From a virus (lineage: Duplodnaviria; Caudoviricetes): a stretch of 50,393 nucleotides of DNA. The DNA lies in IMG/VR virus record IMGVR_UViG_3300023443_001574, positions 1 through 50,393 of that record. One strand, given 5' to 3'. The position numbers and the translations under genes are program-made. Below the pieces are notes generated by a model. The model searched no databases and was not told the origin of the DNA. It worked only from the letters and a program-made list of their open reading frames with translations. Positions 1-50,393 of the stretch are shown here, piece after piece (positions within the stretch are counted from its first letter, which is position 1; the number at the start of each line of letters is the position of its first letter).

Positions 1-2590
1 TGGAAATTCGAATGATGGGCTCAATGCCTTTTTGACCACATTGAAATTATGGGAAGATGGTTCCAAAAAAATCAAAGGAGTTTGGGAACTTGGAAGATTT
101 GGAATTATAGTAAATGATGACCATTCAAAAGACTTGGAACCTGATGGAGCTGGAATTCCTGCAAATCTGACGAAGGCATTGCTTTGGGAAAGGATAGAGT
201 ACAGGTCTGATTTCAAAGGCAATAGAGAACATTTCGTACTCTACTTCCGTGTGAACAAAGGGGACGGCACGTAGTTGGGAAAATTTGCAGAACTCAATGA
301 TATCCTTGTTATTCTAAAAGATCACTCAGGAGACCCCGGAGCTGACGTCAATGGAGACTTTGACTTATCAACAAAATGGATCGTGATAGAATACAAAGAT
401 GAAGTTCCACAATCTGTCAGAATAGTTTTCAATGCAGACTATGGAAGATTTCTGACCAGGACACCAAAAATCAAAAAGAGGGACAGAATCTTTGTCAGAA
501 TTACAGAGAAGGATGGCACTATCACAGAAGATGTTTTTCATGTTAGAAAGATAAAGAAAAAACGTATCCAGGGAGTTGGATTGGGATTGGAAGTAATGTG
601 TCCTCATCAATCCGAAAATCATTGGAAGAGAACAATCTCCTTTAAGAAACGTGGAAAGCGAATATCTGGAAACAAAGCAATAGAAATTTCAGTTGCTGAT
701 CTTAATGCAAGTAAAGGTTCCAAAGATCCTACAATAGAAATTCCAGCTACATTCGACCAAGTTAAAAAACTTGGAAATCGATTTGACGAGAACACTACAA
801 ACAATTACTTTTTTGAATCAGTCAAACTCGAATCAGCAATTGCTGAAATAAAGGACATTGAGTCTCAACCAATAGAAGGAGGAGGTTCCTTTGAACCGAT
901 GTATGTTAGATTCAAATCAAAATACAATCATGTTCCTCCCGGAGTTGACCTGGACACTGTGGTCCTGCAAGCTTTCGAGCAAGGATTCAAAGACAACTCA
1001 GGAGTTTTCAACAGCACTCCTAGTACTACACTAGTGCATCCAACAATTGAATCCGGAGACAGACCAAATATTCTTTCAATGAATTCAGATGAAGATCCAG
1101 AACAGGGAACCAATCTCGTTGCAATTGGAGACAAAACATCTGGTAGTTTCACCAGGGAATGGATGCTGTATGTTGGCGCAAAAGAAACGTTTGACTCCGC
1201 AAAAACTTACGATAATACTGCAAATTACAAACCGGGCCATCTAGTGAAGGATGATGATGCATTAACATATGAAGCAAAAATAAACACTACAGGAAACAAA
1301 CCATCATCTAGTCCAACGCAGTGGGTCCAAAGAACTTTCACAAAACCAGCTCAATGGCTCACTGCCACATCTTACACCATTCATGATTTGGTCCGGAATA
1401 ATGACATTGCATACAAAGCATTACAAACGCATACATCGAGTGCAGGAGATGAACCTGGACTTGATGATACTTTTTGGATAAGAGTTAGCTTTGCTCCAAC
1501 AGTAGATTATTCTCCACTGACAAAAGACAAAGTTCAGTATTGGGTCAATGCTCTTGGTGGAGGAAAACATGCGGCAACTAACAACTCCAAGACTGCAATG
1601 ATAGACCCGAATGTGATAATTGAGGATGCGCTTCATCCAAGAACTTTCGTACGATATGTCAACACAGATCCTAGTTTGATTCCAGCAGAACTCAAAGTAG
1701 GTGGTAATATTCCAGATGCATTTAGAATGTTGGTTATCAATCCAGCCACTGGAGTAGAGACAGGAGCTGGAGATTTTGCAGGAAATGACCCGGCAGGAAT
1801 CGCATTTGCTGGAAAGGTTGCTGAGTTTGTAGATGATGATAATGATGGAACAGGTTTCTGGAGAGTCTTCAAAGGAAGAACCACTGCACAAGACCAGGAA
1901 GTATATGACTGGTTTGAAAGTGATTCTTGGGTCAAGGAACCATGTGAAGGAGGAACATCTTATGTTGATGGAGCTGGAGTTTGTGTAATTGGTTCACGTA
2001 ATGCTAATTGGGTCAAAGGAGCTTACAGATTAACTGAAGTTCTGTTTGTGGGAAAAGTTGGAAGATTCTTTTCTGCTGGCCAGTTTGAATGTGTTCATTC
2101 TGTCAAATGGGATTCCGGAAATTCGAGAGTTGATATGGGCAATGAAAAAATAATTGAAGAACTTGACTCTACTACATCAGCAGTCTTCATCAAGTCAGCG
2201 CCATTGGACACAACCAGGACCTTTCCATTCTTTGTCGGATTGAATTTTCATGCTATGCATCCATTCACGTCTAACGCAATACCATTCGGAGCAGTTACAA
2301 TTGGAGAGAAAATTAAGCATCCAACTATGGATTTGAACAATATGGATTTGACACATCTTCTCAAATCAGAATGGTTTGGACCAGGAGTTGAGGATTACTA
2401 TCCACTACAAGCTATTCTTGCATGGATGAAACTTTCAATCAATGACTCAGTCTTAGGATTTTTTGATCAACTTGATGGTGATTTCAAAATTGGAATTTCA
2501 TTGTCTGACAGAAATGACAACACAATGATAATAGAATACACTCACAGCAGAAATTCCAAGGTATTGCCATTAGAAGGTCTACTTTCAAAA
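1..2590. repeat. Left copy of imperfect terminal direct repeat (offset 47,803)
   Basis: Position 1 tggaaattcgaat matches 47804, and actttcaaaa at 2581-2590 matches the window end. The offset is the same at both ends, with many substitutions between. Confidence 0.97.
2..274 (+). CDS. 3' part of tail gene (second allele of 47553..48077)
   Basis: Translation is nearly identical to the C-terminus of ORF 47553..48077. Confidence 0.9.
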   Translation, partial: GNSNDGLNAFLTTLKLWEDGSKKIKGVWELGRFGIIVNDDHSKDLEPDGAGIPANLTKALLWERIEYRSDFKGNREHFVLYFRVNKGDGT

Positions 2591-3169
2591 CTAAAACCAT
2601 ACCAGGGAGTTCCAGGAACCTCTGCATTTTTGGCAGCACAGGAACCTTCCGGAATAGTGGCCTTTGATCCTACAGAATTTCTATGGGGTTGTATCTATAC
2701 AAGAGACTCATTTGATAACCAGGGACGTTATCTTGGATTGCGTTCCAGATTCCTAACCAAATCAGAGATGAAGATGTCAATTGATGCATGGCGATGGGCA
2801 AAACCCCTGGTGGCCACTAATGTAGATGAACCAAATGCAAAACCAGATGTAAACATAGAACCTCAGAAATATCAGAAAGCATCAATTGCAAATTATGCTC
2901 AACTCAAAAATTTCATCCTGGGATTAGCAAAATTTGTGAACTTTGACAGACGTTCAATTACCCTGGAAGTGGCCAACGGAATTCCTGTTCAGTTTGGAGA
3001 TCCGGTCTTTCTTACTGATGCGGAATCAATTGATGATGCAGATGATTCAATTGCAAATACTTTCAAAGGAGTTGCAGATGGAATCACATTCTCATTGTCT
3101 AAACCAAAGAATGGTCCTGGCGGACTAAAAAAATTCGTTAGAATTGTCAGGAGGTTGTATCCAACATAG
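275..3169 (+). CDS. Large tail-tip/baseplate protein with two tandem CBM5/12-like (chitin-binding type) modules
   Basis: 964 aa, TTG start, located after tail genes. Contains WLTATSYTIHDLVRNNDIAYKALQTHTSS...W, which resembles the ChiA1-type chitin-binding domain, preceded by a similar module. Confidence 0.7.
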   Translation: MGKFAELNDILVILKDHSGDPGADVNGDFDLSTKWIVIEYKDEVPQSVRIVFNADYGRFLTRTPKIKKRDRIFVRITEKDGTITEDVFHVRKIKKKRIQGVGLGLEVMCPHQSENHWKRTISFKKRGKRISGNKAIEISVADLNASKGSKDPTIEIPATFDQVKKLGNRFDENTTNNYFFESVKLESAIAEIKDIESQPIEGGGSFEPMYVRFKSKYNHVPPGVDLDTVVLQAFEQGFKDNSGVFNSTPSTTLVHPTIESGDRPNILSMNSDEDPEQGTNLVAIGDKTSGSFTREWMLYVGAKETFDSAKTYDNTANYKPGHLVKDDDALTYEAKINTTGNKPSSSPTQWVQRTFTKPAQWLTATSYTIHDLVRNNDIAYKALQTHTSSAGDEPGLDDTFWIRVSFAPTVDYSPLTKDKVQYWVNALGGGKHAATNNSKTAMIDPNVIIEDALHPRTFVRYVNTDPSLIPAELKVGGNIPDAFRMLVINPATGVETGAGDFAGNDPAGIAFAGKVAEFVDDDNDGTGFWRVFKGRTTAQDQEVYDWFESDSWVKEPCEGGTSYVDGAGVCVIGSRNANWVKGAYRLTEVLFVGKVGRFFSAGQFECVHSVKWDSGNSRVDMGNEKIIEELDSTTSAVFIKSAPLDTTRTFPFFVGLNFHAMHPFTSNAIPFGAVTIGEKIKHPTMDLNNMDLTHLLKSEWFGPGVEDYYPLQAILAWMKLSINDSVLGFFDQLDGDFKIGISLSDRNDNTMIIEYTHSRNSKVLPLEGLLSKLKPYQGVPGTSAFLAAQEPSGIVAFDPTEFLWGCIYTRDSFDNQGRYLGLRSRFLTKSEMKMSIDAWRWAKPLVATNVDEPNAKPDVNIEPQKYQKASIANYAQLKNFILGLAKFVNFDRRSITLEVANGIPVQFGDPVFLTDAESIDDADDSIANTFKGVADGITFSLSKPKNGPGGLKKFVRIVRRLYPT

Positions 3170-6100
3170 CCACTTCCGCAGGTGTACGACCACTTTCAAG
3201 TGAGTCAGCCAGAATTCAAAGAGCTCTCATCAAGGATGAAGAACAATTCATACAATCACTAAAGATTTTTAATAATACTTCAATTGTTGGCTCTGCTGGA
3301 GCTCAAAGCGCAGGAATATCTAACGCTCCAACAGAGGGTGGAAACTTTCTGAGAAGAGAAGGAGACTTTATGATTGGTCAGTTGGGCCTCCATCCAATAC
3401 TTGTCACAATTGCATCCGGTGTTATAGATGCTAGACTGGTTGCAGATGCTTTCACAAGTAGATTGATTGTGAATGGGGAAGGAGGAGCCAGTGATGACCT
3501 TGATCAGATTCTCAGTGAAAAGCAACCTGGCTCAATTGTGGTAATTCAAGGAATTGTTGGCCAAGTATTAACAATCAAAAATCTTGCAAAAGGTGGAGGA
3601 GATGAAGACATTCGAACCCCTGGTGGAGTAGACTTTTTTGTAGTTGGAGAACAAAATGTCACTGTCATCTATGATGCAGTAAACAATGAATGGGCTTTCA
3701 TGGATGGAGCTCTAGTCGGAGTCGGAGATGTTCCAGATGGAACCGTAGAGAATGATCATCTAGAATGGGATAACATTGGAAAGGCATGGATAGCTCAACA
3801 ATTCTTTGAATTTGGTTCTGGTAATCTTCCAGCAGTTGGAGATTTACGTTTCAAAAATAATACAATTGCTGCTGCATTCAGAAATTTTGCTAATACTGGA
3901 GATATCGAAGTCAAAGTTGATACAAATGACTTTGTTGATATCACTGAAAATAATAACGGTCTTATCACTTTACGACTCAGAGCTCAGCACGCAGTAAATC
4001 CTGATCAATCACTTACACTCACACAACTATCAGGAACCGGAGGAGCAGCTACATTTGCCAGTCCAACTCAGATAAATCTGGATATTGGAGCTACCGGAGT
4101 TATCAGCATCACAGTAACTGGTGTGAGCTTGAATGATCTTGATTTGACTGATGTTACAAATATCATTGGAAGAGATGATGCAACTCCATTCAAGATCATT
4201 TTTGATGCAGCAGAAGATTCTGACACTTTCATCTCAGATGACACTGCAACTGCAGATAGAATCAATGTAACAGCTGGAGGAGTTACTTTCTTTTCCTGGT
4301 TACATGATGGAACCAGACCAATTGCTGGAATCGTATCTGGCGCAAATGGCATCCTGACAATATCTGATGGCCAATTTGCAGGAGATGCCAGAGCTGTTCC
4401 TCCGGATGCGGATATTGATAATGATGCTTTGAATTACTATATTGATACTAGTTCAGATCCTCCAAGAGCAGCCTTTAAGAGAAAAAGTACTGTCGGAGTT
4501 GTCACTACTGGAACCTATCTCTACTCTCCAGTAGATTTTGATATTGAGTTTACAACTTCCAATACTGATATCGGTTCATCTGTAACTCCATATGATGCTT
4601 CATTCCTGAGACGTCTGATGCTCGTATCAGGAGGATCATTGCTGACTGGTTCCCTAATGGCCAGAAACAATGCAGGAGACTTTGAATTCAACGTTCCAGT
4701 AGCAGGCGATTTATATCGATTCTTTTGGGCTGGTGGAAATGATATCCTCTTTACTTTTGGTGGAACAACCAACGAAATTCAAGTTGATACTCTGAATGCA
4801 CAATTACAACTTACACTACAACCAACAGCAATCAATCCAGCTATTGACGGCATCATCCGACACGTCACTGGTGGAGATGTAAAAGTATTTTCAGGTGGGG
4901 TCCTTCGCAATATGTCAGATATTGGCAGTGGCGCACCTCCATTTGATGACAACCAAGTAATTATTCAAGATAATTTAGATAACACGAAAACACTCACGTT
5001 CAATCTATCTTTACAGAATCCACTGGCTGCAAACCTTCTTTCATGGGCTGCTGGCGGTTCTCGTACCCATACATTCTCATCAACATCTGGAACAATAGCT
5101 CAACTAAATCTAGCACAAACATGGACAGCTGAACAAACATTCAATGCAGATATACAGCTTGGTGCAAACATTGACCTTACAGGAAATAGAAACATTGAGA
5201 TTGGTAGCGATGTTTTAGATATTCGTCATTCTGATCTTGATGGTCTTGTAAATACAAGAGTTATGACAGGAAATCAAAGTGTAGGAAGAACATCTTTCAT
5301 GCTTGACTTAGAAACCACTGGAGATGTTCAGACAGGTGGAGGTCCTATAATTAGTTTCAGATATACCGATTCAATCCAAACAAATCAAATCTTAGGAGAA
5401 ATGGGTTTTGTAAGAGGTAGTGGTACAAATGACAGTGACTTTATTCTTAAAGTTACACTAAATGGTGGTAATGTTGAAAGACTAAGAATTGATGAGAATG
5501 GAGTAGCGACATTTACTGGTGATGTTACTTTAGCAGCAGGAAAAAATCTAACTCTCCAAGCGTCAGGTGCAGTCGGTTTTATGGATATTGGTGAAATTAC
5601 AACACCAGGAGATCCATCAGCCAATTTCGGAAGATTATATACAAAAGATGTAGCAACAACTCATTCCGAATTATTTTATCGTGATGAATTAGGAACTGAA
5701 ACAAATCTACTTGCTGGTAGTGGAAGTTCATTCGCAGATGATGTATTCGATATTCACGATGATGTAACGCCAGCTAAGATTTTACAATTTACATTAGCAG
5801 GCCTAACCAGTGGAACAAGTTTGATTAATGTTCTAACAACTTCGGCAGTCAGAACATGGTCACTTCCTGATATAACAGGCACATTTGCTTTGCTACAAGG
5901 AACACAGACATTTTCAGGCGCAAAAACATTCTCTGCAAATCTAACAATGAGTGCAGCCGATATTATAATGGCTGACAACGATGTTTTAGGTCTTAATGAA
6001 CTTGGATTCACTGACAATCATCAAATTCGAGGTTTATCTACTGGAATTGAAATCGAAACATCATCTAACGATTCATTCAAGGTAATCGAGGGAAATTCAA

Positions 6101-6591
6101 ACGATAGAATTTTGACTTTTGATAATTTTATCATAGGAGCTAATAGAGTCAGTCGTTTGATACTTGAACATAATGTTGCAGCAGTTCAAAGTCCTGTTAT
6201 AATGGTATTCAAAAATCAAGCGAACGCAGCAAGTAACCATTCAATAGCCCAGATCTTTTATGAACAAGATAATGCAAGTGCAGTGGTAACAGATTTTGCC
6301 CGAGAACAAGTAGATGTATTAGATGCTACGAATAATGGGGAGGAAGCCTCATGGTTCGTGCAAGTTATAGCAAATGGTAGTTTAAAAAATGTTATTCAAG
6401 GTGATGGCAATTCCAGTGGAAATATTAATCTAGCATTTCGTGGCGCAACCCCACAATCAGCACCAAACTATACAATTTCAAATCCAACAACTGATAGAAC
6501 CCTTGACGTTGCAAATGAACTTCTTGATGGTGTTCGTGAAACACTAGGAACTCTAATACAAGATTTAATCGATGTAGGACTGTTGACTTAA
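3166..6591 (+). CDS. Long tail fibre / receptor-binding protein (first ATG at 3370; frame open from 3142, probable ATA start at 3166)
   Basis: G/T/D/N-rich beta-type sequence. Duplicated fibre module (DNTKTLTFNLS..SRTHTF..SGTIA..QTWTAEQTF / TPAKILQFTLA..VRTWSLP..TGTFA..QTFSGAKTF). SD AGGAGGT at 3149-3155. Confidence 0.7.
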   Translation: MATSAGVRPLSSESARIQRALIKDEEQFIQSLKIFNNTSIVGSAGAQSAGISNAPTEGGNFLRREGDFMIGQLGLHPILVTIASGVIDARLVADAFTSRLIVNGEGGASDDLDQILSEKQPGSIVVIQGIVGQVLTIKNLAKGGGDEDIRTPGGVDFFVVGEQNVTVIYDAVNNEWAFMDGALVGVGDVPDGTVENDHLEWDNIGKAWIAQQFFEFGSGNLPAVGDLRFKNNTIAAAFRNFANTGDIEVKVDTNDFVDITENNNGLITLRLRAQHAVNPDQSLTLTQLSGTGGAATFASPTQINLDIGATGVISITVTGVSLNDLDLTDVTNIIGRDDATPFKIIFDAAEDSDTFISDDTATADRINVTAGGVTFFSWLHDGTRPIAGIVSGANGILTISDGQFAGDARAVPPDADIDNDALNYYIDTSSDPPRAAFKRKSTVGVVTTGTYLYSPVDFDIEFTTSNTDIGSSVTPYDASFLRRLMLVSGGSLLTGSLMARNNAGDFEFNVPVAGDLYRFFWAGGNDILFTFGGTTNEIQVDTLNAQLQLTLQPTAINPAIDGIIRHVTGGDVKVFSGGVLRNMSDIGSGAPPFDDNQVIIQDNLDNTKTLTFNLSLQNPLAANLLSWAAGGSRTHTFSSTSGTIAQLNLAQTWTAEQTFNADIQLGANIDLTGNRNIEIGSDVLDIRHSDLDGLVNTRVMTGNQSVGRTSFMLDLETTGDVQTGGGPIISFRYTDSIQTNQILGEMGFVRGSGTNDSDFILKVTLNGGNVERLRIDENGVATFTGDVTLAAGKNLTLQASGAVGFMDIGEITTPGDPSANFGRLYTKDVATTHSELFYRDELGTETNLLAGSGSSFADDVFDIHDDVTPAKILQFTLAGLTSGTSLINVLTTSAVRTWSLPDITGTFALLQGTQTFSGAKTFSANLTMSAADIIMADNDVLGLNELGFTDNHQIRGLSTGIEIETSSNDSFKVIEGNSNDRILTFDNFIIGANRVSRLILEHNVAAVQSPVIMVFKNQANAASNHSIAQIFYEQDNASAVVTDFAREQVDVLDATNNGEEASWFVQVIANGSLKNVIQGDGNSSGNINLAFRGATPQSAPNYTISNPTTDRTLDVANELLDGVRETLGTLIQDLIDVGLLT

Positions 6592-6728
6592 TTATAATGT
6601 ATTACAAGACTTCGTTAGCAAGAATAATGTATGGTGAAACTCGTGTTGTTGTTGCATTGTTAATGTTTGATCTTAGATATCTTGGATTATTAGGGTAATC
6701 CTTTTAGGTGTCTAATCTAGGTGAAATC

Positions 6729-7016
6729 ATGCCAATAGATAATGATAACATTCAATCTCACATTACTTCCTTGGAAACTAAAGAACGGGAGCTTAGGACA
6801 AAGATGGGCCAGATAAGAACTGCATATAGCCATCTTTTTGACATACTTCAAAGAGAAACACTAGAATCAGATCCTAACTTTCCAGATGATCGTACTAAAG
6901 ACATCAAGGTTCCTGTAGATATCATGGATGATGAAGCAGGCAAAAAAATGGTAGCTGTCAGAAGACAAGAAATCTATGATCATTGGATAGCTGAAGCAGA
7001 TACGTTACTAGCTTAA
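6729..7016 (+). CDS. Hypothetical protein (possible fibre chaperone)
   Basis: ATG preceded by AGGTGA; follows the fibre gene. Confidence 0.55.
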   Translation: MPIDNDNIQSHITSLETKERELRTKMGQIRTAYSHLFDILQRETLESDPNFPDDRTKDIKVPVDIMDDEAGKKMVAVRRQEIYDHWIAEADTLLA

Positions 7017-7062
7017 ATTCCTGAACACTCTAATTTTTATTTCTAAATTTTTTTCCTGAATC

Positions 7063-7455
7063 ATGTCAAAACCTGAGCCAGAGCCAAAAGAGGAAACACT
7101 TACTGAAGAACAAATAGAAAAAATGAAAGCTCGAGGACAGATCGTTGGTCCAGATCAAATGATGCAGATGCTGCAAAACAAGATGATTCTCATCAAAGGC
7201 AATGCAGACAAAGAAGAGCAACGTATTCTTGATCAACTGTTCAATATTTTTGGACGATATAATACATTAAACCAAACACTGAGTACAGAAATCAAATCCA
7301 CAAAGGAAGAGATAACAAGACTCCAGAAACTTTGCAAACTCCATCACATCGATTCCACTCCTCCAAAAAAACGAAAACCAAAAAACAGAAAGGAGAGACG
7401 CCAGGCTGAACGTGAAGCAAAGAAAGTAGTCAAATCTAAGAAAAGAAGAAGGTAG
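7063..7455 (+). CDS. Hypothetical coiled-coil protein with basic C-terminus
   Basis: 130-aa ORF with a K/R-rich tail. Confidence 0.6.
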   Translation: MSKPEPEPKEETLTEEQIEKMKARGQIVGPDQMMQMLQNKMILIKGNADKEEQRILDQLFNIFGRYNTLNQTLSTEIKSTKEEITRLQKLCKLHHIDSTPPKKRKPKNRKERRQAEREAKKVVKSKKRRR

Positions 7456-7491
7456 TTCTTTTCTTTTCATAAATTCACTTCAAATAAGTGA

Positions 7492-7704
7492 ATGAGCAAT
7501 CCGGAGAAGAAATGGAGTTGGAAAAAACAGTACGCGAGGCTCATTGGGAATTTTTTAATCAGCTTTGGAACACCTATATTGACCTCATTTGCTCTTACAC
7601 AAGAATTTCTGCTGAGTTTGTATATCGCACTAGGAACTGCTACGGTTATAACGATGATTGCTGCAGGAAAGATGTTAGATGAATGGTCAAGAAAGCATTC
7701 TTAG
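7492..7704 (+). CDS. Small two-TM membrane protein (holin-like)
   Basis: 70 aa with two hydrophobic segments and charged termini; function inferred from position only. Confidence 0.5.
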   Translation: MSNPEKKWSWKKQYARLIGNFLISFGTPILTSFALTQEFLLSLYIALGTATVITMIAAGKMLDEWSRKHS

Positions 7705-7812
7705 TAAGATCTTACATTTCCTAGACAAGAAATGCGTTCCAATTTGTTCTGATGAAGAAGAAGAATAGTTTGACAAAATACTATAATGTTATTTATCGCA
7801 TATGATAAAACT

Positions 7813-7830
7813 TGCATTTTTACAAATGCA
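7813..7830. promoter_or_regulatory. Inverted repeat TGCATTT-N4-AAATGCA, candidate operator
   Basis: Ends 4 nt upstream of the RHH gene start at 7835. Confidence 0.45.
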
Positions 7831-7834
7831 CATA

Positions 7835-7942
7835 ATGACAAAACAAATACGAATAAGTAACAAAATACACAAAGAGTTAAAAAAAGAGGCAACCGACAGA
7901 GAAATGACTATCCAGGAAGTAGCGGAGGAAAGACTAGCATGA
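7835..7942 (+). CDS. Minimal ribbon-helix-helix regulator (35 aa, below ORF-track cutoff)
   Basis: MTKQIRISNKIHKELKKEATDREMTIQEVAEERLA has a beta-strand plus two helices; ATGA overlap with the next gene. Confidence 0.7.
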   Translation: MTKQIRISNKIHKELKKEATDREMTIQEVAEERLA

Positions 7943-8961
7943 AAAAAATGCTATTTCCGATTGTTGCGTTCTTCATAATTCTGATTGGTATGAGTTTTGC
8001 ATATGCTGACGAATTCAAAATGCCATTCGATCCTGATAATCTAGTTGATCATTGGGTAGATGTGGTCTTCAAGCCAACAGACAATGGAGGAATTGACATC
8101 ATAGTGGTTCACACAAGTACATTTCATTATGACAATCTAATTGAAGTGCCTGACACTATCACAGTCCAGACAGTTGATAACAATGATAGCATCATTGGCT
8201 CAACAGTTGTGACTTTGAAGCAAGGTGCTGAGAAGATATTAGATCCTGAACCAGAACCAACTCCAGCGGAAGAGCTAGGAATATCCGAAGAATCAATGGC
8301 AAGACTTGATGAGAAACGTGCTGAACAAGAGAAGATAGTAAAAGAAGCCTTGACTTGTATCTTAGGAATTGAAGGCAGTTCAATCTTCACAGAATATCGT
8401 GAAAGATTGGTCCTTGAAAAAATGATTTACTTCAAGAGTTTGCCTCTCGGTGGACAGGAAAGACAACTCATACTATGGACTGAGGAATGCCGAACATGGA
8501 ATGAATCATACATCTCAAAATCTCCTGAGTACAGAGACAAGTATCTTGCTGAACGAGACAATCCAGCATACTCAAAAGTATTGGATGAAACTGATTCGTC
8601 ATTTACTGATCCATTAACTGAACAAGATTTCCTAGATGAAATCGAAGATATAGAACGATTCATGTGCTCGATAGAGGGCAAACAGCGAGGACTCTGTGTC
8701 AAAGAGTTTGAAGGAATCAATCAAGGCGGATACACCGAAGGAGCAGAATGTTTGACGCAACTTGGCAAGACAATGTGTCCTCTAAAAGACTATAACGAAT
8801 TGATCTCAAGTTCGATTTCTGCGGAAGAGAATTATACTGAGATTCAGAAACTCGTGTGTGAGAAATACTTGAACCAATACTCAGCTCTAGTCGAACGAAT
8901 CAAAGCAGGCGACGAAACTGCACAACTCCCAAACTGGTTAGCCCATTGTGAGGTTTCATAA
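7939..8961 (+). CDS. Secreted acidic Cys-containing protein
   Basis: Signal peptide MKKMLFPIVAFFIILIGMSFAYA-D. Confidence 0.7.
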   Translation: MKKMLFPIVAFFIILIGMSFAYADEFKMPFDPDNLVDHWVDVVFKPTDNGGIDIIVVHTSTFHYDNLIEVPDTITVQTVDNNDSIIGSTVVTLKQGAEKILDPEPEPTPAEELGISEESMARLDEKRAEQEKIVKEALTCILGIEGSSIFTEYRERLVLEKMIYFKSLPLGGQERQLILWTEECRTWNESYISKSPEYRDKYLAERDNPAYSKVLDETDSSFTDPLTEQDFLDEIEDIERFMCSIEGKQRGLCVKEFEGINQGGYTEGAECLTQLGKTMCPLKDYNELISSSISAEENYTEIQKLVCEKYLNQYSALVERIKAGDETAQLPNWLAHCEVS

Positions 8962-9596
8962 TGGACTCCCCCAATATTTTTTCTATAACTGGAATGTTTA
9001 TGGCATTGATAGCAATCGCAGTATCGATTGGATTTGCTTTAGATTCTTCTGGTGATGACCCACAAGTACAAGCAAACAAAGACAACATCGCCTTTCTAAC
9101 CGACTTCAAAAAAGCTCAACTCATAGTGAACAACGATTTGATAAATATTGCAGGCAATAATACTGCAGATATCATCGCAGTGAATAAAACCGGAGTAGCT
9201 AACAAGGCAACTAATGTTGATCAGACTCGTCAGATTGCTGTACTTGAAGGAATACAAACATCTCCAAAGAACAAAGATGTTCCTGTAACTGGATGCAGAA
9301 CTGGCGACATGAATTTGCTAACTAGTTCAGCAAATCCTAATGATATCAAAGATGATTTCCTTCGTGGGAGCATTGTCTACATCACTGGAAAAACTACTGA
9401 ATCCGGGAATACCCGGATGGACGTTCTTAGTATAGCAACCTCTGAGATAATTGAAGATTCATCATTCTTCGCTGGCTCTGATGGTTCCTGGACAAAAGTC
9501 TGGATTACAGATGAGAATGAGATAATAGGAAAATACAGACTCTTATTCGATACGCTAGGAGGACCAAAAGACTGTGTGGAAATCACTATCAAATGA
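8961..9596 (+). CDS. Membrane-anchored surface protein with C-terminal Ig-like domain
   Basis: N-terminal TM helix, coiled stalk, and an FxRGxxVYITG...DGSW..W...GKY pattern. Confidence 0.6.
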   Translation: MDSPNIFSITGMFMALIAIAVSIGFALDSSGDDPQVQANKDNIAFLTDFKKAQLIVNNDLINIAGNNTADIIAVNKTGVANKATNVDQTRQIAVLEGIQTSPKNKDVPVTGCRTGDMNLLTSSANPNDIKDDFLRGSIVYITGKTTESGNTRMDVLSIATSEIIEDSSFFAGSDGSWTKVWITDENEIIGKYRLLFDTLGGPKDCVEITIK

Positions 9597-9988
9597 TAGA
9601 CTTTCTCTTTTTTTTAATTATTCCATTATGCATTCCAGCCGGAGACAGTTATGATTGTGGCTGGCAAATCACTTTAATTGGTTCACTGCAAGATACTCCT
9701 GAAGAAATTTACGGCAAAATAAAACCACATTGGGAAGAAGATAATATTGTCGGATTCACTGACCAAGGACTCAAAACAATCTACATTGAAAAACACGCAA
9801 TAAACTTTTACCAGGTTCTTGGTTGCAATACTCTATGGCATGAAATCCAACATGCCTGGGGATTAATGGAAGAGGAAATATCAATGTGTCCATACACTAT
9901 GCGAGATCATATTGACAAATACAATCGATTGAACTTCTATCCAAATCCTGATCTTCCATTACCTAATGTTTCAGATGCAGAAGATTAG
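9593..9988 (+). CDS. Secreted zincin-like metallopeptidase (HExxH)
   Basis: Hydrophobic N-terminus; LWHEIQHAWG motif. Confidence 0.6.
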   Translation: MIDFLFFLIIPLCIPAGDSYDCGWQITLIGSLQDTPEEIYGKIKPHWEEDNIVGFTDQGLKTIYIEKHAINFYQVLGCNTLWHEIQHAWGLMEEEISMCPYTMRDHIDKYNRLNFYPNPDLPLPNVSDAED

Positions 9989-10027
9989 ACCTTACTCTTT
10001 TTTACAAAGCATTTTTCAGTAGAGCTA

Positions 10028-10330
10028 ATGTCAACTGAGACACAGCCAAAAATAAACCTAGCCGGATTCAACATCAAAGAATGGTCTCTCATCATTCTTC
10101 TCTTTGCCATAGCTCTAGTGTTCATTGTCTTTGCCATAGGAATGGCAGTTGCAATGAATGCAGACCAGGCAACAATCACATTCTCCGGAACCATTGATTT
10201 AGGCCAGTTCACAGGCGTCATCATTGGAATAGCTATGGTAGCAGTGGTTCTAGTTAGTCAGCAATTGACTGCCAAGAACCAAGCTACAGCAGTAGCAGCT
10301 ACAGATGAAGTCTGGTTAGCTGAGAAGTAG
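10028..10330 (+). CDS. Two-TM membrane protein
   Basis: Two long hydrophobic segments. Confidence 0.65.
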   Translation: MSTETQPKINLAGFNIKEWSLIILLFAIALVFIVFAIGMAVAMNADQATITFSGTIDLGQFTGVIIGIAMVAVVLVSQQLTAKNQATAVAATDEVWLAEK

Positions 10331-10362
10331 TTCCTATTATCAACTCCTCTTTCTTTTTTTCT

Positions 10363-11025
10363 ATGGAACCAGGAATTCATTGTGAAGCTATAGTCAGCAA
10401 AGCTAATCAAAAAATTGAATTCAAAGAGAACATAGAAGGAATTGACGAATGGCCAATGTCCAAGAACTGGCCAGATGGTGAATTGAGTTATCGATTAAAT
10501 AATTTTTCTGAAGACTTTGCAGAGAAATGGCAGACACGTGCAATCGTTGTTTCATTGAGAGCCTGGAGATGGAGAATTAAAAAAATCTGGTTCAGACGAG
10601 AAAGAAATCCAGACACCAAAGTTGATTTAAATTTTGAATTCAAAGACTTAGCCCACTTTGATAACAAAAAGGGAATATTTGCACACGCTTTTTTCCCTGG
10701 TCAGGGAGCTGCCTCTGGCAATTGCCACTTCAATGATTTTTGGGATTGGGTAGCTGCAAGTAAATGGCAGGATCTAGCACGTGCTCCAATGGTTCCAATT
10801 TCAATTCATGAGATTGGTCACTTGTTAGGTCTTAGACATGACACACTTTCAAGTTCAGTGAACACTGAAATCATGTATCCATCTTTCAATCTTGGAAGAA
10901 AAAAATGGAAACTCGGTCCAAATACTGTTTCAAGAATCCAGGATAGATATGATGCTAGAACAATCAGCCAACGAATTATTGATTATTTTGCTATGAGAAG
11001 ATTCCGGGCCTCTGATTTTCGCTGA
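10363..11025 (+). CDS. Matrixin-family (M10) zinc metalloprotease
   Basis: AHAFFPG, GNCHF, HEIGHLLGLRH (HExxHxxGxxH) and Met-turn IMYP. Confidence 0.9.
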   Translation: MEPGIHCEAIVSKANQKIEFKENIEGIDEWPMSKNWPDGELSYRLNNFSEDFAEKWQTRAIVVSLRAWRWRIKKIWFRRERNPDTKVDLNFEFKDLAHFDNKKGIFAHAFFPGQGAASGNCHFNDFWDWVAASKWQDLARAPMVPISIHEIGHLLGLRHDTLSSSVNTEIMYPSFNLGRKKWKLGPNTVSRIQDRYDARTISQRIIDYFAMRRFRASDFR

Positions 11026-11055
11026 TCGCAAACTCCAAGCCTGGTGTTGAAAAAT

Positions 11056-11187
11056 AGAGGTTCCTCTTGATCGCTAAAGGATAGAAAAAAACTACAAAGA
11101 ATTACTTTGTATTACATCTACAGTAATAGATCTTACGTAAGACACTACTATTACTAGCTACAAGGTTAAGCTTAGTAGTAGTAGTGT
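11056..11187. other. Cluster of abutting inverted repeats; candidate replication origin or control region
   Basis: Inverted repeats at 11056-67, 11093-111, 11110-128 and 11131-142, plus 15-bp arms at 11142-156 / 11173-187. Confidence 0.45.
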
Positions 11188-11205
11188 AGTAGTAAATAGT
11201 GTTTC

Positions 11206-11235
11206 TTCAATCAATATATTATTATAATATTATAG
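11206..11235 (+). promoter_or_regulatory. Putative early promoter of the replication operon
   Basis: TTCAATCAATATATTATTATAATA is identical to the reverse complement of 18960-18983; both begin 44 nt upstream of a start codon. Confidence 0.65.
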
Positions 11236-11249
11236 TTGCATTATCTTTA

Positions 11250-11939
11250 ATGAGTGAAAATGAAGCAACTGAAGTTGTACTTGTTGGCCCACTAGAGGCA
11301 GTATTTGCAAAACCTGAACTAGTTCAAGAAAACATCAAAATTTTCAGAGCAGCTCTTCCAAAGCTTTTAGATCCTAAAGTTGACATGGCAGTAATTCAGG
11401 GAAAGGATTTCATCAAAAAATCAGGATGGAATGTGATCAATGGATACTTTAATGTAAAAACTCAACCAACTCAATCCTGGAGAATTGAACTTCCTGATGG
11501 AGAGTATGCCATCATTGTAGTAGTTGAAGCTGTAAAAGGTGGACGGAGTGTTTCAAGAAGTGCAGAATGTTCAAGCTTGGAAATGAAATCAAAACATCAT
11601 GGAGAAGATTATGCCAGCCTGGAATCAAATTGTTATGGCATGGCAGAAACCAGAGCAGTTGGTAGAGCATCTGCAGCATGGTATATGGTAGGAGATGTTT
11701 CAGCTGAAGAAGTTGAAGATTCTCCTGGACCAATGAAAAAGGAAGGAGAAGAAAAATTTAATCCATCTCCAACAAAAACTGTTCCTTCTACACAACAAGG
11801 GGTTACAATCTGTGTTTGTCCTACTGATAAAGTCACACTAGATGAAGATGGAAAACATTGTACAAGATGCCAGAGAATATTAGATGAAACAAAACGCAAA
11901 CTGATTTGGAAGGAACAAAAATTCCAACCAACATCTTAA
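11250..11939 (+). CDS. Putative ssDNA-annealing protein (Rad52/Sak-like) with C-terminal Zn finger
   Basis: IQGKDFIKKSGW and MAETRAVGRA motifs; CxC...CxxC; directly upstream of radA. ATG 11250 preferred over the ORF-track start at 11199. Confidence 0.55.
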   Translation: MSENEATEVVLVGPLEAVFAKPELVQENIKIFRAALPKLLDPKVDMAVIQGKDFIKKSGWNVINGYFNVKTQPTQSWRIELPDGEYAIIVVVEAVKGGRSVSRSAECSSLEMKSKHHGEDYASLESNCYGMAETRAVGRASAAWYMVGDVSAEEVEDSPGPMKKEGEEKFNPSPTKTVPSTQQGVTICVCPTDKVTLDEDGKHCTRCQRILDETKRKLIWKEQKFQPTS

Positions 11940-11955
11940 TTTTTTTGGTGATTAA

Positions 11956-13113
11956 TTGGCCAAAATAATCAGAAAATCTGAGAAAGTGACAATTCATCAA
12001 AGTGATAAGAAACCTGATAAGAAGATTGATCCACTTTCTCTGGATGATGTTCCAAAGTTAGGACCAATCAAAATCAAGGCACTGGAAGAAGAAGGATACA
12101 CTACGGCTCTACAAGTAGCTTGCAAATCTCCAACGTTTCTAAAAGAAGTCTGTGATATGGACAGAGAAGAAGCAGGAATTGTATTACACTATATCAAAAA
12201 TAAACTCAAAAAAGCAGGTATCCTGGAAAAACAAGAACTTACAGCTCTGGAATTATTGAAACGAAGAAAGCTCGTCAAACGGTTAAAGATTGGTTGTAAT
12301 AATTTTGACAAGCTTCTTGATGGTGGAATTGAATGCGGAGCAATGACACAATTCTATGGAGAGTTTGGTTCAGGGAAGACTCAGATGGTTCATAATCTTG
12401 CAATCCAAGCTCAACTGCCACGAGAACAGGGAGGATTTGCAGAGAAAGACAAACCTCCTCCAATTGTATTGATTATTGATTCAGAAAAAACCACAAGATC
12501 AGAAAGGTTTCTCTCAATCATGGCAGGAAAAGGGATAATCCCAACTAAAATTCCAGCCAAGATTAGAGACAAGCTTCTTGCATACAAAGAACTTGACATA
12601 GAAGAGCAAAAAGAGTATAACATGTTAGTGGCAAAACAGGAAAAGGAAGGTAAGGATTTTCTCAATCATATAGAAATTCAAGAGGTCACTGACACTTACC
12701 AATTATTTCTCAGAGTGCAAAATCTCTTGCAAGTCATGGAACATGTCAACATAAAGCTTGTACTCATCGATTCAATGGTAGCTACTGCCAGAGGAGAATA
12801 CATCGGACGTGGAAATATGAAAGCAAAATCAGAAATACTAAACGAGATGCTACGTAATCTCAAAATAATTTCTGAGAATTATAAGATTCCAATAGTCATC
12901 ATAAATCAAATCTATCACAGACCTGAAGAGGATTATGGAAGAGACCCTGATGTTTTCTATGGTGGAAACATTCTGGCCCACACAGTCACTTATCACATAA
13001 AGCTAAAAAAATCTGGAAAGAAAAGAAAGGCCATAATCACAAAGTCACCTTATCAGGCCAACGATGAGGCAACATTCATTCTTTCAGATGCAGGAATCAG
13101 TGATCCGAATTGA
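11956..13113 (+). CDS. radA: RadA recombinase (archaeal type)
   Basis: N-terminal HhH domain, LLDGGIECG, Walker A GEFGSGKTQ, Walker B LVLIDS, INQ, GGNILAH. Confidence 0.95.
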   Translation: MAKIIRKSEKVTIHQSDKKPDKKIDPLSLDDVPKLGPIKIKALEEEGYTTALQVACKSPTFLKEVCDMDREEAGIVLHYIKNKLKKAGILEKQELTALELLKRRKLVKRLKIGCNNFDKLLDGGIECGAMTQFYGEFGSGKTQMVHNLAIQAQLPREQGGFAEKDKPPPIVLIIDSEKTTRSERFLSIMAGKGIIPTKIPAKIRDKLLAYKELDIEEQKEYNMLVAKQEKEGKDFLNHIEIQEVTDTYQLFLRVQNLLQVMEHVNIKLVLIDSMVATARGEYIGRGNMKAKSEILNEMLRNLKIISENYKIPIVIINQIYHRPEEDYGRDPDVFYGGNILAHTVTYHIKLKKSGKKRKAIITKSPYQANDEATFILSDAGISDPN

Positions 13114-13253
13114 AAAAAGATACTTGCTCTATCTGTGGGGATGAAGGGATAGTAGAATACATCGACATATATTTTTTATTTGGATTTTTTAAAATTAAAA
13201 GAACAAAATGCCTTTGTGAAAAACACTACTTCCAAAAGGAGTTCAATAAATGA
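13110..13253 (+). CDS. Zn-finger microprotein (47 aa)
   Basis: CSIC...CEKH; TTGA and ATGA overlaps at the two ends. Confidence 0.6.
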   Translation: MKKDTCSICGDEGIVEYIDIYFLFGFFKIKRTKCLCEKHYFQKEFNK

Positions 13254-13504
13254 CTCCAAAGGTCTTTACACCAGGAATGAAAGTTGGAGAACTTTGTGAT
13301 TCTGACTTTGATAAATTAGCAAAAGAAATTGCAGAAAGAGCTAAAAATCTAGTCTTCATGACAGCAGATAAAAATTCAAAAGCAATATTAAATGAAATAA
13401 AAAATATGAAACTTGAGGCAAAACGAACTTTTACTTTGAACTTTGAAGTGACTTTATTTCATAATGATATTATTGAAATTTTGGGAGGATTCAGAAGAAA
13501 ATGA
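13250..13504 (+). CDS. Hypothetical protein
   Basis: ORF with coupled overlaps and SD GGAG. Confidence 0.6.
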   Translation: MTPKVFTPGMKVGELCDSDFDKLAKEIAERAKNLVFMTADKNSKAILNEIKNMKLEAKRTFTLNFEVTLFHNDIIEILGGFRRK

Positions 13505-13803
13505 CTCCAATGGAAGAATTCTATTTGAAGATGGGATTCCTGGACTGCTTGCAGATGTCTGCACAAGCTGCGCCAAAACCAGAACAGGCCATCATGAAAC
13601 GAATGTATATCCAGGAGAAAATGATACCTGAAGTTCTACCAAATGTCCCACAAGAAGAGATTCTAAGACGCATCGATGAGATTAATGTCAGGAAAGTGAC
13701 AGAAGAGATGGTCCTAAAATACATCAAACCATATGTAGAAATGGAAAAGATGATAGATATTCTTAAGAAAGCAAAATATACAAACATTGGGGATTTGAAA
13801 TGA
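13501..13803 (+). CDS. Hypothetical protein
   Basis: ATGA overlap and SD GGAGG. Confidence 0.6.
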   Translation: MTPMEEFYLKMGFLDCLQMSAQAAPKPEQAIMKRMYIQEKMIPEVLPNVPQEEILRRIDEINVRKVTEEMVLKYIKPYVEMEKMIDILKKAKYTNIGDLK

Positions 13804-13928
13804 ATTTATCTTCTCAAGATAAAAGTAAACGAATAACGAAATGCTGTCCTGATTGTGGGTGTACTAACATTAATCATTATTCATGGTGTAGGATTCACGA
13901 AACCTCTGTTGAAAGGTGGCATCATTGA
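13800..13928 (+). CDS. Cys/His microprotein (42 aa)
   Basis: CCPDCGC..H...C..H; ATGA overlap. Confidence 0.5.
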   Translation: MNLSSQDKSKRITKCCPDCGCTNINHYSWCRIHETSVERWHH

Positions 13929-14104
13929 CAAAAGACCAACAAAGTTGGTTTATAATTAATCACTATCCAAAATTAGATGATATTACAGAGTTTGAATCCA
14001 AGTCTGAGGCACAAAAATTCTATATGGAAAATTGTCAAGATGGGAAAAATTGTTGGGGTATAATAATTCAAAGACCAAAAGGCTTCTTTACAATAGGTGA
14101 ATGA
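13925..14104 (+). CDS. Hypothetical protein
   Basis: TTGA overlap, in frame with ORF-track 13916. Confidence 0.5.
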   Translation: MTKDQQSWFIINHYPKLDDITEFESKSEAQKFYMENCQDGKNCWGIIIQRPKGFFTIGE

Positions 14105-14155
14105 TGTAATGTCAATTTTTGTGAAAAGCCAACTTGGCTTACATGATTAAGGAAA

Positions 14156-15172
14156 ATGTCTTTAACTAAGCAAATCCTCAGTTTAAGTATGGTTGAAGAA
14201 ATTCAATTAGAAGCTGGAACATTCACTATAGCTGATCTTGATGGAATAATAAAAGTAACATTCACTATACCTGATCCTATAATAATAAAAAAGCAAGTAG
14301 AGGACCTAGAAAAGTCCTTAGTCGTAAAAGGACTTGCAACCAATCCAGATAATGACACAATCAACTATAAAGTTGTTGTAACAGGAAGTATAAGAAAAGG
14401 TTCGGCTGCAAATCCTGCTGATGTAATATCGGATGATGGTAGGACATTATACGGTAAAATAAATCCACAAGTAGGTATTGATAATTACTTTGTTATTGGT
14501 GACATAGTTTCAGTAGAAGCACCTGTTGATTTATCAGTAACCTTAGACGGTGTTTCAATACCTGTGACTATTCCACCCCCACCCACACCAACAGAAAAAC
14601 ATTTAATCATAAAAGGAGATCCAGCAAACGATAATAGAACTATAGCATATAGTGTTACAATAGCAGGAGGGGTAACAAGAATAGGACCAGAAGCTAGTCC
14701 TGTTTCAGATTTGATAGTTGGAACTAATATCACAGCTAGGATATATTCTGGAATAACTCCAGGAATAGGTATAAGTACAGATGATTACTTTTTTACAGGT
14801 ACACTTGAATCAATTAACTCATCTGTAAATCTTGTAGCTACAGTTGACGGTATTCCATTTCCTGTAACAATAGTTGAACCATCTCCTCCAGCAGGAAAAC
14901 ATTTAGAGATAAGAGGAGATCCAGCTAATCTAATAAATAAGATAATATCATATACAGTTACAATTTCAGGCGGAGTTACAACACTAGGATTAAGAAGCTT
15001 TGATCCTGTAACTGACTTTATAATTGGAACTAATATAGAAGGAAAAACAAAAGCCAAGACTGGTTTTGATGACTATTTCTTTACAGGAGAGATTGTATCA
15101 GTTAATTCACCAGTAAATCTTCTTGTTACAGTTGATTATGTTCCATTTCCTGTGATTACTCCAACATCATGA
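14156..15172 (+). CDS. Protein with three ~95-aa beta-rich repeats and Pro/Thr linkers
   Basis: Three copies of KxLxxKG...YxVxxxG...D(D/N)YFxxGxxxS...VTxDxxxxPV. Confidence 0.75.
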   Translation: MSLTKQILSLSMVEEIQLEAGTFTIADLDGIIKVTFTIPDPIIIKKQVEDLEKSLVVKGLATNPDNDTINYKVVVTGSIRKGSAANPADVISDDGRTLYGKINPQVGIDNYFVIGDIVSVEAPVDLSVTLDGVSIPVTIPPPPTPTEKHLIIKGDPANDNRTIAYSVTIAGGVTRIGPEASPVSDLIVGTNITARIYSGITPGIGISTDDYFFTGTLESINSSVNLVATVDGIPFPVTIVEPSPPAGKHLEIRGDPANLINKIISYTVTISGGVTTLGLRSFDPVTDFIIGTNIEGKTKAKTGFDDYFFTGEIVSVNSPVNLLVTVDYVPFPVITPTS

Positions 15173-15327
15173 TGAGATTATCTAAGCAAAGACAACGAGC
15201 AGTTTGTCCTAAATGTGGAAAACCTAATAGTAAATTATATGAATTTAATGCTAAAGATTTCAGATTGTTAAAGTGCTCAGAATGTCATGAAGTATCACCA
15301 TATCAGAGGTATTTTGTTGTCAATTAA
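15169..15327 (+). CDS. Zn-ribbon microprotein (52 aa)
   Basis: CPKC...CSEC. Confidence 0.6.
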   Translation: MMRLSKQRQRAVCPKCGKPNSKLYEFNAKDFRLLKCSECHEVSPYQRYFVVN

Positions 15328-15339
15328 CTCAAAAAGAAA

Positions 15340-15453
15340 ATGAGCGGAAATAGCATCTCCAAATATGTCTGCCATGTCTGCAATTTCGTTACTAACTCAA
15401 AGAAAGTTTATGATGACCATTTTAAATTCAAGCTTCATCAGGATGCAGTGTGA
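15340..15453 (+). CDS. C2H2 Zn-finger microprotein (37 aa)
   Basis: YVCHVCNF...HFKFKLH; GTGA overlap with the next gene. Confidence 0.6.
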   Translation: MSGNSISKYVCHVCNFVTNSKKVYDDHFKFKLHQDAV

Positions 15454-15965
15454 AAGTAAACCGAACCAGAAGCATAGCTAAAAAACAAATGAGAGAAAAC
15501 GGTAGAACAAAGAACCGTCCAGAAGAGAAACTTGCTGTCAATCTTATTGAAGTGGGATTGCCTGCTTACGCTCATGTCATACCACAGAAAAAATTAACAC
15601 TAAACGATCCTGATGGTCCAGACATTGAATTCAATGTAGACATCGCTGTAAGATTGGGACATCTTAAAACAGTCATAGAACTTCATGGTCCATATCACGA
15701 TGAAAAAAAGTATGTGAGAAGAGACAGAATTAGAAGACTGCTCCTGGAACACAATGGATGGAACACACTTGTAATCCATCATTCAAAAGCGCCTATTCTA
15801 TTCAAGGAATCCAAGAAATGGAAACTTGAAGAATTATCCAAAGTGTATGGTGAAATCATAGATCAGATTGGTGAAAAGTTACCACTCAGCAAAGAGATAC
15901 CAGATGGAACCTTTGAATTTGTATTACGTAAGACACAGCTAAACGAATCTGATCAAGTTAGTTAA
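15450..15965 (+). CDS. DUF559/Vsr-like PD-(D/E)xK endonuclease
   Basis: VDI...VIELHGPYH...RDR...LEHNGW pattern. Confidence 0.75.
   Translation: MKVNRTRSIAKKQMRENGRTKNRPEEKLAVNLIEVGLPAYAHVIPQKKLTLNDPDGPDIEFNVDIAVRLGHLKTVIELHGPYHDEKKYVRRDRIRRLLLEHNGWNTLVIHHSKAPILFKESKKWKLEELSKVYGEIIDQIGEKLPLSKEIPDGTFEFVLRKTQLNESDQVS
15920..15935. promoter_or_regulatory. Palindromic operator-like site (consensus TGTCTTACGTAAGACA)
   Basis: 15/16 match here; 14/16 copies at 11129-11144 and 25504-25519. Confidence 0.55.
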
Positions 15966-16021
15966 ATTATAAATTCTAAAAGAGATAATAACAAATTTTT
16001 TAAATCCTTTATGGGAAAAGC

Positions 16022-16378
16022 ATGAAACGCGATTATGACAGACTGTATTTAGGAAGCATTACTGTTAGGATGCCAGAATCAATGCTTAAGAAACTTGATG
16101 AAAAATGTGGAGCTGGTCTAAAATATCGAGATAGATCAGAGGCAATCCGTTCTTTAGTTTCTCTTGGAATGCAAGTTGAAAGCTTGTTAGAAATTCAGAG
16201 TGATCCTAAAAAGAAGAAAGAGTTTGAAGAGAAGATCACGTTTCTATTCCAGGAGAATAATCTAGAAAAAACCATGGAGACAATGACAGAGAAAGAGCTC
16301 AGTACAATAATCTTCATCGCAACGAATCTCCAGGATAAGAAGATTCAGCAACTCGTGTTTGACGTTAAGAAGAGCTGA
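16022..16378 (+). CDS. CopG/NikR-type ribbon-helix-helix regulator
   Basis: ITVRMPESMLKKLDE...YRDRSEAIR; overlaps the MCM start. Confidence 0.8.
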   Translation: MKRDYDRLYLGSITVRMPESMLKKLDEKCGAGLKYRDRSEAIRSLVSLGMQVESLLEIQSDPKKKKEFEEKITFLFQENNLEKTMETMTEKELSTIIFIATNLQDKKIQQLVFDVKKS

Positions 16379-18389
16379 TTGTTTGAGCAAAGTAGAAGCC
16401 AACGAATACACTGAATCAGCTAAACGTGATGTTATCTACAATTTTTTGAAAGACAACAAAGAACTTCGTGACATACTTTACAAATTTACAGCTAGACCAA
16501 GCGGAACGTTCCTTTTCAATCCAATGGGTCAGGACCTAATTTTTGAATGGTTCCTGGAAGATGCTGAACAAATCATCACGCAAACTAAGATAGCCTGTAT
16601 CCAACTCATCTGTGGATGGGGAGGAGAGAGATTACGTGATTCCCTGGTGAAAAATTTCACAGTACAAATTTCTGATTCAAACGAAATTAAGATGCAGGAT
16701 TGGAATGCAGAGTATGAAGGAATTCCAGTATCTGTGAACGTCCAAGTAATTGGAGCATTCAATGAAGAGACATATACCAAATCAGCATATTGTGCTTGTC
16801 CTGAATGTCATCATGGCAAAGAAGTTTTTGACTTGAGCATTGTTCCACGTTGTACTACTGATAGCTGCACACTCAAAGGAACCCTAATGATGGTCAGAAG
16901 AGAGACTTTGAAAACTGGACCAATCAAAACAATAATGATTCAGGAACCACTAGAAGAAGCAAAACACTCTGCTCCAAAAATTTTTCCATGTATTATCAAA
17001 GATGATGATGTAGTTGCAACATTCATTGGCCAACGAAAAAAGATAATTGCAATCTTCAGATCCGAACCACAAAAAGGAAAACCAACTAACCGCATCATGA
17101 TCCACGCAATCTCGGTCCATAGCCTAGGGGAAATGGATGAGATTCAACCAACAGATGAAGAGATGGAAAAATTTATGGCCATGTCCAAACAGGATAACTA
17201 TGTTTCAAAGATAGTTGATTCGTATGCTCCTGAAGTAAGATATGGTGGAACAGAACTTGCAAAGCTTTGTCTGATTCTTTCAATCCTTGGAGGAAACAAA
17301 GCAGGCAGACTCAGAGGATACATTCACGCTTTTCTGGTAGGAGATCCTAGCACAGCAAAATCAAAGATGCTAGAATTCATGCCACTAGTTGTTCAAAAGT
17401 CTGGCTTTGCAGTAGGTGGGACCGCATCAGGTTCTGGTATCACTGTAGCAATGGACACACTGCCAAACAGAATGAAGATGCCACGAGCTGGTCTGATTCC
17501 AAACTGTACTGGAGGATGCGCAGCAATAGATGAACTGAACCAGCTTGAAGATGAGGATCTGGGAAAGGTCTTCGAAGCTATGGAATCTGGCACAATTCAC
17601 TACAATAAAGGTGGATTCGATGTTCTACTAGTTGCGGAAACCGCAATCCAGGCTGGAGCCAATCCACGTGGATATTACTACAACAAATCCAAATCCATTG
17701 TGGACAATATCCATATGCCAGGACCATTGATTGCAAGATTTGATTTGAAAATTCTTCTCCAGGATAGCGACAACACAGTAGAAGAGAGAAACATACTGAA
17801 TCACATTTCCTTGATCAGAGAGATTGGAGTGGAGAAATATGTTGACACAAATGCATTGCTACAGCCACGTGAACTCATGGTGCTGTTCAACCTCGCAAGA
17901 TCATTCACTCCAAAGATGTCCAAAGAAGCAGAGAAATTGATCACAGATTTTCACATGATGATGAAATCACTTCCACAGGATGAAGGCTCATTCAGAATTG
18001 ACAAGAGATTCTTTGAAGCTATTGGAAGGATATGTATTGCATATGCGAAACTTCACTTCCAGAAGACTGTCACAAAAGAGATGGCCATGACAGTAATTGA
18101 GATTTACAAAAAAACTTTGAAGACATTTGGAATGAATGTAGAATCAGGAGAGATGCAACTCTCATTGGAGGAATCAGGAAAAACAAAGGAGACTGCATTT
18201 GTATTTGTTTTCAAAGACAAGCAGGAATCGCTGAATGAAACTTTTCTTCAGGCCGAGGTAGTTCTCAAAGGAATGTGCAAACACTATCCAAGATTCTGGA
18301 GAAACATGGATGAAGCTGCATTGTACTTTGACAAAATGGCCAAAGGTGAAAAGCTAGTTGCAAGAGCAGGAAGGTTCAATCTTTCTTGA
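16359..18389 (+). CDS. mcm: MCM replicative helicase
   Basis: Zn finger CPEC..C....C, Walker A GDPSTAKS, Walker B IDE, EAME, GANP, ARFD. Confidence 0.95.
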   Translation: MTLRRADCLSKVEANEYTESAKRDVIYNFLKDNKELRDILYKFTARPSGTFLFNPMGQDLIFEWFLEDAEQIITQTKIACIQLICGWGGERLRDSLVKNFTVQISDSNEIKMQDWNAEYEGIPVSVNVQVIGAFNEETYTKSAYCACPECHHGKEVFDLSIVPRCTTDSCTLKGTLMMVRRETLKTGPIKTIMIQEPLEEAKHSAPKIFPCIIKDDDVVATFIGQRKKIIAIFRSEPQKGKPTNRIMIHAISVHSLGEMDEIQPTDEEMEKFMAMSKQDNYVSKIVDSYAPEVRYGGTELAKLCLILSILGGNKAGRLRGYIHAFLVGDPSTAKSKMLEFMPLVVQKSGFAVGGTASGSGITVAMDTLPNRMKMPRAGLIPNCTGGCAAIDELNQLEDEDLGKVFEAMESGTIHYNKGGFDVLLVAETAIQAGANPRGYYYNKSKSIVDNIHMPGPLIARFDLKILLQDSDNTVEERNILNHISLIREIGVEKYVDTNALLQPRELMVLFNLARSFTPKMSKEAEKLITDFHMMMKSLPQDEGSFRIDKRFFEAIGRICIAYAKLHFQKTVTKEMAMTVIEIYKKTLKTFGMNVESGEMQLSLEESGKTKETAFVFVFKDKQESLNETFLQAEVVLKGMCKHYPRFWRNMDEAALYFDKMAKGEKLVARAGRFNLS

Positions 18390-18796
18390 CAAAATGGTTA
18401 GTTGCTAATACTGTTAGCGTCAAAGGTGGAAAGATAGAACATCAGATATCTGAAAAACCATTATTGCATGCTTGCTGTGCAGAAGATCACTTTGGAGATA
18501 CAAATATCGACATAAGGCCAGAAGTCAATCCTGATGTTGTCTGTGATGTACTAGAAGAATTACCATTTAAGAATGACCAATTTGCTGCAGCATTTGCTGA
18601 CATTCCTTGGATTGGTGCATGGCGTTGGAACGCTGCAAAAACTATCAAACACTTGCTTAGAGTGGCTCCAATAGTTTACATTATTTCTCCTTGGTTGTAT
18701 GGAGCTAAAACTTGTTATCCTGAAACGATTAATGTGTCCTGGAGACCTGGAATCAATCATCCAATTCTATTTGTTAAATATGTAAGAAGAAACTAA
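18386..18796 (+). CDS. Small SAM-dependent methyltransferase (amino-MTase-like)
   Basis: LHACC, DIRPEVNPDVVCD, LPF, and DIPW in place of a DPPY-type motif. Confidence 0.6.
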   Translation: MTKWLVANTVSVKGGKIEHQISEKPLLHACCAEDHFGDTNIDIRPEVNPDVVCDVLEELPFKNDQFAAAFADIPWIGAWRWNAAKTIKHLLRVAPIVYIISPWLYGAKTCYPETINVSWRPGINHPILFVKYVRRN

Positions 18797-18939
18797 TCTT
18801 CAAAAATAATTGTGATGTTGAGATCCTTTCCAAGAAGGCCTTTGTCCTTCAGTTCCTGGTGAAATTTTTTCGGAATATTGACATGAAGAGCTGGTCCTTG
18901 AGTGTTAATTTTAGATATCTGTTCTATAGTATGTTTCAC
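18793..18939 (-). CDS. AbrB/SpoVT-like transcription regulator (48 aa); the only convincing minus-strand gene
   Basis: SKINTQGPALHVNIPKKF..ELKDKGLLGKDLNITI swapped-hairpin pattern; GTG start at 18939. Confidence 0.65.
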   Translation of the reverse strand: MKHTIEQISKINTQGPALHVNIPKKFHQELKDKGLLGKDLNITIIFED

Positions 18940-18996
18940 AACTATTTTGACGGATATATTATTATAATAATATATTGATTGAAAAAGTTGTGAAAC
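18933..18996. promoter_or_regulatory. 64-bp imperfect palindrome; bidirectional promoter
   Basis: Perfect 22-bp core ATATATTATTATAATAATATAT (18954-75) and perfect 11-bp outer arms GTTTCACAACT/AGTTGTGAAAC that contain both GTG starts. Confidence 0.75.
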
Positions 18997-20714
18997 CGAG
19001 CAAGATTCGTTTAGGCTATGAAATTGATACTGGAAAAGAGATCCAGATATCACCATCACATCTCATCGTTACCGGATTAAGCCAGAAAGCAGGCAAAACC
19101 ACAACGTTAGAGTCTCTAATCAAACGGAGTGGTTCAAAGGCAATTGTGTTTAGAACTAAAATTGGTGAAAAAAGTTTCCTGGATGGAACTGTCATTCCTC
19201 CATATTTCAAAGAAAAAAGTGACTGGCAATACATCGAGAGTTTGATTGAGGCTACAATGAAAGAGAAAGTTGGCAAGCTAGATAGAGCTGTCATAATCAA
19301 ACTCTCAAAAATGACGAGCGGAAAATCATTATTAGAATTTAAAAAAGTGGTAGACAACAGACTGCTAGAAAAAATAAACACATTCGAAAGCATGTTGCTA
19401 ACTAATCTGCAAGCATATCTTGAGATTGTGTTGCCAAAATTGCAGACAATACAATTTTCAAACACTCTTGAACTTGTCAATGGTCTCAACATAGTTGACC
19501 TGGAAAGATTCAGCAGAGACGCAGAAGTGCAGAGTCTAATCATCAGCAGTGTTCTTGAAGAAGTACTACATAATCACAAAGGCGTCATTGTGGTAATTCC
19601 AGAAGCTTGGAAATTCATTCCACAGAAAAGAGGAAATCCATGCAAAATGGTTGTAGAGGAATTCATCAGACAAGGAGCCACTAACGGAAATTATCTCTGG
19701 ATAGATTCTCAGGATATGTCAGGCGTTGACAAAACTCCTTTGAAGCAAATCTCAGAATGGATACTTGGATATCAATCTGAAATGAATGAAGTGAAACATA
19801 CCTTAGACCAAATACCACTACCAAAACAAAGTAAACCAAAAGAAGATGAAATCATGACACTAGGAACTGGCATCATGATATTTGCCAGCAGGGATTTGAC
19901 TGCCAAAGTCTACGTCCAACCTTTCTGGTTGAATGATGAAAAATCAATACAGATAGCAAAAGGTGAATTAAAAATAACAGAAATCGATGCTCCAGAACGA
20001 ATAGTTCAGAGTAAAATTGCAATTCAAACCACTCATGATGATGGAGTTGGCAATGAAGAAGTAAAAGGACTGAAACAGCTTATCAGCAAAGAGTTGATAG
20101 ATATGAGAACCGACTTTTTCAATAAAATAGGAGACATACAAGATCAAATAAACAAAGTCTTTGTAGATATTACAGGAATCAAAACCTCTACACCAGTCAT
20201 TGATGAAGATTCTATAGCATCCAAAGTATTACAAAAAATTCCACAACAAAATCATTCATCAAATCCTGTTGACAAGCAAACATTAATTGCTGAGATTATG
20301 GCCAAGATTCCAGCGTCTCCAGGGGCCATGACTTATGAAATAGCTCCACTTGAAAAAATCAAGAAAGACTTTTTGGAAGAAGCAAAGCAGAAAATTCTTG
20401 CTGATGTTGGAGAATTATCCGATGATGCAAAAAAGACGCTAAAATATTTGGAAGTAAAAAGTAAATTGGTAAAAACAAATGAATTGGTTGAAAAATGCTT
20501 TTTGATGAAAGCTGGAGGAAGTGCTTCCAAGAAAGTAAATAATGCCAGTTTACAACTTCGTGGCTTTGAACTTGCTAGAAAAGGAACTCACAGTGATCAA
20601 GAAGGATGCCTGAAATCTAGGATACAATCTTTGTTGGGAAATCATGAGGCAACAGAACAAGAAATAGAAAATCTGTATCAGCATATTCTCATGGAAATGT
20701 TAGGAGGTGATTAA
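18990..20714 (+). CDS. HerA/FtsK/VirB4-like P-loop ATPase with C-terminal coiled-coil and possible winged helix
   Basis: HLIVTGLSQKAGKTT and VIVVIPEAWKF; GTG 18990 preferred (alternative TTG at 18975). Confidence 0.7.
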   Translation: MKPSKIRLGYEIDTGKEIQISPSHLIVTGLSQKAGKTTTLESLIKRSGSKAIVFRTKIGEKSFLDGTVIPPYFKEKSDWQYIESLIEATMKEKVGKLDRAVIIKLSKMTSGKSLLEFKKVVDNRLLEKINTFESMLLTNLQAYLEIVLPKLQTIQFSNTLELVNGLNIVDLERFSRDAEVQSLIISSVLEEVLHNHKGVIVVIPEAWKFIPQKRGNPCKMVVEEFIRQGATNGNYLWIDSQDMSGVDKTPLKQISEWILGYQSEMNEVKHTLDQIPLPKQSKPKEDEIMTLGTGIMIFASRDLTAKVYVQPFWLNDEKSIQIAKGELKITEIDAPERIVQSKIAIQTTHDDGVGNEEVKGLKQLISKELIDMRTDFFNKIGDIQDQINKVFVDITGIKTSTPVIDEDSIASKVLQKIPQQNHSSNPVDKQTLIAEIMAKIPASPGAMTYEIAPLEKIKKDFLEEAKQKILADVGELSDDAKKTLKYLEVKSKLVKTNELVEKCFLMKAGGSASKKVNNASLQLRGFELARKGTHSDQEGCLKSRIQSLLGNHEATEQEIENLYQHILMEMLGGD

Positions 20715-20804
20715 TTGAAAGTAGAATTTCATATCCAGAACAAAAAGGACTGTGATTACGCAATCAACACATTAAAGAAAATACAGGAATCTTATCCAGA
20801 GTGA
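20715..20804 (+). CDS. Microprotein (29 aa)
   Basis: TTG start with strong SD GGAGGTGA. Confidence 0.4.
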   Translation: MKVEFHIQNKKDCDYAINTLKKIQESYPE

Positions 20805-20840
20805 TCAAATTTTCTTTACCTAGCAGATCATATACATCAG

Positions 20841-20856
20841 AGGGGGTATACCCCCT
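20841..20856. promoter_or_regulatory. Perfect palindrome AGGGGGTATACCCCCT abutting ATG
   Basis: Read directly from the sequence. Confidence 0.5.
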
Positions 20857-21039
20857 ATGGAATACAAAGCTAATATCATGCTGGCCAATGTTGGACAAGA
20901 TGACGCCAAGGTCACACTATCTTTTTTTGTGACTGATGCAGGAAGTACAGAAGATGCAGAAGAAATCTATGAAGAACTCGCCAAAGTCATCAAAAAGCGT
21001 GGTGGCACTCAAAAAGAATCAAAAGAAAAAGAAGAGTAA
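20857..21039 (+). CDS. Hypothetical protein
   Basis: 60-aa ORF. Confidence 0.55.
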   Translation: MEYKANIMLANVGQDDAKVTLSFFVTDAGSTEDAEEIYEELAKVIKKRGGTQKESKEKEE

Positions 21040-21472
21040 ATTCGATAGGATTCATTTCTCTTCAAAAACCTACAAGCATAGGACTCCAATTGGATTATTC
21101 AAGGACCTGGACTCAGAGTTTCATTTCAATTTTGATCCTGCACGTCCTCCAATAGTTGGAGACTACAATGAGAATGCACTAGTGAAGCCATGGATAATCA
21201 AAAAGCATCCAAAGAAAAAACTCAGAGTCTTTGAGAATCCTCCATATGATAGAAAGCTCATGGAGAGATTCATCATGAAAACATGTATGTTATTTTTCCA
21301 AGGAAAGATTGAGCTTGCAGTTTTTCTATTACCATTTAGAGCATCAGCAGTGAGATATCTTATCAAGCATTTTCACAAAAAAGTTGAGTTCAGACTTCTA
21401 ATAGACAGAGTCAGATTTGGAACTGCAGAGAATGGAGCTCCATTTGATAGTGTGGTGGCCATCCTAAAATGA
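20936..21472 (+). CDS. Phage-type DNA N6-adenine methyltransferase (true start probably GTG near 21000)
   Basis: RTP..LF..LDSEFHFNFDPA, FENPPY, VFLLP, RVRFG...APF motifs. Confidence 0.85.
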   Translation: MQEVQKMQKKSMKNSPKSSKSVVALKKNQKKKKSKFDRIHFSSKTYKHRTPIGLFKDLDSEFHFNFDPARPPIVGDYNENALVKPWIIKKHPKKKLRVFENPPYDRKLMERFIMKTCMLFFQGKIELAVFLLPFRASAVRYLIKHFHKKVEFRLLIDRVRFGTAENGAPFDSVVAILK

Positions 21473-21556
21473 CTCAAATCTATATTTGTGTATGTCATAA
21501 AATAATTACTGGCAAAGAAAATTTTGCTAATCATCGAAAAAAATGTAGGAAGGTCC

Positions 21557-21862
21557 ATGACTCACAAGAACAAGCAAAAGGGTAACAACTATGAACATCG
21601 TTTCAATGCCAGGTTGAAACTCCAGGGAATGAAAAAAGTTTGGAGGCATTTTGGTTCTCTGGGAGCTACTGATGTGGAATGGACTGACAAAGATGGCCAG
21701 GAACACGAAGCTCAACTAAAATTCTCCAGCATCCAGCAGCCAAAGTTATCAAAGAAACACCTGGAACTGCTGAAAGAATATGCCAAGCAAAGATCCCACA
21801 AAAAGATCTGGACTGTTTGCAAGCAATCTGGAAAACCTGAAGTGTGGACATTAATTGAGTGA
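21557..21862 (+). CDS. hjc: Archaeal-type Holliday junction resolvase
   Basis: KGNNYE..., RxxGSLGATD, EAQLK (PD-(D/E)xK variant). Confidence 0.75.
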   Translation: MTHKNKQKGNNYEHRFNARLKLQGMKKVWRHFGSLGATDVEWTDKDGQEHEAQLKFSSIQQPKLSKKHLELLKEYAKQRSHKKIWTVCKQSGKPEVWTLIE

Positions 21863-21932
21863 AAAGATAAAAACAACGATCACTTTACCTAAAGCAAGAA
21901 TGGTCACAAAAGTTTGATGTTCCTAGAATTTC

Positions 21933-22001
21933 ATACTTTTCCCTGTGGCCTTCTAATATGTTTTTATTGTAGTATGTTCCTCATACTTTAGGGAAAAGTA
22001 T
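21933..22001. repeat. 12-bp perfect inverted repeat ATACTTTTCCCT/AGGGAAAAGTAT with 45-bp spacer
   Basis: Read directly; the right arm ends at the TTG start at 22001. Confidence 0.6.
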
Positions 22002-22177
22002 TGGAAAACAAATTAGAAACCCAAATGGGTGACGGCCATAACGTCAAAAAAACCGAGATTATCCAAGAACAAATTGAGCAGTCTTTAACATGCTTGAAAG
22101 AAAATCATCTCGGCATGGCTAGAGAATATCTAGTTAATGCAGTATTGCGATTGGACAACTTGGAGAGTGAAATTTGA
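22001..22177 (+). CDS. Hypothetical protein (58 aa)
   Basis: First gene of a translationally coupled chain. Confidence 0.5.
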   Translation: MENKLETQMGDGHNVKKTEIIQEQIEQSLTCLKENHLGMAREYLVNAVLRLDNLESEI

Positions 22178-22299
22178 TGGGATCTATATGTGGTTGTTGT
22201 GGTTACAAGGCAGAATCAACATCTATGATGTATGACCATTTCAAAAGAACTCATTGCTTTGTTGCAACAGATGTTTTTGATGAGGAGTTGTTGTACTGA
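22177..22299 (+). CDS. C2H2-like microprotein (40 aa)
   Basis: CGCC...HFKRTH; TGATG overlaps. Confidence 0.6.
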   Translation: MGSICGCCGYKAESTSMMYDHFKRTHCFVATDVFDEELLY

Positions 22300-22478
22300 T
22301 GGCTTCTGAACCAGAAGTAATCAAGCACATCATCGTCAAAGGCCATGATGATTGGAAGTACAGCCTTCACGTCACATTAGGACCAGTGGACAACCGGAAA
22401 GAGATCAAAGTCAGAGGAGATGACATGACAGAAGTTCTTGCTGACTATGACAAAATGAAAAAGGAGCTGATGAAATAA
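22299..22478 (+). CDS. Hypothetical protein (59 aa)
   Basis: SD GAGGAG; coupled overlaps. Confidence 0.6.
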   Translation: MASEPEVIKHIIVKGHDDWKYSLHVTLGPVDNRKEIKVRGDDMTEVLADYDKMKKELMK

Positions 22479-22630
22479 TGAGACGAGCAACAATAGTTCT
22501 CAATGACAAAGTTTTTGCAAAACTCCGTGACGTACAAGCCAAAAAACTCAAGAGAAGCACAAAGGCTGTCAGCTTATCTGCAGTCATCAATGAGATACTA
22601 GCAGGAGTCTTGAAGGTGAAGATAGACTGA
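22478..22630 (+). CDS. Ribbon-helix-helix-like protein (50 aa)
   Basis: MRRATIVLNDKVFAKLRDVQAKKLKRSTKAVSLSAVINEIL; resembles, from memory, small thaumarchaeal RHH proteins. Confidence 0.7.
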   Translation: MRRATIVLNDKVFAKLRDVQAKKLKRSTKAVSLSAVINEILAGVLKVKID

Positions 22631-22812
22631 TGGGCTACTACGAAGATCATCACAGAACACATTATTTGAAATGTGCTGTCTGTGGAAAAATGACAGAATT
22701 TACTGAAGAAGGATTCAATGCTGAGTATCTTGAACCACTTTGCAGTGCTTGCGAAAGTTCAGGTGAAGTGCCACAAGACTTCAACACTCCAAGCGGAGGA
22801 ACACGATTCTAA
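22630..22812 (+). CDS. Zn-finger microprotein
   Basis: CAVC...CSAC. Confidence 0.65.
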   Translation: MGYYEDHHRTHYLKCAVCGKMTEFTEEGFNAEYLEPLCSACESSGEVPQDFNTPSGGTRF

Positions 22813-22964
22813 TGGGAAAAGAAACTACAGGACTAAACTGCATGTTTTGTGGAACTGTCTGTCAGAAATTTCTTCCACATCTGGAAAAATATCACAAAGG
22901 AGCAATCGCTCCATTTCCTAAAACAGAAGAAGCAGCAGGCAAGTTTTTCAGGTGGCGCACTTGA
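22812..22964 (+). CDS. C2H2-like microprotein (50 aa)
   Basis: CMFC...HLEKYH; TAATG overlap. Confidence 0.6.
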   Translation: MGKETTGLNCMFCGTVCQKFLPHLEKYHKGAIAPFPKTEEAAGKFFRWRT

Positions 22965-23161
22965 AAACCACAGTTAATTTCTGTACTAAAGTAAGATTAG
23001 GCCATCTGAGAAAACTGAAATCAAAAAACTACAAGATAGACAAAATTCTCAACGTAGCTAATTCTATTAGAATCGAGAACGAAGACTATGTGATAATGCG
23101 CCTGGCATTCAGTTCCAATTCACGTGGCATGACACAGGAAATGTGGGTAGTTCCTAAATGA
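22961..23161 (+). CDS. Hypothetical protein
   Basis: TTGA overlap with SD AGGTGG. Confidence 0.55.
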   Translation: MKTTVNFCTKVRLGHLRKLKSKNYKIDKILNVANSIRIENEDYVIMRLAFSSNSRGMTQEMWVVPK

Positions 23162-23352
23162 AAACCACTAACGTAGACATCATCCAGGATACAAAAAGAG
23201 ACTACCAGATAGGCTGCAAGCATTGTGACTGGACAATTAACTATCTTAATACAACATACTGGAAGATTGAAAGAATGATGGAGATGATTGCAGCAATGCC
23301 TCATCTTCCAGATGCATGTGCACATAATTACGAAATCAGAGAACTAAGCTAA
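23158..23352 (+). CDS. Zn-binding microprotein
   Basis: CKHC...H....C.H. Confidence 0.6.
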   Translation: MKTTNVDIIQDTKRDYQIGCKHCDWTINYLNTTYWKIERMMEMIAAMPHLPDACAHNYEIRELS

Positions 23353-23408
23353 CACTCAATTTTTTTAATCTATTATCATTATTTTTTAATCTCAAAATAT
23401 CCTAGTCA

Positions 23409-23549
23409 ATGCCTAACGGACAATGGATCATAATACCATGTACTGTTCTTGACTGCCAAAGTTATCATGGAAGATGGTCCAAGTCCGGCAAGCAGCGAAT
23501 GGATGAACTGAAAGTTCCCTGTGAAAAACACAAAAATTCGGAAGAATAG
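23409..23549 (+). CDS. Cys/His microprotein (46 aa)
   Basis: CTVLDC...CEKH. Confidence 0.5.
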   Translation: MPNGQWIIIPCTVLDCQSYHGRWSKSGKQRMDELKVPCEKHKNSEE

Positions 23550-23611
23550 CTCAATTTTTTCAGAGTTTCTGTATTTTTGTATGTAAAATATTGCAGTAAA
23601 ATTGCCTAGAA

Positions 23612-24958
23612 TTGTCTGAACTGGAAGTAGAGACCCAAAAAATCCTAAAAATTACTCCAGAGGAAGAACTTGAGAAATTAAAAAACCAGGAAGCCTGGAT
23701 AAAACAACAAATCAATCAACCGGATTCTGTCTTACGTAACATCTATTCAACTGATTCTCCAAAAAAAGATTTGATTGTTGATTGGGCAACACAATTGGAA
23801 AGGCGATACGAACTTGAATTACAATTAAACTTAAAACCGATCGTCAAAGAAGTAGGAGCTATCTCAACTTACATCAAAGATGAATTGAGAAAACTCAAAG
23901 TGCATGAAAGTACACTGCATTATGTCCATGAAGTGCTAGGTGTTAAATACAAGTACGAGAGTAAGAATAGATATCATCAGGAAGATGATGAAAATGATTT
24001 GCGAGGTTCAACCACGCAAACTAGTTCCAACACGATCGCTGATTTTGCAACAGAAAACAAATCACTCATTGACACCATCAACCAACAAATGGATTTTTTA
24101 CACAATCTGAGAAATAAAGCAAAGTCATCAAGAATTTTATCTGCACTATCTCATGAAGAACGCTTAATGTATGAAGAAACTAACTTACGAATCCAGGCTA
24201 CACAATTGTTTGCAGCCCAGGTAATTGATGACAGACAAAGTGTTCCAATCAATGCACAACTAAAACTTGTGATGGCCATAGTTGCAGCAACTAACAATTA
24301 TGCTGCTGGCATGTACGTTTCACAAGTCAAACAACATGGGGCCAACAAAGCATTGGAATCAAAAGACTTTTTTGAACAAACCTCAAATGCTGTCCTGAAA
24401 ATATTTTCAAGTAAACACAAAAAACTTTTCAAAGAAACTTTCAGGAAAATCAAAAACCTTCGAGCTGCAATTCAAAAGGCTGAAGAAAAAAGAAAAACAA
24501 AATCAGATGTTCAGAATCCTGCTGATGCGATGACATCAAAGCAGGCCATGAAAATTGTTTATGGGTTGATAAAAAATGTCATACCACTTTTTGATCATAA
24601 AGATGTCAAAGGCCATCATGATAGAGACGCTGCACTAGTGGACGGCCACTATGGACTACACTGTCCTGAATGTGGAAGCTTAAGAGTGAGAGAAAAAGAG
24701 CATCCTGATTCACATGAATGGCTTTGCTTCTGTTATCACTGTGAATGGTGGTTTGAGGCCAAGACAATATCAAAATGCTGGAATTGCCACATTCCATTTT
24801 TCGATGACATTCTAGCCGTGATCCTGCAGACTGCTGTAGATATCACAAACAAGAGAGGCGAACCACTTGGAGCAAAAAAATGCGAATGTCCCCGATGTGA
24901 GAAAGAAGTCATTCTTCCTGCAAAAATGTTCCAGGCTCCAAAACTCCGGGGCAAGTAA
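23612..24958 (+). CDS. Helical protein with two C-terminal Zn ribbons, function unknown
   Basis: CPEC..CYHC and CWNC..CPRC. Confidence 0.7.
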   Translation: MSELEVETQKILKITPEEELEKLKNQEAWIKQQINQPDSVLRNIYSTDSPKKDLIVDWATQLERRYELELQLNLKPIVKEVGAISTYIKDELRKLKVHESTLHYVHEVLGVKYKYESKNRYHQEDDENDLRGSTTQTSSNTIADFATENKSLIDTINQQMDFLHNLRNKAKSSRILSALSHEERLMYEETNLRIQATQLFAAQVIDDRQSVPINAQLKLVMAIVAATNNYAAGMYVSQVKQHGANKALESKDFFEQTSNAVLKIFSSKHKKLFKETFRKIKNLRAAIQKAEEKRKTKSDVQNPADAMTSKQAMKIVYGLIKNVIPLFDHKDVKGHHDRDAALVDGHYGLHCPECGSLRVREKEHPDSHEWLCFCYHCEWWFEAKTISKCWNCHIPFFDDILAVILQTAVDITNKRGEPLGAKKCECPRCEKEVILPAKMFQAPKLRGK

Positions 24959-24997
24959 ATTCTCTAAAAGCACAACGTCTTTGTAAGATTACCAATT

Positions 24998-25051
24998 TAG
25001 ACAACCTGGCGATTTGTGCGATTCATAATTCACAAACTGCCAGGTTTTCTA
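24998..25051. other. Long intergenic stem-loop
   Basis: TAGACAACCTGGC..TTTGTG / CACAAA..GCCAGGTTTTCTA. Confidence 0.55.
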
Positions 25052-25219
25052 GGCAATTATGTTAAGTTATTTTGCATCATTCTTCTTATTAATTTCTGTC
25101 TGTCAAATATAGCGTGAAAACCGAACAATCAGCTCTAGATATTGCAGTTGAGAAACTAAACCTAAAAGACAAAATTCCACAACTAGAATCTGTATAACTA
25201 GACATTTCAGACAATTCTC

Positions 25220-25471
25220 ATGGATTATTTTTGCAAAAGTCATGTTGCCTTAGCTATAGATGCAGGCCTGGCCAAGTCAAAAGATGGTAAAGTCATCATA
25301 GAAAACGGAACTAAACCTTGTGAATGGAGCGGTTGTGGTACAACTACTCCTGACACTTACAAGATGACCTATGAGAAAGGAGAAGAGCCAACAACAACTA
25401 TTGGAGAATCAACTACAGCCACATCTGAGACACCATCACAACCTCAAGAAGAAAAACCAGTGCCAGCATAG
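25220..25471 (+). CDS. Zn-binding protein with T/E/P-rich tail
   Basis: CKSH...CEWSGC. Confidence 0.6.
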   Translation: MDYFCKSHVALAIDAGLAKSKDGKVIIENGTKPCEWSGCGTTTPDTYKMTYEKGEEPTTTIGESTTATSETPSQPQEEKPVPA

Positions 25472-25500
25472 TTTTCTTCTTTCCTCTATTTTTTTAACAA

Positions 25501-25616
25501 CCTGGTATTACGTAAGACATGGCAGTTCGTGCTGCCTGCACATTCGTTAGCTTTTGCGAATGCCAGGCTCCTGGATCAAGAGTCAGACCATGACTTTCTC
25601 TTCCAGGAGCTTTTTT
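25501..25616 (+). ncRNA. Candidate structured RNA: multi-branch fold followed by a strong hairpin and T6
   Basis: CCTGGTA/TGCCAGG closing stem, GGCAG/CTGCC and TTCGT/GCGAA arms, then GGCTCCTGGA/TCCAGGAGCT and TTTTTT. Confidence 0.4.
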
Positions 25617-25771
25617 ATCAAACTATGCAATATACTATATGAATTGAAAATGGGAAGTAGTGAACCCATTTTATAATTCCTCGGCTCAGGAGCAGCATTA
25701 TCAATCTCTGTGATGAGAGAGCCTAAATTTCTTAACTAAACAACTTTTCAGCTTTCATCTCAACAATTTAC

Positions 25772-25915
25772 ATGGCCAGGATGCAGCAATGCTACATATG
25801 CAGAACCCTCACTAACAAGGAGGACCTCAAACCGTTGCTAAGTCGAACTCATGAGTACAAAGTTTGTGACTGTTGTTTTAATTACTGGTGTGCCATACAA
25901 TTGAGATTGATCTGA
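25772..25915 (+). CDS. Zn-finger microprotein (47 aa)
   Basis: CYIC...CDCC. Confidence 0.6.
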   Translation: MARMQQCYICRTLTNKEDLKPLLSRTHEYKVCDCCFNYWCAIQLRLI

Positions 25916-25916
25916 A

Positions 25917-26051
25917 ATGCCAATAGAATATGAAAAACTATCAACAATCATCTGCGCCTGTTGTGGAATAAAACTCAAGGGAGTATGGCTGTGTGCAAAA
26001 TGTGGCACAGAGAAAGACAGTGAAATCAAATGTCCAGGAGACCATTCATGA
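25917..26051 (+). CDS. Zn-ribbon microprotein (44 aa)
   Basis: CACC...CAKC. Confidence 0.55.
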   Translation: MPIEYEKLSTIICACCGIKLKGVWLCAKCGTEKDSEIKCPGDHS

Positions 26052-26266
26052 GCTTACTTCATCAAATCCCATGTCCATATTGTGAGGGAGTAATGGGATG
26101 CTTTGCAACTTTCATCTATCATATGGGAAAGCAATGCCAAAGCGAAGAACACAAAGCTAAGCAAAGAGAGTATAAGGCAGGAATAGAACATGATTGGAAA
26201 TGCAAGTCGTTCCTGATTGAAGTTCCAAAATTAAAATTCAAAATTCCAGAGAAAGATGTAGTATGA
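26048..26266 (+). CDS. C2H2-like Zn-finger protein
   Basis: CPYC...H....C....H; ATGA overlap. Confidence 0.6.
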   Translation: MSLLHQIPCPYCEGVMGCFATFIYHMGKQCQSEEHKAKQREYKAGIEHDWKCKSFLIEVPKLKFKIPEKDVV

Positions 26267-26469
26267 AAGACATCAATGATATCATGCCAAAGATTCCCAA
26301 CATGAGATGGGGGGCTCTAATGAACTGGAGAGCATCAAATGCTGAACTTAAACAGCTTGATAAAATGATACCCAATGACAAGAGATGGCATACAATATTC
26401 CAAGACGAAGAATCAACTCACTTTGACAACAGGACTATAAGAAATCGTACTGCTGAATCAATGACGTGA
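26263..26469 (+). CDS. Small protein, possibly host-derived
   Basis: MKDINDIMPKIPNMRWGALMN...WHTIF resembles, from memory and unverified, a conserved Nitrosopumilus hypothetical protein. Confidence 0.6.
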   Translation: MKDINDIMPKIPNMRWGALMNWRASNAELKQLDKMIPNDKRWHTIFQDEESTHFDNRTIRNRTAESMT

Positions 26470-26542
26470 GCAAGAATGCAAAATACCCAAAACACGGTAA
26501 AGGAAAAGCAGTATCATACAAATTAACTGCTGAATCAGTGAC

Positions 26543-26641
26543 ATGAATAGATGCAAATTCTGTGGTCATTTACTAGTATATGAAAAACATAGATGTCCTG
26601 TAAAACGAAGATTACTCTGGATGAGTGAATGTGAAATATGA
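26543..26641 (+). CDS. Cys microprotein (32 aa)
   Basis: CKFC...HRC; ATGA overlaps. Confidence 0.45.
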   Translation: MNRCKFCGHLLVYEKHRCPVKRRLLWMSECEI

Positions 26642-26778
26642 GCATATTTTGGGAAGAAGAAGTAAATATGTCTACTACATGCCGAAATGGCTCTCATCAG
26701 AACTTTAAACGTGGCTGTCAAGGCAGCTTCAATAAAAGTGGCCATCGAGTTCCATGTGAATGTAATTGCCATGGCTAA
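26638..26778 (+). CDS. Cys/His microprotein (46 aa)
   Basis: C....H......C...CECNCH. Confidence 0.55.
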   Translation: MSIFWEEEVNMSTTCRNGSHQNFKRGCQGSFNKSGHRVPCECNCHG

Positions 26779-26887
26779 ACTATACAAGTGTCCATTCTGC
26801 TCAACTCTCGCTCCAATTGAAATGCTCAAAGGACACATCAGAGTAGCACATCAATGGTGGATAGAACAGCTACAAATAGGAATTTAA
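26771..26887 (+). CDS. C2H2 microprotein (38 aa)
   Basis: YKCPFC...HIRVAH. Confidence 0.6.
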   Translation: MAKLYKCPFCSTLAPIEMLKGHIRVAHQWWIEQLQIGI

Positions 26888-26891
26888 AATT

Positions 26892-27005
26892 ATGAAGTGG
26901 TATACAACAAGAAGCTGGTGTAAATCTTGTGGAGAATGGAGAGGGAAAGGTTTACACTGTCCAGTCTGTGGCCTTAGAATGAGAAACAGTGGACGGCAAC
27001 ACTAA
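26892..27005 (+). CDS. Zn-ribbon microprotein (37 aa)
   Basis: CKSC...CPVC. Confidence 0.6.
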   Translation: MKWYTTRSWCKSCGEWRGKGLHCPVCGLRMRNSGRQH

Positions 27006-27118
27006 TGACTGAAGCAGATTGTGACTGTGACATAGAACACATCAATGATGAACTAGGCACAGTATGCATCAAACAAAATTGTAAGTGCCAAGACACTGAT
27101 TGCTGGTGGCATCAATAG
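27005..27118 (+). CDS. Cys-rich microprotein (37 aa)
   Basis: CDC..H...C....CKC....C..H; TAATG overlap. Confidence 0.5.
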   Translation: MTEADCDCDIEHINDELGTVCIKQNCKCQDTDCWWHQ

Positions 27119-27176
27119 AATAGTTCCATCTAATACAGTTCTTTTACGACAATCTGTCGTATCTGAGGAATAGATA

Positions 27177-27602
27177 ATGCCTCTAAACCCAACAGAAATT
27201 TTAGTTGTACTTACAAAAACAATGCGTTATTCTGAGAAAGAAGCGCTGAAGAAACTCAAAGAGAAAGGTCATGAGATGAGACGAGATGAATATTACAAAA
27301 TTCTAGCCCGAGTAACTAGCCAAACTAAGGAACGACTTTATGAAATCTGCAAAAACATGAAGGAACGCCACATTGATCGCATTAATGATGTGGAGATGAT
27401 ACGAGGACAACTTGTAGATTTATTGAAAGAGCCTGGAGTAACGAGAATAGAAAGACTCAAAGCTTTGCATGAACTCAGAGAATTACAACCATACATCTCT
27501 GCGTATGATGAAGCAGCACAAGGCGTCCTAGAAGATTCTGTAAGAGTATTTGGTGAGGAAGAACATGTTGATGTTTCCAGCTTATTTGTAGAGAAGAAGT
27601 GA
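27177..27602 (+). CDS. Putative terminase small subunit
   Basis: 141-aa helical protein immediately upstream of TerL. Confidence 0.55.
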   Translation: MPLNPTEILVVLTKTMRYSEKEALKKLKEKGHEMRRDEYYKILARVTSQTKERLYEICKNMKERHIDRINDVEMIRGQLVDLLKEPGVTRIERLKALHELRELQPYISAYDEAAQGVLEDSVRVFGEEEHVDVSSLFVEKK

Positions 27603-27603
27603 C

Positions 27604-29430
27604 ATGGGAGTCACTAAAAAAGTCATAGTTAGACCCCATCACCAGGCTCAGGAAGATAGAAAAAGAAAAGCTGATGCAATTGTAAAGAAGCAGTTAGACT
27701 TTCATTCTGATAAAGAAATTGTTGAAGAGCTTCCCTTACTTCCAATTGATAGAATGCAATGGGAATTGCATTGCAGACCATTCATCAAGGGAAAAAGAAA
27801 CAGGCTTCCATTCTTGCCAATGATAAGAGAAGCTATCCTGGACCCTCATCCATTCAAGCAGTATCTGTGGGGAAGACAATGGGGAAAGACAACTGGATTA
27901 GCTTCAGAGCTTGCACATGCAGCAAGTACTATCAACGATTACGATCAGACTTATGTTAATTTCAAATTAGATAACTTGAGAACATTCTCTGAAAACAAAT
28001 TCCGTCAAGATGTATTTGGCCAAGAACCATTAGCGACTTACGTATCAGGAATCTCAAAGCTTGGTGCAATGAATAGAATAGTAATGAAGACACGTTCCAT
28101 CATAGACATTTTACTTCCTGGTGAGGAATGGTCCAATCTCCTAGGAAAGTCCAATGAAAGAATTGTAGTTGATGAAGGCCAGGATATTGATTGGACTGGA
28201 TTCTTCAATGCAAGAGAAACACAAGCTGACACCATGGGAGATTTGATTATTGCAGGAGTTGGAGGATATACCGACACAGAATATCATAGATCTTGGCTTA
28301 GCACAAATCAGATGGAATGGGAATTCAAACACGGTGAACCGTACAAAGGATATGAGAACATGTCCTGGAGACGAGAAATGGAAGAACGATGCTTTGACAG
28401 TCACGGCCTTGTGTATGATGAAGAACTAGAACGAGTACTTGATGGCAAGTGGGTTCCACGAGCTCCAAAACATTATTCACGCCACGGATATTATTTGCCT
28501 CAAACATACAATCCAAGAATTCCATTAACCATCAAAGATGCAGAACAGCTCTACCATGTATCACCGGAATGGTCCATTGAGTGGAAACAAAAGAACCCTG
28601 ATATCTCCACTATAGATTTCAGAAGAAACGTGATGGCCGAGTTTGTAGAAGGTGAACTCAAACCAATTACCACAAAGATGATGCTCGATTTATTTGACAA
28701 AACCGTTGGACTGACAAGAGCAGAAGATGTAGATCACTATGCTGGCAAAATCTACATTGGAATTGATTGGGGGGGAGGAGGAAAGACCATCATCTGGATT
28801 TGGCAATGCCTTGATGACAATGCTCCAATCTTCAAGCTGCTATGGGTTGAAAGAGTTGAGACAGATGATATCAAGGAGCAAATCAGAATCTGTGAAGAAC
28901 TCATTGATGCATACGAAGGATACCAGATTGTGATTGATGCAGGAGGAGGATCAGCTCAAGTGCAATCTTTACAAAGTCGTTATGCAAGACGCTGTATCAG
29001 AAACTCATATCATGTAAGGCCAGAACGTCCACTGCCAACAGTCCTGGAGAAGCCAAGACTCAACAGGGAAATGCGATATGTGATTGACAGAACTTTTTCA
29101 ATTGATAGAATCATTGATTTGATAAGGCATCCATATCAACACGGAGATTTCATATCTAGCAGAATAATTCTTCCAGGAAAAGACTATGATGATGTCAAAT
29201 GGATAGTCCGTCAGTTTGTTGCACTTGAAGGAGAAAAACACATGCTAAAATCAACTGGCCAGACATACATCAAATACATTCACAAGGATACTGAGCCAGA
29301 TGATGCACTACAAGCTTGCAACTATTCTTTCATAGCCTGGGACATCAACCATGGAGGACGCAAAGTAGAATTCATGCAGCTTCAACCAAAAGATCCATTT
29401 GGTGATGGATACACAACTAGTCCACTTTAA
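27604..29430 (+). CDS. terL: Terminase large subunit
   Basis: Walker A GRQWGKT, Walker B VVDE, RNase H-fold GIDWG, VID, DDALQA. Confidence 0.92.
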   Translation: MGVTKKVIVRPHHQAQEDRKRKADAIVKKQLDFHSDKEIVEELPLLPIDRMQWELHCRPFIKGKRNRLPFLPMIREAILDPHPFKQYLWGRQWGKTTGLASELAHAASTINDYDQTYVNFKLDNLRTFSENKFRQDVFGQEPLATYVSGISKLGAMNRIVMKTRSIIDILLPGEEWSNLLGKSNERIVVDEGQDIDWTGFFNARETQADTMGDLIIAGVGGYTDTEYHRSWLSTNQMEWEFKHGEPYKGYENMSWRREMEERCFDSHGLVYDEELERVLDGKWVPRAPKHYSRHGYYLPQTYNPRIPLTIKDAEQLYHVSPEWSIEWKQKNPDISTIDFRRNVMAEFVEGELKPITTKMMLDLFDKTVGLTRAEDVDHYAGKIYIGIDWGGGGKTIIWIWQCLDDNAPIFKLLWVERVETDDIKEQIRICEELIDAYEGYQIVIDAGGGSAQVQSLQSRYARRCIRNSYHVRPERPLPTVLEKPRLNREMRYVIDRTFSIDRIIDLIRHPYQHGDFISSRIILPGKDYDDVKWIVRQFVALEGEKHMLKSTGQTYIKYIHKDTEPDDALQACNYSFIAWDINHGGRKVEFMQLQPKDPFGDGYTTSPL

Positions 29431-29454
29431 GTAATTTGTAAAATTGGATTTGCT

Positions 29455-29643
29455 ATGGAATTAACAGAAGATGAAATCAAAAAGATGAAAGTTGACTATG
29501 TTCATGATTTATTGAAAATCATTGAAAGGCAAGATTTCCAGGTTTATGCAGTCAAGCTAGCACGACTCCAGGAGACTGATAGAAAATTCAAAGCAGGAGG
29601 TCTCAGAACTGTCATCACTATTTCAACTGAGCCTGTAAAATGA
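29455..29643 (+). CDS. Hypothetical protein
   Basis: 62-aa ORF. Confidence 0.5.
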   Translation: MELTEDEIKKMKVDYVHDLLKIIERQDFQVYAVKLARLQETDRKFKAGGLRTVITISTEPVK

Positions 29644-29771
29644 GATGTCAAAAAAATTCATGCTGTATATTATCAAATAATCATAAAGGCCAACATGTAG
29701 GAAAAGGAACCAGGAACGAAGATTGTGATTGCCAGCATAATGCATCCAAGAGAATGAAGCAGTACGACTAA
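29640..29771 (+). CDS. Cys/His microprotein (43 aa)
   Basis: C....CC...H...H...CDC.H; ATGA overlap. Confidence 0.4.
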   Translation: MRCQKNSCCILSNNHKGQHVGKGTRNEDCDCQHNASKRMKQYD

Positions 29772-29807
29772 TTCCTTTAATTTAGAATTTTCATGAAATA
29801 GTTATCA

Positions 29808-30230
29808 ATGACAGTCAAAACTCTCAAGCGACAATCAACCCCATCAAAAGATGCCACAGTCTATTTTAGTGATCCTGAATTCCAAACCGGAGGAATCACA
29901 ATTGACCAGGATGCATACACTGCAGGTCTGGACAGAGTTTATGATGTGAGAGGATTAAAGAACATGAATATCACAGTCCGAAATACTGGAGGTGCAAACG
30001 GACTCACTTATACAATTGAAGGAAGCAGGAAAAATTTCGTAAACGTTTCCACATTGATTGATGCGGACTTTGACAATATAATTAAGGCCGACACCAATGT
30101 TGCTTTTGGGGCATTTGATACCAACAATATTGTTGACATTTCACCGGAAACATCTTCAATCAGATTAAGAGTCAAACGACAAATCACTGTGCTTGATACA
30201 ACATTAGCCGGAGAAGCTCAGGCAAATTAG
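29808..30230 (+). CDS. Putative beta-sandwich virion protein
   Basis: Beta-rich, late-motif promoter, adjacent to the collagen gene. Confidence 0.5.
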   Translation: MTVKTLKRQSTPSKDATVYFSDPEFQTGGITIDQDAYTAGLDRVYDVRGLKNMNITVRNTGGANGLTYTIEGSRKNFVNVSTLIDADFDNIIKADTNVAFGAFDTNNIVDISPETSSIRLRVKRQITVLDTTLAGEAQAN

Positions 30231-30239
30231 GTGATTGTT

Positions 30240-30854
30240 ATGGGTAAAACCAGAATAGATACTCCTGGAAGTGGAGGAGCTACAGGTCCAGCAGGAGCTG
30301 ACGGAGCTGATGGAGCACAAGGTCCAACAGGAACTACAGGTTCACAAGGAGATCAAGGTATTCAAGGTACACCAGGTACTATAGGAGCTACAGGTCTAGT
30401 AGGTCCACAAGGTCCAGCAGGAGATGATTCAACAGTTCCAGGTCCTCAAGGACTACAAGGTCCAGCAGGTGCGGGTGATATTTCTGATGTTCTTTATGAT
30501 TCTACTTACAGAAACGGTGGAAATCTGACCATTGTAAGTGCAGGAACCAACACATTCGGGGCATGGGTTGAATATTCGGCAGATATTGGCACAGGTAAAA
30601 AATTAATTGGCCTTGTTTACATATCCGTCCTCGGCGTGTTGGGTACATCTGTAGAAATTGAAATAGGTGAGGGTGCAGTTTCATCTGAAGTTGCAATATC
30701 TAGAATTAATAGTGTGGGTCTAGTAGAGGAAACTCGAACACATTTTCCATTAAATAGAACTATAACAGATAGTTCAAGGGTATCTCTGAGAGTAAGAGAT
30801 AATATTGGACAAGCAAAAAGTTATCATGTAGTAATATTGGTAGCACCTGCATAA
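30240..30854 (+). CDS. Collagen-like (Gly-X-Y) fibre protein with globular C-terminus
   Basis: [18 protein letters not shown]... about 20 triplets; SD AGGTGA before ATG 30240. Confidence 0.85.
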
Positions 30855-30897
30855 TCTCAAATTACTTCCTAATATGAGCTAGCTCGCTCAGTGTTGC

Positions 30898-32859
30898 GTG
30901 AAGGCCAAGCTACAAAAGAAAGTTCTTAGATCTATCAAAGCCGGATTAACCGATGCAGAAATTTCAAAAGCACTAAAAGTTTCTCGTAGTTCAGTATGGC
31001 GAATTAGGTCCAATCTCAAAAACAATCCAATCCTGGACGGAACCGTACTCACTGAAAAAGAACGCAAGGCATATGATGAATACAAAGCAGAACAGAAAAG
31101 AACTGAGATAAAACGTCCATGGTGGACCAAAATATTTACATTAAGAAGAAGTCTGGCTGATGGTCCTCTAGGTGATTATGGCGAGCCTGGATTAATGGAA
31201 GCAACTCAGCATCATCAAAATTTTCTCAACAATTACACTCCGCAATACAATGTTCAACCAATTGAAGTGAAGCTTGACAAAAAGAAAATAGTAGACCAAT
31301 CCCCATATGTAGCCCGGTCCAGGAAAAGCGGTCAAGTTATTTTTCCTAAATTTTTCATGAATCCATACCAGGCATTAGATTATATCGTACTCCAGGATAT
31401 CTGGATGCACACCATATGCGGAACCATCATTGACGTCCTAACTGCATTCACAATGGGTAAAGGAATCCATCCAGTACTCAAGCTAAATGATGAAGATAAG
31501 GTTGAGATTAAAAAAATCAAAGAAACAAAAACTGTTTCAAAAGCTCCAGAGAAAGGACCAGGAGAAGTCGAGAAAGAAAAACCAGAACAGAAACAAGGAC
31601 AAGAGGAACCAGAACCTGAACCTGAAGCAGAAGACTCTCCAACAATGGAAGAAGTTGAGAGAGATGAAAGCAAGGAAGAAGCAATTGCCAGGGTCCTAGA
31701 TGAAAACAAAAAGCTCCTGGAACCATTGACTGCAATTGATGAATCATTCTCTGACCCACTTGGCGAAGACCCAATGATGGATGAAAGTTTCGACAGCAAG
31801 GTAACAGCTCTCGTGAGGAACCACTGGATTTATGGACGTGATTTGATGACAAAGGAATACTTCACGGAAAGAACTTTCAAGTGGGACGGCAAAAGCTTCC
31901 CTGCCATTCCAAATGTCCTCAAGGTATTACATCCAAGAGACATAGGCTTTGTGCAAATAGATCAGCCAACTCTCAAACTCAAAGGAACATCGTTGATGTT
32001 TTCAACTGACATCATATTAGCTGCTGACATGATTTACATGGAACATAATCCAAGCTCTCCAATCTACAACGGCAAGTTCTATGGTTATTCTAAGATGCAC
32101 AGAATGATTGGCCATGGTCGGGCTTTAAGAAAATTAATTGATAGAGACTTTCCAAACGTGGCCAGCATAGGATATGCAGGATTTTCAATTATCGCATTTA
32201 GAGAAGATAGCAAAGGCACTCCAGCAGAAGTGAGTCAGAATGAAACTTTTGTCAATACAATGACAGTTGGTTCTCCAAATGCTACGACTTTGAAAGATCC
32301 AGAACATGACATGAAGGTCCACAATGTAGACACTGACCCAAAAATTTCAGAGATGATTGAGATGGCCCACTTCCATGCAGAAGCTGCAGCAAAGTCCGCA
32401 GAGGTTCCAACTACTCTAATCTCCAAGGAGAAAGATCCTAACAGAGACACATTACTTGGTGTCTTACGTATCTTCAATGAGAACGTGATCCGCAGGGAAC
32501 GAATCAAGATTGGCAAAGTGTTCCAAATGCAGTGGTATATGCCAAACTGGAGAATCATCTACAAAGATCAAACAAAAATCCTGGAACAATTCCACGTTGA
32601 ATCTGAGTTTGATGACTTTAAACTAGAAGCCTGGGATGACTTGGTTGCAGGAGTTGTGGAATTATCAAAGCTCAATCCACTCAGAGCAGAAGCAATTGGA
32701 GACTTGTTAGGAATTGAGAACTATGAAACCAAAATTGATCCTGAAGGCAAAGCAATTGACCAGGAGATTGAACTTGGTGATGGCGCAAAGATTACAAAAT
32801 CAGCTCTTCCATCAAAGAAGAACAAATCAAGCCAGCCTCCAGTGTCAACCAAACTCTAA
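30898..32859 (+). CDS. Portal protein with N-terminal HTH and acidic insertion
   Basis: Size and position between terL and the protease; portal-like IYG and YGYS motifs; HTH GLTDAEISKALKVSRSSVWRIR. Confidence 0.7.
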   Translation: MKAKLQKKVLRSIKAGLTDAEISKALKVSRSSVWRIRSNLKNNPILDGTVLTEKERKAYDEYKAEQKRTEIKRPWWTKIFTLRRSLADGPLGDYGEPGLMEATQHHQNFLNNYTPQYNVQPIEVKLDKKKIVDQSPYVARSRKSGQVIFPKFFMNPYQALDYIVLQDIWMHTICGTIIDVLTAFTMGKGIHPVLKLNDEDKVEIKKIKETKTVSKAPEKGPGEVEKEKPEQKQGQEEPEPEPEAEDSPTMEEVERDESKEEAIARVLDENKKLLEPLTAIDESFSDPLGEDPMMDESFDSKVTALVRNHWIYGRDLMTKEYFTERTFKWDGKSFPAIPNVLKVLHPRDIGFVQIDQPTLKLKGTSLMFSTDIILAADMIYMEHNPSSPIYNGKFYGYSKMHRMIGHGRALRKLIDRDFPNVASIGYAGFSIIAFREDSKGTPAEVSQNETFVNTMTVGSPNATTLKDPEHDMKVHNVDTDPKISEMIEMAHFHAEAAAKSAEVPTTLISKEKDPNRDTLLGVLRIFNENVIRRERIKIGKVFQMQWYMPNWRIIYKDQTKILEQFHVESEFDDFKLEAWDDLVAGVVELSKLNPLRAEAIGDLLGIENYETKIDPEGKAIDQEIELGDGAKITKSALPSKKNKSSQPPVSTKL

Positions 32860-32899
32860 ACCAGTTCTATTATATCTCAACTTTCTGGAAATAATATTC

Positions 32900-33214
32900 A
32901 TGAATGAACAAGAATTGAAAGCAGCAGAAAAAGCTCTAAAAGAAAAAACTGAAGCTCAGGAAAAAGACTTTGCAGCTAAAAAGGAAGATTTTGAGAAACA
33001 TCTTAAAGCAAAAGAAAAAGAATTTGCAGAGAGAGTGAAAGCTAACGAAGACGACTTCCAGGAGAAACTTGAGAAGACTCATGCAGAGCTTGAGAAAGAA
33101 TTTGAAAATGCCAGTAAAGGAATAGCACGTCCAACAAAAAGCACTTACCGAGATTCCAAATTTTGGAAAACTGAGGAAGGCATCAAAATCAAAGCAAGAC
33201 AAGCAAAGAAGTAA
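32900..33214 (+). CDS. Coiled-coil E/K-rich protein
   Basis: ATG 32900 follows a late motif; 11-aa periodicity (KEKEFAERVKA-like). Confidence 0.6.
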   Translation: MNEQELKAAEKALKEKTEAQEKDFAAKKEDFEKHLKAKEKEFAERVKANEDDFQEKLEKTHAELEKEFENASKGIARPTKSTYRDSKFWKTEEGIKIKARQAKK

Positions 33215-33250
33215 ACAGTTCTCAAATCAGAGAATTAGTTCCTTATTTTT

Positions 33251-34708
33251 ATGCAATGTAAATTAATGCAGCCTGTCTTCATGGCTGCCAGTGAAATCAC
33301 ATTCACTGAAACAGATGAAGGATTTTTTGTTGAAGGGTTTCTAATTTCAGATAAGATTAATGCAAATGGCTGGATGGTCACAAGAGAGGCTAATCAAAAA
33401 GATGGCCATGAATGGAAAGGAAGACCAGATATTTTTTTCATCAAGGATGGAAGACTTGATCATACTACTGGTAATTCGTTTGAAGCATCCATGGAAGCCC
33501 AAGAACCATTCCGCAAGGGAACCATGCAAAAAATTCTTGGTCTAGATATTGGAAGAAGACTGACCTCAATCTCCAAAATTGAAGACCCAGATATTATTCG
33601 AAGAATCAAAAACAAAGAAATCAAGTGGACGAGTCCTGCAGTTTTTCCAAGAAGCCTGGAAGATGTGGAGATAGTACCAACTGGTCCAAACTCTCACATT
33701 CACATTTTACATCGTTATCGTCCACTCCATCGAGCCTTTGTTGACGAGCCAGCTTATGGCAGAGGAGAGACACAACTAGGTCTTACATGCGAGGGAAACA
33801 GCAAGGAGTGTCTGGTAAAATTGGAACAACTGAAAGCTGGCATCGGTGATGATGAAGTTAATCCACTTAGAACAATTCCTTTGAAAGTTTCCAGATGTTC
33901 TGAAACAAATAATCTAATTGTTGAGCTTAAAGCTGGTGCAGAAGCTGATTGTGTTTCTAGAATTTTGTCTGAAAAGCTTGGTCCAGGAGAAGAACCAACG
34001 GACCAGGATCTGGCGATTGCATTCTCAGAATGTCGGAAACAAAAATCTAGCAAAGCAAACAGTTCTCTTAAACCAGAATCTAGATACGGTAAGCAAATGG
34101 GTAACGAAGAAATCACTAGAAAAGAGATGGATGCACTCAAATCTCAAATGAATGATATCTCTGAAGACGTCAAGAAAGCTCTGAAAGCTCAAACTGAGAC
34201 TGAAGAGGAAAAAGAGAAAGCTCGTAAAGCCCAGGAAGAAGAGGATAAGAAAAACGGTAAGGGAGGCACACAAGACACTCCAGATCCTAGAGCCAAGAGA
34301 GGAAAGCATGGCCAAGACAACGAGACCGAAAAGGAAAAGGAAGCTAGAATAGCCCAGGAAGAAGACGAGGAAAAGAAAGCCCAGGAGGAAGAGGAAAAGA
34401 AAATGACTGCTCGAATCGCATCTGAATTATCTGTTAAAATTCCATTAGTTGAAAAATATGTTGCTGCAAAGACTGCTCAAAAAACACTAGATGAGAAAGC
34501 ATCAACTGAACTTCGAGAAAAAATGCTCAAAGCGTCAGTTGAAGAGATTAAAGAAAAACTTGATGACATTGAAAGTTTTGTTGGCATATCTGAACAATCC
34601 AGTGAATCCAAAATAGGATACATGGGAACTACTGATTTTGTAGCAAATGCCGAACTTGAAAACAAGTCTACTGAAGAATTATTGAAAGAAGCGGAGATTG
34701 ATGTCTGA
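33251..34708 (+). CDS. Prohead protease-scaffold fusion
   Basis: N-terminal domain with VEGFL, LDH, WTSP and HRAFVDEPAY; charged coiled-coil C-terminal half; upstream of the capsid genes. Confidence 0.75.
   Translation: MQCKLMQPVFMAASEITFTETDEGFFVEGFLISDKINANGWMVTREANQKDGHEWKGRPDIFFIKDGRLDHTTGNSFEASMEAQEPFRKGTMQKILGLDIGRRLTSISKIEDPDIIRRIKNKEIKWTSPAVFPRSLEDVEIVPTGPNSHIHILHRYRPLHRAFVDEPAYGRGETQLGLTCEGNSKECLVKLEQLKAGIGDDEVNPLRTIPLKVSRCSETNNLIVELKAGAEADCVSRILSEKLGPGEEPTDQDLAIAFSECRKQKSSKANSSLKPESRYGKQMGNEEITRKEMDALKSQMNDISEDVKKALKAQTETEEEKEKARKAQEEEDKKNGKGGTQDTPDPRAKRGKHGQDNETEKEKEARIAQEEDEEKKAQEEEEKKMTARIASELSVKIPLVEKYVAAKTAQKTLDEKASTELREKMLKASVEEIKEKLDDIESFVGISEQSSESKIGYMGTTDFVANAELENKSTEELLKEAEIDV
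34097..34708 (+). CDS. Nested in-frame scaffold protein (203 aa)
   Basis: In-frame ATG (MGNEE) 34 nt downstream of the late motif AGTTCTCTTAAA. Confidence 0.55.
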   Translation: MGNEEITRKEMDALKSQMNDISEDVKKALKAQTETEEEKEKARKAQEEEDKKNGKGGTQDTPDPRAKRGKHGQDNETEKEKEARIAQEEDEEKKAQEEEEKKMTARIASELSVKIPLVEKYVAAKTAQKTLDEKASTELREKMLKASVEEIKEKLDDIESFVGISEQSSESKIGYMGTTDFVANAELENKSTEELLKEAEIDV

Positions 34709-35208
34709 TGGCAGGCTCTGGTGGACCAGGAAACATTACTCATATTGACAATCTTTATGTCAAGACGGTTGCAGTCAAAACAAATGTCAAGGTTTTACTT
34801 GGCGAATTTTTGATTTTTGAAACAGATGGCTACAGAACTTTAGTAGCTGCTGATTTTTCTGCAGATAATAGATTTTTAAATTTACAAGTTGACAACGTGG
34901 TCCAGGCTGGAGAGGATGCAGACAATCTAACCACAACTGCAGTGAATGACAGAAAACCAGAAGTTGCCGTAATTACAAAAGGCTCTGATTGGGTCACAAA
35001 GATGGCTGTTGGAGTAGAACCAGGAAAGCCAGTTGGAATTACTAGATTAGATGCAAGAACTCCAGTGATCGCTGTTGCAGATGTTGCTAATGCATTACCT
35101 CCAATTCTTGTCGAAGTACTTGGAAGTTACAAACACCAAGAATTTGCTAGATTAGCTGCCGATTCCGTTTTGAATGACGATGGAATAATCTCCACAGGAG
35201 TAGTCTAA
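34708..35208 (+). CDS. Putative capsid decoration/cement protein
   Basis: Position between scaffold and major capsid protein; beta-rich. Confidence 0.55.
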   Translation: MAGSGGPGNITHIDNLYVKTVAVKTNVKVLLGEFLIFETDGYRTLVAADFSADNRFLNLQVDNVVQAGEDADNLTTTAVNDRKPEVAVITKGSDWVTKMAVGVEPGKPVGITRLDARTPVIAVADVANALPPILVEVLGSYKHQEFARLAADSVLNDDGIISTGVV

Positions 35209-35210
35209 TC

Positions 35211-36578
35211 ATGAGCCAACAACTTCAACAACTCCAAGGCATGAAACACGGAGACAAACTAGTCTATTCTCCACGAACTGGAGGAATTTACTATGGCCGT
35301 GGCCACATCTCTGAACTAAACTTTGACAATCCAATGGATTTCTTGGGCATTAGAAAACTTGCTACAATGACAGCAACTCCAATTGAATTCAAAGGCAAAG
35401 TTAGCAATGCTCAAGCAGGCGCTGGAAGGACTATGTGGAAACACACTGATTATGAATTAAAGTATATGGCTGCAGCAAAAAAAGATCTTGCTCAGCAAGT
35501 TGTAAGGAAAAATCTTATTACACGAATCCAGGAGAACGGTTACAATGCAAGTGGCCTGATGGCTGCACAGCAATTGCAGCAAATGGATGCACAAATCGGT
35601 GGTATTGGCCAAGATGAAGTATCCCCTATTCGAGTTATTCCATTAATTAGAAAAATTCTAGGACAGAGACCAAACATCTTCTTTGTCGAGCAAGGATGGA
35701 GTACTGTCAATGTTGAGAAATTAGACGCCAGAGTTCCAGAACAAGACACGAGAACTGGTCAGGTCAAGATGAACCCACTTGAGAAGGTGGACTTTGACAA
35801 ACTCAAGTTTGCTGAAGACAGATTCAACCTAAAGAAAAATACTCATGCAACCTTGCTTCCATCTGAAACAAGCAAGAGAGCTGACTTTAACGTGATGCAA
35901 CTAAACTCTGCTGACGCCATGATATCATTCGCAAGAATGAGAAACGGATTGGCTTTACAAGAACTCTCCAACGCAGATGGAACACTAGTAACTCTAGATG
36001 CTCCAAGTGCAACATTCTCAATCAATGACCCCGATGCAGGAACTGCAGGAGTCTTCCCACATTCTGACTTTAGCATCAAGAAAGAACTCTTGACACAATT
36101 CCAGGACTTTCTAGATGACAACGAAGCAATTGTTGACGTCACTTACTGGAACCCAATTGACTTTGCAAGATACGAGTCAAACTATTTCACTAAAGCATTA
36201 AACCAAGGAATGAACGTAACAGTTTCCGGAGTAGTAACACTACCAGGCATTCCAGATGTAACTGCAATCTTGGATAGACGAGTTCCAAGAGGAATGTTCT
36301 ATGCAGCATCTTCCCAGGCAACTCTCAAAGGTGAAGGACCATTTGAGACAGAATTCTGGAGAGAATACACTAGAGACGCAGATGCATTTGTCATGAGAGA
36401 TTATGTGCAATTCCTAATTCCAAATCCAAAGAGATACACACGCAAGATCCAGATTGATGCAACAGCAGCATCCGGTGACGAGTTTGATACTTCCAAACAG
36501 GATGAAATCATTACTGACGCACAACTAGACACCTACATCAGAGGCGTGGCAGTACTCTTGAACAAGCCAGCAACATAG
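35211..36578 (+). CDS. Major capsid protein (HK97 fold, inferred)
   Basis: 455 aa in the canonical position; WNP and PGIP...DRRVP, with R.Y/F C-terminal patterns. Confidence 0.75.
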   Translation: MSQQLQQLQGMKHGDKLVYSPRTGGIYYGRGHISELNFDNPMDFLGIRKLATMTATPIEFKGKVSNAQAGAGRTMWKHTDYELKYMAAAKKDLAQQVVRKNLITRIQENGYNASGLMAAQQLQQMDAQIGGIGQDEVSPIRVIPLIRKILGQRPNIFFVEQGWSTVNVEKLDARVPEQDTRTGQVKMNPLEKVDFDKLKFAEDRFNLKKNTHATLLPSETSKRADFNVMQLNSADAMISFARMRNGLALQELSNADGTLVTLDAPSATFSINDPDAGTAGVFPHSDFSIKKELLTQFQDFLDDNEAIVDVTYWNPIDFARYESNYFTKALNQGMNVTVSGVVTLPGIPDVTAILDRRVPRGMFYAASSQATLKGEGPFETEFWREYTRDADAFVMRDYVQFLIPNPKRYTRKIQIDATAASGDEFDTSKQDEIITDAQLDTYIRGVAVLLNKPAT

Positions 36579-36591
36579 AACTAATTTCCGC

Positions 36592-36753
36592 TTGCCTCAT
36601 CCAAGACCTAAAGCCCCATTATCACCAAGAGATTTGAAAGATGACCTGGAGGTCTTTGCTTTCTCTAGACTGGACCATGCTCCATATTCAAGTGACATCA
36701 GCTTGGCATTACGTTCAAAGAAATTGAGAACACAAGGAACGGTTCCGAAATGA
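36592..36753 (+). CDS. Hypothetical protein (53 aa)
   Basis: TTG start; ATGA overlap with the adaptor gene. Confidence 0.45.
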   Translation: MPHPRPKAPLSPRDLKDDLEVFAFSRLDHAPYSSDISLALRSKKLRTQGTVPK

Positions 36754-37163
36754 GTTTACTTAGTAATGATGCTCTGCAGTTTGTAACATTACAGTTCATC
36801 AAATCTCATTTCAAAATCACAGACACCCAAGATGACAATACTCTTCTAGCAATTGTGCAAGCTGGGAATCTTGAAGTCAAGAAACAGATAATCGCAGTGA
36901 GTGATGATTTAAATTCAATTGAAGGTTCTATCTTTTTTCAACCAGCTCAAAACGCTGCACTAGTATATGTTGAAGCAGAGATAAGACGCCAGATAAACCA
37001 ACTTTACACCGAAGCTGAAACAATCATGGCCAGGTTCAATGAGATGATGTTGACGCTAATCAGTGAAATTAGATCACAAGCTCCAGAAAGAACTTCCAGG
37101 AAACTAGCATCCAGGGAGACAGACTTTGAAGATGACTTTTTTGCAGAGAGAAGATTCCCCTAG
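36750..37163 (+). CDS. Head-tail adaptor (gp6/gp15-like)
   Basis: FVTLQFIKSHFKITDTQDDNTL N-terminal signature. Confidence 0.7.
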   Translation: MSLLSNDALQFVTLQFIKSHFKITDTQDDNTLLAIVQAGNLEVKKQIIAVSDDLNSIEGSIFFQPAQNAALVYVEAEIRRQINQLYTEAETIMARFNEMMLTLISEIRSQAPERTSRKLASRETDFEDDFFAERRFP

Positions 37164-37191
37164 ATCGTAGGCTAGGAGATAGACTAAATAG

Positions 37192-37215
37192 ATAAAAATA
37201 TAATTATATTTTTAT
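37192..37215. promoter_or_regulatory. Perfect 24-bp AT palindrome ATAAAAATATAATTATATTTTTAT
   Basis: Read directly; overlaps the HNH start. Confidence 0.55.
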
Positions 37216-37559
37216 TGATAAAAACATATCCACAGTTAAAATATTATTACAAAAACAGAAAAGAAAAGATAACCTATGCCAGTAATCACGGAAAAGAAAC
37301 TAGGCATAAATTGATTCGTCTTTTGAATCCAGAAATCAAATGTGTAAAGTGTGGATTTAATGATATACGAGCTCTTCAATTAGATCATAAAAATGGTCAT
37401 GGATATAACGATAGAAAAATATTCAAATTAAGCGGAACTTCACTTTATCGATTTTATCTAAGTAATCCAGAATTAGCCAAACAAACCCTCCAAGTATTAT
37501 GTGCAAATTGTAATTGGATTAAAAAAAGCGGAAATAAAGAGAATGCTCACGTAAACTAA
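37215..37559 (+). CDS. HNH endonuclease
   Basis: CVKCG...LQLDHKNG...QVLCANCN. Confidence 0.88.
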   Translation: MIKTYPQLKYYYKNRKEKITYASNHGKETRHKLIRLLNPEIKCVKCGFNDIRALQLDHKNGHGYNDRKIFKLSGTSLYRFYLSNPELAKQTLQVLCANCNWIKKSGNKENAHVN

Positions 37560-37590
37560 TTCCTTTTTATCTAAAGTTTAAACTCTAATC

Positions 37591-38391
37591 GTGAAACAAA
37601 AACTCTGGCCAGTAATTGAACTGGAATCATTCCAGGCTAGACTTGAAAGATATCTCAGCGTTAGTGACAAGAGGCCAAACTTCATCAAACGCAATCTCTA
37701 CAATGCACTAAACTGGAATGTTATAGCTGTTTTAGAGTCACCAAAATCTGATGAAGAAATCATTGAGCAAAGTTGGCATTTTACAGATGGCCACATTCAC
37801 ACTGACGATAAATTAGACTTTTTAACAAAATTGAATTTTTACACTAGACCAGATATCTCACTAGGAGAAAAACTAAGGCATCTTCACATGAAAACCGAGT
37901 CCGCAAAGAAGTGGATTGCCGGAATGAACGAAGTGACCAATGATGGAGAGATTGGTTATGCAAATCAAGCAGCAGAAGAAGCTCCTGCAGCAAATGAAGA
38001 CTTTTTCGTAACAGCTCTATCAAATGAGCAATTAGCAAATCCTGCATCACAAAACGCTATTCTTGCAACTGATACATTCATGCAATTTGATAATCCAGGA
38101 GGAGCTGCAATTGCTGGCTCTAACAAGAACTTTGATACTGCATTCCCAAAGAGGAATGATGGAGATGCAGACAATACAGGAGCAGGAGTTGATATCGTAT
38201 CCTTCTTAACATCTTACACAACTGGAGATTTCAATGATGGTGGAACAACCATCAAGAATTTCTCTATCAATGACCAAAACACTCCAATAGCTGCAACCAA
38301 ATTATTAACTCACGGACAAATCACAGCATTCAACAAGACTGCAACTGACACTTTGAAGTTCTTCATCAACCATGAAATGAGGAGAGTCTGA
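37591..38391 (+). CDS. Virion structural protein (tail or baseplate associated)
   Basis: VTNDG...FNKTATDTLKF pattern typical of fibre-base domains. Confidence 0.5.
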   Translation: MKQKLWPVIELESFQARLERYLSVSDKRPNFIKRNLYNALNWNVIAVLESPKSDEEIIEQSWHFTDGHIHTDDKLDFLTKLNFYTRPDISLGEKLRHLHMKTESAKKWIAGMNEVTNDGEIGYANQAAEEAPAANEDFFVTALSNEQLANPASQNAILATDTFMQFDNPGGAAIAGSNKNFDTAFPKRNDGDADNTGAGVDIVSFLTSYTTGDFNDGGTTIKNFSINDQNTPIAATKLLTHGQITAFNKTATDTLKFFINHEMRRV

Positions 38392-38750
38392 TGGCTGAAA
38401 CTACTCGTATCTACAATTACAATTCAGCAACAGATGGCTGGAAAATGTTTCCTGGTGCTGAACTAAAGACTATCAAGATTGACATGAAAAACAGAGGAAT
38501 CAGAGAAGTTGATATCGAATTCACTCATTATTGTAAGGCTGGAAAAACTCTTTGTGGATTAGATGAGCCTGCAGGTTCTTCATTCCGTAATGATGTCAGA
38601 AATCAATGTGATGGATGCAGAGAAGGATTGAGACAACAAACCATCGAAGCATTTGCTCTCCGTGATGCTGGAGATGAATCCAAAAATGTCGTTGACTATA
38701 AAGCTGCAGCAAAGAAAGACAAACCTGAATCATCCAAAGTGAGCCATTAA
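38391..38750 (+). CDS. Hypothetical protein with Cys/His cluster
   Basis: HYC...LCG...CDGC. Confidence 0.6.
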   Translation: MAETTRIYNYNSATDGWKMFPGAELKTIKIDMKNRGIREVDIEFTHYCKAGKTLCGLDEPAGSSFRNDVRNQCDGCREGLRQQTIEAFALRDAGDESKNVVDYKAAAKKDKPESSKVSH

Positions 38751-38953
38751 TGAATAGCCGTAAATTTTTCTCATTTTTAGAGCATACTTTCAATCATAAA
38801 CGAGTCGCTATGCAAAAAATGCAATATGCGGAAACAGCTAATGCTTCGGTAAGTTCGCCAAACTTTGTGGATCCTGCTATCATAGCAGAGAGTGAAGCAA
38901 AGCGTCTGGAGAACGAACCTGTTGTACTTGGGGCATCAAATCTATTTTACTAG
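38750..38953 (+). CDS. Hypothetical protein
   Basis: TAATG overlap. Confidence 0.45.
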   Translation: MNSRKFFSFLEHTFNHKRVAMQKMQYAETANASVSSPNFVDPAIIAESEAKRLENEPVVLGASNLFY

Positions 38954-39001
38954 AATAAAAGAAAAAAATTTTTCTAGAGTGTATATAATAGAGGCCGAAT
39001 A

Positions 39002-39190
39002 ATGGCTTTTCCAATGAAAATTCCATTTCAAAAAGAAATGGATATACACCAAGAACAATTTCCAGATCATGGCAGTTACATCATAACTGGAACTAATAAA
39101 AAAGAAAAATTAAGTGGAGTTTTCTGTAGGAAATGTAAAAAATACATCTCACCGATTAAATTTTTGACAAGCAAAAAGAGAAGGGGGTGA
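39002..39190 (+). CDS. Hypothetical protein (H..H..CRKC)
   Basis: 62-aa ORF. Confidence 0.5.
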   Translation: MAFPMKIPFQKEMDIHQEQFPDHGSYIITGTNKKEKLSGVFCRKCKKYISPIKFLTSKKRRG

Positions 39191-39194
39191 TAGA

Positions 39195-39488
39195 TTGACA
39201 TTACTAGACAATTTTAAACCAGACACAGAAGAAGGATTCCCTGTTCATCAATTCGTCCACGCTGGAATGTTTTGGGCATTAGGTGTATTTAGTAGAGCAG
39301 ACATGATTTCTAAATTCAACTTACAAGCAAGCGATGAACCACAACTGGATGAGTTAGCAGCCTTTTACACTGGACTTCCAAACAATGAGAAATTTTTATT
39401 CATACAAAAAGTTGAAGGTGCACTTGAACTTTATGAAACTGGATTAATGACAGAACAAGAAGTAAAAACACAGTTGGAATTGACATAA
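39195..39488 (+). CDS. Hypothetical protein
   Basis: TTG start with SD GGGGGTGA. Confidence 0.6.
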   Translation: MTLLDNFKPDTEEGFPVHQFVHAGMFWALGVFSRADMISKFNLQASDEPQLDELAAFYTGLPNNEKFLFIQKVEGALELYETGLMTEQEVKTQLELT

Positions 39489-39489
39489 A

Positions 39490-40773
39490 TTGGCTTTTCT
39501 AGTTGAAAAAGGAACGTTCACAAAACGCACAGACGTTGGAACGGATGTAATAAGTCATGGTTTGGGTGAATCCCCAAAGATTCTAATTTTCTGGACAACA
39601 GCACAAACAGCTACAGGATTTGCTGCTCATGTTATTTATTCAATAGGATTTTCAGATGGAACACGACACAAATGTGTTTCAATGGTTTCCGAAGATGCGC
39701 AAGGAACGTCTGATAGTGGTAGAAGATTCAGTGACGTAAAATGTATTCATATCCTAGTCCCTAATGGTGGAGCAGAAGCAGAAGCCGATATATCAGCAGT
39801 TTCATCCACAAATTTCACAGTAAACTGGACTACAAACGGAGGAGGAGCCGATATTATTCACTATCAACTTTTTTCAGGAAGTGACATAACAGTTTCAGAA
39901 GTTGGTCAATTTACAACGAATACTGTAAGTGGAAATCAAACAATATCACACACAAACAGTCCTATTGGTGGTTATGATGTTTACATGTTTTTACTTACAA
40001 GAAGTGGCGGTACGGCTGAAGGAAATGGTGCTGAACTTGGAATAGGGTTTGCAAGTGGTGCAGCAAACGAAGCAGCGCTGACTGTAGTTTCAGAACCTGG
40101 TAGAACAACAACCGCCACTCACAGAATTCAAAGAGATGATAGATGTATAGTTTTACTTGATATAAGTGATGGTGAGATTAGAGCAGAAGCAGAGTTTGTT
40201 TCAAAAACAACATCCGACTTTACTATAAACTGGGTAGATCCATCACCAACTGCTGACGTTATGGCTTTTATGGGAATTAAAGGCGGACTGCATCACGTAA
40301 ATACATTTACACAACCAGCTTCTACTGGAACTCAAGATATTACAGATGCGGGATTTCAACCCAAAGGTTACATGTTAGCTAGTCGTGGTCGTGTTGTTAG
40401 TAGTTCTAGTGATGCAATACATCGATTCATGTTAGGAGCAACTGATGGCATAAACCAAGGAGTTTTATCTAGTAGAGATGAAAATGCTGTAACAACCTCA
40501 AACGCAGACACTCACGAATCTACTGCTGATGTAATGATGTCAATTGCAAACACAGACGTAATACAAGATGAAGCAAATCACGATTCAATGTTACCTGATG
40601 GCTTTCGAATAGATTGGACTGATATTGGAAGCAATGCAGAAGTTGCCTATTGGGCTTTTGGTGATGCGGTACTTGTCAAAGTAACTCCTGAAACATTAGA
40701 CCTAGTTGAAGCAACAACAAAAATCCGAGGTTTGATTAAAATCGCTGAAGGAAAGGAGGCTGTATCTCAATGA
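39490..40773 (+). CDS. Beta-rich virion/adhesin protein with three internal repeats and a C-terminal vestige of the EILDL repeat
   Basis: Three copies of F(T)..(T/S)G.Q/D.I...(G..PK)...F.(V/I).W; ends LVKVTPETLDLVEA. Confidence 0.65.
   Translation: MAFLVEKGTFTKRTDVGTDVISHGLGESPKILIFWTTAQTATGFAAHVIYSIGFSDGTRHKCVSMVSEDAQGTSDSGRRFSDVKCIHILVPNGGAEAEADISAVSSTNFTVNWTTNGGGADIIHYQLFSGSDITVSEVGQFTTNTVSGNQTISHTNSPIGGYDVYMFLLTRSGGTAEGNGAELGIGFASGAANEAALTVVSEPGRTTTATHRIQRDDRCIVLLDISDGEIRAEAEFVSKTTSDFTINWVDPSPTADVMAFMGIKGGLHHVNTFTQPASTGTQDITDAGFQPKGYMLASRGRVVSSSSDAIHRFMLGATDGINQGVLSSRDENAVTTSNADTHESTADVMMSIANTDVIQDEANHDSMLPDGFRIDWTDIGSNAEVAYWAFGDAVLVKVTPETLDLVEATTKIRGLIKIAEGKEAVSQ
40671..40693 (+). repeat. 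23-bp direct repeat, copy 1 (ACTTGTCAAAGTAACTCCTGAAA)
   Basis: Identical to 42270-42292; spacing 1599 bp, same codon phase. Confidence 0.9.
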
Positions 40774-41198
40774 CTATAACTCTAAAAATCATGTATTGGG
40801 AAAACAGCACAACAGTTACAAGAGAAGTTGATGTAACCGACACTGCAAAACTGGATGATCATGTTCAGATTCCAAAGATCAATGTAATCTTTATCATATT
40901 CTCAACATTGGTGGAAGGGATAGCTACCAGAGTCTATGAAAAGGAAGGATTCGATAATTATCAAATCATCTTAGATGGAATACAAAACATCTCTCAAATG
41001 TTTGCATGGGATGATAACGATGGTGGTTGGTTTCGTAATGCTAGTCCACTTGCAGTTGATGGCTACTCAAAATCATTTGTGTGGCCAGGATTATACTCTT
41101 ACAGTAAAGCAAATTATATTTCTTGGATGTTTACTGGTGTTCAATTAACTCCTGCTGAGTGGGCTAGTACAGAAGCAGCAAGGGATGCCTTGAAATGA
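40770..41198 (+). CDS. Hypothetical aromatic-rich protein
   Basis: ATGA overlap and SD AGGAGG. Confidence 0.65.
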   Translation: MTITLKIMYWENSTTVTREVDVTDTAKLDDHVQIPKINVIFIIFSTLVEGIATRVYEKEGFDNYQIILDGIQNISQMFAWDDNDGGWFRNASPLAVDGYSKSFVWPGLYSYSKANYISWMFTGVQLTPAEWASTEAARDALK

Positions 41199-41440
41199 AA
41201 TGTGAAAAATGTGGTGGATCACTCAGAAGAATCGAACAACATTGGGATAAAAAAAATCCCAAACTATTACATCGTCATGCAGTCTGCAATGATTGTGGAG
41301 TAGAGGTCAAATGGACAAAAGAATATCAAGATCCTAAAATGGGCGAAATGATATATTTTCGTACTGTAGCAACCAAAAGCCTTCGTGTTGTACGTGAAAA
41401 AATCAAAATAAAAAAAGAACCTTGTGAGTGTCGTGATTAA
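41195..41440 (+). CDS. Zn-ribbon protein
   Basis: CEKC...CNDC. Confidence 0.6.
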   Translation: MKCEKCGGSLRRIEQHWDKKNPKLLHRHAVCNDCGVEVKWTKEYQDPKMGEMIYFRTVATKSLRVVREKIKIKKEPCECRD

Positions 41441-42145
41441 ATGGTTTTTGAAGATATTAGTAAAGGTCAACAGGTAATACTTGCAACCGAAACAGGTCAG
41501 GATGGAGCTAAAACAGGTAAGACAACCTGTTTAACTGATGATACGAGTGCAACTTCATGTGTTGAAGTAAAGTCAGGACAGGGAATCAGAGCTGAATGGC
41601 CACACGTTCCAGGAGCAATGAGTAGTGTGACATTAAGAATTGGCGTAAACAGTATCATGAATGCTGGAACGTTAAGAGTTGCTCCATATTCAGATTTCGA
41701 TTCAATAAATAACACAAACGGAAAGACAACTGCTTCAATCGATTGTGCTGGAACACCTGCTTCTTGTCCTGGCGATGTTGACGAATCACTTGCTCAAGCA
41801 TTGATTGACGATTGTTTGACAGTAATTTTTACGTTTAGACTGTTTGAAAATGGTAGTGGTGCAAAAATCAAAGTTGGTGAACTAGATGTTGAAGCAACAA
41901 TCACAACAATTACCTTATCGGGAGTTACAAAAGACGATGATGATGTTATCGTTGGTTCAGTTGGTTGTACCACAGTCAGAATGACTGGTTCATTTCCAAA
42001 ACTTGCAACAACAATAGATCGACAAGCAAGTAATGCAACTACAGGAGCATATTCAGTTTCTTATGAAGATGATGGAGAACAATACAGAGTAATTGGAGAG
42101 AAAGGTGCAGAGTCTGATATAACTCCAGAAGTCCAGGGAGTTTAA
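41441..42145 (+). CDS. Putative virion beta-sandwich protein
   Basis: T/G/S-rich with Cys pairs; C-terminal LSGVT...TGAYS pattern. Confidence 0.55.
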   Translation: MVFEDISKGQQVILATETGQDGAKTGKTTCLTDDTSATSCVEVKSGQGIRAEWPHVPGAMSSVTLRIGVNSIMNAGTLRVAPYSDFDSINNTNGKTTASIDCAGTPASCPGDVDESLAQALIDDCLTVIFTFRLFENGSGAKIKVGELDVEATITTITLSGVTKDDDDVIVGSVGCTTVRMTGSFPKLATTIDRQASNATTGAYSVSYEDDGEQYRVIGEKGAESDITPEVQGV

Positions 42146-42150
42146 TCACC

Positions 42151-44397
42151 TTGGCAGTAGCCAAGAACATCTACATTCGAACGAATGCAGAGAGAACAAG
42201 CGGTACAGCAGTCGCTAAAAACATCTACATTCGTACAAATGATGAGAGAATATCTGCAGGAGGGGCAGCACTTGTCAAAGTAACTCCTGAAATTTTAGAT
42301 TTATCTGAAGGGACAGTTGTAATCATAGGGAAAACTAGAGTCACAAATGAGATATTAGACATCCCTGAAGGAAGTCTCGCACATAGAGCAAGAGTATTCC
42401 TCAAGAATGAAATCCTGGATTTAGCAGAAGCTGCAAATCCATTAAGATTCTTTCCTAAAGTTAGTGATGAGACTCTAGATCTATCAGAAGGAACAGTAAT
42501 CACAAGAGTCTTAGTCAGACTAAAATCAGAAATCCTGGACCTAGTTGAAGATGCAATCAGAGTATTAGGAGTAGTCAAAATCAAAAACGAAATCCTGGAT
42601 TTAGTAGAAGGAGCACTCAATGTTTTAGGAATAGTTAGAGAGAAGAGTGAGATACTAGACCTTCCAGAAGCACGTAACTTCATTAGAGGTAGAATCAAAC
42701 TCGCTCCTGAGATACTAGAATTATCTGAAGGCACAATCTTCACACGAGCACTCATTAGACTCAAAACTGAAATCCTTGATTTGGTAGAAAGTGCAAGACC
42801 TTTCATTGGTCTTATAGTCAAAGTCAAGAATGAGATATTAGACCTTGTAGAACAGGCAAACGGACTTTTAACAAAACTGCATGAGACTCTAGACCTAGTA
42901 GAGGGAGCAATTGCAAAAGTTACTGTAGGAGGTATTACTAAAGTATCTAATGAAATCCTTGATTTAGCAGAAGGTAATGTCTTCACGAGGGCCTTAATCA
43001 GATTGAAGGCAGAGATTCTAGATTTATTTGAAGGAGCAGTGAATATCGTTGCAAAGACCCGGGTAAACAACGAAACTTTGGACCTTCCAGAAGGAAGTGT
43101 AGCTCATCGAGCCAGAATCTTCATTGCAAATGAAATTTTAGATCTAGTGGAAGGGGCTCTTGTTGTTCTTGGTATTGCAAAAGAGAAAGGTGAGATTCTA
43201 GATTTGCCTGAAGCAAGAAACTTTGTCCGGGATAGAATCAAAGTAAGTGATGAGACTCTAGATCTTGTTGAAGGAACTGTAATTACTAGAGCATTAATCC
43301 GGTTGAAGGCTGAGATATTGGATTTGGTGGAAGCAACAGTTAGAATCATAGGTTTTCCCAAGATAGCAAATGAAACCTTAGATCTTCCAGAAGGAACAAT
43401 AATCACAAGAGCTCTCATTCGACTGAAAGCTGAGATATTAGATTTAGTAGAAGGAGCTCTTGCAATTCTTGGAATCGTTAAAATTGATAATGAGATTCTT
43501 GATCTTCCAGAAGCCAGAAATTTCACTCGAACTTCAGTGAGATTGAAAGCTGAGATACTAGATCTGTCAGAAGGTAATGTAATCACTCGGGCATTAATCA
43601 GATTGAAAGCAGAAGTTCTTGAACTTGTTGAAGGTTCCGTAATCACAAGAGCTTTAGTAAGACTCAAAGCTGAAATCTTGGATTTGTCTGAAGCAGCAAA
43701 TCCATTGAGAGCATTCAATAAAGTTAATGATGAAATCTTGGATTTGCCTGAAGGTACAGCAAAAGCACTAGGCTCAGTTAGATTAAAGTCAGAAATTCTT
43801 GATTTGGTTGAAGGCGCTATCAAGATATTAGGATTTCCAAAGATTGCAGATGAAATTCTTGATTTAGTTGAAGGCTCTGTAATAACACGAGCATTAGTCA
43901 GACTGAAAGCTGAAATCCTTGATCTGTCAGAAGGAACTGTTATCACTAGAGCTCTTGTTAGATTAAAAACTGAGATATTAGACCTGGTTGAAGATACAGT
44001 CAGAATCATTGGATTCCTAAAGATAGCAAATGAAATCCTGGACCTGGCGGAAGGTGCAATTGCGAAAGTCACTCCTATAGCTGCAGTTATTATCAAAATA
44101 GCAAATGAGATCCTAGACCTATCAGAAGGAACCATATTCACTAGAACTTTAGTCAGATTCAAAACAGAGATTCTAAACATTCCAGAAGTAGCTAATCTAA
44201 CTAGAATCTTAGTCAGAATAACAAATGAAACTCTCGATATCGTAGAACAAACAATACGGAAACTTGCAATCCGAATCAAAATAATCGATGTAACTCTAAA
44301 TATTGATGAAGATGACACTGCAAATCTTGGCACTGATTTAGATATCACTGCAGATCTTAACGTCAATTTAGACGATGACAGCGAACTTTCTCCATAA
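42151..44397 (+). CDS. Repeat protein with 33 tandem ~20-aa units E(I/T)LDLxEG....RAL(I/V)RLKx
   Basis: Repeats counted in the translation; duplicated N-terminal AVAKNIYIRTNxER; acidic C-terminus. Confidence 0.9.
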   Translation: MAVAKNIYIRTNAERTSGTAVAKNIYIRTNDERISAGGAALVKVTPEILDLSEGTVVIIGKTRVTNEILDIPEGSLAHRARVFLKNEILDLAEAANPLRFFPKVSDETLDLSEGTVITRVLVRLKSEILDLVEDAIRVLGVVKIKNEILDLVEGALNVLGIVREKSEILDLPEARNFIRGRIKLAPEILELSEGTIFTRALIRLKTEILDLVESARPFIGLIVKVKNEILDLVEQANGLLTKLHETLDLVEGAIAKVTVGGITKVSNEILDLAEGNVFTRALIRLKAEILDLFEGAVNIVAKTRVNNETLDLPEGSVAHRARIFIANEILDLVEGALVVLGIAKEKGEILDLPEARNFVRDRIKVSDETLDLVEGTVITRALIRLKAEILDLVEATVRIIGFPKIANETLDLPEGTIITRALIRLKAEILDLVEGALAILGIVKIDNEILDLPEARNFTRTSVRLKAEILDLSEGNVITRALIRLKAEVLELVEGSVITRALVRLKAEILDLSEAANPLRAFNKVNDEILDLPEGTAKALGSVRLKSEILDLVEGAIKILGFPKIADEILDLVEGSVITRALVRLKAEILDLSEGTVITRALVRLKTEILDLVEDTVRIIGFLKIANEILDLAEGAIAKVTPIAAVIIKIANEILDLSEGTIFTRTLVRFKTEILNIPEVANLTRILVRITNETLDIVEQTIRKLAIRIKIIDVTLNIDEDDTANLGTDLDITADLNVNLDDDSELSP
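42270..42292 (+). repeat. 23-bp direct repeat, copy 2
   Basis: Identical to 40671-40693. Confidence 0.9.
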
Positions 44398-44433
44398 TAA
44401 TACTAAAAAGAACCAAATTAGTTCATGTGATAG

Positions 44434-44994
44434 ATGGCTACAATATTTGGTAAAGGACATTTGAATGCAACATTTCGAGTTAAGCTAAAAGACATCATGA
44501 GAGGAGCTGATATTGATGTCTCATTAATCGCTGATCAATTCATCATATTTTACAAACCAAATGGAACGAACTTTCAAAAACAGGCCACATTAGACAATGA
44601 TCTGACTAATCCATCACAAGTAATTGCAATCGCCAATATTGTTGGAGATGGAATTGAGGATAAAATCACAGTTACAATTGCAAACACTAACGTACTGAAA
44701 GATGGTGAATTGATGAGTATTAGCGGAACTGTCAATTTTAATGTGACAAATAAGCCCATAACAATTGTAGACGGAACCAAGTTTACCTATCTATTAGGAA
44801 CTGTAGGAAGTACATCAGCAGAAACTGTTGGCAGCGTTACAACCCAGGGAGAAAAACTTGTCACTTATCAAAACACAGATCCTGAAACCTCTATCCTGGA
44901 TCAAATTGGAAAATGGGAATTTGCTGGCAAAGTAGATTTGACTAACAATGATGAGTTTCCCACAAGTGACAGAGCAATCTTTTGGGTGTCCTAG
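44434..44994 (+). CDS. BppU-like tail protein with inserted small beta-barrel
   Basis: FYKPNGT and DQIGKWEF flank an LKDGELMSISG...ITIVDGTKFTY insertion. Confidence 0.5.
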   Translation: MATIFGKGHLNATFRVKLKDIMRGADIDVSLIADQFIIFYKPNGTNFQKQATLDNDLTNPSQVIAIANIVGDGIEDKITVTIANTNVLKDGELMSISGTVNFNVTNKPITIVDGTKFTYLLGTVGSTSAETVGSVTTQGEKLVTYQNTDPETSILDQIGKWEFAGKVDLTNNDEFPTSDRAIFWVS

Positions 44995-45822
44995 TTGGTA
45001 GTAATTGACCACAACAAGAATATTCAAAGAATAGTTAACAAAATTCTAGCAGACAAAACTCTATTTGATTCCGGGAAGACAGAAGGATTGCTCCGGGCCG
45101 TATTCTTTGGAGATCCTGAAAACCAAAAGAAAGAAGCTGCGATTCAGAAACCATATCTCTATATCACTACAAGAAATGCAACTCAAACAACACGATATAA
45201 TTTTGGAGTCATTGATGGAGGCAATGTCAATCAGCAAACAGTGGAATACGAATTAACAATTGTAGCTCAATCAAGTATTCGAACTATAGAATCACAAAAA
45301 CAACTCTATGATATCATTAAAAATTTGAGAACATTGGTAGAGACAGATCCTACATTCTTGAAACCAGTCACATTAGATGACCCTGTTTTTTCAAGGTCCA
45401 TAATCTCTGAAGCTCCATGGGATACAAAGATGAAAGGTAAACTCATCACTTCAGTTACTCTGATTTTACTTGCAACAATAGGAACAGCTTTCACTTTGAC
45501 AGTAACTGGAATTGCAACTCCAATCAAATTATTATCAAAGCCTTCTGCTCCTGAAGGAATCTTTTTTGATGAGAATAAAGAACAATCTGGCAAGCGAGTT
45601 GGGACTGAGCTAGGAGATTTTGGTGCTATATTTGCTGAATATGAGTGCAATGAAACCATAAATGCAGTCTTGCGAACAAAATTTGGCAATGAAGAGTCAG
45701 TAACTCTTTCCTTTGGAACTGATTCCAGGATACTGAACGTTCTTTTTGTGGATATTTCTCCAACTGTGGCTTTTGATGCAATTGAAAGATGTGTATTGCA
45801 TCTTGAAATTCTAAAAACTTAG
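44995..45822 (+). CDS. Putative tail terminator/completion protein
   Basis: KPYLYIT and YELTIV motifs; upstream of the putative tube gene. Confidence 0.5.
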   Translation: MVVIDHNKNIQRIVNKILADKTLFDSGKTEGLLRAVFFGDPENQKKEAAIQKPYLYITTRNATQTTRYNFGVIDGGNVNQQTVEYELTIVAQSSIRTIESQKQLYDIIKNLRTLVETDPTFLKPVTLDDPVFSRSIISEAPWDTKMKGKLITSVTLILLATIGTAFTLTVTGIATPIKLLSKPSAPEGIFFDENKEQSGKRVGTELGDFGAIFAEYECNETINAVLRTKFGNEESVTLSFGTDSRILNVLFVDISPTVAFDAIERCVLHLEILKT

Positions 45823-45854
45823 TTCCTTTTAGTTCTTCAATCATAAATTAGTTC

Positions 45855-46343
45855 ATGGTTAATGTCAATGCCAAAATAGATAGAACCTGGAGAATCGATG
45901 GGGTTGTCTCAATTCTTGCTGCAGCACTTACCAAAACATACATTTTCGTCCAAGGGTTGACAACGGTTTGGGACTCTGGGACATATGAAAGAGATAGTAT
46001 TGGAGACGGAACATCAGTTTTTACTCAAAATGGAGATGTAATAGGCACTTTTAGTTTTCTAATGAAAAACACAGTTGATTTAATGCAACTTGATTCTGGA
46101 GTAGAGAATGATAGTTTTCTTTCCAATTGGCTAAAAAATCATGCAAAACAAGCTCCTACAGAAGTTCAATTCACTCAAACCTTTACAGCCAGGAAACAAA
46201 CGGTAGATCCTCAAGCTAGACTGGTATTCACTGGAAGAATAATGAAACCAGAAATTAGTCAGTTGGTAGATGTTGCAATTGATGATGTAGTCATTGATGG
46301 AGAAATAATAGCACTACTCAACGCAGAGAGATTAGATGTCTAG
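45855..46343 (+). CDS. Putative major tail tube protein
   Basis: 162 aa, beta-rich (GTFSF, VFTGRI), with its own late motif. Confidence 0.5.
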   Translation: MVNVNAKIDRTWRIDGVVSILAAALTKTYIFVQGLTTVWDSGTYERDSIGDGTSVFTQNGDVIGTFSFLMKNTVDLMQLDSGVENDSFLSNWLKNHAKQAPTEVQFTQTFTARKQTVDPQARLVFTGRIMKPEISQLVDVAIDDVVIDGEIIALLNAERLDV

Positions 46344-46348
46344 ATATT

Positions 46349-46864
46349 ATGCAATTAAAATTAAAATTTGAATCAATAGAGGATATCAAGGAATTCAGTT
46401 CAAAGACTCAAAGATTAAAACTTCAGCTTTTACAATTCCAGGCAAAAACAATTAATGAACTTGCAGTAAACCTGACACTGACAAGAATTCACAACAAGAT
46501 GAGAGCTGCCGGATTTTCACAAAAAATTATTGATGGAACCGTTCTAGCTTCTATAGAAATACGCGGTTCAAAAAAAGTACGATTGATTTTCAAATCAGAA
46601 TATTTTTCTGAAACTGGTTTTGATGTAGCGTTGGGCAGGGAAGAAGGAACAGATGACCATTTCATAAAACCAGTATTCAAAAAAGCATTACATGGTGGAG
46701 ATGATTGGCCATTCTTTTCAAAAGGCCATGAAGTTAGCGCAATAGTTGCACTATTCATTATGAAAATCACCGTCAAAGAAACTCAGGAGCCATTCCAGGA
46801 TGAATATCGAAAGCGATTGATGAACTGGTATGCTGCAAATCTTGGAGGGATAGTAGTTGGTTGA
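46349..46864 (+). CDS. HK97 gp10-like neck/tail component
   Basis: EEGTDDHFIKPVFKKAL...FFSKGHEV pattern. Confidence 0.55.
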   Translation: MQLKLKFESIEDIKEFSSKTQRLKLQLLQFQAKTINELAVNLTLTRIHNKMRAAGFSQKIIDGTVLASIEIRGSKKVRLIFKSEYFSETGFDVALGREEGTDDHFIKPVFKKALHGGDDWPFFSKGHEVSAIVALFIMKITVKETQEPFQDEYRKRLMNWYAANLGGIVVG

Positions 46865-47552
46865 TGAGTTTTTCGATATTGATTTAGAATCAGACTTTAC
46901 TAATCTGGATAAGCTAGACCGCATGTCAAAAAAGGCTGTTGTATCTCTTGAGAAACAACGCAAAGCGTTAGAAAAAGCTCAACAGCAAAGAGAGAAAGGA
47001 GGAGGAATCTTTGGTCCTGGCGCAATTCCAAAAGGTGCAGGAGGACCAAAAGACATTGCACGATTATCAAAACAGGATCTAAAAACCGAAAAGAAAATTG
47101 CCCGAATCATGGAAAAAGTCAGAAAAGCAGAAGTAAAACAACTTGGCAAGAGAAAAGGATTTCTTGGTCAACTTTTTGGTGGCAAGTCAGCAAAGAATCT
47201 TTTCGATATTGGCAAAAATCCTGTGCAATTCATGAGTACAATCATGAAGTCAATTAAAATTCTTGGACCAATCTTGACTGCCGTTGCAATTGCAAAATTC
47301 ATTGTCGATGAATTGATAAAGATTGACAAATTTCTCAAGAAGTTTATTGATGTTGCAGATGCCAGGATAAACAAATTTAGAACATTGCAAGATCAAGCAA
47401 ATGTCCAGGCTGGATTAGAGCAAAGAATCTATACTTCAGCTTCCGGCACTTTAGATCCTAGAGAATCTTACAACACGTTTGAGATATTCAACAGAAACCA
47501 GGGAGAGATTGAAACTCAATACGCATTACAAAATACCAGTGGAGTGGAATGA
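46857..47552 (+). CDS. Short tape-measure-like protein
   Basis: Helical, G/K-rich with a hydrophobic segment (ILGPILTAVAIAKF); position before hub genes. Confidence 0.45.
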   Translation: MVDEFFDIDLESDFTNLDKLDRMSKKAVVSLEKQRKALEKAQQQREKGGGIFGPGAIPKGAGGPKDIARLSKQDLKTEKKIARIMEKVRKAEVKQLGKRKGFLGQLFGGKSAKNLFDIGKNPVQFMSTIMKSIKILGPILTAVAIAKFIVDELIKIDKFLKKFIDVADARINKFRTLQDQANVQAGLEQRIYTSASGTLDPRESYNTFEIFNRNQGEIETQYALQNTSGVE

Positions 47553-48077
47553 TTGGCAACAATTAGGGTATTCCGATTGACTCTTGCTGGAGATACCAAT
47601 AGCACAGAGTTTATTGATTTCAATGGAATCACTAAAGCATTACAACAAACAGATATTGAAAATGCATTCATTACAGAAATTAAACGACTGCCATCAGATG
47701 GAGTTGGAAACAATCAAGGCGCTGAACTTCCACTTGGAAACCAACAAGCTTTAGGCCAAGTAGAGGACGTCTACATTATCACTGGCTACATTTCCAAAAG
47801 GAATGGAAATTCGAATAATGGGCTCAATGCCTTTTTGACCACATTGAAATTATGGGAAGATGGTTCGAAAAAAATCAAAGGAGTTTGGGAACTCGGAAGA
47901 TTTGGAATTATAGTAAATGATGACCACTCAAAAGATTTGGAACCTGATGGAGCTGGGGTTCCTGCAAATCTGACAAAGGCATTACTTTGGGAAAAGATAG
48001 AGTACAGATCTGATTTCAAAGGCAATAGAGAACATTTCGTACTCTTCTTCCGTGTGAACAAAGGGGACGGCACGTAG
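47553..48077 (+). CDS. Putative distal tail/hub protein
   Basis: Position between the tape-measure-like gene and the large tail-tip gene. Confidence 0.45.
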   Translation: MATIRVFRLTLAGDTNSTEFIDFNGITKALQQTDIENAFITEIKRLPSDGVGNNQGAELPLGNQQALGQVEDVYIITGYISKRNGNSNNGLNAFLTTLKLWEDGSKKIKGVWELGRFGIIVNDDHSKDLEPDGAGVPANLTKALLWEKIEYRSDFKGNREHFVLFFRVNKGDGT

Positions 48078-50393
48078 TTGGGAAAATTTGCTGAACTCAA
48101 TGATATTCTTGTTATTCTAAAAGATCACTCCGGAGACCCAGGAGCTGACGTAAATGGAGACTTTGACTTATCAACAAAATGGACCGTGATAGAATACAAA
48201 GATGAAGTTCCACAATCTGTTAGGATAGTCTTCAATGCAGACTATGGAAGATTTCTGACCAGGGCCCCAAAAATCAAAAAGAGAGACAGAATATTTGTCA
48301 GAATTACAGAGAAGGATGGCACTATCACGGAAGATGTTTTTCATGTTAGAAAGATAAAGCGAAAGCGTATCCAGGGAGTTGGATTGGGTCTGGAAGTTAT
48401 GTGTCCTCATCAATCTGAGAATCATTGGAAAAAGACAGTCTCCTTTAAGAAACGTGGAAAGAGAATATCTGGAAACAGAGCAATAGAAATTTCAATTGCT
48501 GATCTAAATGCGAATAAAGCTGTCAAAGATCCGACAATAGAAATTCCATCTACATTTGACCAAGTGAAAAAACTTGGAAATCGATTTGACAAGAATACTT
48601 CGAACAATTACTTTTTCGAATCAGTCAAACTCGAAACAGCAATTTCTGAAATAAAGGATATTGAATCTCAACCAGTGGAAGGAGGAGGTTCCTTTGAACC
48701 AATGTATGTTAGATTCAAATCAAAATACAATCATGTTCCTCCTGGAGTAGACTTGGACACAGTGGTCCTGCAAGCTTTCGAGCAAGGATTCAAAGACAAC
48801 TCAGGAGTTTTCAATAGTACTCCTAGTACTACACTGGTTCATCCAACAATTGAATCCGGGGACAGGCCAAACATTCTCTCAATGGATTCAGATGAAGATC
48901 CGGAACAAGGAACTAATCTTGTTGCAATTGGAGACAAAACCTCTGGCAGTTTCACTAGAGAATGGATGTTGTATGTAGGTGCAAGAGAAGTATTTGATAA
49001 TCCTAGAACCTGGGATTCAACAGCTAATTACAAAGAAGGCCATCTGGTAAAAGACGATGACGGAAAAAGATACGAAGCATTGGGGTTCACTAACAATGAC
49101 AAACCTTCTGCAAGTCCATTATTTTGGATTGAAAGAACTTTCACAAAACCAGCTCAATGGCTCGTTGCTACAGCTTACAGCAGATTTGATCTAGTCAAAA
49201 ACAATGATATCGCATACAAAGCACTTCAAGCTCATACCTCAAGCGCAGCAGATGAACCTGGAAAAGATGATACTTTTTGGATACGAATTAGCTTTGCCCC
49301 AACTGTGGATTATTCTCCACTGACCAAAGACAAAGTTCAATATTTCGTTAATGCTCTTGCTGGAGCAAAACATGCAGCAACCAATAATTCCAAGACTGCA
49401 ATAATAGACCCGAATGTAATAATTGAGGATGCGCTACATCCAAGAACTTTCGTAAGATATGTCAACACAGACCCTAGTTTGATTCCGGCAGAGCTCAAAG
49501 TAGGTGGAAATATTCCAGACGCATTTAGAATGTTGGTTATCAATCCGGCCACTGGAGTGGAAACAGGAGCTGGGGATTTTGCCGGAAATGACCCGGCAGG
49601 AATTGCGTTTGCTGGCAATGTCGCTGAGTTTGTAGATGATGACAATGACGGAACAGGCTTCTGGAGAGTCTTCAAAGGAAGAGTTACTGCACAGGATCAA
49701 GAAGTCTTTGATTGGTTTGAAAGTGATTCTTGGATCAAGAAACCATGTGAAGGAGGAACATCTTATGTTGATGGAGCTGGAACTTGTGTAATTGGTTCAC
49801 GTAATGTTAATTGGGTCAAAGGAGCTTACAGATTAACTGAAGTTTTGTTTGTAGGAAAAGTTGGAAGATTCTTTTCTGCAGGACAGTTTGAGTGTGTCCA
49901 CTCTGTAAAATGGGATTCAACAAACTTGAGAGTTGATATGGGCAACGAAAAGATAATCGAAGAACTTGAGTCTGCCACATCAGCAGTCTTCATCAAGTCA
50001 GCTCCATTGGACATAACCAGGACCTTTCCATTCTTTGTCGGATTTAATTTTCATGCTATGCATCCATTCACGTCTAACGCAATACCATTCGGAGCAGTTA
50101 CAATTGGAGAGAAAATTAAGCATCCAACTATGGACTTGAACAACATGGATTTGACACATCTTCTCAAATCAGAATGGTTTGGACCAGGAGTAGAAGATTA
50201 CTATCCACTCCAGGCTATTCTTGCATGGATGAAACTCTCAATCAATGACTCAGTCTTAGGATTTTTTGATCCACTTGACGGTGATTTCAAAATTGGAATT
50301 TCATTGTCTGACAGAAATGACAACACAATGATAATAGAATACACTCACAGCAGAAATTCCAAGGTATTGCCATTAGAAGGTCTACTTTCAAAA
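47804..50393. repeat. Right copy of imperfect terminal direct repeat
   Basis: Colinear with 1-2590. Confidence 0.97.
48078..50393 (+). CDS. Second allele of the tail-tip protein 275..3169 (truncated by window end)
   Basis: TTG GGA AAA TTT start, colinear with allele 1, no stop seen. Confidence 0.88.
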   Translation, partial: MGKFAELNDILVILKDHSGDPGADVNGDFDLSTKWTVIEYKDEVPQSVRIVFNADYGRFLTRAPKIKKRDRIFVRITEKDGTITEDVFHVRKIKRKRIQGVGLGLEVMCPHQSENHWKKTVSFKKRGKRISGNRAIEISIADLNANKAVKDPTIEIPSTFDQVKKLGNRFDKNTSNNYFFESVKLETAISEIKDIESQPVEGGGSFEPMYVRFKSKYNHVPPGVDLDTVVLQAFEQGFKDNSGVFNSTPSTTLVHPTIESGDRPNILSMDSDEDPEQGTNLVAIGDKTSGSFTREWMLYVGAREVFDNPRTWDSTANYKEGHLVKDDDGKRYEALGFTNNDKPSASPLFWIERTFTKPAQWLVATAYSRFDLVKNNDIAYKALQAHTSSAADEPGKDDTFWIRISFAPTVDYSPLTKDKVQYFVNALAGAKHAATNNSKTAIIDPNVIIEDALHPRTFVRYVNTDPSLIPAELKVGGNIPDAFRMLVINPATGVETGAGDFAGNDPAGIAFAGNVAEFVDDDNDGTGFWRVFKGRVTAQDQEVFDWFESDSWIKKPCEGGTSYVDGAGTCVIGSRNVNWVKGAYRLTEVLFVGKVGRFFSAGQFECVHSVKWDSTNLRVDMGNEKIIEELESATSAVFIKSAPLDITRTFPFFVGFNFHAMHPFTSNAIPFGAVTIGEKIKHPTMDLNNMDLTHLLKSEWFGPGVEDYYPLQAILAWMKLSINDSVLGFFDPLDGDFKIGISLSDRNDNTMIIEYTHSRNSKVLPLEGLLSK

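Follow-up and report, generated by a model that had tools for sequence, protein, structure and literature searches.

The 50-nt gap between two divergent genes of an archaeal tailed virus is probably a compact archaeal divergent promoter, in which a single palindromic TATA box would serve two leaderless genes. The gap separates the gene for a 48-aa protein (18793..18939, minus strand), also called the small gene here, from the gene for a 574-aa P-loop protein (18990..20714, plus strand). In the mechanism that we propose, TBP would be able to bind either way round on the symmetric A/T core, and contact of TFB with the flank on one or the other side would set the direction. Transcription by RNA polymerase would then begin at, or directly beside, each GTG, approximately 25 nt from the core, which would give two leaderless mRNAs. 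The site was analyzed in an IMG/VR record, the whole 50,393 nt of which is called the window. The record is rated 100% complete and 'linear', and its plus strand carries nearly all long ORFs of the window.

Symmetry of the intergenic region and the two divergent genes

The putative dyad-symmetric divergent promoter region spans 64 bp (18933..18996). It is centered at 18964/18965, and 26 of its 32 positions (81%) pair. A 22-bp perfect A/T palindrome, ATATATTATTATAATAATATAT (18954..18975), shares this center and is the proposed shared TATA box. It is flanked by two 11-bp arms that are perfect reverse complements of each other. The left arm, GTTTCACAACT (18933..18943), consists of the minus-strand start codon, the next four coding bases, and 4 nt upstream, and the right arm, AGTTGTGAAAC (18986..18996), consists of AGTT and the GTG AAA C of the 574-aa gene. 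The inner 10-nt spacers of the dyad pair poorly. The GTG starts at 18939 (minus strand) and 18990 (plus strand) are each 25.5 nt from the center and are 51 nt apart. The 22-bp palindrome, the equidistant 11-bp arms, and the two GTG AAA starts that the initial annotation had described were all confirmed, coordinates included, when the sequence was read directly.

As a chance test, we simulated the window 300 times with a first-order Markov model. A perfect palindrome of at least 22 bp appeared in 7 of the 300 simulated windows; thus, the 22-bp core alone is weak evidence. A dyad of 32 pairs with at least 26 of them matching was obtained in none of the simulations, the maximum being 23. The window contains a second perfect palindrome, of 24 bp, at 37192-37215. 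When folded as single-stranded DNA, an 80-mer from the site gave a predicted energy of −13.8 kcal/mol (z = −6.07). An 18-mer of the A/T core was found in at least 119 stretches of viral contigs, some of them from giant-virus bins. Their flanks were at most 40/64 identical to the 64-mer, indicating that they are unrelated. The A/T core alone is unspecific.

The 48-aa protein gene is convergent with the MCM helicase operon, and its product belongs to a narrow family. Nine homologues were 77-90% identical to it, and all nine begin with MK or MR at the same position. A profile search of 1.84 billion representatives detected 13 proteins of this family at E values up to 0.001. One relative was present in metagenome contigs, and none was present in viral contigs or genome contigs. 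In the initial annotation, this gene was the only antisense gene. It is the sole minus-strand ORF with support, but other short minus-strand ORFs exist in the gaps; these gave no PHROG hit.

For the 574-aa protein, more than 1000 homologues were detected, and the 120 listed share a P-loop-like GLSQKAGKTT motif. The protein is likely an AAA_10/VirB4-HerA-type ATPase, and its GTG start is putatively leaderless. Its earlier labeling as an ATPase agrees with the conserved motif and with PF12846 (AAA_10), but the latter was detected in just 11 of the 120 listed homologues.

Both start codons are well supported, since homologous proteins have matching N-termini and related contigs contain GTG-to-ATG variants. 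A protein 90% identical to the 574-aa protein (P0029) has the N-terminus MKSVKIRLGYEI and the same length as the protein read from 18990. We compared, over positions 18650-19250, related contigs of four DNA runs from marine and sediment samples, the runs belonging to four studies. A G-to-A substitution at 18990 converts the plus-strand start to ATG in two X1 contigs, and a T inserted behind 18938 converts the minus-strand start to ATG, also in two X1 contigs. X1 record 5 carries both changes, so that the two mirror-image positions have changed together in at least one relative. The window was also scanned crudely for SD motifs. None was found before 18939 or 18990, unlike many operon-internal genes, which are preceded by GGAG(G).

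Archaeal context and promoter geometry

Gene content was analyzed by searching 65 ORFs of the window against Pfam (E up to 0.01) and PHROGs. The plus strand encodes a Rad51-type RadA recombinase (11956-13113; PF08423, 1e-44), a ribbon-helix-helix (RHH) protein (16022-16378; PF01402), and an MCM helicase (16359-18389; PF00493, 3.3e-43, plus MCM_OB and MCM_lid domains). A large terminase (27604-29430; phrog_675, 4e-28) and tail-fibre-like proteins are also encoded. By its gene content, the virus is an archaeal tailed virus that encodes MCM, RadA, and a large terminase. All 17 records of the phage collection that matched the MCM were archaeal viruses, and the Atlas neighbors of the 48-aa protein are archaeal. 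Therefore, we read this region by archaeal transcription rules.

As for the host, a marine member of the Nitrososphaeria is our guess, based on the habitat labels of the related runs and on an Atlas lead. The large terminase was uninformative in this respect, its only matches being distant phages of the Bacillus group (21-24% identity). RadA had no relatives in genome contigs. A blastn search of 16359-20714 against the phage collection gave no match, and no Rfam family was detected in the whole window at the gathering threshold.

At the SD-less operon heads of the window (7063, 11250, 15450, 16022, 23612, and 29808), the longest A/T run is centered −23 to −28 from the start codon, as expected for leaderless archaeal promoters. 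A GeneMarkS-2 survey placed 11 of 11 Thaumarchaeota genomes in the leaderless group (PMC6028130). Because 50 nt is too short for two TATA boxes at that spacing, the palindrome between the divergent genes would serve both directions. A single A/T-rich putative TATA element lies midway between two divergent initiation points, these points being start codons and not RNA-mapped positions.

Shared TATA boxes of this kind have been described in Thermococcales. In P. furiosus, a BRE-TATA-BRE arrangement is reported with antisense starts approximately 50 bp upstream of the primary ones, and one promoter yielded two products 49 bp apart in vitro (PMC6640164). The divergent start sites reported for T. 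kodakarensis, which share a TATA box, are predominantly 52 bp apart (bioRxiv 10.1101/2020.01.31.928960). As in the promoters described there (P. furiosus PF1918, T. kodakarensis), a near-symmetric TATA lies midway in approximately 50 bp, here 51 bp between start codons, and the direction is presumably set by the flanks. According to the same accounts, the second transcripts in these organisms are mostly non-coding antisense RNAs from head-to-tail genes, and the starts were measured. Unlike these, the present site is known from sequence alone, its predicted outputs are two leaderless protein-coding viral mRNAs, and its dyad reaches into both coding regions.

The two flanks of the TATA differ, TTCAATCA facing the small gene and TTTGACGG facing the 574-aa gene. 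We considered these flanks as candidate BREs. The other heads of the virus show no clear motif. Because the flanks are unequal, initiation could be weak or even absent in one of the two directions. On leaderless mRNAs of haloarchaea, GTG generally serves less well than ATG as a start codon. The shared TATA element firing either way, as first proposed, fits the geometry, the context, and the precedents, whereas TBP/TFB binding, firing in both directions, and co-regulation of the copies of the 24-mer described below are what we infer. The accompanying idea of a mutually exclusive switch is speculation.

Sigma-70-like hexamer pairs were also detected, namely TTGACG-18-TATATT on the plus strand and TTCACA-16-TATTAT on both strands. 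In a bacterial host, they could act as a divergent promoter. Six promoter-like sites were counted in 1 kb versus 3.2 ± 1.8 in shuffles, which is in favor of such a promoter, but this excess is within 2 sd. The presence of MCM and a Rad51-type RadA, the exclusively archaeal viral matches of the former, and the archaeal Atlas neighbors of the small protein also argue against it. We consider a bacterial promoter scarcely credible.

The second copy of the core and the site in related viruses

A 24-mer composed of the flank TTCAATCA (BRE side) and the TATA faces the small gene on the minus strand (copy B, 18960..18983), 44 nt before the GTG at 18939. The same 24-mer occurs on the plus strand as copy A (11206..11229), 44 nt before the ATG at 11250. 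The recurrence at 11206 that had been pointed out earlier is therefore an exact match, with the same distance to the start codon in both copies. The exact 24-mer is present in the window at these two places only, and 0.00 occurrences were expected in 100 shuffles with 3 mismatches allowed. Identity around copy A extends over 11203-11234 (30 of 32 nt, 94%). Of the two TATA flanks, only the TTCAATCA side is common to copy A. The two copies are in inverted orientation and flank a 7.7-kb recombination/replication module.

Copy A heads a transcription unit (11250..13113, plus strand) that consists of a gene for a 229-aa protein (11250-11939) and the RadA gene, the latter preceded by a GGTGA SD. No family was assigned to the 229-aa protein in Pfam, PHROGs, or NCBIfam, and its Atlas neighbors were only viral 'hypothetical' proteins. 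It had no relatives in viral contigs or in the three records with relatives of the 574-aa gene. The genes for the RHH regulator, the MCM helicase, and a 136-aa ORF form another operon (16022..18796, plus strand), which ends tail-to-tail with the small gene. This operon has its own upstream region at 16022, which is unrelated to the 24-mer. The initial annotation had the core reused for the replication operon; this applies to the 229-aa/RadA pair headed by the second copy, but not to the RHH-MCM operon.

The same intergenic sequence is thus found at a fixed distance before two genes, and expression of the small gene and of the 229-aa/RadA unit is probably similar in strength and timing. Should the flanks function as BREs, such a match would follow for these two units, and the ATPase gene could depart from it. 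The exact 23-mer of the shared core had no match in viral contigs. The arrangement resembles the intergenic repeats described for halovirus HF2, in that a short sequence, here a putative promoter, is reused before several units of an archaeal tailed virus (PMC8707807). A conserved bidirectional promoter region is also reported for HF2 (PMC8707807). The HF2 repeats in that report form classes of 29-58 bp with many copies, and their promoter activity was measured by reporter (PMC8707807). Unlike in HF2, there are two copies only, they are in inverted orientation and belong to a different host lineage, and they have been seen solely as sequence.

Two further ideas about the copies were dropped. 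GTTTC motifs at three sites were considered as positional equivalents, but the one at 11201 is shifted by 8 nt. The idea that the 7.7-kb module inverts via the inverted 32-nt copies is supported by no joint, and such an inversion would leave each gene with the same promoter.

The layout of the site is kept in close relatives, as two contigs, X6 record 18 (18792-19146) and X1 record 5 (18874-19177), bridge both genes and the gap. Among the 40 substitutions listed, none falls in 18935-18986, versus nine in 18893-18933 and four in 18987-19027. No indel was among those listed for 18946-18986; indels were listed at 18937, 18938, and 18945. A further 132 differences lie outside this listing, and the core is therefore documented as conserved only in part. 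The arms vary in related contigs at 18933 (G>A, His-to-Tyr at codon 3 of the minus strand) and 18934 (T>C, synonymous in Lys codon 2) on the left, and at 18987 (G>C) and 18990 (G>A) on the right. The arms are thus not a strictly conserved operator.

RTG AAA starts are also found at other heads that lack the 24-mer (GTGAAAG at 15450, ATGAAAC at 16022, and GTGAAAC at 37591). Thus, part of the arm identity seems to reflect a preference common to leaderless heads in this virus. The rest, comprising AGTT, both GTG codons, and the final C, suggests an origin by inverted duplication or homogenization within the palindrome. The paired GTG-to-ATG change fits duplication, homogenization, or selection on symmetry alike.

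Several related contigs diverge at 18940 or at 18976-18978. Sequencing depth peaks over 18944-18985, reaching 119-131 in X1 versus approximately 40 leftward and 37-47 in X9 versus approximately 10, and loose contig ends cluster at 18940, 18978, and 18986. The depth peak and the clustered ends indicate that the core occurs in other sequence contexts in these communities. Judging from these contigs, the core appears to lie at a module boundary. At one X1 loose end, the core continues into TAGT-rich inverted repeats that resemble the region upstream of copy A. Joints that skip from 18837 to 19002 and from 18862 to 18940 were seen in single low-depth X2 contigs.

Beyond the close relatives, the partners at this place differ. 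In L007, whose small protein is 55% identical, the RHH-MCM-small-gene order is kept, and a different perfect 18-bp A/T-rich palindrome is centered 23.5 nt before the ATG of the small gene. On the other side, its partner is a 60-aa gene that is led by GGAGG and starts 66.5 nt from the palindrome center. This palindrome is not repeated within the 8141 bases of L007. A different solution is seen in L004, where this promoter is absent and the 574-aa homologue is 75% identical: GGAGGG precedes the ATG, the upstream gene is co-directional, and there is no small gene. G001, the record behind L004, has 7 of 65 proteins in common with the window and likewise no small gene. As far as these sequences tell, the conserved unit is the small gene with a palindromic TATA at about −24, and the two-sided symmetry is lineage-specific. 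Absence of the symmetry from close relatives had been named as a refutation, and it holds only in part. The layout and the core persist in these relatives; the outer arms drift, and in distant relatives the partners differ.

These comparisons bear on the possibility that the palindrome is a one-way promoter. It would then drive the small gene as copy A would drive the RadA operon, the 574-aa gene would be expressed by read-through or weak internal initiation, and the mirror arm would be a by-product of inverted duplication or gene conversion. The restriction of the shared flank to the side facing the small gene is consistent with this, as are the position of the 574-aa gene inside an SD-led operon in L004 and other relatives and the one-sided spacing of the L007 palindrome. 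Moreover, a rightward promoter is not strictly required, because read-through from the upstream plus-strand operon is possible and several internal genes lack an SD in the crude scan. However, such read-through must cross the convergent small gene head-on, and no SD precedes 18990. Without a function, it is difficult to account for a spacing of exactly 25.5 nt and for a AGTTGTGAAAC context that is the same on either side, and both starts have turned to ATG together in X1 record 5. We judge a one-way promoter distinctly unlikely, and a divergent promoter remains the preferred reading.

The symmetry could also be that of structural DNA, that is, a replication origin or unwinding element beside the MCM operon, a cruciform, or a hairpin-telomere resolution site. 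The closeness of the A/T palindrome to the MCM operon, which ends 165 nt before it, the strong predicted hairpin, and the inverted core copies on either side of the 7.7-kb recombination/replication module are in line with this. Apart from the dyad, the repeats in 18780-19010 were one 10-nt direct pair and three inverted pairs of 9-13 nt. A replication origin was rejected, as no iterons or ORB-like repeats were found around the site, no Orc1/Cdc6 was found among the 65 ORFs, and there is no skew change. The resemblance to a hairpin-telomere resolution site, raised in the initial annotation, was not borne out. The site is internal, at 18.9 kb of a 50.4-kb record rated complete, the 65 ORFs (E up to 0.01) include no protelomerase or tyrosine recombinase family, and no strand-changing joint was present in the contigs of the four runs. 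In addition, the spacing to both start codons is exactly promoter-like. We regard a structural origin of the symmetry as very improbable.

The 48-aa protein as a candidate regulator

The 48-aa protein had been called AbrB-like. None of the 16 family members matched AbrB/MazE models of Pfam (e.g., PF04014) at E values up to 10, nor did the protein alone, and PDB sequence searches with it returned nothing relevant. An AlphaFold2 model was built from a 16-sequence alignment (pLDDT 89.9). The model contains a β-hairpin at residues 11-20 (strands 11-14 and 17-20), a helix at 24-32, and an extended C-terminal part. Foldseek returned 15 matches, all with E values of at least 1.4. Eight of the 14 listed were MazE, VapB, or RIFT-fold chains, among them MazE 1ub4_C (E 2.7), 2mrn, VapB 3zvk_H, 6nkl_D, 5l6l_E, and RIFT 8jvr and 8jvq. 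We take MazE, VapB, and dimeric RIFT-fold chains to be one cradle-loop/AbrB-type superfamily.

The best VIA-align match was 8jvq (Z 3.1, rmsd 2.6, 42 residues aligned), and the best Z of the wide search was 2.5. An earlier, poorer model (pLDDT 74.9) gave a single Foldseek match, MazE 1mvf_D (E 5.6), a best Z of 2.7 in the VIA wide search, and nothing in a VIA search of the PDB. In the Atlas, the cluster at rank 21 has MazE_antitoxin in 17% of its members. The AbrB-like label thus finds weak hints in the predicted fold, but no relevant match in Pfam or in the PDB sequence searches. We consider the chances about even that the 48-aa protein is a half-barrel DNA-binding dimer.

If it is, the symmetry may reflect this protein and not TBP. 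A dimeric half-barrel (AbrB/MazE-like) protein would bind the arms, which are 53 bp apart, or the shared 24-mer. It would autoregulate its own gene and, along with it, control the ATPase gene and the RadA operon. Such an operator is compatible with a promoter at the same site, and what we weigh here is the operator as the main reason for the symmetry. A conserved small gene that is the sole one in reverse orientation and divergent from its neighbor recalls C68 of the Sulfolobus plasmid-virus pSSVx. C68 is described as AbrB-like and encoded by the sole reverse gene, and it binds the stretch that separates its own promoter from the divergent one (PMC5569661). Both systems have a tiny protein, one reverse gene, a divergent neighbor, and a regulatory intergenic region, which is putative here. 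In the pSSVx report, the swapped-hairpin dimer of C68 is proven and its binding sites are mapped, whereas the 48-aa protein has no detectable sequence relation to it and a fold that is only predicted. The parallel is suggestive only.

The model with its hairpin, helix, and extended tail, the MazE/VapB/RIFT chains among its listed Foldseek matches and the VIA match to 8jvq, and the rank-21 Atlas cluster also point to an operator. So do the exact 24-mer at a second putative promoter and the lower variation of the core than of the coding flanks among the changes listed. These points are opposed by the absence of AbrB/MazE Pfam matches and of relevant PDB sequence matches, and by fold scores that nowhere go below E 1.4 or above Z 3.1. 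The arms drift in close relatives, RTG AAA starts occur without the 24-mer at 15450, 16022, and 37591, and the L007 palindrome is different in sequence and unrepeated in its 8 kb. An operator as the main reason for the symmetry is therefore doubtful, although it is the most plausible of the alternatives to the divergent promoter that we favor.

A bolder combination would be a three-way switch. The 48-aa half-barrel dimer, bound to the TATA core and to the copy at 11206, would bias the assembly of TFB and RNA polymerase and thereby toggle its own gene, the P-loop ATPase module, and the RadA operon; the core would also be the point at which modules cross over among marine archaeal tailed viruses. 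We offer this as a long shot.

Divergent transcription from one TATA has already been documented in Thermococcales and Haloferax, and the site described here would be a tidy instance of it and not a new mechanism. A non-exhaustive search of the literature found no such promoter in marine archaeal tailed viruses. Very few studies have addressed transcription signals in uncultivated viruses of this kind. With 64 bp and two protein-coding outputs, the site is a clean template for the choice of direction on a symmetric TATA box, and it could show whether this choice is biased by a very small protein of the virus. It also appears to mark a boundary at which related viruses carry different neighboring modules, and thus bears on how the genomes of archaeal viruses are shuffled.

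Related contigs diverge at the promoter core

We compared the window with related metagenome contigs around the promoter core, a perfect 22-bp A/T palindrome (18954-18975) proposed as a shared TATA element. In several of these contigs, the match ended or began at the core (18940; 18976-18986), and the sequence beyond was unlike that of the window. As related contigs align only up to the core or only from it, the alignments suggest that the core is a junction for module exchange among related viruses.

L007, a more distant relative, carries an 18-bp perfect palindrome, ATGTTAATATATTAACAT, at 3969-3986, centred 23.5 nt upstream of the ATG of the small gene. Its sequence is unlike that of the window core. 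The partner gene, which is the 574-aa P-loop gene in the window, is in L007 an ORF of 60 aa preceded by a GGAGG leader.

Further repeats and candidate promoters

An inverted repeat of TAGT/ACTA-type repeats (11142-11187; 15 nt, 93%, loop of 16 nt) lies immediately upstream of promoter copy A, the 24-mer at 11206-11229 (+). It is possibly a regulator site. In a relative from metagenome run X1, a similar TAGT-rich inverted repeat adjoins the core, as read from a loose contig end that departs from the window sequence.

The window contains a second perfect A/T palindrome, ATAAAAATATAATTATATTTTTAT, of 24 bp at 37192-37215. It is located in the gap 3′ of 36750-37163 and overlaps the TTG of the ORF at 37215-37559. 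Within the structural module, this palindrome may act as a further symmetric TATA or mark a terminator/promoter junction.

The 12-mer ACTAATTCCTTT occurs exactly at 29767-29778 and 37555-37566, each time followed by a T-rich TATA-like run. The copies stand 41 nt and 36 nt, respectively, before 29808 and 37591, the starts of the first genes of two transcription units. This motif may represent a second class of reused promoter, with weak statistics: at least two matches were obtained in 11 of 100 shuffles when one mismatch was allowed.

Other genes and the record ends

The 748-aa ORF (42151-44397) comprises many diverged 60-nt (20-aa) repeat units (families D1-D3, D6, and D7), with a weak PH0730-like match at its N-terminus. 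Long minus-strand ORFs within it are probably repeat artefacts. Among the other products of this archaeal virus are a matrixin-type zinc metallopeptidase (PF00413, 1.3e-22; 10363-11025) and, at 30231-30854, a protein with collagen-triple-helix repeats (PF01391).

The record ends (1-2590 and 47804-50393) are direct repeats with 90.1% identity over 2590 nt. Each takes in a copy of a tail-fibre-like gene carrying a CBM_5_12 domain, one at 275-3169 and the other from 48078 to the end. The terminal repeats could be two paralogues. Alternatively, the genome could be circularly permuted, with an assembly that spans two strain variants; its true size would then be approximately 47.8 kb.

Follow-up and report, generated by a model that had tools for sequence, protein, structure and literature searches.

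A 23-bp direct repeat at the head-to-stalk joint of separate fibre genes in a tailed virus

Why does the same 23-bp sequence occur twice, in the same reading phase, in two separate fibre-type genes of one virus? The question is raised by a 50,393-nt stretch of viral DNA (IMG/VR virus record IMGVR_UViG_3300023443_001574, here called the window), which comes from a tailed virus whose replication genes (MCM, RadA) are of archaeal type. The window carries a head, or knob, gene at 39490..40773 and a stalk gene at 42151..44397, these and all other features described here lying on the plus strand. The arrangement is probably (at roughly 60%) the trace left by homologous recombination among fibre genes of modular build, within a hypervariable cassette, and the 23-bp duplication most likely records the swapping of host-recognition modules rather than a programmed switch. 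The analysis establishes the findings on which this reading draws, namely the family of the head module, its fused relatives, the variability of the cassette, a tail that is derived and a patch with clear bounds.

The left copy of the repeat (40671..40693) lies at the head-to-stalk joint within the head gene, at the start of its first stalk unit, while the right copy (42270..42292) opens stalk unit 1 within gene 42151. The initial annotation had described an exact, in-phase repeat 1599 bp apart, and the sequence check agrees: the copies are identical at 23/23 positions, the offset corresponds to 533 codons, and both encode L-V-K-V-T-P-E in the frames of the two genes. With the diverged duplication at the contig ends set aside, this is the longest exact direct repeat of the window, and the longest exact repeat inside the 33-unit stalk array measures 20 bp. 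The identity also covers synonymous positions, as had been stated: among 287 pairs of identical 7-residue peptides from the head tail and the stalk, only the 23-bp pair has zero DNA differences, seven others differ by a single base, and the median is 4–5 differences. In the aligned joint, the seven codons of the patch hold no synonymous change, whereas nine conserved flanking codons hold five (Fisher calculation over the 16 codons, p about 0.03). The 23-bp identity is therefore beyond chance only moderately, and the statistical case is modest.

Similarity at the joint continues beyond the patch (51 nt at 80% identity), the remaining stalk units matching at 61–69%, and the 23/23 patch itself is sharply bounded, with synonymous and non-synonymous changes on either side. 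Past the patch, the head tail best matches stalk unit 18 (12/20 residues) and unit 29 (11/20), at 63–64% nucleotide identity, and matches unit 1 more poorly (7/20 residues). These sharp edges, together with a tail that resembles internal stalk units and not unit 1, fit a recombination joint. A scan of other viral contigs for the joint peptide pattern LVKVTPExLDL gave no match.

The head gene encodes 427 aa from a TTG start. Its residues 1 to about 393 comprise three beta-sandwich repeats, which the structure model places in a single chain (pLDDT 93), so the three-repeat head proposed earlier is borne out; residues about 394–427 form a stalk-like tail that is unstructured by itself in the model (pLDDT 47–56). 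The gene does not end with LVKVTPETLDLVEA, as had been reported; 19 further residues (TTKIRGLIKIAEGKEAVSQ) bring the tail to about 1.5 stalk units. The head is thus confidently modelled as a knob, which resembles single-chain C1q/TNF heads and phage fibre tips. At the sequence level, Pfam gave only a weak fn3 match under the cut-off (E 0.005) and no C1q or TNF match, and DUF7483 (PF24299), a phage-protein domain with no assigned function, did not match the window head at E up to 0.01. Among the predicted viral proteins of BFVD, the top structural match to the head is a DUF7483 protein (probability 1.0, TM 0.33), and the fused relative P0097 reaches DUF7483 below threshold, at 22.4 bits against a gathering cut-off of 27. 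Within the literature collection searched, no paper mentions DUF7483, and nothing relevant turned up on C1q-like pseudo-trimers in phages.

The head module is very widespread, with homologues in 4855 representative proteins; scans of viral contigs, phage records, metagenome contigs and genome contigs found no relatives of the head. In 166 proteins matched to the end of the module, fewer than 60 aa follow it in 82 and more in 84. The nearest relatives of the window head are free-standing, and 5/8 of them end in another conserved short peptide. The stalk-like tail is missing in 8/8 of the nearest unfused relatives, which indicates that it is a recent local acquisition. In the midpoint-rooted tree, the window head is sister to the unfused P0004 within a 100/100 clade whose earliest branch is also unfused; since the head sits among unfused relatives, its gene acquired the tail rather than retaining it.

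The stalk gene encodes 748 aa, again from a TTG start, and consists of a leader, the linker AGGAA, 33 units of about 20 aa and an acidic C-terminal end. The count of 33 agrees with the earlier one, and the core of the unit is E-I/T-L-D-L-x-E. From the 20-residue period, the stalk might be guessed to be a beta-solenoid; its predicted structure is unusable (pLDDT 31). As a single protein, the stalk had no relatives in a scan of viral contigs. The leader (42154..42261) is made of two 18-codon copies (AVAKNIYIRTN...) with 84% DNA identity across the first 43 nt. Over their first 11 codons, the copies show 5 synonymous and 0 non-synonymous differences, so the leader is not junk, and after TTG 42151 no in-frame start follows until 42781 (210 codons). 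Purifying selection on the leader, as judged from its two copies, together with the intactness of both ORFs, suggests a selected arrangement rather than a mere scar. No homologue of the leader was found at E up to 10 among 38 candidates, the search covering proteins of 411–1309 aa, and in BLASTP comparisons of the stalk with P0097 and P0173 the leader repeats (residues 1–30) were never aligned, the best alignments starting at stalk residues 38–43. The idea, formed by eye, that the leader is a relic of the head's last strand found no support, as the head profile fails to match it.

Relatives show how the two modules are combined elsewhere. Many relatives of the head module are fused to short-period repeat stalks: P0025, whose head is 57% identical to that of the window, carries about a dozen stalk units; P0097 has the joint AGGAALVK, identical to the linker of the window's stalk gene; L008 has the EILDL repeat as in the window, and its alignment to the window head continues through the joint; and P0073, P0010, P0013 and P0115 are further fused head-plus-stalk proteins. 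The absence of any fused homologue from related genomes, which the initial annotation named as counting against its idea, is thus not what is seen. The window-type repeat also occurs behind other heads (P0172–P0174, L006, L008), and in P0172, P0173 and P0174 it stands behind unrelated heads with the joint motif G-A-A-(L/I)-V-K-V, so the same motif borders unrelated heads (P0172–P0174) and heads of the family (P0097, L008). The view that head and stalk belong together is upheld, and the repeat falls exactly on the head-to-stalk joint. L006 has a split layout of its own, in which a head with 3 units and a C-terminal domain is followed by a LamG protein that shares this C-terminal domain and then by a leader with a long stalk. 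Its head and stalk genes share no comparable identity patch, so a split layout does not in general come with one.

The hypervariable fibre cassette (38926..44433) is bounded by conserved head-completion genes and by a conserved 186-aa gene directly 3' of the stalk (44434..44994), with homologues in L004 (17462-18022) and L005 (15749-16078, E 1e-13). In L005, this homologue likewise comes after a headless repeat-stalk gene; the downstream gene of L009 matched window gene 44434 at E 0.075, which was not taken as synteny. In blastn comparisons, the window matches L003 at 92% and 88% identity as far as 38925, with nothing beyond, and similarity to L004 ends at 37151 and picks up again at 44535. 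Between the conserved flanks, L003, L004 and L005 hold unrelated genes; the complete relative G003 is without the head module.

Three ORFs lie between head and stalk. The first (40770..41198, 142 aa, function unknown) has an ATG that overlaps the stop of the head gene and an AAGGAGG 11–17 nt upstream; it had no Pfam or PHROG match, and the Atlas yielded leads only. An argument for the left edge of the insert from this Shine-Dalgarno motif was dropped as weak, even a loose motif being present at only 17/50 starts. The second (41195..41440, 81 aa) has a CxxC...CxxC pattern that looks zinc-ribbon-like by eye and only weak PHROG matches of unknown function. The third (41441..42145, 234 aa) resembles prealbumin-like CarboxypepD_reg and phage_tail_N models in its C-terminal ~80 aa, with an Atlas structure match (TM 0.70 by target across 77 residues) under the naming bar; as a lead only, it is possibly another small adhesin. 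It had no relatives in a scan of viral contigs, and none of the three ORFs matched L006 genes significantly in BLASTP (E 34, 0.27 and 0.19, the last between the 234-aa ORF and the L006 C-terminal domain). No slippery site for a frameshift from the 234-aa ORF into the stalk was seen by eye at 42118-42145. GC content is even across the cassette, with no step at 40770 or 42150. Since Pfam and PHROG revealed no integrase or transposase domain in the three ORFs, and the similarity runs past the 3' side of the repeat, an inserted mobile element, whether flanked by att sites or by a target duplication, was rejected.

These observations are best explained by recombination. Both copies of the repeat would mark a single structural position, the transition from a knob module to the opening unit of a stalk built of 20-residue repeats. 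This position would be present twice, once where the head gene ends in its short stalk-like tail and again at the 5' end of a stalk gene that bears a leader but no head. A crossover or short conversion tract inside the patch may have joined two different stalk-type sequences, and the head and stalk genes would both still function, each providing its own fibre or adhesin component of the virion. If the two copies recombined, which would be rare, the segment between them would be lost for good and the fused architecture of relatives restored; the product would have 1102 aa, as calculated earlier (4908 minus 1599 nt, or 3309 nt). The scar of a cassette insertion or recombination envisaged by the initial annotation is in keeping with the hypervariable cassette, the tail absent in 8/8 relatives, the bounded patch and the mosaic tail. 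Its further suggestion that the insertion displaced the original head needs revision, given the position of the head among unfused relatives and the gain of the tail.

Other readings bear on the same evidence. The knob may instead be supplied in trans, a tentative and rather unlikely proposal in which the stalk-like tail is a putative adaptor that mimics a stalk unit, so that the fibre is built from two gene products; the tail would dock the knob on the leader-capped N-terminus of the stalk, or knob and stalk would occupy a common site on the virion. The intact ORFs, the conservation of the leader copies and the sole start at TTG 42151 speak for it, as does the layout of L006, which likewise encodes a head with few stalk units apart from a long leader-plus-stalk gene. 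The free-standing nearest relatives with their own end peptide suggest that heads of this clade attach non-covalently, and a tail that is unstructured alone is expected of a peptide that folds on its partner. However, the L006 head has its own C-terminal domain, common to its LamG neighbour, so the short stalk there acts as a spacer rather than as an adaptor; no homologues of the leader were found; and selection at the protein level leaves the synonymous-site identity unexplained. Docking in trans can coexist with a recombinational origin. A combined form of the two, with a still lower probability, would have separately encoded binding modules dock in trans on the two-copy leader, the knob through its stalk-mimic tail and perhaps the 234-aa protein too, while the 23-bp joint lets rare genomes collapse to the fused form of relatives. 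If so, several specificities could be displayed on one virion, and the fused form would have a single specificity.

That the viral recombination proteins delete the 1599-bp segment at a useful frequency, so that split and fused states coexist, is very improbable. The repeats are direct, in frame and exact, the patch lacks synonymous changes that its flanks contain, the predicted product has natural counterparts (L008, P0097, P0025), and the virus encodes a RadA/Rad51-like recombinase (11956..13113; Pfam Rad51 E 1e-44; PHROG UvsX-like), the only recombination protein recognised in the window. But a deletion between direct repeats is irreversible and leads to loss rather than switching, 23 bp offers very little length for homologous recombination, L006 has no such patch, and the joint pattern was found in no other viral contig. 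No inverted repeats were found, and the earlier statement that no site-specific recombinase is present holds for the 52 ORFs scanned against Pfam. The live two-state receptor-binding switch of the initial annotation is thus unsupported, and the idea is probably not right. Least credible of all is that the contig joins two co-occurring strains at a 23-bp copy and that no genome has the split layout. The two ends of the contig (1-2590 and 47804-50393) duplicate each other at 90% identity, as expected if the assembly ran between strain variants, and the tail of the head is mosaic; the even GC content and the intact, tightly packed ORFs across both copies point the other way. The final contigs of the usual assemblers are decided by word sizes above 23 bp. 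The only public run with the sequence, which looks independent, contained 6% of the sampled words and, at 80% likeness, yielded 8 small pieces. Three of these, short contigs of 151–173 nt, match 40790-40960, 42862-43012 and 43073-43245 without difference. None of the pieces spans a repeat copy, and neither a deletion junction nor a circle was seen.

The recombination reading has a precedent in the module shuffling reportedly described by Tetart, Desplats and Krisch in 1998 for the T-even distal tail-fibre locus. This locus is hypervariable, fibrous repeats and short conserved border motifs serve as recombination points, and adhesin modules pass between related viruses (PMC3157838). The window locus similarly differs between close relatives (flanks of L003 88–92% identical, cassette unrelated), and the same conserved motif lies at the borders of different modules. 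Unlike the T-even case, the virus has MCM and RadA genes; its adhesin is a knob of three sandwiches in one chain, N-terminal on a stalk of 20-residue repeats; the border between the modules occurs twice in one genome, 1.6 kb apart, with head and stalk as separate genes; and no recombinants were observed. Marine and cryoconite phages carry metagenomic islands with C1q-like putative receptor-binding genes, and near-identical backbones there bear different knob-type recognition genes (PMC7468147), as do the window and L003. Compared with those islands, the window island is multi-gene with head and stalk split, and its head has no sequence match to Pfam C1q. Against the trimeric C1q/TNF heads (5hzf, 5kca, 4dou, 4zch) and phage or pyocin fibre knobs (7eea, 4mtm, 6cxb) with which it was compared, at 6–18% sequence identity, the window head has its three modelled sandwiches naturally in one chain, a single polypeptide forming the whole knob.

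Among programmed fibre switches, the invertible segments of phages Mu and P1 (Gin/Cin) and shufflons depend on a site-specific recombinase that acts at inverted repeats, and diversity-generating retroelements on a reverse transcriptase and a template repeat. The window resembles them in that a repeat lies within a host-recognition gene and could alter the distal portion of the fibre, but its repeats are direct, neither enzyme was found, and the outcome would be a one-way deletion. For an invertible or shufflon switch, the 52 ORFs gave no recombinase in Pfam; for a retroelement, the Pfam and PHROG scans gave no reverse transcriptase, and the 23-bp repeat codes for an invariant peptide.

To our knowledge, host recognition in viruses with archaeal-type replication genes is almost unstudied. 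If the switch idea is wrong, the locus is one more example of mosaic fibre genes, ordinary though instructive. It ties a widespread, uncharacterised knob module (thousands of representative proteins, no fitting Pfam name) to 20-residue-repeat stalks, and it shows the exact border at which knob and stalk are joined, separated and re-joined in nature. This border offers a handle for annotating metagenomic fibres, for predicting the part that bears specificity and for testing knobs in trans.

The 23-bp repeat shared by the head gene (39490-40773) and the stalk gene (42151-44397) is exact, with 40671-40693 matching 42270-42292 at 23/23 positions, and its copies lie 1599 bp apart in the same phase, as the initial annotation had claimed; the offset is 533 codons and both copies read L-V-K-V-T-P-E in the frames of their genes. 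No other exact direct repeat in the window of 50,393 bp is as long, duplicated contig ends aside; inside the 33-unit array of the stalk gene, exact repeats reach 20 bp at most. Similarity at this joint reaches 51 nt at 80%, and all other stalk units match that stretch at 61-69%. The head tail and stalk yield 287 pairs of 7-residue peptides with the same sequence, most of which show 3-6 base differences out of 21 and seven of which show one; LVKVTPE is the sole pair with zero DNA differences. Codon-by-codon comparison found 7/7 codons of the patch unchanged, against 5 synonymous changes in the 9 conserved residues around it (Fisher p ~0.03, from those counts). The patch is genuine, and either more recent or under tighter constraint than the sequence around it, though the statistics are modest. 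The 33 stalk units and the 1102 aa of a fused product, the latter obtained by arithmetic from coordinates, were both given correctly, but ...LVEA had been wrongly taken for the end of the head gene; 19 further residues follow it, so that the gene carries ~1.5 stalk units.

Past the patch, the head tail agrees with stalk unit 18 at 12/20 residues and with unit 29 at 11/20, and with stalk unit 1 at 7/20; at the DNA level units 18 and 29 are again the best matches (63-64%), unit 29 reaching 75% over the first 32 nt. Unit 1 is thus not the closest relative of the tail beyond the patch, and the identity is sharply bounded between two otherwise differently related sequences, the trace expected of a crossover or of a short tract of conversion. 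A duplication that then diverged evenly would not leave such sharp bounds. The stalk gene starts with a two-copy leader (AVAKNIYIRTN...), and continues with the linker seen behind the heads of fused relatives. No homologues of the leader were found among the proteins of 411-1309 aa searched; its copies show 5 synonymous and 0 non-synonymous differences over the first 11 codons, and TTG at 42151 is the sole in-frame start for 210 codons, which argues that the leader is translated and selected. The three ORFs between the two genes have no recognisable function, and the prealbumin-like C-terminal part of the last of them (234 aa) is a lead only.

The AlphaFold2 model of the head protein, built with 41 homologues (pLDDT 93, pTM 0.90), consists of three beta-sandwiches from residue 1 to ~393, followed by a low-confidence tail. 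Structural comparison retrieved C1q (5hzf; 8.2, 242 / 5.4), Cbln1 C1q (7.8), Adiponectin (7.2) and APRIL-BAFF (6.8), and the closest of the predicted viral structures is a DUF7483 protein. A Pfam scan gave the head module no name. When 1.84 billion representative proteins were searched with its profile, 4855 matched at E up to 0.001, many of them very large multi-domain proteins, and 796 at E up to 1e-30.

The eight nearest head relatives (P0002-P0009, 54-65% identical) end 10-14 residues past the conserved ...YW(A/T)FG, 5/8 with a conserved ...PARRRFPQKPxNLRY terminus, and a stalk-like tail occurs in 0/8. In the head family, fusion to short-period repeats is common: P0025 has a 57% identical head followed by about a dozen 20-22-residue units; P0097 has a head, then ...AGGAALVKIVNE..., then 20-residue units, and its eight residues AGGAALVK are identical to the linker before unit 1 of the window's stalk gene; and P0073, P0010, P0013 and P0115 are further head-plus-repeat proteins. 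On the metagenome contig L008, a family head (28% identical, E 3e-25) is fused to the window's EILDL-type stalk, and the pairwise alignment with the window head passes through the joint and the entire window tail. In P0172, P0173 and P0174 the EILDL stalk, with the same joint motif, instead follows N-terminal domains of quite another kind. Among the 166 proteins in hand whose module was matched to its end, a top-hit list and not a random sample, a crude count gives fewer than 60 residues behind the module in 82 and more in 84; strong 15-24-residue periodicity was scored in at least 8 of the 166, by a measure that overlooked several fused cases recognised by eye. A maximum-likelihood tree built from 30 head modules places the window head as sister to the unfused P0004 within a 100/100 clade, whose earliest branch under midpoint rooting, P0009, is unfused and in which the fused P0025 is nested; the fusion state thus changes repeatedly, and the window tail is a recent gain. 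Fused (P0025, P0097, L008), free (P0002-P0009) and split (contig L006) forms are all found among relatives, for which a comparison of fused with split had been proposed initially.

The window, rated complete as a whole virus record, encodes an MCM helicase (16359-18389), a RadA/Rad51-like recombinase (11956-13113), a large terminase (27604-29430) and fibre-like proteins with collagen and CBM5/12 segments, which together indicate a tailed virus with archaeal-type replication genes. In addition to the clear terminase, a 579-aa ORF (18975-20714) weakly matches a large-terminase PHROG (E 2.7e-5), a 207-aa collagen-repeat protein (30231-30854; Pfam Collagen, E 7e-8; many tail-fibre PHROGs) precedes the block of portal and capsid genes, and a matrixin-type zinc metallopeptidase, unusual in a tailed virus, is encoded at 10363-11025 (Pfam Peptidase_M10, E 1e-22). 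The contig ends 1-2590 and 47804-50393 repeat each other directly, with 90% identity across 2590 nt. They take in the last part of a 174-aa gene and, at 91% protein identity, 772 residues of a CBM5/12 fibre protein. Either these are tandem paralogues lying on the two sides of a circular junction, or the assembly passed between strain variants as it wrapped, and in the latter case the unit genome would be ~47.8 kb.

Ahead of the head/stalk locus come the gene presumed to encode the capsid protein (35211-36578) and one that is adaptor-like (36750); after it comes a block of conserved small structural genes beginning at 44434. Alternative cassettes, whose existence the initial annotation had suggested checking, were sought in relative contigs located via the capsid protein (L003-L005) or the stalk (L006), and different genes were found in L003, L004 and L005. 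On the left flank, L003 shares 92% and 88% identity with the window up to 38925, past which come unrelated genes of 320, 97, 232 (LamG), 140 and 387+ aa. L004 belongs to a complete genome of 45 kb with terminal repeats; at the cassette it encodes a 1125-aa fibre among other genes, similarity returning at 44535, and the head module was not found in the whole L004 record; L005 has a headless 250-aa repeat stalk immediately upstream of the 44434 homologue. This headless stalk (L005:14995-15747) has ~20-residue units (...ESVxVSDxxNRKL...) and terminal Cys-containing acidic repeats. L006 has a comparable split layout, in which a head carrying three stalk units and a C-terminal domain of 86 residues is followed by a LamG protein and then by a long stalk gene with a 35-residue leader; no special identity patch exists between its head and stalk genes. 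The neighbouring L006 genes for the family head (5018-6685) and LamG/DUF2341 protein (6685-7953) have different N-terminal binding modules and the same 86-residue C-terminal domain (43% identical, E 4e-18), probably a common anchor. An HNH endonuclease gene (37215-37559) lies in a low-GC stretch, 37169-37556 (0.28 vs ~0.38), that is missing in the close relative L003, where 37168 abuts 37557 directly; this stretch beside the variable cassette looks like a homing-endonuclease insertion.

We consider, with a probability of about 0.6, that the locus arose by homologous recombination among modular fibre genes within a hypervariable island, with the joint as the recombination point and both genes functional. 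The most interesting alternative, a rather doubtful reading that is compatible with recombination at the joint, has the knob docked in trans onto the stalk by way of the stalk-like tail. The repeat had also been proposed as a live two-state switch. A one-way deletion between the 23-bp copies would be possible, giving a protein of a type existing in nature, but nothing suggests a programmed event: the repeats are direct, neither a site-specific recombinase, as already claimed, nor a reverse transcriptase was found among the 52 ORFs, and among the viral contigs searched none besides this one shows the joint pattern. The one public run that contains the sequence yielded eight small pieces, none of which spans a 23-bp copy. 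A true switch is improbable, and mis-assembly at the 23-bp repeat is more improbable still.

Among known systems, T-even tail-fibre loci exchange adhesin modules at conserved motifs (PMC3157838), a likeness to the present locus; similarly, the locus resembles the 'metagenomic islands' with C1q-like recognition genes of marine and glacier phages (PMC7468147). What is new is the pairing of a one-chain, three-sandwich knob module with a stalk of 20-residue repeats, the presence of the module border in duplicate inside one genome, and the kind of virus.
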